Assembly (NCBI GenBank): GCA_050125095.1
Contig: JASFEA010000051.1
Span: 1 to 19,533, forward strand
From: a bacterium
GTDB lineage: Bacteria; Arandabacterota; Arandabacteria; Arandabacterales; JALGWA01
Reading direction: 5' to 3'
Length of the DNA stretch: 19,533 nt
Below, piece by piece: positions 1 through 19,533 of this stretch (position 1 is the first letter of the stretch; every line of letters starts with the position of its first letter). The notes under the pieces were generated by a model, which was not told the DNA's origin, made no database searches, and was given only the letters and a program-made list of their open reading frames with translations. The position numbers and the translations under genes are program-made.

Positions 1-1
1 C

Positions 2-3000
2 CTCGACCAGCAGGCGAGCAGGCTCAAGGTCAGCATCGAGGAGTTCGGGGAGATGACCCTGAGGTCCGAGCATCCTCCGCGTATGGCCGGCCGGTGCAGC
101 GTGTTTGCCAAGACGGACATGATTCATCTCCAGCAGCAGGCCACGCCCGACTACGACATAGTGGCCGGCCTCTGCTTCGCGATGGCCCGCAACTTCAAGT
201 CGTCCATAGCCAAGGGCAAGCATTTCACCAAGCCCATATCTTTCCAGGGCGGCGTGGCCGCCAACAAGGGCATGGTAAGGGCTTTCACCGAGGTACTGGG
301 CCTTGAGCCGGGCGAGCTCATAATACCCGAGCATTTCGCGTCAATGGGGGCCATCGGCGCCGCGCTCACGGCGATGGAGAAGGATGAGAGACTTAAGGGC
401 GTGATTGACCTTAAGCCTCTCGAAGACCACATTGAAAGGCACGCGGGGCTCGGAGAGGGGCTGCCGCGGCTCCAACTTCCGCCCGAGAAGTGCTACAAGA
501 ACCGTGGCGAGAAGACCATACACAGGCCCAAGGAGAGAATTAAGGCCTATCTGGGCATAGACATCGGCTCAATCAGCACCAATGTCGTCGCGATTGACGG
601 GGACAAGCGCGTCCTCTCGCGGCGCTATCTGATGACCGCCGGCCGCCCCATCGAGGCGGTGAGGCAGGGCCTTGACGAAGTGGGTGGGGAGATCGCCGAC
701 CTGGTTGATGTATGCGGTGTGTGCACCACGGGCTCGGGACGTTACCTCATCGGCGACTTCGTGGGCGCCGATCTGGTGCGCAACGAGATCACCTGCCAGG
801 CCCGGGGCGCGGCTGATATCGATCCGACGGTCGATACCATATTCGAGATCGGCGGCCAGGACTCCAAGTACATCAGTCTCGAAGGCGGCGCGGTGGTCGA
901 CTTCGAAATGAACAAGGTATGCGCGGCCGGAACGGGCTCGTTCCTCGAAGAGCAGGCCGAGAAACTCGGCATCAATATCAAGCGCGAATTCGGAGAGCTG
1001 GCCCTGGGTTCCAAAAATCCCGTGAGGCTGGGCGAGAGATGCACGGTATTCATGGAATCCGACCTCGTTCATCACCAGCAGAAGGGGGCCGAGCGGGACG
1101 ACCTCATAGCCGGTCTCGGCTACTCGATCGTGTATAACTATCTCAACAAGGTGGTCGCCGGCAAGAGAGTCGGGGACAACATCTTTTTCCAGGGAGGCAC
1201 CGCGGCCAATGACGCCGTGGTCGCGGCCTTCGAGGCCGTTACCGGAAAGCCCATCACCGTTCCGGAGCACCATGACGTGACGGGCGCCATCGGCGCCGCA
1301 GTGCTGGCGCTGGAAAACGCGACTGACGGCAAGAGCACCTTCAAGGGTTTCGATCTCAGCAAGAAGAAGTACGAGATTACGAGCTTCGAATGCCATGACT
1401 GCCCAAACATGTGCGAGGTGAGGAAGGTCGTCGTGGAGGGCGAGAGGCCCCTCTATTACGGCTCGCGATGCGAGAAGTTCGACGTTGACAAGAAGACCTC
1501 GAAGGCCGAGGGCGTGCCGGATCTCTTCGGCGAGCGCGAGAAGATGCTGACGACGCTTTTCGTGAAGCCCGGGCCGGATGTCAAGAAGGACGACACCAAA
1601 GTCGGCGTTCCCCGGCTGCTTCTCTTCCACGAGCTCTATCCGCTCTGGCACGCGTTCTTCGCCCACCTTGGAATAGACCCCGTGCTGTCGGATAAGACCA
1701 ACACGCGCATCATTCACGCCGGCGTGGAGGACGTTCCCGCGGAGACATGCTTCCCGGTGAAGGTCGGCCACGGGCACATCAAGAATCTGCTTGATAAGGA
1801 CGTGGACTATATATTCCTTCCCAGCGTCATCAACCTGAAGCACAGGAACCCTTCGATCGAACAGAGTTTCGCATGCCCTTACGCGCAGACGATTCCCTAC
1901 ATGTCGCCGTCGGCTTTCGATTTCGAGGCCCATGGCGTGAAGATCCTTGAGCCCAAGGTATTCCTGGCGCGCGGCAAGAAGGAGATAGTGAAGAGCCTCG
2001 AGGAGGTGGGCAATCAGCTCGGCAAATCCAGGTCTCAGGTGAAGGCGGCCGTCGATGCCGCTCTGGAGTCGCAGGAGATGTTCTACTCCTCGCTCAAGAA
2101 GCGCGGCCAGGAAGTGCTCGATAATCTCGGGGACGACCAGAGGGGTTTCGTCATCGTCAGCCGCCCGTACAACGGCTGCGACAACGGCGTGAATCTCGAG
2201 CTTCCAAAGAAGCTCCGCGACCTGGGAGCGCTTCCCATTCCCATGGATTTCCTGCCGCTGGATAAGGTCAATCTCGCCGACGAGTGGGAGAACATGTACT
2301 GGCGCTACGGCCAGAAGATCATGGCGGCGGCGGAGATCATAAGGCGGGACAAGCGACTCTTCGCTATTTACATCACCAACTTCGGCTGCGGTCCGGACTC
2401 GTTCCTCCTGAGGTTCTTCCGCGAGGCCATGAGAGGGAAGCCCTATCTTGGAATAGAGATCGACGAGCACAGCGCGGATGTCGGGGCCATAACGCGCTGC
2501 GAGGCGTTCCTGGACAGCATAGAGCATGCGCGGGTCACCGAGCTGGACGAGGACGTCACCGTGGTCGACGATCGCGACAGGCTCACGACAACCGGAGACG
2601 GGCGGAAGCGCAAGCTGTATGTTCCCAACATGTCGCCACATGCCCACCCCTTTGCGGCGGCGTTTACGAGGGCCGGCATCCCGGCGGAAGTCCTCCCCGA
2701 ATCGGACAGCGAGACGCTGGTCTACGGGAGGCAGTTCACCTCGGGAAAGGAATGCTACCCCTGCATCGTCACAACCGGAGACATGGTAAAGAAGACGAAA
2801 GATCCCGACTTCGACCCCGACCACTCGGCCTTCTTCATGCCTTCAGGCACTGGACCCTGCAGGTTCGGGCAGTACAACAAGCTGCACAGGCTCGTTCTCA
2901 AGGAGATCGGGCTGGAGCAGGTGCCCGTTATATCCCCCAACCAGGGAAGGTCGTTCTACAACGAACTGGGCGAAGTCGCGAAGAACTTCGACCGGACGGC

Positions 3001-3826
3001 CTGGCGCGGACTTCTGGCCGTCGACTTCATATTGAAGATGACGAGGGAACGCAGGCCCTACGAACTCAAGAAGGGCGAACACGACAGAGTGTTCTGGGAG
3101 AGCGTCCACAGGGTGAGCGACTGCATTCTGAAAGATGAGGACATCTTTGACGTGCTTGAGGAGATAAGGAACAAGTTGTACGCCATTCCGATAGACGACA
3201 GCGTGAGGAAGCCGCTGATCGGCATCGTGGGAGAGGTGTTCGTGAGGACCAACGCTTTCAGCAACAATAACATCGTCGCCGAGGTCGAAAGGCTGGGCGG
3301 CGAGGCGCTGCTGCCCCCGTTCACGGAGTGGATAATGTACACCAACTTCACCCGCAAACGCGGCAACCTCCTCAACAAGGACTACAAGTCATACTTCGTG
3401 ACCTGGATTAAGGACCGGGTGCAGAAGAAGGACGAGCACCGCATGATGGAGATCTTCAAAGGCTACGTCAGGAACCTGCACGAGCCGACCACCGAGGAAG
3501 TTATAGAGGAGGGTATGGCCTATATTCACGATTCTTTTGAGGGGGAGGCCATATTGAGCGTCGGCAAGTCCATCGACTTCGTCGAGAAGGGCGCGAGCGG
3601 CATCATAAACGTAATGCCGTTCACCTGCATGCCAGGGACCGTGGTGGCCGCGGTCATGAAGCGGGTAAGGCGCGACCTGGACAATGTCCCGTTCCTCAAC
3701 ATGGCCTATGACGGCCTCGAGCAGACCAACACGGTGACAAGGCTGGAGGCGTTCATGCACCAGGCGGCCCAGTACGATCGGCGCAAGAGGGCCGAGAAAG
3801 AGGTTGAGATAAAAGCTGCGGCCTGA
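2..3826 (+). CDS. CoA-substrate-specific enzyme activase (tandem BadF/BadG/BcrA/BcrD ASKHA ATPase domains) fused to DUF2229 / 2-hydroxyacyl-CoA dehydratase-like domains; 5'-truncated
   Basis: The frame is open from base 2 (LDQQASRLKVSIEEFGEM...), so ATG 53 is internal. First ATPase repeat: GRCSVFA, FQGGVAAN, MGAIGAA. Second repeat: GIDIGSIST, TTGSGR, EIGGQDSK, MNKVCAAGTGSFLEEQA, RCTVFMES. Then CHDCPNMC, ETCFPVK, CPY, FGCGPDS, ECYPC, GPCRFGQY, PFTCMPG, TRLEAF. Confidence 0.9.
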   Translation, partial: LDQQASRLKVSIEEFGEMTLRSEHPPRMAGRCSVFAKTDMIHLQQQATPDYDIVAGLCFAMARNFKSSIAKGKHFTKPISFQGGVAANKGMVRAFTEVLGLEPGELIIPEHFASMGAIGAALTAMEKDERLKGVIDLKPLEDHIERHAGLGEGLPRLQLPPEKCYKNRGEKTIHRPKERIKAYLGIDIGSISTNVVAIDGDKRVLSRRYLMTAGRPIEAVRQGLDEVGGEIADLVDVCGVCTTGSGRYLIGDFVGADLVRNEITCQARGAADIDPTVDTIFEIGGQDSKYISLEGGAVVDFEMNKVCAAGTGSFLEEQAEKLGINIKREFGELALGSKNPVRLGERCTVFMESDLVHHQQKGAERDDLIAGLGYSIVYNYLNKVVAGKRVGDNIFFQGGTAANDAVVAAFEAVTGKPITVPEHHDVTGAIGAAVLALENATDGKSTFKGFDLSKKKYEITSFECHDCPNMCEVRKVVVEGERPLYYGSRCEKFDVDKKTSKAEGVPDLFGEREKMLTTLFVKPGPDVKKDDTKVGVPRLLLFHELYPLWHAFFAHLGIDPVLSDKTNTRIIHAGVEDVPAETCFPVKVGHGHIKNLLDKDVDYIFLPSVINLKHRNPSIEQSFACPYAQTIPYMSPSAFDFEAHGVKILEPKVFLARGKKEIVKSLEEVGNQLGKSRSQVKAAVDAALESQEMFYSSLKKRGQEVLDNLGDDQRGFVIVSRPYNGCDNGVNLELPKKLRDLGALPIPMDFLPLDKVNLADEWENMYWRYGQKIMAAAEIIRRDKRLFAIYITNFGCGPDSFLLRFFREAMRGKPYLGIEIDEHSADVGAITRCEAFLDSIEHARVTELDEDVTVVDDRDRLTTTGDGRKRKLYVPNMSPHAHPFAAAFTRAGIPAEVLPESDSETLVYGRQFTSGKECYPCIVTTGDMVKKTKDPDFDPDHSAFFMPSGTGPCRFGQYNKLHRLVLKEIGLEQVPVISPNQGRSFYNELGEVAKNFDRTAWRGLLAVDFILKMTRERRPYELKKGEHDRVFWESVHRVSDCILKDEDIFDVLEEIRNKLYAIPIDDSVRKPLIGIVGEVFVRTNAFSNNNIVAEVERLGGEALLPPFTEWIMYTNFTRKRGNLLNKDYKSYFVTWIKDRVQKKDEHRMMEIFKGYVRNLHEPTTEEVIEEGMAYIHDSFEGEAILSVGKSIDFVEKGASGIINVMPFTCMPGTVVAAVMKRVRRDLDNVPFLNMAYDGLEQTNTVTRLEAFMHQAAQYDRRKRAEKEVEIKAAA

Positions 3827-3834
3827 ATATAGTC

Positions 3835-3912
3835 AAGAGGCCCCTTGCAGATTGCAATACGCGATCACATATTGCAATGCGTGATCGTTGCAATTCGCGA
3901 AGGGCCTTTTTT
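3835..3912 (+). terminator. Long imperfect inverted repeat followed by T6; probable terminator of the activase gene, also containing three TTGCAAT motifs
   Basis: Left arm aagaggccccttgcagattgcaa (3835-3857) pairs imperfectly with ttgcaattcgcgaagggcctttt (3888-3910). Inner arms cgatcac/gtgatcg flank a central attgcaat. A T run spans 3907-3912. Confidence 0.55.
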
Positions 3913-3960
3913 ATGCCCTCCTAATTCATTTAGAATCAAGGCGCTGCTCTATCCCGCAAG

Positions 3961-3976
3961 TGGCACCATCATTGCT
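3961..3976 (+). promoter_or_regulatory. Sigma-54 (-24/-12) promoter for the GalT-like gene
   Basis: TGGCAC-catca-TTGCT matches TGGCAC-N5-TTGCW exactly and lies 25 nt upstream of ATG 4001. An RBS-like agaggggg precedes the ATG. An IHF-like AATCAAggcgCTG (one mismatch) lies at 3934-3946. Confidence 0.8.
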
Positions 3977-4000
3977 TAATCCCATGGTAGAGGGGGCGTT

Positions 4001-4993
4001 ATGGCCGAATTGCGGAGACATCCCATACTCGGGGAATGGGTCGTCATCTGTCCCGAGAGAGAAGACTATCTCTCGGAGAGATGCCAGTCTCCATGCATCT
4101 ACTGCTCGGGAAACGAGAACCGCCTCGGCGTCGAAATCTATGCCGGCGAGCCGATATCAGGCAGCGGGGACGGCGACGGCCGGATACGGGTATTCGCGGG
4201 CTCGCCGCCCCTCTTCAGGATCGAGGGCGGGCTCGGAAAGCGCGCGGTCGGCATGTGCGATTGCATGCAGAGTATCGGCGCGCATGAGGTCGTTATCGAA
4301 TCCCCGTTGCATGATAAAGACATGGAGTCCTTGGACGACCGGACGCTTTGCGCACTATTCGACGTCCTCCGCCTGCGCTCCGCGGACCTCGCCCAGGACA
4401 AGAGATTCCGTCACATTACCATATTCAGACTCGACGCCTGCGATGATTCAGGGAACCGGGTGCATCCGGTATGGGACATAGTCGCCACGCCGTTCATCCC
4501 TAGAGCGATCAAAGATGAGCTCCAAGGCGCAAAGCAGTATTTCCTTCACAAGGAACGCTGCGCATTCTGTGACTACATACGCCAAGAAAAGGCCGCCGAA
4601 GAGAGAGTCATCATCCAAGATCCGCACGCAATCGCCGTCCTGCCGTATGCAGCCCGGTTCCCTTTTGAAATATGGCTGATGCCGCTCAGGCACTCACCGG
4701 ACTTCGGTGCCGCGGGCGGAGACGAAAGCCTCAGTATCGCCCGCGCCCTCAAGAGACTGATCGGCGCCTATAAGCGGCTCGAGCATTACAGGGGTTACAT
4801 ACTCTCGATTCACACGGCTCCGGTAAGGCGTCTGGGGCAGGGCAAGTGGGAGACCATCGACCAGGACTTTCACTGGCATGTTGAGCTCCGGCCCCGGCTG
4901 AACGGGGTTGACGGCATAACCGAGTCAGTCGGGTTTCATCTCAACCCGGTACCGTCCGAAGAGGCGGCGCGCATTATGAGGCAATACCTGTAA
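4001..4993 (+). CDS. GalT (galactose-1-phosphate uridylyltransferase / HIT-fold) homologue, catalytically degenerate
   Basis: MAELRRHPILGEWV N-terminus, CIYCSGNE, GAHEVVIESPLH, RCAFCD, PYAARFPFEIWLMP, FHWHVELRP and GFHLNPVPSEEAA are GalT-family-like. The HPHxQ catalytic motif reads HPVWD. Confidence 0.85.
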   Translation: MAELRRHPILGEWVVICPEREDYLSERCQSPCIYCSGNENRLGVEIYAGEPISGSGDGDGRIRVFAGSPPLFRIEGGLGKRAVGMCDCMQSIGAHEVVIESPLHDKDMESLDDRTLCALFDVLRLRSADLAQDKRFRHITIFRLDACDDSGNRVHPVWDIVATPFIPRAIKDELQGAKQYFLHKERCAFCDYIRQEKAAEERVIIQDPHAIAVLPYAARFPFEIWLMPLRHSPDFGAAGGDESLSIARALKRLIGAYKRLEHYRGYILSIHTAPVRRLGQGKWETIDQDFHWHVELRPRLNGVDGITESVGFHLNPVPSEEAARIMRQYL

Positions 4994-5001
4994 TGAGAAG
5001 A

Positions 5002-5023
5002 GGGCGGTCCGGCCGGACCGCCC
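5002..5023. terminator. GC-rich hairpin between convergent genes; probable terminator
   Basis: gggcggtccggccggaccgccc is a perfect 22-bp palindrome. On the - strand it is followed by a pyrimidine-rich tail (tcttctc). Confidence 0.6.
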
Positions 5024-5054
5024 GCGGTATGCTGCTTGAGCCGTTCCCAGGCTC

Positions 5055-7778
5055 CTATCTTAAGAGCACCATCTTACGAGTAAGCACTTCGGTGTCCGCG
5101 ACCAGCCGATAATAGTAGATGCCCGACGCCACCTTCCGGCCGCGGTTGTCGGCGCCGTCCCAGGTGATCTCATGCGCGCCGGCGTCCATCTCGCCGTCAG
5201 CGAGCGTGACTATCTCCCGGCCGCGCACGTCGTAAACGCTCATCTCGACCTTTGCGCCGCGCGGCAGGCTGAACGCGATTCGGGTTGCCGGGCCGAACGG
5301 GTTGGGCGAGTTCTGCATGAGTCGCACCCGCTCGACGGCGATCTCTCCGGCACCGGCCGACGGGTTCCAGGGCTCGTCGAAGATGTTCCTCAATATGTAC
5401 TCGCAGTTGGCCCGCATGCTCGCATGGTCGTACCTGTAAGGCCGGCCCGAGATGAAGATGAACTGCGCCCCGTCGCCGCGCTGGTCGCCGCCGCCCGGCG
5501 GGTCGTTCCAGACGCCAAGTCCCCGCACTTCCGGAAACATGTTGTACTGCGCAAAGAGAAGCGTGCTGTTACCCGTCACGGACGCAGTGTCGAATACGGC
5601 GTTGTAGGACTGTGTTCCCAGCCGGGGCATGTCGACAAGCCCCGTGTATTCGCTCGTAGCCCTGCGCGTCGTGTTCTCGCGGTTCTCCGCCCACTCGGTT
5701 CCAAGGCGGCTGCGCAGCGCTTCATAGACGAAGTCCTGGCCCATTCTCGTCATGAGAAGCAGATTGCCGCCGGCGTTCAGATAGCCCACTATGGGGGTCT
5801 CGTACCACATGTCGAGGTCGCCGTTGTAATTATTGCCCAGCCATACGACGGCGGAGAACTGCTTTATCGTGTCCGCCGGGACAGGGCCCGTTCCGAGAGG
5901 CGCCGGCAGGGAGGAAGGGTACCCGCCGGCGGGCCCCGTAGAGAACACGTCCCAGAAGCTTATGGGCAGCGTTCCCCAGAAAATGCTGTCGGCATAGGCA
6001 TCGGTTATCTCGGTCCCGTAGGTGTCCCAGTGCACTCCGTTTACGAGCAGAATCCCCCGGTCGAATGTGGCGTCCGTGATCTCCTCGGAGATCATCCTCA
6101 AGATCCACTCGTCTTTGTCTATCTCGAGGGCGATGGGCTCGTCGTCCACGTTCAGAATGAAATTCTGCACCGCCAGCGAATCCTCAACGACCAGCGTGGT
6201 GTCGCCGGCCGTCGTGGTCACCGTGACCTGTATGGGCATGGTGAATACGTGGTTGGTCTGCAGCTGCTCGATGGTGAGGTTTATGTCATAACCGGTCAGG
6301 GCACCCGGGGCGTAGTCCCAGCCCACATGGTAGAACGGGAATCCTTCCTCGTACACCCACTGGTGGAAGAAGGCGTCGAAGTCGCGTCCGGCGACGCTCT
6401 CGCAGATGTCCCGGAACTGCTCGGTGGTACAGGAGCTGTACTGGTATTCACTCGAGTAATATGTCCGCAATATGTCGAAGAACGTCGAGTCTCCGACGAT
6501 GCCGCGAAGCATGTGGGGTATCCACGAGGCCTTGTTGTAAGTGAGGTCGCCATCGAAGATGCGGTTCCAGTCCGATAGATCGGGCACGTATATTGTCCCT
6601 GCGCCATAGTACTTGGCGTATTCCATCTGGTTCTTGTACTCGGCCCATCCGTAGGTATGCTCCGCGTACAGGGCCTCGCTGTATACCGCGAAGCCCTCAT
6701 TCAGCCAGATGTGATGGAAGTCGTTGCAGGTTATCATGTCGCCCCACCACATATGGGCGAGCTCGTGGACGATGAGGTACTCGCTGTACCCGCCGAGGCT
6801 GGTTATGGTCTGATGCTCCATGCCGCCGCCCCACGTGAATTCGGCGTGACCGTATTTCTCCTCGAGGAATGGGTACTCGCCGTAGAGCGAAGCGAAAAGG
6901 TCGATCATGTAGGGGACCTTGCCGTAATTCTCCTGCACGGCGTCATAGTGATCCGGGAATACGTAGTACCGGCACTCCATCGAGTCGGTCGGCGAGTAGT
7001 TGTAGTAGTTCGAGAAGATGGTGTAAGGGTGTATGGCCACGGAGACCAGGTAGGTGGCTATGGGGTACTGCTCATGCCACTTGTAGGTCATGGTCGTGCC
7101 GTTGTCCACCGTATCCCGCAGGTTGCCGTTCGAGGCGACGATGAGCGCCTCCGGGACAGTTACCCAGATATCTGCCGAATCGGCTTTGTCATGGGAGTAG
7201 TCCTTGCAGGGCCACCATGTGCGGGCGCCGAAGGGCTCGCTCAGACTCCAGATCATGTGACTGCCGCCGTAAGAATCGAAGTCAAAGGCGCCGGCCGATG
7301 CGTCCGGCGTACCGCTGTAAGTGATGTCCAGCGTGAAGGACTCGCCCGTGGAATAAGACCGGTCAAGGTCTACGCTCAGGATGTCGCCGGCATGGCTGAA
7401 TGTGGCGGCGATTCCGCCCGAGAGCACGGCCGAGACCGTCATATTGTCGTAGAGGTCGACGTCCGCGGTCGTCAGCGGCCCCGTGACCACCTCTGCCACC
7501 ATGCGCACCGTGCCCGATACGGTTTGTGCCGTGGGGTCTACGGCTATGTCGAGCCAGTAGTAAGTCGCGTCATAGTAATCCTGATTCGTCGTCGGCGTGC
7601 TCTCGAGAATCGGGAGCCGCGCGTAGAAACGCGCCTTGGCCTCGGCGATTTCATGGGATATGTCCCCGGGGCCTTTGGGCTCAGGCGCCGCGAGCACACA
7701 TGCTGAAAGCGAGGTGACTATAAGTGCAAGGCCTGCCGCAGATACTACTGTCCGTACCAGCGCATCACGTCCGGGCAT
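5055..7778 (-). CDS. Secreted M1-family zinc aminopeptidase with C-terminal FlgD-Ig / T9SS-like sorting domain
   Basis: N-terminal hydrophobic signal; ARTWWPC; GGMEH (GAMEN-like); HELAHMWWG...WLNEGFA (HExxH-18-E); catalytic Tyr in TYNKA; C-terminal QNSPNPF...YDVRGR...WDG...VASGIYYY...KMVLLR. RBS aaggag upstream of the start. Confidence 0.92.
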   Translation of the reverse strand: MPGRDALVRTVVSAAGLALIVTSLSACVLAAPEPKGPGDISHEIAEAKARFYARLPILESTPTTNQDYYDATYYWLDIAVDPTAQTVSGTVRMVAEVVTGPLTTADVDLYDNMTVSAVLSGGIAATFSHAGDILSVDLDRSYSTGESFTLDITYSGTPDASAGAFDFDSYGGSHMIWSLSEPFGARTWWPCKDYSHDKADSADIWVTVPEALIVASNGNLRDTVDNGTTMTYKWHEQYPIATYLVSVAIHPYTIFSNYYNYSPTDSMECRYYVFPDHYDAVQENYGKVPYMIDLFASLYGEYPFLEEKYGHAEFTWGGGMEHQTITSLGGYSEYLIVHELAHMWWGDMITCNDFHHIWLNEGFAVYSEALYAEHTYGWAEYKNQMEYAKYYGAGTIYVPDLSDWNRIFDGDLTYNKASWIPHMLRGIVGDSTFFDILRTYYSSEYQYSSCTTEQFRDICESVAGRDFDAFFHQWVYEEGFPFYHVGWDYAPGALTGYDINLTIEQLQTNHVFTMPIQVTVTTTAGDTTLVVEDSLAVQNFILNVDDEPIALEIDKDEWILRMISEEITDATFDRGILLVNGVHWDTYGTEITDAYADSIFWGTLPISFWDVFSTGPAGGYPSSLPAPLGTGPVPADTIKQFSAVVWLGNNYNGDLDMWYETPIVGYLNAGGNLLLMTRMGQDFVYEALRSRLGTEWAENRENTTRRATSEYTGLVDMPRLGTQSYNAVFDTASVTGNSTLLFAQYNMFPEVRGLGVWNDPPGGGDQRGDGAQFIFISGRPYRYDHASMRANCEYILRNIFDEPWNPSAGAGEIAVERVRLMQNSPNPFGPATRIAFSLPRGAKVEMSVYDVRGREIVTLADGEMDAGAHEITWDGADNRGRKVASGIYYYRLVADTEVLTRKMVLLR

Positions 7779-7858
7779 GTTCCGCTCCTTTTCTGAATTC
7801 GATGATACGTCGACACCAACACATGAAACAGGCGGCCCTTATGCGCCGCCTCCTGTTT

Positions 7859-7887
7859 ATTATAGCACAATGGCGGTGTGAGTGCAA
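7859..7887 (-). promoter_or_regulatory. Sigma-70 promoter for the M1 peptidase
   Basis: On the - strand: TTGCAC, a 17-nt spacer, then TATAAT with an extended -10 TG. A 5'-leader hairpin follows immediately (7826-7858). Confidence 0.75.
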
Positions 7888-8270
7888 CGCCGCCGGGTGT
7901 CGCCTATGTGAACGTCAGTGTCGCGGTTCGTGGACAACGCGTCTCGACCGGCATCGGCCCGGTTCCGGGGCGTTTGGTTGACGGATTGCGGCCATGCCCT
8001 AACTCGAAAGCCGGCAAGCGCTTGTGATATTGCCTGAGACCAGGTTGTTACGCTCGCCCCCCCGACCATGGCGGCATGGGAAATGCATATATAGAGGGGC
8101 GGTAAAGGGAAGGCAGTGAATACCACTGCTTGTGCAGCGCTCCTCATCATGGTTGGTGGGTCACTGGGAGCCGGCGCGGCTTGGGGTCCGGGCGGGAATC
8201 GGGCCGCGGCGCGCCGGCTGACGGCCCCGGCAGGCGGCTGCATGATTAGCTTCTACCGGCCCTCAGGATG

Positions 8271-8279
8271 TGATATAAT
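8271..8279 (+). promoter_or_regulatory. Extended -10 promoter element upstream of the PAP2 gene
   Basis: TGaTATAAT is present; the -35 box is weak (TTCTAC, 17-nt spacer). Confidence 0.5.
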
Positions 8280-8317
8280 CAATGCCGCATGCGAAGGCCA
8301 TAACCGAAAGAGAGAGT

Positions 8318-9166
8318 GTGAGAATTCCCCTGGCAGTTCTTATCATCATCACGGTTGCATGCCTGATCGCGCCCCCGGCCCGGCCGGGGGAGTTGTTTCC
8401 TCTCAATCGCAGTGAAAACCCGCATGACCTCAGTCTCGGCCTGGATTACTTCAAAGGGTATCTGTCGGACGCGGGAGCCATAGTGGCATCACCGCTGTCA
8501 TGGCGCGGCGAGGAGTGGCTCAAATTTTCGGCTGTCGTGGCAGTCACCTTCGTGATTTCAAGCGAAGAAGACGATGTGCAGTCGTGGGTGCAGAAAAGCC
8601 GCAACGACGATACCGACATGGTGGCGCAATACACCGGGCCGGCCGGCAGCGGGAAATACGTTCTCCCGGCCCTGGTCGGACTGTATGGATATGGGCGCAT
8701 CGCCGGGAGGGACAGGGCGGAACGCACTGCGCTTCTCGGCATGGAGAGCGTTATCCTGTCGGGATTTTTTACAAATGCTGTCAAGTATCTCACTCACAAG
8801 CACAGGCCCGGTCCCGCTTATGGAAATGACGTCTCGTGGAACGGGCCCGGTCTCTCGCATGCCGACCTGTCCTTCCCTTCGGGCCACTCCACCTGCAGCT
8901 TCGCGGTGGCCACGGTGGTGGCCCTGGAATACGGCGACAATTCACTAGTGCCGCCCCTGGCCTATTGCGCCGCGACGCTGGCGGCCCTGTCGAGAGTGAA
9001 TGACAACGCGCACTGGATGTCCGACATCATCCTGGGGTCAGCCATCGGCCATTTTACTGCGAGGGCGATTGTGTCGAGACACGGCGGCGGCCCCGCCAGC
9101 CGCGTGAGCCTTGTTCCGGCTGCAAGAAGCGGAGGCATGAGCCTGGCGCTTTGCCTGGAGTTCTGA
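8318..9166 (+). CDS. PAP2-family (type 2 phosphatidic acid phosphatase-like) membrane protein with N-terminal signal
   Basis: C1 KYLTHKHRP, C2 SFPSGHS, C3 SRVNDNAHWMSDI. GTG 8318 is preferred over ATG 8282 because of the purine-rich RBS and because the -10 box ends at 8279. Confidence 0.88.
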   Translation: MRIPLAVLIIITVACLIAPPARPGELFPLNRSENPHDLSLGLDYFKGYLSDAGAIVASPLSWRGEEWLKFSAVVAVTFVISSEEDDVQSWVQKSRNDDTDMVAQYTGPAGSGKYVLPALVGLYGYGRIAGRDRAERTALLGMESVILSGFFTNAVKYLTHKHRPGPAYGNDVSWNGPGLSHADLSFPSGHSTCSFAVATVVALEYGDNSLVPPLAYCAATLAALSRVNDNAHWMSDIILGSAIGHFTARAIVSRHGGGPASRVSLVPAARSGGMSLALCLEF

Positions 9167-9200
9167 GAGCCAGCCGCCGGGTCGATCCCGTTTTTCCGGC

Positions 9201-9229
9201 TTGACCAATCCTGATTTCCCCGCTATCTT
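9201..9229 (+). promoter_or_regulatory. Sigma-70 promoter for asnA
   Basis: TTGACC, 17-nt spacer, TATCTT. Confidence 0.55.
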
Positions 9230-9375
9230 ATTTGCGGTTTTGCCGTCCTACGGCCCCGGGATTCCCCCGGGATGCACCCAGGATTCGCAACTGGTCGCGG
9301 TTGCGGTTTAGGCATGACGTTATTTTGTCCACCGGCCCGAAGGGCCGGTATCCGGACCCATCAGGAGGTAATGGA

Positions 9376-10515
9376 ATGGCAGAGAAGACAGGCAAAGAAG
9401 CTGACCTCGCCGGACCCGGCATTGGCAGCTACGAGGAGGTCGAGAAGATCCTCCCCAACGATTACGAACCCCTGCTTCCCCCCAAGCAGAGGATGCAGGC
9501 GCTTTTCGCGGTGAAGAGTTACATCGAAGAGAACATGGCCAAGGAGCTTAACCTCCAGATGGTGCAGGTTCCGCTTATCGTCGATCGTCTGAGCGGTGTC
9601 AACGACTACCTCGACCGCGACGGCTCGAGAACGCCCATCGAGTTCCACATCTCGAACGACCACGGAAAAAACCCCATCGACGCGCAGGTAGTGCAGGCGG
9701 CCACCAAGTGGAAGAGAGTCGCCCTCAAGCAGTTCGATTGCAAGCCGGGCGAGGGCATCAACACCGATATGAAAGCCGTACGCAAGGACTACTTCCTCGA
9801 CCATGATCACTCCTCGTATGTCGACCAGTGGGACTGGGAGAAAGTCATAACGCCTGAGGACCGCAATCTTGATTACCTCAAGGACACGGTGAGGAAGATC
9901 TGGAAGGTCCTCTACGGCGCCGGCAAGCACGCGCAGGAGATGTTCCCCGAGCTTAAGAGCTCCAAGTATCCCGACATTCCTGAGGAGCTCAAGTTCCTCC
10001 ACGCAGAGGAGATCCTCGCGGAGTTTCCCGACCTTCCGCGCAAGCAGCGGGAGACGCAGATCATCCAGAAGTACCCGGCCATTTTCATCATCGGCATCGG
10101 CTGGACCCTCGAGGACGGCTATCCGCATGAGATGCGCGCGGCCGACTACGACGACTGGGTCACCGAGACCGTCAAGAAAGACGGCAAGATGATGCATGGC
10201 CTCAACGGCGACATCCTGGTCTGGAACCCGGTGACCAAGCGCCGCCATGAGCTCACCTCCATGGGCATCAGGGTCACCAAGGACACCCTCAAGGTCCAGC
10301 TCAAGATGACGGGTCAGGAGGACTTCCTCAATCTGCCCTACCACAAGGCGATCCTGAATGATGAGATTCCACTCTCGATAGGCGGCGGCATCGGCCAGTC
10401 AAGGACTTACATGTATCTTCTCCGCACCGCGCATCTCGGTGAAGTGAGCGTCACGGTGTGGCCGAAGAAACTCAAGGAGATTTGCGCGGCGCGCAATATA
10501 CACGTTCTAGAGTAG
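9376..10515 (+). CDS. asnA: Aspartate--ammonia ligase (asparagine synthetase A)
   Basis: SGVNDYLD, VVQAATKWKR, GEGINTDMKAVRKD, HSSYVDQWDWEK, RAADYDDW, GLNGDILVWN, ELTSMGIRV, PLSIGGGIGQSR, HLGEV. The RBS aggagg precedes ATG 9376; the ORF-track start at 9232 is too early. Confidence 0.95.
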   Translation: MAEKTGKEADLAGPGIGSYEEVEKILPNDYEPLLPPKQRMQALFAVKSYIEENMAKELNLQMVQVPLIVDRLSGVNDYLDRDGSRTPIEFHISNDHGKNPIDAQVVQAATKWKRVALKQFDCKPGEGINTDMKAVRKDYFLDHDHSSYVDQWDWEKVITPEDRNLDYLKDTVRKIWKVLYGAGKHAQEMFPELKSSKYPDIPEELKFLHAEEILAEFPDLPRKQRETQIIQKYPAIFIIGIGWTLEDGYPHEMRAADYDDWVTETVKKDGKMMHGLNGDILVWNPVTKRRHELTSMGIRVTKDTLKVQLKMTGQEDFLNLPYHKAILNDEIPLSIGGGIGQSRTYMYLLRTAHLGEVSVTVWPKKLKEICAARNIHVLE

Positions 10516-10545
10516 AGGCCGGGAGTAACATCATCGGTTTCCAGC

Positions 10546-10578
10546 GCAGGCCCTCCGAAAGGAGGGCTTGCTCTTTTT
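10546..10578 (+). terminator. Rho-independent terminator of asnA
   Basis: Stem gcaggccctcc / ggagggcttgc with a GAAA tetraloop, followed by tcttttt. Confidence 0.88.
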
Positions 10579-10667
10579 ACGCCATTTCGCCTATTGTGTT
10601 CCTGTCTTCGTGTTCTAATCCAGGTGAGCTACGAGGTCTGGCTGCAAGCAGCAATACGGAGTTGCAA

Positions 10668-10687
10668 CATCGTGTATATACACGATG
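10668..10687. promoter_or_regulatory. Perfect 20-bp palindrome, candidate operator
   Basis: CATCGTGTATATACACGATG is its own reverse complement and lies about 90 nt upstream of the RDD gene. Confidence 0.5.
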
Positions 10688-10778
10688 GATGTTGGACTGC
10701 TCTTAATTTGTTGTGGTTGGCCGGAACAGGTTCATCCGTCGCTTTCAGCCACGATCTGTGCCAGACAGGGGGGCTCTC

Positions 10779-11570
10779 ATGGCACTCAAGTTCAGGTGCT
10801 CGAATTGTGGCGAGGTGGTGATCGTTAGGTATCTCAAGCAGGGAGAGACGGCTGAGTGCAAGGCCTGCGGCAACAGGGAGCCTGTGCCCGACTGCGCTGA
10901 AGAGGCAACTGAAGTTGAACTGGCCGAGTCAACAGCCGCCGCAGATCCGAGGATCGAAGCCGACCCGGAGGATCTCAAGTATGTCGGCGACCCGTTTGAT
11001 GACAGAGCCCGCCGCTACCTTGCTCCGCTGTGGAAGCGCCTGCTGGGCTACGTCCTGGATCGTCTTATTTTCGCAGTACCTGGGTTCATTATGCTTCTCC
11101 CGGCTATAAAGAGGCTTGCAGACGACGGGGCCGGGGAGGCCGCCCTGCGAATGCTCTTGCCATTCATGCCGGAATTCTGGATTGTACAGCTCCTTTACTT
11201 GGGCGTACTGCTTATCCAGGCTGTACTTCTGGTGGAGAGGGGCCAGACGATTGGGAAAATGATCCTGCGCACCAGAATCGTCACTCTGCAAGACAAACAC
11301 CCGGCGTGGTACAGGCTACTTATTGTGCGGCCTGTTCTGCCGGTAGTTGCGACATATCGGCCCGACCTTATATGGCCCGGAGAGGCCTGGAGCATGGTTG
11401 TGCGGTACTGCCTGAGCGCGTTGCTCCTGATCGACGCCCTGGCGATCTTCGGGTCCGAGAGAAGGACGGTTCACGACCGGCTCGCCGGAACTCGCGTTAT
11501 CGACATCGGTCTCTTGCGAAAGGCACCAGGCGGGGGTAGAATCTCCGCGGATCTCAAGGGACGGTCTTGA
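10779..11570 (+). CDS. RDD-family membrane protein with N-terminal zinc ribbon
   Basis: CSNC...CKAC ribbon, acidic linker, then LAPLWKRLLGYVLD, GQTIGKMILRTRIV, RRTVHDRLAGTRVI. ATG 10779 follows a G-rich RBS. Confidence 0.85.
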   Translation: MALKFRCSNCGEVVIVRYLKQGETAECKACGNREPVPDCAEEATEVELAESTAAADPRIEADPEDLKYVGDPFDDRARRYLAPLWKRLLGYVLDRLIFAVPGFIMLLPAIKRLADDGAGEAALRMLLPFMPEFWIVQLLYLGVLLIQAVLLVERGQTIGKMILRTRIVTLQDKHPAWYRLLIVRPVLPVVATYRPDLIWPGEAWSMVVRYCLSALLLIDALAIFGSERRTVHDRLAGTRVIDIGLLRKAPGGGRISADLKGRS

Positions 11571-11583
11571 CAGGAGGTGGCCT

Positions 11584-11925
11584 CTGGCGAGAACGAGGAG
11601 ATGGGAGCGAGTATACGAAGTTGTCCGCCGCATCCCCAGGGGCCGCGTGGCGACCTACGGTCAGGTTGCGAGGCTCGCGGGCCTCGGCCGGAGCGCGCGC
11701 CAGGTCGGGTACGCGCTGCACGCCCTTCCCGAATTCAGCAATGTCCCGTGGCACCGCGTGATAAACGCGCGAGGCGAGATCAGCCTGCCGCGCGTTACGG
11801 GAGGCGGCGTCACGCAGCGCCTCAGATTGGAGCGGGAGGGGATTGAGTTCGACGGCAAGGGCCGGGTCGACCTCAAGGTCTATAAGTGGTCCCCCGGTAG
11901 GCGCTCCACCCGACGCGGCGCCTGA
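11584..11925 (+). CDS. Alkyltransferase-like (ATL/YbaZ-type, MGMT family) DNA alkylation-damage binding protein; probable CTG start
   Basis: WERVYEVVRRIPRGRVATYGQVARLAG...ARQVGYAL...VPWHRVIN...QRLRLEREG. Trp stands in place of the acceptor Cys. Homology extends upstream of the ORF-track start (11647). AGGAGG (11572-11577) lies 6 nt before in-frame CTG 11584. Confidence 0.88.
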   Translation: MARTRRWERVYEVVRRIPRGRVATYGQVARLAGLGRSARQVGYALHALPEFSNVPWHRVINARGEISLPRVTGGGVTQRLRLEREGIEFDGKGRVDLKVYKWSPGRRSTRRGA

Positions 11926-11963
11926 CCCGGCTTCGTGATGTCCTGCGATAGGGGACGGGCGAC

Positions 11964-12021
11964 ACTGTGCATTTCAAGACCTGACCCCATGGGCTGACTG
12001 TGCATTCTAAGACCTGACCCC
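11964..12021. repeat. Two 25-bp direct repeats (period 33 bp)
   Basis: actgtgcatttcaagacctgacccc (11964-11988) and actgtgcattctaagacctgacccc (11997-12021), 23/25 identical. Confidence 0.85.
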
Positions 12022-12076
12022 TTCTACTGGCTCCTGCCAGATATTATAAGATTCGCCCAATATCCCCTAATATTGC

Positions 12077-12104
12077 TTGACTCTTACCTAAGTCTAAGTA
12101 GAAT
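12077..12104 (+). promoter_or_regulatory. Sigma-70 promoter for the flavin reductase / ParA-CBM48 operon
   Basis: TTGACT, 16-nt spacer, TAGAAT in an AT-rich island. RBS aaggagg lies before ATG 12136. Confidence 0.6.
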
Positions 12105-12135
12105 AGATACTTGAAGCATTTGTAAGGAGGATGGG

Positions 12136-12636
12136 ATGGCGGAACTATCCGGAATGACCAGTGAGTTCTCAGAATCGGTGGCCGTGGTGACGGTCAAGGC
12201 CGGAGACAGGGTCAACGCGATGACTGCAGCATGGGCGATCCCGGTTTCGCAGCGGCCCGCCCTGGTGGTGGTTCACATTGCGCCCCAACGATATACGCAT
12301 GACCTGATAATAGAGGCCAAGGAGTTCGGTCTCAGCATACTCGCCGATGACCAGATGGAGGTTTCGCAGCACGCGGGCACCGTGTCGGGCCGCAAGGTCG
12401 ACAAGTTCGAAGGCGGAGTCCTTAAGGCAAAGGCGCCGGCCGTGACTTCGACCCCGGTGCTCCAAGGTTGCGCCGCCACCATGGAGTGCAAGCTCGAAAA
12501 GGCGATCGCAATGGGCGACCACACCATTTTCGTGGGAAGGGTAGTCGCACTCGAGAGAGATGAAGAGAAGAAACCCCTGGTGCTTCACCGGGGGACATAC
12601 TATAAGCTCACCGAGAGCGTGGGGAAGTATTACTAG
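12136..12636 (+). CDS. Flavin reductase-like (flavoredoxin/RutF-type) FMN-binding protein
   Basis: NAMTAAW, VSQRPALV, RYTHDLI, EFGLSIL, GTVSGRKVDKF, MECKL, GDHTIFVGRV, PLVLH. Confidence 0.9.
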   Translation: MAELSGMTSEFSESVAVVTVKAGDRVNAMTAAWAIPVSQRPALVVVHIAPQRYTHDLIIEAKEFGLSILADDQMEVSQHAGTVSGRKVDKFEGGVLKAKAPAVTSTPVLQGCAATMECKLEKAIAMGDHTIFVGRVVALERDEEKKPLVLHRGTYYKLTESVGKYY

Positions 12637-12648
12637 CGGAGATCAAGG

Positions 12649-13734
12649 ATGAGAACTATCGCCCTTTCCAACCAGAAGGGCGGCTGCGGTAAGACCACAA
12701 CGGCCATAAACCTCTCGGCCTGCCTCGCCTATAAGGGAAAGCGGGTACTTCTTATCGACCTCGACCCGCAGGCTCACGCCACCATGGGAGTCGGCGTCAA
12801 GGTGGAAGACCTGATGCGGAGTATGTACGAGGTGATGCTGGAGGGCGCCGGCATTGAGGAGATCACACGGGAAGTCAGGCCGCTCATGGACATAGCCCCA
12901 GCCGCCGTGGTCCTGGGCGCCGCCGAGCAGAGACTCGCGGGAGTGGACGGTCGCGAGAACAGGCTCTTGAACGCCCTCGGGACTATCCAGAAGCCCTATG
13001 ACTACGTCATCGTGGACTGCCCGCCCAGTATCGGGCTTCTGACTTTCAACGCGCTCCGCGCCTGCAACGAGGCCATAATCCCGATAGAGGCGAGCTTTTT
13101 CTCGCTCTGGGGAGTGGGGCGGCTGCTCGACATGATCGAACTTATAAAGGAAGAGCTCTCGCATGAGTTGAGATACAAAGCTCTCTGCACGATATACGAC
13201 GGCCGGTCCAAGTTCTCGGCCGAGATAGCCGACGACGTGTTCAGCCATTTCGAGGACCGCGTCTATGAAACCATAATTCACACCAACGTGAAGCTCCGGG
13301 AAGCTGCGAGCTATGGTATGCCCATCACGGAGTACTCGCGGCGTTCGCGGGGTTATCGCGAGTACCTCAGGCTGGCCAATGAGGTGCTTCGTGAAGAGGT
13401 GGCGGTCAAGGTGGAAGAGGCCGTGCAGACGTCCGTGGAACGGCCGTTGAAGGAGATATACGGTCCGGTACCCGTGGCGGGCGGCGTGCTGTTCAGAATC
13501 AACGCACCGGGCGCGCATTCGGTCAGCCTGATAGGCGATTTTAACGGCTGGGACGAACCTGTTGACCTTAACGACGATGACGGCGACGGCGTGTGGATAG
13601 CCATAGCGCGGCTCGACCCGGGCACTTATGAGTACAAGTTCATTGTCGACGGCGACTGGCAGACCGACCCGACGAACCCGGCCGACGTGGATGACAGGCA
13701 CGGGGGCAGAAACTCGGTCGTGGTGGTGAATTAG
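12649..13734 (+). CDS. ParA/Soj-family ATPase fused to a C-terminal CBM48 / AMPK-beta-type glycogen-binding domain
   Basis: Deviant Walker A NQKGGCGKTT, DLDPQAHAT, Walker B IVDCPPSIG, YDGR, NVKLREA. From about 13486: APGAHSVSLIGDFNGW...GVW...LDPGTYEYKFIVDGDWQTDPTNP...GGRNSVV. Confidence 0.9.
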   Translation: MRTIALSNQKGGCGKTTTAINLSACLAYKGKRVLLIDLDPQAHATMGVGVKVEDLMRSMYEVMLEGAGIEEITREVRPLMDIAPAAVVLGAAEQRLAGVDGRENRLLNALGTIQKPYDYVIVDCPPSIGLLTFNALRACNEAIIPIEASFFSLWGVGRLLDMIELIKEELSHELRYKALCTIYDGRSKFSAEIADDVFSHFEDRVYETIIHTNVKLREAASYGMPITEYSRRSRGYREYLRLANEVLREEVAVKVEEAVQTSVERPLKEIYGPVPVAGGVLFRINAPGAHSVSLIGDFNGWDEPVDLNDDDGDGVWIAIARLDPGTYEYKFIVDGDWQTDPTNPADVDDRHGGRNSVVVVN

Positions 13735-13735
13735 T

Positions 13736-14674
13736 TTGAATGAAGAACCGGGAGAGAGACGCGGCCCAAGACGCAAACTCGGACGCGGACTTAAGGACGT
13801 ATCGCATATATTCCTCTCGGGAGCGGAGCCCGGCGAAAGTTTCTCCGAGCCGGCGGCCGGCCCCGACCCGTTCGAAGACGCTCATCCCGCGCCCGCGACC
13901 TGGCTTCCGGACGCAACCTATATAAGCATAACCTCCGGCGAGAGGGTAAAGGGCAAGTCGATGTTCTCGGCCAACCTAGCCTTCTCCTTGAGAGCCAGAG
14001 GCTACCGGGTGACGCTGGTCAACGCCGACTCCGACGAGCCCGGCCTGCTCGACCTGACCGGGTGCAGACAGGGCGAGGTACTCGACGGCTCGCTTGTTAC
14101 CAATGAGGCCTTCGGCGAGCTGCCCGTAGTGACGATTTACGGCGGAAAGCGCAACCCGGGCGAGACGCGGCTCGATGTCACCGAGCCCCTGGCGGCCGCC
14201 GGGAGGGAGGCCAGGCTCGTGGTCTCGGACACCTCGCCGCTGGCTGACACCAGCTACGGCATGTGGCGAATCGCAAGCCTCGTGGTCGTCCTCACGGAGC
14301 CCTCCATAGACTCCATGCGTTCCTCTTATGTGGTCATTAAGCGCATACACTCGGCGGCCCCCGGTACGAGGATCGGTCTCGTCGTGAACAGCGCGACGAG
14401 CCACGCCGAGGGAGAGCAGTGCTTCAGAAAAATATCCGGTGTCTCCAGGGATTTTCTTAAGATAAACCTAAGGAATTATGGTATAATCATGCGCGATCAG
14501 GCAGCCAGGCAGGCTGGTGAGAAGAGAGTGCCTTTGCTGGGGGCGTTCCCCGGGTCGAAGGCATCAGAATGTGTGGAATCGGTCGCGCGGCTCATACTCA
14601 TGGATGAGTCCGCAATTGCCAGAAGGCGAACGGAGGTGAGACCTGAGGAGTGCGCATTGAGAAGAGGAGCATAG
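13736..14674 (+). CDS. Degenerate FlhG/FleN/MinD-like P-loop protein with ParB-like LGRGL N-terminal peptide
   Basis: TTG start 1 nt after the ParA stop. N-terminal RRKLGRGLKDV; ITSGERVKGKSMFSANLA; VTLVNAD; VSDTSP; VVLTEPS; GLVVNS; FlhG-like C-terminal half (GIIMRDQ...PLLGAFPGSKASECVESVARLI). Confidence 0.75.
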   Translation: MNEEPGERRGPRRKLGRGLKDVSHIFLSGAEPGESFSEPAAGPDPFEDAHPAPATWLPDATYISITSGERVKGKSMFSANLAFSLRARGYRVTLVNADSDEPGLLDLTGCRQGEVLDGSLVTNEAFGELPVVTIYGGKRNPGETRLDVTEPLAAAGREARLVVSDTSPLADTSYGMWRIASLVVVLTEPSIDSMRSSYVVIKRIHSAAPGTRIGLVVNSATSHAEGEQCFRKISGVSRDFLKINLRNYGIIMRDQAARQAGEKRVPLLGAFPGSKASECVESVARLILMDESAIARRRTEVRPEECALRRGA

Positions 14675-15450
14675 ACAGCGGCGAGGAGCTCAAGAGCCTC
14701 ACCCGGGAAGCCCTTACGGGCGAGATAGAAGACCTGGTTTTCATAGAAGACCTCCCGGCCATGGGCGAGCCCATGGAGATCGGTTTTCTGGCCGGCGACA
14801 GCAAGGGCAGAGTTTTTATAGTCGCCGCGGGCGACGGCTCCGGGGACACTCTGGTACCGCTCTATGCCAGGCATCTGGAGTGGATGAAGTCGACGCTGTC
14901 CACCCTGGTGCAGAGGCATCCCAAGTTCGACTGGAGCGGTGAGCCGGGATGCATCATGCTGGCGTCTTCATTCAGCAGTCACACCCTTCTGCTCGCGTCG
15001 ATGCTCTCGGTGACGCCGAAGAGGGCATATACTCTTAAATGCCTTGGTATCGGCGCCGAAAAGGGCCTGTACATCGAGGAGCTCGAACTGCCTGAAGTCA
15101 GGCTCAAGGCCGAATACGCGAAGCCGGAAGTCAGTCTGCTTTCGGAGACGGTGGACAAGATTCTGGGTGTTGCCGACGGGCTTTCCGTTACTGCGTCGTT
15201 CGGTTACATGAGCAGCTCTCTGGACTGGGTGCCCGTCGCGAACCTCAACCGGAAGCGCGGCAAGATCTGGATCGAATCCGGTCCTGGGATCTGGTCCATC
15301 AAGCGCGTTGCCGACGAGAAGTCTCTGGAAGCCGTCATGGATAGAGTCAAGGATTCCTACGACGAGGCTCTCAAGAAGAAAGGCCAGCCACGGGATTCGG
15401 ACAGTGAGAACCTTTCGGAAGCGGAACGCAAGAGTCTCAGCATGGACTAG
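14650..15450 (+). CDS. Hypothetical protein; N-terminal half resembles a degenerate PD-(D/E)xK (NucS/EndoMS-like) fold
   Basis: GTG start overlaps the upstream gene by 25 nt and codon usage is host-like. The segment EIGFLAGDSKGRVFIV resembles IDxLAxDxxGxxVIIExK without the catalytic residues. Confidence 0.65.
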   Translation: MRIEKRSIDSGEELKSLTREALTGEIEDLVFIEDLPAMGEPMEIGFLAGDSKGRVFIVAAGDGSGDTLVPLYARHLEWMKSTLSTLVQRHPKFDWSGEPGCIMLASSFSSHTLLLASMLSVTPKRAYTLKCLGIGAEKGLYIEELELPEVRLKAEYAKPEVSLLSETVDKILGVADGLSVTASFGYMSSSLDWVPVANLNRKRGKIWIESGPGIWSIKRVADEKSLEAVMDRVKDSYDEALKKKGQPRDSDSENLSEAERKSLSMD

Positions 15451-15504
15451 GGTGCGTCTTGCGGCAGGCTTCCGGTTCCCCTATACGGCCCACGTGACTA
15501 TACG

Positions 15505-16371
15505 ATGAGGACACTCCGCTGGTTTGAAGGCGCGCTGGTTTTTATCGTGTCGTATATCGTCTCATCGGTCGTTATCCTGCCGCTGATCCCCTTTTTGTCG
15601 CTGAGGAGCGTGACCGCAATCTCGGTCGTCGTGCTCGTGGGGATCGCGTATCTGTGGACCCGCCGGCTTACAGGCGACGTCCCGGGCTATGTCGGTATGC
15701 ATGCGGTTTCGCCCGGGGTCCTGGCCCTCACGGCCATCGGCAGCTTCGCCGTCATGATCCCGGTGATGAGCCTGCAGGCCGTCGTGCTGGAGCGCTTCAG
15801 GGCCCCTCCCGAGGTTCTGCATGCCCTTGAGGATCTTATCCGCGCGGAAAACCCGCTTCAGTTCGCCTACGCCATCCTGGTGGCGGCCGCAGGCGCGTCC
15901 ATAAGCGAGGAGTTCGTCTTCAGAGGCATACTGCAGAACTCGCTGTCGGGTAGGGTCGGCCCGTGGAGGGCCCTTGTACTGGCAACCATCGTCTTCGGAC
16001 TTCTCCACACGCTGTGGCGCTTCCCGGCCGCTTTCATACTCGGGCTGTTTCTGGGCTTCCTTTACCTGAGAACGGGTTCGCTCATCCCCGGGCTCCTGTC
16101 CCATTTCATCACAAACGTCTCTTCAATCGTGCTCTTCAATGTGGCCGAGCATTCTGCATCGGGCATAATACCCGTGTGGATGGAACAGGACAGGCCCGCG
16201 CCCGCCTATCTGGTGGCCCTGTCGCTGTCTGTTTTCATAGTCGTCCTGGTCGCTCTCTGGCGCGCAACCGGTGAAGAGGCGGATTCGTACCCGCCCGGTC
16301 GCCGCGCCGGAGGCTCGGCGGCCGGTGACGGCGTGATTCATCATGAGGAGTCCGGACATGACCTCGCGTGA
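15505..16371 (+). CDS. CPBP-family (CAAX/Rce1-like, Abi) intramembrane metalloprotease
   Basis: Multiple transmembrane segments; ISEEFVFRG, FGLLH, LRTGSL, HFITN motifs. Confidence 0.9.
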   Translation: MRTLRWFEGALVFIVSYIVSSVVILPLIPFLSLRSVTAISVVVLVGIAYLWTRRLTGDVPGYVGMHAVSPGVLALTAIGSFAVMIPVMSLQAVVLERFRAPPEVLHALEDLIRAENPLQFAYAILVAAAGASISEEFVFRGILQNSLSGRVGPWRALVLATIVFGLLHTLWRFPAAFILGLFLGFLYLRTGSLIPGLLSHFITNVSSIVLFNVAEHSASGIIPVWMEQDRPAPAYLVALSLSVFIVVLVALWRATGEEADSYPPGRRAGGSAAGDGVIHHEESGHDLA

Positions 16372-17425
16372 GAGGGTCGGCATCGCCCTGGACCGGGGAG
16401 TCCCGGACCGCGTGCCCATTCACGACGGCTACTGGGACGAGGCCGTGCAAAGATGGCGCGGCGAAGGCATGCCCGAGGCCGCGGCCCGCGACCGCGACTC
16501 GATATGGGACTACTTCGACATGGAAATCAGGCAGATACCCATAGACCCGTCTTTCATGTTCGAAGAGAAGGTGATAGCCGACGATGAGAGATATATCCTC
16601 AAACGGGTGAGCGACGGCGGCGTCTATAAGTACATTAAAGGCTCGACCGCGACTCCGGGCCTGGTCGAGTTCCCGCTCAAGGGGCGGAGGGAATGGCAGG
16701 ACCTCAAGGAGAGATTGAGGCCCTCCGCCGACAGGCTGCCTGCGGACCTCCGGGCCAGGTACCGCAAATACAGGGAGGACGGGCGCTTCGTCGTCATCGT
16801 CATGCACAATCCGTATGAGGCCACCTGGTCCAAGTTCGGGGTCACCAATCTGCTGGAGAGCATGAAGCTGGATCCCGAGCTCGTGCGCGAGGTCTTCGCC
16901 GCGGTCACCGACATGAACCTGGCCATGTGCGAAGAGATCCTGGGCGCCGGCTATGAGGTGGACGGCGGCTGGATCTGGGGCGATATAGCATATAATAAAG
17001 GAACGCTTTTCTCTATCCGGATGTACGAGGACCTACTCCAGCCCTTCAATAAGCGGCTGGCCGGTTTCTTCCGCGAGCGCGGCCTCCCGGTTGTCTACCA
17101 TACCGACGGCGACGTCCGAACGGTGATCCCCCTGCTGATCGAGGCGGGAATGACATGCTTGCAGCCGCTGGAGTCCAAGGCCAACATGGATCTTGTCGAG
17201 CTCAAGCGCGAGTACGGCGACAGGCTCGCCTTCATGGGCGGCATAGACTTCGAAGCCATATCGAAGGGCGAAGCCTCCATGATAGAAGAGATCCGGAGCA
17301 AGGTGGGCCGGGGCAAGGAGGGGGGCGGCTATATCTACCACTCGGATCACTCTGTGCCTCCCAAGGTCAGCCTCGACCAGTACAGGCGCGTCCTGGACCT
17401 CGTCCTCGAGTACGGCCGCTACTGA
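16358..17425 (+). CDS. Uroporphyrinogen decarboxylase-like (UroD/MtaA-CmuA superfamily) protein
   Basis: MTSRERV...PDRVP, GDIAY, YHTDGDV, LQPLE, AFMGGID, GGGYIYHSDHSVPP. The RBS gaggag favours ATG 16358 over 16343. Confidence 0.88.
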   Translation: MTSRERVGIALDRGVPDRVPIHDGYWDEAVQRWRGEGMPEAAARDRDSIWDYFDMEIRQIPIDPSFMFEEKVIADDERYILKRVSDGGVYKYIKGSTATPGLVEFPLKGRREWQDLKERLRPSADRLPADLRARYRKYREDGRFVVIVMHNPYEATWSKFGVTNLLESMKLDPELVREVFAAVTDMNLAMCEEILGAGYEVDGGWIWGDIAYNKGTLFSIRMYEDLLQPFNKRLAGFFRERGLPVVYHTDGDVRTVIPLLIEAGMTCLQPLESKANMDLVELKREYGDRLAFMGGIDFEAISKGEASMIEEIRSKVGRGKEGGGYIYHSDHSVPPKVSLDQYRRVLDLVLEYGRY

Positions 17426-17687
17426 ACCGGGCCTTGAACAAGACCCTCTGAATGAACCTATTGAATGAGCCCATCCGAACCGTGCCTCCTGTTGGCAAGA
17501 CCCTCTGAGCGTGGCCTCTCGCGCCCCTGAGCGGCCCCACGCCACAATATACTAAAGTAATTCTGCACTCCTCCCGACCAAATTAATGTGCATAACGCAA
17601 TAGCGTAACAAGGACGTTATGGGTGAATTCCTGCCTGTAACCCGTTTTCTCTAGACGATTGAACGGTTTAAGCCACGTCCTGTTTGA

Positions 17688-17703
17688 TGGCACAGCACTT
17701 GCT
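17688..17703 (+). promoter_or_regulatory. Sigma-54 (-24/-12) promoter for the putative glycoside hydrolase
   Basis: TGGCAC-agcac-TTGCT is an exact TGGCAC-N5-TTGCW match. It is preceded by an AT-rich region containing a cataacg...cgttatg dyad (17591-17621). Confidence 0.8.
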
Positions 17704-17736
17704 GAAATCAAGATGGGGCCAGGCAAGGTACCGCCT

Positions 17737-19533
17737 ATGTTTACTAAAAGGACATCAGTCATTGCGACCTTCTTCGTCGTGCTGCTCGTTGCAGGTGGCC
17801 TGGGAGCTTCGCCTGACGCATACCCGAAGGTCGCCAACTTCTACACGACCGACCCTCACTTCGAGGATTGCCCGCGCCTGAGCCGGTATGACCTGGTTGT
17901 GATGCCCGCGTCGATGCAGGACGTGTGCCCGGAGATCATTGCAGAGCTCAGGCTCCTCAATCCGGACATCATAATAATGGCCTATTTCCCCGCCGCCATA
18001 ATCTGGCCGGTTTACCCTACGACGGAATCGGTGTCACGGCAATACTGGGACAAGGTGGAAGCCTGTGACTGGTGGCTGTACGACACCAAGGGCAACAGGG
18101 TGGGGAGTCCCGAATACTGGTGGATACTCAATCTCAGCACCAACTGCCCGGAAGACCCTTACGGGCAGACACTCGGCGAATGGCTGGCCGAGTTCATGGC
18201 CGAAGAGATTTATGCCACGGGCCTCTGGGACGGCCTCTGGGTCGACGAGTGCTGGGAAAACCCGAACTGGATAAACAACGGCGAGTTCCTGTTCCAGGAC
18301 CCTCCCGCCGCACTGGACAGCGACCGGGACGGCATTGCGGACGATCCGGAAGAGCTGCAGGCCGCCTGGTACGCCGAGCTGTCGGGATTCATCACGTCTC
18401 TGAGGGCCCGGGTGGGACCCGATGCGATCATGACCGGTAACGGCAAGCAGATGATGCACGAGTGGCTCAACGGCGGCATTCGCGAGAACTTCCCCAATAT
18501 GCATGGCGGCTGGGAAGCCAATATGTTCTCCGATTACGGATACCTCACGAACTGCGAGATGTTCCTGGACTCGCCGCTCGTTGCCAGCATGATTACATGT
18601 TTCTCGGAGCTGGAACAGCATACAGTCTATGAGCCGTATCGTTGTCCCAGCTATATGAGGTTCCTCAGGTTCACGATGACCAGCGCGCTCCTGGGCGACG
18701 GCTACTATGTGCTCGAGGATGGGTCGGGGAGATGCCTGTGGTGGGAGGACCTCTATGACCTGGACATGGGTCTGCCTACATCGAGCGCGTATCTGGACTC
18801 GATCTACAGCCAGTCGGGAGCCAGGATGTGCCCTATCTGGCGGCGCGACTTCGAGAAGGGCTACGCCCTCTGCAATCCGTTCAACCAGTATATTTATACG
18901 CTGGACAATGAGTGGATCTCGGCGGAAGACGGGATGATAGTAATTACCGCGAGCGACGCCGACCTGGCAGTGGCCGCGATCAGGGACGGCGTGCCGGCCG
19001 TGGTCGACAAGGACGTGCCCAGGATCAGGATCGATACAGAGGTGATAAACCCCTCGGACCACTCGGCGCCGGCCTATGTATGGTCGGAGACCAAACTGGG
19101 CGACGTGGTCATGAACACGGGGCCGGTGCTGGAAATACTCGTGGGCAAGCAGGATACGGATACCGTGACCGTGACGGTGGGTTTCCCTGCGTCCCTGGGG
19201 CTTGAGACATATACCATCGAGATCAATGTCGCGGGACCCGACATGGAGGTTCTCGACAGCGACATTCTCTATATAAGAAGAACGGTGGAATTTCCGAGCG
19301 ACAAAGAGGGTCTTTACGACAATCAGGATCCAAGTGCGGACACGAACGAGGAGGACAATCTTCTCATATACCCTCAGCCGGTAGCTTTCTCTTCTGGCGA
19401 AACCCTCAGGATGGAGGTGAGGGCCGACCAAACATCGGCTAATGAGATCTGCAGGATCAATATGTTCGATGTCAGGGGGAGGCTTGTACGTTCAGTATAT
19501 GAGGGTGTATATGGTGAAGGGCTGAGTTTGGAA
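17737..19533 (+). CDS. Secreted putative glycoside hydrolase (GHL15-like TIM barrel) with Ig-like and FlgD/T9SS-like C-terminal domains; 3'-truncated, missing from the ORF track
   Basis: Hand translation gives 599 codons with no stop. Signal peptide MFTKRTSVIATFFVVLLVAGGLGA; YDLVV, LNPDIIIMAY, WDGLWVDE, DSDRDGIAD, TGNG, NGGIRENF, SALLGDGYY, WRRDFEKGYALCNP; then LIYPQP...FDVRGRLVR. An alternative ATG lies at 17713. Confidence 0.82.
   Translation, partial: MFTKRTSVIATFFVVLLVAGGLGASPDAYPKVANFYTTDPHFEDCPRLSRYDLVVMPASMQDVCPEIIAELRLLNPDIIIMAYFPAAIIWPVYPTTESVSRQYWDKVEACDWWLYDTKGNRVGSPEYWWILNLSTNCPEDPYGQTLGEWLAEFMAEEIYATGLWDGLWVDECWENPNWINNGEFLFQDPPAALDSDRDGIADDPEELQAAWYAELSGFITSLRARVGPDAIMTGNGKQMMHEWLNGGIRENFPNMHGGWEANMFSDYGYLTNCEMFLDSPLVASMITCFSELEQHTVYEPYRCPSYMRFLRFTMTSALLGDGYYVLEDGSGRCLWWEDLYDLDMGLPTSSAYLDSIYSQSGARMCPIWRRDFEKGYALCNPFNQYIYTLDNEWISAEDGMIVITASDADLAVAAIRDGVPAVVDKDVPRIRIDTEVINPSDHSAPAYVWSETKLGDVVMNTGPVLEILVGKQDTDTVTVTVGFPASLGLETYTIEINVAGPDMEVLDSDILYIRRTVEFPSDKEGLYDNQDPSADTNEEDNLLIYPQPVAFSSGETLRMEVRADQTSANEICRINMFDVRGRLVRSVYEGVYGEGLSLE

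What the first reader, a model, noticed from the sequence alone, without database searches (positions are those of the whole stretch)
12649..15450. Candidate three-gene ParA system for positioning glycogen/alpha-glucan cargo
Seen: three tightly coupled genes (1-nt gap, then 25-nt overlap) encoding an intact ParA ATPase fused to a CBM48, a degenerate FlhG/MinD-like protein with an LGRGL N-terminal peptide, and a probable dead nuclease-fold protein. I see no parB, parS, flagellar, chemotaxis or microcompartment gene in the window. Known: ParA/MinD ATPases position non-DNA cargo through a partner that stimulates the ATPase (McdAB for carboxysomes, PpfA/ParC for chemoreceptor arrays). Inference: this is a self-contained positioning or segregation system whose cargo is glycogen granules or another alpha-glucan-containing body. 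I know of no characterised system like this, but could not check the literature.
Basis: partly seen in the sequence, partly recalled or inferred. Interest (0 to 1): 0.88.

Follow-up and report, generated by a model that had tools for sequence, protein, structure and literature searches.

The report
Glycogen-binding ParA ATPase with two partners
Three adjacent genes encode a chromosome-partition-type ATPase permanently fused to a glycogen-binding module plus two degenerate partner proteins, an undescribed and widespread gene set that may organise glycogen stores inside bacterial cells, though no experiment has tested this.

Summary
Gene 1 (12649-13734) is an intact ParA/Soj ATPase fused to a CBM48. 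Gene 2 (13736-14674) has a disordered tail with a ParB-like LGRGL peptide on a FlhG/MinD-fold domain that lacks the signature lysine. Gene 3 (14650-15450) is a NucS-type nuclease fold without the catalytic E-x-K.

The trio is syntenic wherever contigs allow in the window's order: 13 of 16 loci, with the other 3 cut by contig ends. Variants recur in other phyla. In one soil lineage the peptide sits directly on the nuclease-like domain, and 51 of 52 such loci have a ParA just upstream (50 with CBM48).

On the ATPase domain alone, all ParA-CBM48 proteins form one clade apart from canonical ParA. ATPase, DNA-binding and glucan-binding residues are almost invariant in 116 family members.

It is not ParABS (ParB occurs in 16 of 18 genomes of the phylum), not FlhG (decoupled from flagella) and not a listed defence system.

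The glycogen link rests on the CBM48 alone. None of 100 external loci had a glycogen-enzyme gene nearby, and two loci lack the CBM.

Five literature searches found no description. The scan had noted this family before on other DNA.

The parts
12649..13734 (+). P0001, ParA/Soj-type ATPase fused to CBM48 (361 aa)
   Evidence: The closest solved relative is M. xanthus ParA 8ray (E 1.3e-58).
12649..13413 (+). ATPase domain (aa 1-255): deviant Walker A K10GGCGK15T, D37/D39, Walker B D123, and basic K215 at the DNA-binding position
   Evidence: K10, K15, D37, D39 and D123 are each kept in 116 of 116 family members; position 215 is K or R in 113 of 116.
13474..13731 (+). CBM48 / AMPK-beta-type glycogen-binding module (aa 276-361)
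   Evidence: W301 116/116, K or R at 330 116/116, W337 116/116, N355 114/116. These residues align with W, K, W, N of the AMPK beta CBM.
13736..14674 (+). P0002, peptide-bearing pseudo-ATPase of FlhG/MinD fold (312 aa)
13769..13822 (+). ParB-like ParA-activating peptide, aa 12-29 (RKLGRGLKDVSHIFLSGA), on a disordered tail
   Evidence: L15 G16 R17 G18 L19 S23 H24 F26 S28 G29 are invariant in 13/13; pLDDT is under 50 for residues 1-54. The motif was compared with the L11/R13/L15/L18/I19 motif of M. xanthus ParB (PMC12462528).
13913..14635 (+). MinD/FlhG-fold domain (aa 60-300). G68xxxxG73K74[S/T] is kept, but the signature lysine and the GG of the deviant Walker A are lost.
14650..15450 (+). P0003, two-domain protein (266 aa) that overlaps P0002 by 25 nt
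14650..15099 (+). Inactivated NucS-type PD-(D/E)XK fold (aa 1-150)
   Evidence: 2vld_B Z 9.2; the family's ExK is AAG here. Atlas neighbours partly carry NucS_C.
15127..15384 (+). Small alpha/beta C-terminal domain (aa 160-245), YjbR/DUF419/frataxin-like
   Evidence: 2fki Z 7.3, 2a1v Z 7.0. These are middling scores and may reflect only a common arrangement.
15409..15447 (+). Conserved acidic C-terminal tail (L255 S256 x A258 E259 x K261 x L263)
   Evidence: invariant in 14/14. Its role is unknown.
12136..12636 (+). Flavin-reductase-like gene 12 nt upstream, co-oriented and syntenic in the order; possibly the first gene of the operon
   Evidence: A promoter-like site at 12077-12104 matches 10 of 12 positions. 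No terminator-like site lies on the + strand between 11400 and 16000.

Best explanation
This is a dedicated ParA-type ATPase module that links cytoplasmic alpha-glucan (glycogen) to the nucleoid.

Shown by sequence and fold:
- P0001 has every catalytic motif of a chromosomal-type ParA, a basic residue at the non-specific DNA-binding position, and a C-terminal CBM48 with its glucan-contact residues.
- P0002 carries a ParB-like activating peptide on a disordered tail attached to a MinD/FlhG-fold domain that has lost the dimer-sandwich lysine.
- P0003 is a catalytically dead NucS-type fold. In another lineage this fold carries the peptide itself.

Inferred:
- ATP-bound P0001 dimers bind DNA and, through two CBM48s, bind glycogen particles, tethering them to the nucleoid.
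- The peptide of the P0002/P0003 partner docks in the ParB pocket of the dimer and triggers ATP hydrolysis and release.
- Repeated cycles spread or partition glycogen, or glycogen-bound enzymes, along the nucleoid, so that daughter cells inherit stores.

Unlike ParABS or McdAB, the cargo-binding module sits on the ATPase.
For: Module and partner logic:
- The trio is syntenic in 13 of 16 loci of the order; the other 3 are cut by contig ends.
- P0002-like and P0003-like genes follow a ParA in L006 and in L014 (Nitrospirota).
- A variant of the peptide (core SHxFLS) opens the ORF just downstream of ParA-CBM48 in 9 of 19 external genome loci. This was read by eye.
- Partner-side test: loci were chosen only by the peptide-plus-nuclease-like fusion. 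Of 52 loci with 1250 nt or more upstream, 51 have a ParA ATPase upstream on the same strand and 50 have a CBM48 there. The 80 loci fetched form 35 clusters at 90% identity.
- The peptide matches the L-x-R-x-L-x-x-hydrophobic spacing of the ParB motif.
- The pocket residues mapped from M. xanthus ParA are kept: Y60, I128, L130, F133, L165, L170. There are family-specific changes: Q94 in 116 of 116 in place of V116, and a hydrophobic residue in place of D110. These would fit a private partner.

Glucan and DNA binding:
- W301, K/R330, W337 and N355 are kept in 114 to 116 of 116 members, and K/R215 (M. xanthus R238, needed for DNA binding) in 113 of 116.
- All ParA-CBM48 rows form one clade on the ATPase domain alone (SH-aLRT 99), apart from canonical ParA.

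Carriers make glycogen.

Weak sign of transcription: contigs of a metatranscriptome run cover 13372-13550, 14544-14736 (across the gene 2/3 overlap) and 15004-15153 with no differences. DNA carry-over in that library is not excluded.
Against: - No binding, ATPase activity or localisation has been measured.
- The glycogen link rests on one domain. CBM48 modules also act as sensors, as in AMPK beta, and occur in this genome on probable surface proteins.
- 0 of 100 external loci held a glgA, glgC, glgB, GH13, GH57 or phosphorylase-like gene within 4-6 kb.
- Two loci of the same system have a ParA without a CBM (L014; L169).
- Neither P0002 nor P0003 has a recognisable glucan-binding part, so how the partner would find the cargo is open.
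- P0003 is acidic (pI 5.1) and its role is unknown.
- Synteny inside the order extends to at least 4 flanking genes, so within-order conservation is weak proof of linkage on its own.
- The residue mapping to M. xanthus ParA is my own, from one pairwise alignment.
Confidence: 0.45

Rival explanations
1. Glycogen is a signal or a sink, not the cargo. The module positions or regulates something else that P0002/P0003 define. The CBM48 only tunes or sequesters the ATPase according to glycogen load, as the CBM of AMPK beta does for the kinase.
For: - The CBM is on the ATPase rather than on the adaptor.
- CBM-less ParAs occur within the same system: L014 and L169, 2 of about 72 loci looked at.
- L014 nests inside the CBM48 clade, which points to loss of the CBM with the system retained.
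- The own genome's orphan paralogue (C54:8330-9400) has lost W337 and N355.
- No glycogen genes lie nearby in 0 of 100 loci.
- PilZ-fused relatives of P0003 (P0151, P0156, P0160) hint at regulatory use of the fold.
Against: - The glucan-contact residues are nearly invariant across 116 members. That argues for real and important glucan binding, although a sensor would need it too.
- No other cargo candidate is encoded.
- P0002 and P0003 show no known cargo-binding domain.
Confidence: 0.25
2. It is a DNA segregation system that stands in for or supplements ParABS. P0003 (nuclease fold) would act as the DNA-binding centromere protein and P0002 as its activating adaptor.
For: - The closest solved relatives of P0001 are chromosomal ParAs.
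- The own assembly has no ParB_N match.
- NucS-type folds bind DNA (established knowledge of the family).
- Some distant relatives of P0003 keep an intact D...ExK motif.
Against: - ParB_N is present in 16 of 18 genomes of the phylum. It is missing only in two assemblies of the window's genus (91% and 83% complete), and the third genome of that genus has it.
- A canonical 250-aa ParA lies beside ParB.
- P0003 is acidic, with an N-domain pI of 4.9, and has no HTH.
- No parS-like site or locus-specific repeat was found. The only tandem repeat nearby is a genome-wide element.
- This reading does not explain the CBM48.
Confidence: 0.07
3. P0002 is the flagellar regulator FlhG, as JGI's automatic name says, and the cluster belongs to flagellar control.
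For: - The best fold matches are FlhG and FleN.
- The source label 'flagellar biosynthesis protein FlhG' is on many relatives.
- The own genome has flagellar genes.
Against: - FlhA and flagellin are both absent from 7 genomes of the order, and all 7 keep P0003. P0002 was seen in 5 of them; in the other two (L095, L096) the contig ends inside or before it.
- Both flagellar genes are present in the 2 genomes of family f3, which lack the trio.
- The signature lysine is missing.
- The gene always follows ParA-CBM48, not flhF.
Confidence: 0.02
4. It is an ATPase-plus-nuclease anti-phage defence system.
For: Fold matches of P0003 include defence nucleases: Shedu SduA, Hachiman HamA, Card1, Can2 and NucC.
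Against: - P0002 and P0003 have no PADLOC family. P0001 has only P-loop-level matches, the best at E 4.7e-6 over 37 residues.
- The catalytic residues are lost.
- The cluster sits in a stable core-gene neighbourhood throughout the order.
- The ParA-type ATPase carries a CBM48.
Confidence: 0.03

Closest known systems
Chromosomal ParABS (Soj/ParA with Spo0J/ParB), e.g. M. xanthus ParA-ParB (PDB 8RAY; PMC12462528)
   Same: - The ATPase is of the same subfamily (E 1.3e-58 to 8ray) with all catalytic motifs and a basic residue at the R238 DNA-binding position.
- The partner has an N-terminal L-G-R-G-L peptide on a flexible tail.
- The hydrophobic pocket residues are largely kept.
   Different: - The partner has no ParB_N, HTH or CTPase domain, and no parS was found.
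- The partner is split into a pseudo-ATPase and a dead nuclease fold.
- The ATPase carries a CBM48.
- Pocket residue V116 is an invariant Q, D110 is hydrophobic, and motif-2 N64 is H43 here.
- The module coexists with a canonical ParAB pair in the phylum.
McdAB carboxysome positioning, and other ParA/MinD systems for non-DNA cargo (PomXYZ, ParC/PpfA, MipZ)
   Same: A ParA-family ATPase with a private activating partner, used for something other than DNA. P0001 matches McdA 6noo only at E 2.2e-12.
   Different: In those systems the adaptor, not the ATPase, binds the cargo. There is no sequence relation between P0002 or P0003 and McdB. The comparison with PomXYZ, ParC and MipZ is from recall and was not tested here.
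AMPK beta, SEX4 and LSF1 CBM48 glycogen/starch-binding modules
   Same: Pfam AMPK1_CBM scores above its cut-off. The best PDB matches are LSF1 8j5d (E 1.5e-10) and AMPK beta (about 3e-8). W, K, W and N are aligned.
   Different: Here the module is fused to a P-loop positioning ATPase rather than a kinase scaffold or a phosphatase.
FlhG/FleN/MinD
   Same: The fold of P0002 residues 60-300 (4rz3 E 3.4e-16, TM-score 0.61 to 0.77).
   Different: - The signature lysine is lost and the GG of the deviant Walker A is replaced.
- P0002 carries a ParB-type peptide at its N-terminus.
- Its presence is not linked to flagella.
NucS/EndoMS C-terminal nuclease domain (PD-(D/E)XK)
   Same: The fold of P0003 residues 10-132 (2vld_B Z 9.2). 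Atlas neighbour clusters partly carry NucS_C.
   Different: - The catalytic E and K are replaced (AAG), and the first acidic residue is E43.
- P0003 has no NucS N-terminal DNA-binding domain.
- It has an added small C-terminal domain and a conserved acidic tail.

Membership tests
ParA/Soj subfamily of ParA/MinD ATPases (P0001) | Deviant Walker A KGGxGK[ST] with the signature lysine | tested here: met
   K10GGCGK15T16. K10 and K15 are each kept in 116/116 family members.
ParA/Soj subfamily of ParA/MinD ATPases (P0001) | Motif 2 aspartates and the Walker B aspartate | tested here: met
   D37, D39 (aligned to the D60 position of 8ray) and D123 are kept in 116/116. Motif-2 N64 is H43 here.
ParA/Soj subfamily of ParA/MinD ATPases (P0001) | Basic residue for non-specific DNA binding (M. 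xanthus R238) | tested here: met
   K215 is aligned to R238, and the position is K or R in 113/116. Actual DNA binding was not measured.
ParABS partition system | Partner is a ParB with ParB_N/CTPase and HTH domains acting on parS | tested here: not met
   P0002 and P0003 have no ParB_N match. No parS-like site was found. A genuine ParB is found elsewhere in 16 of 18 genomes of the phylum.
ParABS partition system | Partner carries an N-terminal ParA-binding motif: hydrophobic residues around a central R or K | tested here: met
   L15-G-R17-G-L19-x-x-V22, invariant in 13/13. S23 stands where ParB has I19. This is sequence only; binding was not shown.
CBM48 / AMPK-beta glycogen-binding module | Profile match above the curated cut-off | tested here: met
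   PF16561 at 55.3 bits (cut-off 26.8); PF02922 at 33.5 bits (cut-off 22.4).
CBM48 / AMPK-beta glycogen-binding module | Glucan-contact residues (two Trp, Lys, Asn) | tested here: met
   W301, K330, W337 and N355 align to W, K, W, N of AMPK beta2 and are kept in 114 to 116 of 116. Which residues contact sugar is recalled, not read here.
CBM48 / AMPK-beta glycogen-binding module | Binds glycogen or malto-oligosaccharide | not testable with these tools
   Needs a pull-down or ITC.
FlhG/MinD (P0002) | MinD-like fold | tested here: met
   Foldseek 4rz3 E 3.4e-16, also FleN and MinD.
FlhG/MinD (P0002) | Deviant Walker A with the signature lysine (ATP-sandwich dimer) | tested here: not met
   The motif is S67-G-E-R-V-K-G73-K74-S. 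The signature position is E in 9 of 13 orthologues, and only one (L093) has K there. GxxxxGK[ST] is kept.
FlhG/MinD (P0002) | Co-occurrence with flagellar genes (FlhG) | tested here: not met
   7 genomes without FlhA or flagellin all keep P0003, and P0002 was seen in 5 of them (the other two contigs are cut). 2 flagellate genomes lack the trio.
NucS-type PD-(D/E)XK nuclease (P0003) | Restriction-endonuclease-like fold | tested here: met
   2vld_B Z 9.2, PaqCI 8.0, FokI 7.3. Foldseek gives 5gkj_B probability 0.98 but E 0.013.
NucS-type PD-(D/E)XK nuclease (P0003) | Catalytic D ... (D/E)xK | tested here: not met
   E43 ... A-A-G in the window. Ten of the 28 aligned sequences keep E-L-K, among them P0129, P0133 and P0135.
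Known anti-phage defence systems (PADLOC) | Match to a defence-system protein model | tested here: not met
   None for P0002 or P0003. P0001 has only short P-loop matches.

The most novel reading that the evidence does not exclude
This would be the first dedicated machinery for active placement and inheritance of glycogen in bacteria. It would be a ParA system with an inverted layout: the ATPase itself holds the cargo through a built-in CBM48 while riding the nucleoid, and a new two-part partner (a pseudo-ATPase carrying a borrowed ParB peptide, plus a dead nuclease fold) resets it.
Probability: 0.35. Interest if true: 0.85.

Novelty: new variant of a known kind. Interest (0 to 1): 0.74.

Why it matters
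ParA/MinD ATPases are known to place chromosomes, plasmids, carboxysomes, chemoreceptor arrays and division sites. No system is known for glycogen, the commonest bacterial carbon store. A recent E. coli study reports that glycogen accumulation shifts nucleoids and division sites (PMC12706056; I saw only the search listing and the start of the abstract).

A ParA with its own glucan-binding module, nearly invariant contact residues and a private activating partner gives a concrete, testable candidate. It would also show a new layout for the family, in which the motor rather than the adaptor binds the cargo. It further shows how a ParB-type activating peptide can be moved onto unrelated scaffolds: a MinD-fold domain here, and a nuclease fold in a soil lineage.

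Tried and rejected
- **Complex prediction.** P0002 (alignment A2) with P0003 (A3) scored 0.16 against a mark of 0.32, so there is no verdict either way. Whether the two proteins bind stays open.
- **Foldseek on P0003.** Against the PDB it gave nothing at E 0.001 or better. The fold call rests on VIA-align.
- **Replacement of ParABS.** Rejected after ParB_N was found in 16 of 18 genomes of the phylum.
- **Local centromere or operator.** The tandem 33-nt repeat at 11964-12029 was considered. It was rejected because its core occurs 214 times across the genome.
- **Glycogen genes as neighbours.** tblastn with the own genome's GlgA, two GlgC-like proteins, GlgB-like, GH13-CBM, two GH57 and two phosphorylase-like proteins found nothing of 150 aa or more at E 1e-10 in 100 external loci. 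Divergent enzymes could have been missed.
- **Strict LG[RK]GL search.** Looking just downstream of ParA found the motif only in L003, L004 and, doubtfully, L021. The looser SHxFLS core was then read by eye.
- **Omnitrophota and Planctomycetia loci.** L005, L008, L010, L011, L013, L015, L016, L017 and L022 showed no peptide-bearing partner downstream.
- **Window-wide RNA scans.** Rfam and tRNA scans found nothing.
- **RNA run.** It holds only 4 short contigs over the trio. The uncovered parts say nothing.
- **Literature.** Searches found no paper on a ParA fused to CBM48 or on a ParA-type system for glycogen. Subscription-only papers and supplementary files were not searched.
- **Tree.** Row L078 sits on a very long branch, probably because I cut the frame badly. 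It was left in.
Full report
**1. What is there**

Three co-oriented ORFs lie at 12649-13734, 13736-14674 (TTG start) and 14650-15450 (GTG start). The spacing is a 1-nt gap and then a 25-nt overlap. Orthologous loci show the same starts and the same overlap.

P0001 (361 aa) matches AAA_31 (E 3.2e-54), AMPK1_CBM (E 7.9e-15) and CBM_48 (E 5.4e-8). Its closest solved relatives are chromosomal ParAs: M. xanthus 8ray at E 1.3e-58, and T. thermophilus Soj at 1.4e-48.

P0002 (312 aa) only just passes CbiA, at 29.6 bits. In its AF2 model residues 1-54 are disordered and residues 60-300 are a MinD-type fold. The best matches are FlhG 4rz3 (E 3.4e-16), FleN and MinD.

P0003 (266 aa) has no Pfam or NCBIfam family. 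Its model (pLDDT 83.5) has two domains. The N-domain matches the NucS nuclease domain (2vld_B, Z 9.2, rmsd 2.8, 104 residues) and many restriction-type nucleases. The small C-domain has middling matches to YjbR, DUF419 and frataxin (Z about 7).

The other ORFs of the window encode a BcrAD-type activase, a GalT-like protein, an M1 peptidase, PAP2, AsnA, an RDD protein, a flavin reductase, an Rce1-like protease, a URO-D-like protein and GHL15. None is a ParB, flagellar, chemotaxis or microcompartment protein.

**2. Residue-level state**

P0001 keeps K10GGCGK15T, D37, D39 and D123. Using the D60A position of 8ray as an anchor, I mapped the residues named in PMC12462528 onto P0001. In that paper I read the abstract, sections 8 and 14, and passages of sections 6, 10 and 13. 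The mapping is as follows:
- R238, whose R238E variant lacks non-specific DNA binding, corresponds to K215.
- Pocket residues L150, L152, L155, L187 and L192 correspond to I128, L130, F133, L165 and L170.
- Y81 corresponds to Y60.
- V116 corresponds to Q94.
- D110 corresponds to V88.
- E117 corresponds to R95.
- Motif-2 N64 corresponds to H43.

I then counted these positions in 116 full-length ParA-CBM48 cluster representatives. These are the 116 sequences of 340 aa or more among the 121 that I had (P0001 plus the 120 listed). The counts are:
- K10, K15, D37, D39, D123, E93 and Q94: 116 of 116 each.
- Position 215 is K or R in 113 of 116.
- W301: 116. K or R at 330: 116. W337: 116. N355: 114.

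W301, K330, W337 and N355 align with W, K, W, N of AMPK beta2. That these residues contact sugar is recalled from the AMPK beta1 CBM literature and was not read here.

In P0002 the stretch L15-G-R-G-L19 ... S23-H24-x-F26-x-S28-G29 is invariant in 13 of 13 orthologues. The P-loop reads S-G-E-R-V-K-G-K-S. GxxxxGK[ST] is kept, but the signature lysine and the two glycines of the deviant Walker A are gone.

In P0003 the D...ExK motif of the wider family is E43...A-A-G. Ten of the 28 aligned sequences, for example P0129, P0133 and P0135, keep E-L-K.

**3. Conservation in the window's own lineage**

The phylum has 18 species genomes in the held set. Sources label relatives' proteins 'Candidatus Eisenbacteria'.

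P0003 is found in 16 of the 18: every genome of the window's order, and 0 of 2 in the other family, f3. In 13 of the 16 loci all three genes lie in the same order. The other 3 are cut by contig ends.

Six longer loci all show flavin reductase, the trio, Rce1-like and URO-D-like in that order, so the whole neighbourhood is stable. Within-order synteny alone is therefore weak evidence for functional linkage.

The order carries three ParA types:
- the trio ParA (64-100% identical);
- an orphan ParA-CBM48 paralogue (39-44% identical; in the own genome at C54:8330-9400, with no partner genes beside it);
- a canonical ParA of about 250 aa beside ParB.

**4. Recurrence outside the lineage**

All 120 best hits to P0001 in the 5.8-billion-protein set carry PF16561. 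Full-length ParA-CBM48 genes were fetched from the following:
- MAGs named Vicinamibacterales, Omnitrophota, Myxococcota, Planctomycetota, Gemmatimonadales and Gammaproteobacteria;
- a Thiogranum MAG;
- a Kuenenia MAG.

Profiles of P0002 and P0003 hit ORFs directly downstream of the ParA in L006 (2.6e-21 and 4.3e-5) and in L014 (Nitrospirota; 8.3e-15 and 1.5e-6). The P0002 profile also hits L009, L020 and L003. Read by eye, 9 of 19 external ParA-CBM48 loci have a downstream ORF that opens with a variant of the peptide, whose most constant part is SHxFLS. The Omnitrophota and Planctomycetia loci do not.

A profile search with P0003 against 1.84 billion representatives found 64 proteins at E 0.001 or better. 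Among them are short proteins in which LGRGLxDVSHLFLS is joined directly to the nuclease-like domain (P0172, P0175, P0178, P0187), and forms with an N-terminal region that looks like PilZ, judged by eye.

I then fetched 80 metagenome loci using that fusion protein alone as the query:
- Of the 52 loci with at least 1250 nt upstream, 51 have a ParA ATPase immediately upstream on the same strand, and 50 have a CBM48 there.
- Of the 28 shorter loci, 25 show a partial upstream hit.

These loci are one lineage: 35 clusters at 90% identity, 14 at 70%, and a single cluster at 50%. This works as a Rosetta-stone argument. The peptide, the nuclease-like domain and ParA-CBM48 belong together, and the MinD-fold domain of P0002 is an optional carrier of the peptide.

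**5. Phylogeny**

I built a tree of 48 ATPase domains, using the first 255 aa only so that the CBM could not drive it. It places every ParA-CBM48 in one clade with SH-aLRT 99. That clade includes the trio, the orphan paralogue, the external loci, and L025, which is also a CBM fusion. It is separate from canonical ParAs, including those of the window's own phylum.

The CBM-less ParA of L014 falls inside this clade, which points to secondary loss of the CBM. This was a quick search without bootstraps. One row, L078, sits on a very long branch.

**6. Rivals tested**

*Replacement of ParABS.* The own assembly has no ParB_N match, but 16 of 18 genomes of the phylum do. The two without are the 91% and 83% complete assemblies of the window's genus, and the third genome of that genus has ParB.

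*FlhG.* FlhA and flagellin are each found in the same 11 of 18 genomes. All 7 genomes without them keep P0003, and P0002 was seen in 5 of these; in the other two the contig is cut. The two f3 genomes have flagella and lack the trio.

*Defence system.* P0002 and P0003 have no PADLOC family. The nuclease motif is dead and the neighbourhood is a stable core region.

*DNA-binding role for P0003.* The protein is acidic, at pI 5.1. No parS-like site was found. The only tandem repeat nearby belongs to a genome-wide family.

**7. The glycogen link**

In favour:
- The CBM48 family match and the near-invariant contact residues.
- P0001 begins directly with the ATPase motif and has no leader, so its ligand should be intracellular.
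- The own genome encodes GlgA (568 bits, over its cut-off), two tandem GlgC-like proteins (405 and 324 bits, under the 424.9 cut-off), a GlgB-like enzyme, GH57 and phosphorylase-like genes.
- The two f3 genomes that lack the trio also lack the strong GlgC-like pair. With n = 2 related genomes this is no more than a hint.

Against:
- 0 of 100 external loci carry a recognisable glycogen-enzyme gene within 4-6 kb.
- Two loci have no CBM (L014, L169).
- The CBM is on the ATPase rather than on the adaptor.

**8. Most likely mechanism**

Shown: the domain content, the motif states and the gene linkage described above.

Inferred: ATP-bound P0001 dimers bind nucleoid DNA through the K215 face and bind glycogen through two CBM48s. 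The tail peptide of the P0002/P0003 partner docks in the ParB-type pocket. The family-invariant Q94 and the hydrophobic residue at 88 would give that pocket a private specificity beside the canonical ParAB pair. Docking triggers ATP hydrolysis and release. Cycles of tethering and release would spread or partition glycogen, or enzymes bound to glycogen.

I put this reading at 0.45. The main rival, at 0.25, is that the CBM48 acts as a glycogen sensor or sink on a ParA that handles another cargo.

Contigs from one metatranscriptome run cover three short stretches of the trio without differences, one of them across the gene 2/3 overlap. DNA in that library is not excluded.

**9. Novelty**

Five full-text searches found no paper on a ParA fused to CBM48 or on a ParA-type system for glycogen. 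Subscription-only papers and supplementary files were not covered.

The scan itself has noted the same family at least eight times on other genomes. Those notes are unchecked AI readings. I used one of them as the lead to PMC12462528.

I class the finding as a new variant of a known kind: a ParA/MinD system with a new partner architecture, a built-in glucan-binding module and a candidate new cargo.

Noticed in passing
window 11964-12029: There are two tandem 33-nt copies of a repeat whose 25-nt core (ACTGTGCATTnnAAGACCTGACCCC) occurs 214 times in the 3.35-Mb genome, at up to 4 mismatches on both strands. Most copies form pairs or triplets about 30 nt apart, or inverted pairs. It looks like a REP-like dispersed intergenic element of this lineage.
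   Followed up: partly
window 5055-11570: The block M1 peptidase (minus strand, with an FlgD_ig-type C-terminal domain), PAP2, AsnA and RDD protein lies between the GalT-like gene and the flavin-reductase gene in this window only. In 4 of 6 related loci the GalT-like gene lies next to the flavin-reductase gene with none of the four block genes between, which suggests an insertion or rearrangement in this genus.
   Followed up: partly
L001 (G000:C54) 8330-9400: This is a second, orphan ParA-CBM48 paralogue (43% identical) with no partner genes beside it. Its CBM is degenerate (W337 and N355 lost) and it has T at the DNA-binding position 215. The paralogue is present in most genomes of the order.
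   Followed up: partly
L188 (G000:C176) 1797-4034: A 745-aa ORF has Pfam hits to Bactofilin, AMPK1_CBM/CBM48 and Omp85/DUF5686 in one protein, which is an odd combination.
   Followed up: no
L002 (G000:C107) 72-10778: This looks like a probable alpha-glucan utilisation locus. It holds a 1402-aa surface protein (Glucodextran_C, Big_1, FlgD_ig tail), a 767-aa CBM48 protein, a 361-aa protein made of three CBM48 repeats, and then an ABC permease.
   Followed up: no
P0151, P0156, P0160: These distant relatives of the P0003 nuclease-like domain carry an N-terminal region that looks like a PilZ domain by eye (RxxxR ... DxSxxG). They end in a basic W-L-W-[KR]-K tail. Their genomic context is not known.
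   Followed up: no
phylum genomes G001, G002, G009-G013: Seven genomes of four genera lack both FlhA and flagellin, while the other 11 genomes of the phylum have both. This points to loss of flagella within the order.
   Followed up: no
window 16343-16371: The Rce1-like gene (15505-16371) and the URO-D-like gene (16343-17425) overlap by 29 nt. Both are syntenic with the trio across the order.
   Followed up: no

Follow-up and report, generated by a model that had tools for sequence, protein, structure and literature searches.

A MinD/FlhG-like protein with a conserved N-terminal peptide as candidate partner of a glycogen-binding ParA ATPase

What is the function of a MinD/FlhG-like P-loop protein whose gene lies directly behind that of a ParA ATPase with a glycogen-binding domain? 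ParA/MinD ATPases organise chromosomes, plasmids, carboxysomes, flagella and division sites, and to our knowledge many so-called orphan members have neither a known partner nor a known cargo. We analysed a bacterial contig of 19,533 nucleotides (the window), in which the gene at 13736..14674, here called pMinD, codes for a P-loop protein of 312 aa that resembles FlhG/FleN and has a partner peptide at its N-terminus (this and all further features lie on the + strand). From sequence comparisons, we judge it somewhat better than even (a probability of about 0.55) that pMinD is the cognate partner of the adjacent glycogen-binding ParA, acting as its adaptor and probable ATPase-activating protein.

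The upstream gene (12649..13734) encodes ParA-CBM48, a ParA/Soj-type ATPase that carries the deviant Walker A NQKGGCGKTT and a C-terminal AMPK-beta/CBM48 glycogen-binding domain (Pfam AAA_31, 3.2e-54; AMPK1_CBM, 7.9e-15; CBM_48, 5.4e-8); it is the presumed motor. The pMinD start codon is a TTG located one base past the TAG stop of ParA-CBM48 (13732-13734), and the final 25 nt of pMinD overlap the next gene, g3. We found pMinD in 16 of the 18 genomes of the phylum, and ParA-CBM48 lies directly upstream in all 16, these related genomes not being independent observations. pMinD is always translationally coupled behind ParA-CBM48 and, because of this constant position and its conserved ParB-like tail, is probably that motor's partner in an undescribed, multi-phylum positioning system. 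A second ParA-CBM48 paralogue in the window's genome (contig C54:8330-9397) has no partner adjoining it.

The g3 gene (14650..15450) encodes a 266-aa protein whose N-terminal NucS-like PD-(D/E)xK fold lacks the catalytic residues and whose C-terminal domain is YjbR-like. No Pfam or NCBIfam family matches it. A Foldseek search with its model (pLDDT 84) returned nothing at E <= 0.001, the best match being EndoMS 5gkj at 7.4e-3, and VIA-align superimposed the model on NucS 2vld_B with a Z of 9.2 and an rmsd of 2.8 Å over 104 residues. Wherever the contig continues past pMinD (14 genomes), g3 comes next, and it probably forms the second half of the adaptor. As far as the sequences indicate, pMinD is not the whole adaptor, and the NucS-like module is the more constant companion. 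Beyond g3 lies a CPBP (Rce1-like) membrane protease (15505..16371; Pfam PF02517, 1.4e-21), and this downstream synteny is conserved in the phylum.

We examined whether the peptide at the pMinD N-terminus is a genuine feature of the protein. The sequence begins with RRGPRRKLGRGLKDVSHIFL, has Arg or Lys at 7 of its first 20 residues, and continues into a Pro/acidic stretch; its predicted structure has a pLDDT below 50 over residues 1-52. A basic, disordered tail, delimited by conservation and by a pLDDT below 50 (residues 8-28, 13757..13819; RRGPRRKLGRGLKDVSHIFLS), includes a conserved KLGRGL at residues 14-19, so that the ParB-type LG[RK]GL motif is present as a sequence likeness (LGRGL, residues 15-19, 13778-13792). 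The Pro/acidic linker (residues 29-55, 13820..13900) has a pLDDT below 50, corresponds to the gap-rich alignment columns 32-110, and differs in length and sequence between orthologues. It is followed by an alpha/beta P-loop domain (residues 56-300, 13901..14635). The preliminary description of this DNA had reported the LGRGL, the linker and the P-loop domain in this order, and all three are confirmed. It had also considered a start codon 3′ of LGRGL, which is ruled out: reading the frame codon by codon, we found no further ATG, GTG or TTG ahead of Met76, which is past the Walker A, and LGRGL is therefore within any plausible pMinD protein.

Conservation of LGRGL among orthologues, which the preliminary description had proposed to check, is high. 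We aligned 36 of the 58 pMinD proteins found. Conservation reaches at least 90% at residues L15, G16, R17, G18, L19, V22, S23, H24, F26 and S28, and the exceptions in the tail motif are two N-terminally truncated records. Among the 13 distinct nucleotide versions that the phylum's genomes gave, the tail's L, G, R, G, L, S, H, F and S never change although their codons do, with five codons at Arg17 and four at Gly16. The tail motif, with core [RK]xLx[DE][IV]SHLFLS and here reading RRKLGRGLKDVSHIFLS, is on these alignments under strong protein-level selection. An LGRG-type pentapeptide alone is not rare. In this GC-rich genome, the six-frame ORFs with a length of 80 aa or more contain 146 matches to [LIVM]G[RK]G[LIVM], including 46 to LGRG[LIVM], and it is the conservation of the motif, rather than its occurrence, that appears to exceed chance.

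This tail resembles that of ParB. The ParB motif has a central Arg or Lys, a following Leu and hydrophobic residues, and it binds the ParA dimer interface and stimulates its ATPase (as described in PMC12462528 and PMC11229316). Like the ParB/Spo0J proteins of T. thermophilus, H. pylori and M. xanthus, pMinD carries LG[RK]GL at a disordered N-terminus and is encoded directly behind a ParA, and the ParBs of the same phylum begin with ALG[KR]GL[DE]ALIPD. In the 42 seed peptides used here, column -7 is occupied by Arg (28) or Lys (6) and column -5 by Leu (35) or Ile (7), and these columns mirror ParB's central Arg/Lys and Leu. Unlike ParB, pMinD lacks the ParB_N/CTPase and HTH parS-binding domains (no PF02195 or ParB family in Pfam), its body has a MinD/FlhG fold, its motif continues as DVSHLFLS, which ParB lacks, and LGRGL is dispensable in most phyla. 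The window's genome gave no ParB_N match; since the genome is 91% complete and 16 of the phylum's 18 genomes have ParB, we read the missing ParB as an assembly gap and not as an absence.

We then compared ParA-CBM48 loci from other phyla, using the best 80 of 594 confirmed stretches, less 6 in which the CBM end was not found (n = 74 loci). Of these 74 loci, 40 have the strict core [RK].[LI].[DES][IVLF].H.[FY][LIF] immediately downstream; elsewhere, the core occurs only once in 694,864 aa of six-frame ORFs, likewise behind a ParA. Loci were scored with the strict-core regex and a motif HMM, as a first regex (41 of 73 loci) misses the Myxococcota-type form and variants with D, E or G in place of His. 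The HMM finds the motif in 46 of the 74 loci, and the variant R[DE]LxDV[LF][HD]YFxP adds 11 more. Altogether, the motif or a close variant begins the downstream gene in 57 of the 74 loci (from the best 80 of 594). The remaining 17 have no motif downstream and are mostly from Pirellulales and Sedimentisphaerales, with some Phycisphaerae. LG[RK]GL accompanies the strict core in just 11 of its 40 loci within the same best 80 of 594. The family-wide determinant is thus, to judge from these loci, [RK]xLx[DE][IV]SHLFLS, and LGRGL is a lineage-specific form of it. In pMinD, the corresponding core R-G-L-K-D-V-S-H-I-F-L-S spans residues 17-28 (13784-13819), and it also heads the downstream gene in other phyla.

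The proteins that follow the peptide are diverse. Among the 74 loci (best 80 of 594), the body is MinD-like in 32, MinD-like fused to a g3-like module in 10 and g3-like alone in 8, these classes having inflated E-values because their HMMs were iterated on the same small ORF set. In the first pass, before iteration, the E-values were 2.8e-38 (locus L037), 3.4e-22 (L049) and 2.7e-7 (the g3-like module of L054). The fusion of the two modules is found in Planctomycetota. In most other phyla, the MinD-like relatives lack a P-loop and retain the peptide. The motif therefore appears to travel with ParA-CBM48, and not with the domain that follows it. A single Nitrospirae locus (L072) has a ParA of the same clade that lacks CBM48, yet is followed by a partner with KKRLGKGLDDISHLFLS; as this ParA keeps a motif-bearing partner, the ATPase domain is indicated as the target, in one locus only.

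Profile and structural comparisons both place the pMinD body in the MinD/FlhG-type fold of the ParA/MinD (SIMIBI) P-loop NTPase superfamily, in agreement with the preliminary description. Its Pfam match is a weak one to CbiA (E = 7.6e-7; 29.6 bits against a cut-off of 25.4), PF10609 falls under its cut-off, and all NCBIfam matches fall far under theirs. Searched against the PDB, the pMinD profile matches FleN 5j1j (E = 7.1e-27), FlhG 4rz2 (7.7e-23) and MinD (6.5e-10). The predicted model, with a pLDDT mostly above 90 over this domain, matches FlhG 4rz3 (3.5e-16), FleN 5j1j (5e-15) and MinD 1hyq (2.5e-13) in Foldseek, and all of the first eight ranks are FlhG or FleN.

The nucleotide site of this domain is altered and partly intact. 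Its Walker A region is TSGERVKGKS (residues 66-75, 13931..13960), where FleN aligns GGKGGVGKT opposite SGERVKGKS (residues 67-75). The preliminary description had called this P-loop degenerate, and it is correct that Glu69 has taken the place of the signature Lys and that the inner GG is gone: none of the 36 aligned sequences has the deviant form KGGxxGK[ST] with its signature lysine, and E, D, A, G or V stands at the signature position. However, the classical GxxxxGK[ST] is kept, and T66, S67, G68, G73 and K74 are invariant. Similarly, VNAD does stand in place of xDxD at switch I/Walker A′ (residues 95-98, 14018..14029), but position 96 is Asn or Asp across orthologues, and A97 and D98, the second Asp of xDxD, are invariant. 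The Walker B strand is LVVSD (residues 161-165, 14216..14230). The classical P-loop (G68-x4-G73-K74-[ST]), D98 and D165 are all invariant in the 36 sequences. Because of this invariance, the inactivation of pMinD that had been proposed is not established, and calling the protein inactivated was an overstatement; in this lineage, the domain may instead be a working nucleotide switch, and not a passive scaffold. The cyanobacterial McdA, according to PMC6582323, has no signature lysine, uses the substitute Lys151 and still forms an ATP sandwich dimer. pMinD resembles McdA in its classical, not deviant, Walker A within a ParA/MinD fold, and differs in that McdA is the motor itself. K202, K232 and K242 are invariant in pMinD (36 sequences) and are candidates for an McdA-like substitute lysine.

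How might such a protein act on ParA-CBM48? We propose that the pMinD tail would dock on the ATP-bound ParA-CBM48 dimer as the ParB LG[RK]GL peptide docks on Soj, and that docking would tune ATP hydrolysis and the motor's release. The P-loop domain would not be a motor but a scaffold, which possibly dimerises so that two tails are presented, and pMinD would work jointly with the NucS-like product of g3. Glycogen, bound through ParA's CBM48, is the presumed cargo. Linkage in 16 of 16 genomes and, outside the phylum, the peptide in 57 of 74 loci (best 80 of 594) favour the ParB-like adaptor role that the preliminary description gave to pMinD, but the g3-like module probably shares that role; as the comparisons are of peptides and synteny, the adaptor reading is partly supported. 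A predicted complex of two ParA-CBM48 chains (residues 1-255), two ATP and pMinD 1-45, with a separate alignment for each protein, scored 0.04 and 0.08, in runs without controls, where the mark is 0.32; these scores speak neither for nor against binding.

The proposed arrangement agrees with a published rule, set out in PMC10241942, that a charged and disordered N-terminus is the part with which partners touch their ParA/MinD ATPase; pMinD has such an N-terminus, and its gene adjoins that of the ATPase (16 of 16). It shares with McdB, PomX/PomY, MinE and ParG a lineage-specific body, from a diverse set, with a charged N-terminal contact peptide and a gene beside that of the ATPase (PMC10241942 and PMC7993993). 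In contrast to these partners, its body belongs, in degenerate form, to the superfamily of the ATPase itself, a degenerate nuclease-like module is added, and the cargo-binding CBM48 is on the ATPase and not on the partner. The preliminary description considered it unusual for one ParA/MinD fold to regulate another. There is precedent in FlhG, whose N-terminal DQAxxLR peptide activates the SIMIBI NTPase FlhF (bioRxiv 10.1101/2022.03.19.484964).

A wider proposal is more tentative and, in our estimate, has appreciably less than an even chance. The loci may represent an undescribed positioning system, shared by several phyla, whose motor is a glycogen-binding ParA. A modular adaptor made of two dead enzymes, an FlhG-derived pseudo-ATPase and a NucS-like pseudo-nuclease, would govern this ParA and would be addressed to it by the portable N-terminal peptide [RK]xLx[DE][IV]SHLFLS. 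The activator-peptide logic of FlhG would have been re-targeted from the GTPase FlhF to ParA, and the MinD-like body, which still has a classical P-loop in Eisenbacteria, would be a nucleotide-gated dimeriser that juxtaposes two tails, comparable to the CTP-driven clamp closure of ParB. In a literature search outside subscription journals and supplements, we found, among the papers listed, none on the motif and none on a ParA fused to a CBM48 or other glycogen-binding domain. The comparisons made here give ParA with a glycogen-binding module, which is a widespread orphan clade, a candidate partner and a precise peptide that can be mutated. The peptide is portable between unrelated bodies, and the adaptor appears recruited from the motor's own superfamily. 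If the partnership is confirmed, the system could be used to study the placement and inheritance of a storage polysaccharide in bacteria and would be a natural example of ATPase-activating peptides moving between scaffolds.

Among the alternatives, the one that survives best, though we consider it unlikely, is that pMinD belongs to the ParA-CBM48 system with a tail that binds CBM48, g3, the chromosomal Soj (by LGRGL cross-talk) or another site, and not the ATPase domain, and with a P-loop domain that is a true nucleotide switch. SHLFLS is the best-conserved part of the motif and has no ParB counterpart, and the peptide may therefore bind elsewhere than in the ParB pocket. The motif co-occurs with CBM48-bearing ParAs, and its LG[RK]GL part is almost identical to that of the phylum's own ParB. 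The invariant nucleotide-site residues in this lineage, together with McdA as a ParA-type ATPase that can function without the signature lysine (PMC6582323), are what a true switch would call on. However, the Nitrospirae ParA without CBM48 keeps its motif-bearing partner (one case), and g3 is an unlikely target since the peptide sits directly on g3-like domains in 8 loci (best 80 of 594). The P-loop is destroyed in most other phyla, the peptide being kept, and a disordered, basic N-terminal tail is described in PMC10241942 as a hallmark of the partner peptides that contact the ATPase.

Much less probable is a mechanism whereby the MinD-like domain pairs with a ParA-CBM48 monomer into a pseudo-dimer with one lysine-less half-site, capping or inhibiting the motor, with the tail secondary. 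Both proteins have the dimerising SIMIBI fold (hhalign probability 97.1%, E = 6.3e-11), and pMinD lacks the trans-acting lysine. However, the two share only 16% identity over 230 columns, pMinD lies in the FlhG/MinD branch and not in the ParA branch, and dimer-interface specificity is reported to confine these ATPases to homodimers (PMC10241942). Moreover, the peptide occurs without any MinD-like domain in 8 loci (best 80 of 594). The same low identity and the FlhG branch rule out that pMinD is a recent duplicate of the adjacent ParA.

The least probable alternative is that pMinD is the organism's FlhG/FleN, a regulator of flagellar number and placement whose tail acts on FlhF or the C-ring: FlhG and FleN are its closest relatives by sequence and fold and share its layout of N-terminal regulatory peptide, linker and MinD-like domain, JGI automatic naming gives FlhG for many members, the genome is flagellated (FlhA, 4.3e-259), in the flagellar loci that are readable on the + strand (6 of 9) the interval from flhF to the sigma-28 gene has no deviant-Walker-A ORF, and just 5 of the genome's 12,344 ORFs have KGGxGK[ST], none of them FlhG-like, but 7 genomes of the phylum have pMinD and lack an FlhF orthologue (strong FlhF matches in 9 of 18), and pMinD is never in a flagellar cluster and always between ParA-CBM48 and g3, has lost the signature lysine, shows no DQAxxLR at its N-terminus in 36 sequences, and has relatives in other phyla that mostly lack a P-loop. 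Favouring instead a partner of ParA-CBM48, we regard the automatic FlhG annotation, which is spreading in metagenome databases, as corrected. A further possible difference from FlhG and FleN, which have a C-terminal amphipathic membrane-targeting helix, is the pMinD C-terminus IARRRTEVRPEECALRRGA, which is charged and, judged by eye, not amphipathic-looking. This conserved charged segment (residues 286-312, 14591..14674; LILMDESAIARRRxEVxxEECALRRGA in the alignment) has invariant M289, D290, A293, I294, A295, R297, R298, E300, V301 and C306 in the 36 sequences.

The pMinD gene, encoding a 312-aa FlhG/FleN-like P-loop protein with an N-terminal tail, lies at 13736-14674 (+) and begins with a TTG codon one base past the TAG stop of the upstream ParA-CBM48 gene; its 3′ end runs 25 nt into the next ORF, g3. 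LGRGL in the tail (13778-13792, +), SGERVKGKS in the Walker A region (residues 67-75) and VNAD (14018-14029, +) were all located where the preliminary description had placed them. Codon reading of the pMinD frame finds no ATG, GTG or TTG between the TTG start and Met76, which is already C-terminal to Walker A. Therefore, the N-terminal RRGPRRKLGRGLKDVSHIFL belongs to any plausible pMinD product, and a true start downstream of LGRGL is ruled out.

Because LGRG[LIVM] is not rare by itself (46 instances in this GC-rich genome, counting six-frame ORFs ≥80 aa), its conservation, and not its occurrence, is what counts. A database search with pMinD returned 58 proteins including the query, and in an alignment of 36 of them the tail residues L15, G16, R17, G18, L19, V22, S23, H24, F26 and S28 were at least 90% conserved, the sole two exceptions being records truncated at the N-terminus. 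Across 13 distinct nucleotide versions from genomes of the phylum, L-G-R-G-L and the following S, H, F and S stay fixed while their codons vary, with five codons used for Arg17 and four for Gly16. Such constancy despite changing codons shows that the tail peptide is translated and under purifying selection. In the AlphaFold2 model, residues 1-52 are disordered (pLDDT below 50).

The gene order is fixed. pMinD occurs in 16 of the 18 genomes surveyed in the phylum, directly downstream of ParA-CBM48 in all 16 and followed by g3 in 14 of the 14 whose contig continues, with a flavin reductase upstream and a CPBP protease downstream of the locus. ParA-CBM48 combines a strong ParA domain (Pfam AAA_31, 3.2e-54) with a C-terminal glycogen-binding domain (AMPK1_CBM, 7.9e-15; CBM_48, 5.4e-8). 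The rsmG-soj-parB locus is normal in 16 of the 18 genomes (the same-genus G015 and 15 others), which argues that the ParA-CBM48/pMinD system is additional to ParABS. Neither a ParB_N match nor a canonical Soj was found in the window's own genome (a 91% complete assembly), probably owing to an assembly gap. The phylum's ParB begins with ALGKGLDALIPD in five loci and ALGRGLEALIPD in one, and the pMinD tail closely resembles it.

ParA-CBM48 also occurs outside this phylum. Its C-terminal half as query returned 189 proteins, whose source names include Nitrospirota and Phycisphaerales, and a scan of species-representative genomes gave 594 confirmed stretches. According to record titles, the best 80 of these 594 include Myxococcota, Spirochaetes, Gemmatimonadota, Planctomycetota, Nitrospirota, Rokubacteria, Acidobacteriota, Krumholzibacteriota, Desulfobacterota and others; six in which the ParA had no recognised CBM end were set aside, and the analysis used the other 74 loci. 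In other phyla, the gene right after ParA-CBM48 also opens with a peptide that can be recognised: PLGRGLEDVSHLFLS in Gemmatimonadota, Rokubacteria and Acidobacteriota, KKLGRGLEDFSHLFLS in Thermodesulfobacteriota, PRSLSDISHLFLS and similar in Tepidisphaerales, LRSIEEISHLFLS in Nitrospirae, PKGLGDVSHLFLS in Krumholzibacteria and LPRDLADVLHYFLP in Myxococcota.

A strict core, [RK].[LI].[DES][IVLF].H.[FY][LIF], stands just after ParA-CBM48 in 40 of the 74 loci (from the best 80 of 594) and occurs elsewhere once in 694,864 aa of ORFs, that one also behind a ParA. A motif HMM picks up 46 loci, and a Myxococcota-type variant is present in a further 11, giving 57 of the same 74; with both, the motif was not found downstream in 17 of the 74, mostly Pirellulales and Sedimentisphaerales. 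LGRGL, which had been taken as the peptide itself, is conserved within the phylum but is a lineage-specific form: of the 40 strict-core loci, only 11 have LG[RK]GL proper. Columns of 42 seed peptides favor R28/K6 at −7, L35/I7 at −5, D21/E12 at −3, S30/A11 at −1, H36 at 0, F39 at +2, L37 at +3 and S33 at +4. Taken with the scarcity of LG[RK]GL, these counts indicate that the conserved partner determinant is [RK]xLx[DE][IV]SHLFLS. Compared to the ParB motif, this core keeps the central basic residue and Leu, but adds a His-Leu-Phe-Leu-Ser extension absent from ParB. A single hint as to its target comes from a Nitrospirae MAG (L072:3989-5844), where a CBM48-clade ParA without CBM48 (298-aa ORF) precedes a MinD-like partner starting KKRLGKGLDDISHLFLS, suggesting that the peptide may address the ATPase domain and not CBM48. 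At another locus (L058), a ParA precedes a 178-aa ORF starting KKKLGRGLAEVMDVFFPSR.

The protein bodies behind the peptide, searched with HMMs built from the phylum's pMinD and g3, differ between loci. First-pass matches were pMinD-like at L037 (2.8e-38), L049 (3.4e-22), L059 (2e-21), L072 (7.2e-17) and in C-terminal halves of Myxococcota proteins (1e-9 to 1e-13), and g3-like at L054 (2.7e-7) and L052 (2.9e-5). After four rounds of HMM iteration, which inflate E-values by construction, 20 of the 74 loci have a MinD-like partner and then a separate g3-like gene, 12 a MinD-like partner as the only one seen, 10 both fused in one protein (Tepidisphaerales and Phycisphaerae) and eight a g3-like domain headed directly by the peptide; 24 have neither, the peptide still being present in 10. 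Because its sequence includes 10 N, L029 is read with reserve; 73 loci remain without it, 56 with the motif and 31 with a MinD-like partner. The MinD-like body has lost its P-loop in most other phyla (for example SDKGTGERA, SSDTLRPERT or SHLGARQFD), which argues that at family level this partner is a pseudo-ATPase scaffold. One other lineage retains GGDRTPGKS, and the Eisenbacteria form is the least degenerate.

pMinD itself had been called inactivated. Its family has indeed lost the inner glycines and, with E, D, A, G or V in its place, the signature lysine, but in the 36 aligned sequences T66, S67, G68, G73 and K74, followed by Ser/Thr, are invariant, so that the classical GxxxxGK[ST] is intact, and so are Walker B D165 and D98, the second Asp of xDxD. 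Similarly, VNAD does replace xDxD in the window's pMinD, but position 96 is Asn or Asp across orthologues. McdA lacks the signature lysine and uses Lys151 instead (PMC6582323); loss of this lysine is therefore no proof of inactivity. As a side observation, the last eight codons of pMinD (14650-14674) overlap the g3 start in another frame, and the TGC codon of the invariant Cys306 shares bases with the g3 start (GTG/ATG), so part of the C-terminal conservation may reflect a dual-coding constraint and not a functional cysteine.

Could pMinD simply be the flagellar FlhG? The sole Pfam match is a weak one to CbiA (E 7.6e-7; 29.6 bits against a cut-off of 25.4), and the family profile matches FleN 5j1j (7.1e-27) and FlhG 4rz2 (7.7e-23), with MinD 1hyq at only 6.5e-10 and no Soj or ParA structure at E ≤ 0.01. 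Foldseek ranks FlhG and FleN at the top for the AlphaFold2 model (mean pLDDT 78.7; core 56-300 mostly above 90). The genome is flagellated (FlhA found), and its flhA, flhF and sigma-28 gene cluster (C74:8377-12257), like those at L109-L111, L114 and L115, has no flhG between flhF and the sigma-28 gene; this was read in the six of nine flagellar loci on the + strand, the three on the other strand being left out. None of the only five KGGxGK[ST] ORFs in the genome is FlhG-like. However, strong FlhF orthologues occur in nine of the 18 genomes compared to 16 for pMinD, seven genomes have pMinD without FlhF, the synteny is fixed, and DQAxxLR is absent from the N-termini of the 36 aligned sequences. 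We therefore reject the FlhG annotation: FlhG is the closest family, yet pMinD appears not to be a functional FlhG. A copy of the neighboring ParA is ruled out, the relation being remote (hhalign probability 97.1%, E 6.3e-11, 16% identity), and pMinD is instead an FlhG/MinD-branch paralogue. Lacking any ParB domain, it is not a ParB either.

The third gene, g3 (266 aa), has no Pfam or NCBIfam match, and Foldseek by itself is weak. In its model (pLDDT 84), residues 10-132 align with the NucS nuclease domain (2vld_B, Z 9.2, rmsd 2.8 Å, 104 residues), restriction-endonuclease PD-(D/E)xK domains come next (Z 6-8), and residues 162-250 resemble YjbR/DUF419 at a middling Z of 7.4-7.9. The D...(D/E)xK residues are not retained in the g3 of the window (IVAAGDG); it is predicted to be a NucS/EndoMS-like PD-(D/E)xK nuclease-like fold without catalytic residues, joined to a YjbR/DUF419-like domain.

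The comparative pattern favors, at a probability of roughly 55%, pMinD as adaptor of ParA-CBM48, a reading that partly supports the preliminary description, keeping the adaptor role for the adjacent ParA-CBM48 and dropping the inactivation. The tail would dock on the ParA-CBM48 dimer and tune its ATP cycle, the MinD-like body and g3 would make up the rest of the adaptor, and the cargo would be glycogen, held through CBM48. The reading also draws on published work: the central Arg/Lys and hydrophobic residues of the ParB peptide matter, and two juxtaposed peptides give higher activity (PMC12462528, PMC11229316), and the N-terminus of ParA/MinD ATPase partners is in general charged and disordered (PMC10241942). 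FlhG offers a precedent, since its MinD-like body carries an N-terminal peptide that activates another SIMIBI NTPase (bioRxiv 10.1101/2022.03.19.484964). The proposed system would operate in the manner of ParA with ParB, McdB or PomX. A literature search, subscription journals lying outside its scope, found no paper on ParA-CBM48 or the partner motif.

The window holds no glycogen synthase or branching enzyme, and no glycogen enzyme stands next to the cluster within it; its sugar-related genes are a GalT-like gene (4001-4993) and a putative GHL15 glycosyl hydrolase (17659-19533, +) that extends beyond the 3′ end. The 5′ end (53-3826, +) is occupied by a large fusion of BcrAD/BadFG ATPase, DUF2229 and HGD-D, of the CoA-enzyme activase type. 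A second ParA-CBM48 paralogue lies elsewhere in the genome (C54:8330-9397, +; 356 aa, NQKGGCGKTT, C-terminal CBM48-like domain), with no motif-bearing partner adjoining and the next gene on the opposite strand. After g3 (15505-17425, +) come an Rce1-like CPBP membrane protease, which keeps its place throughout the phylum, and a URO-D-like protein, which L041 and L042 have as well.
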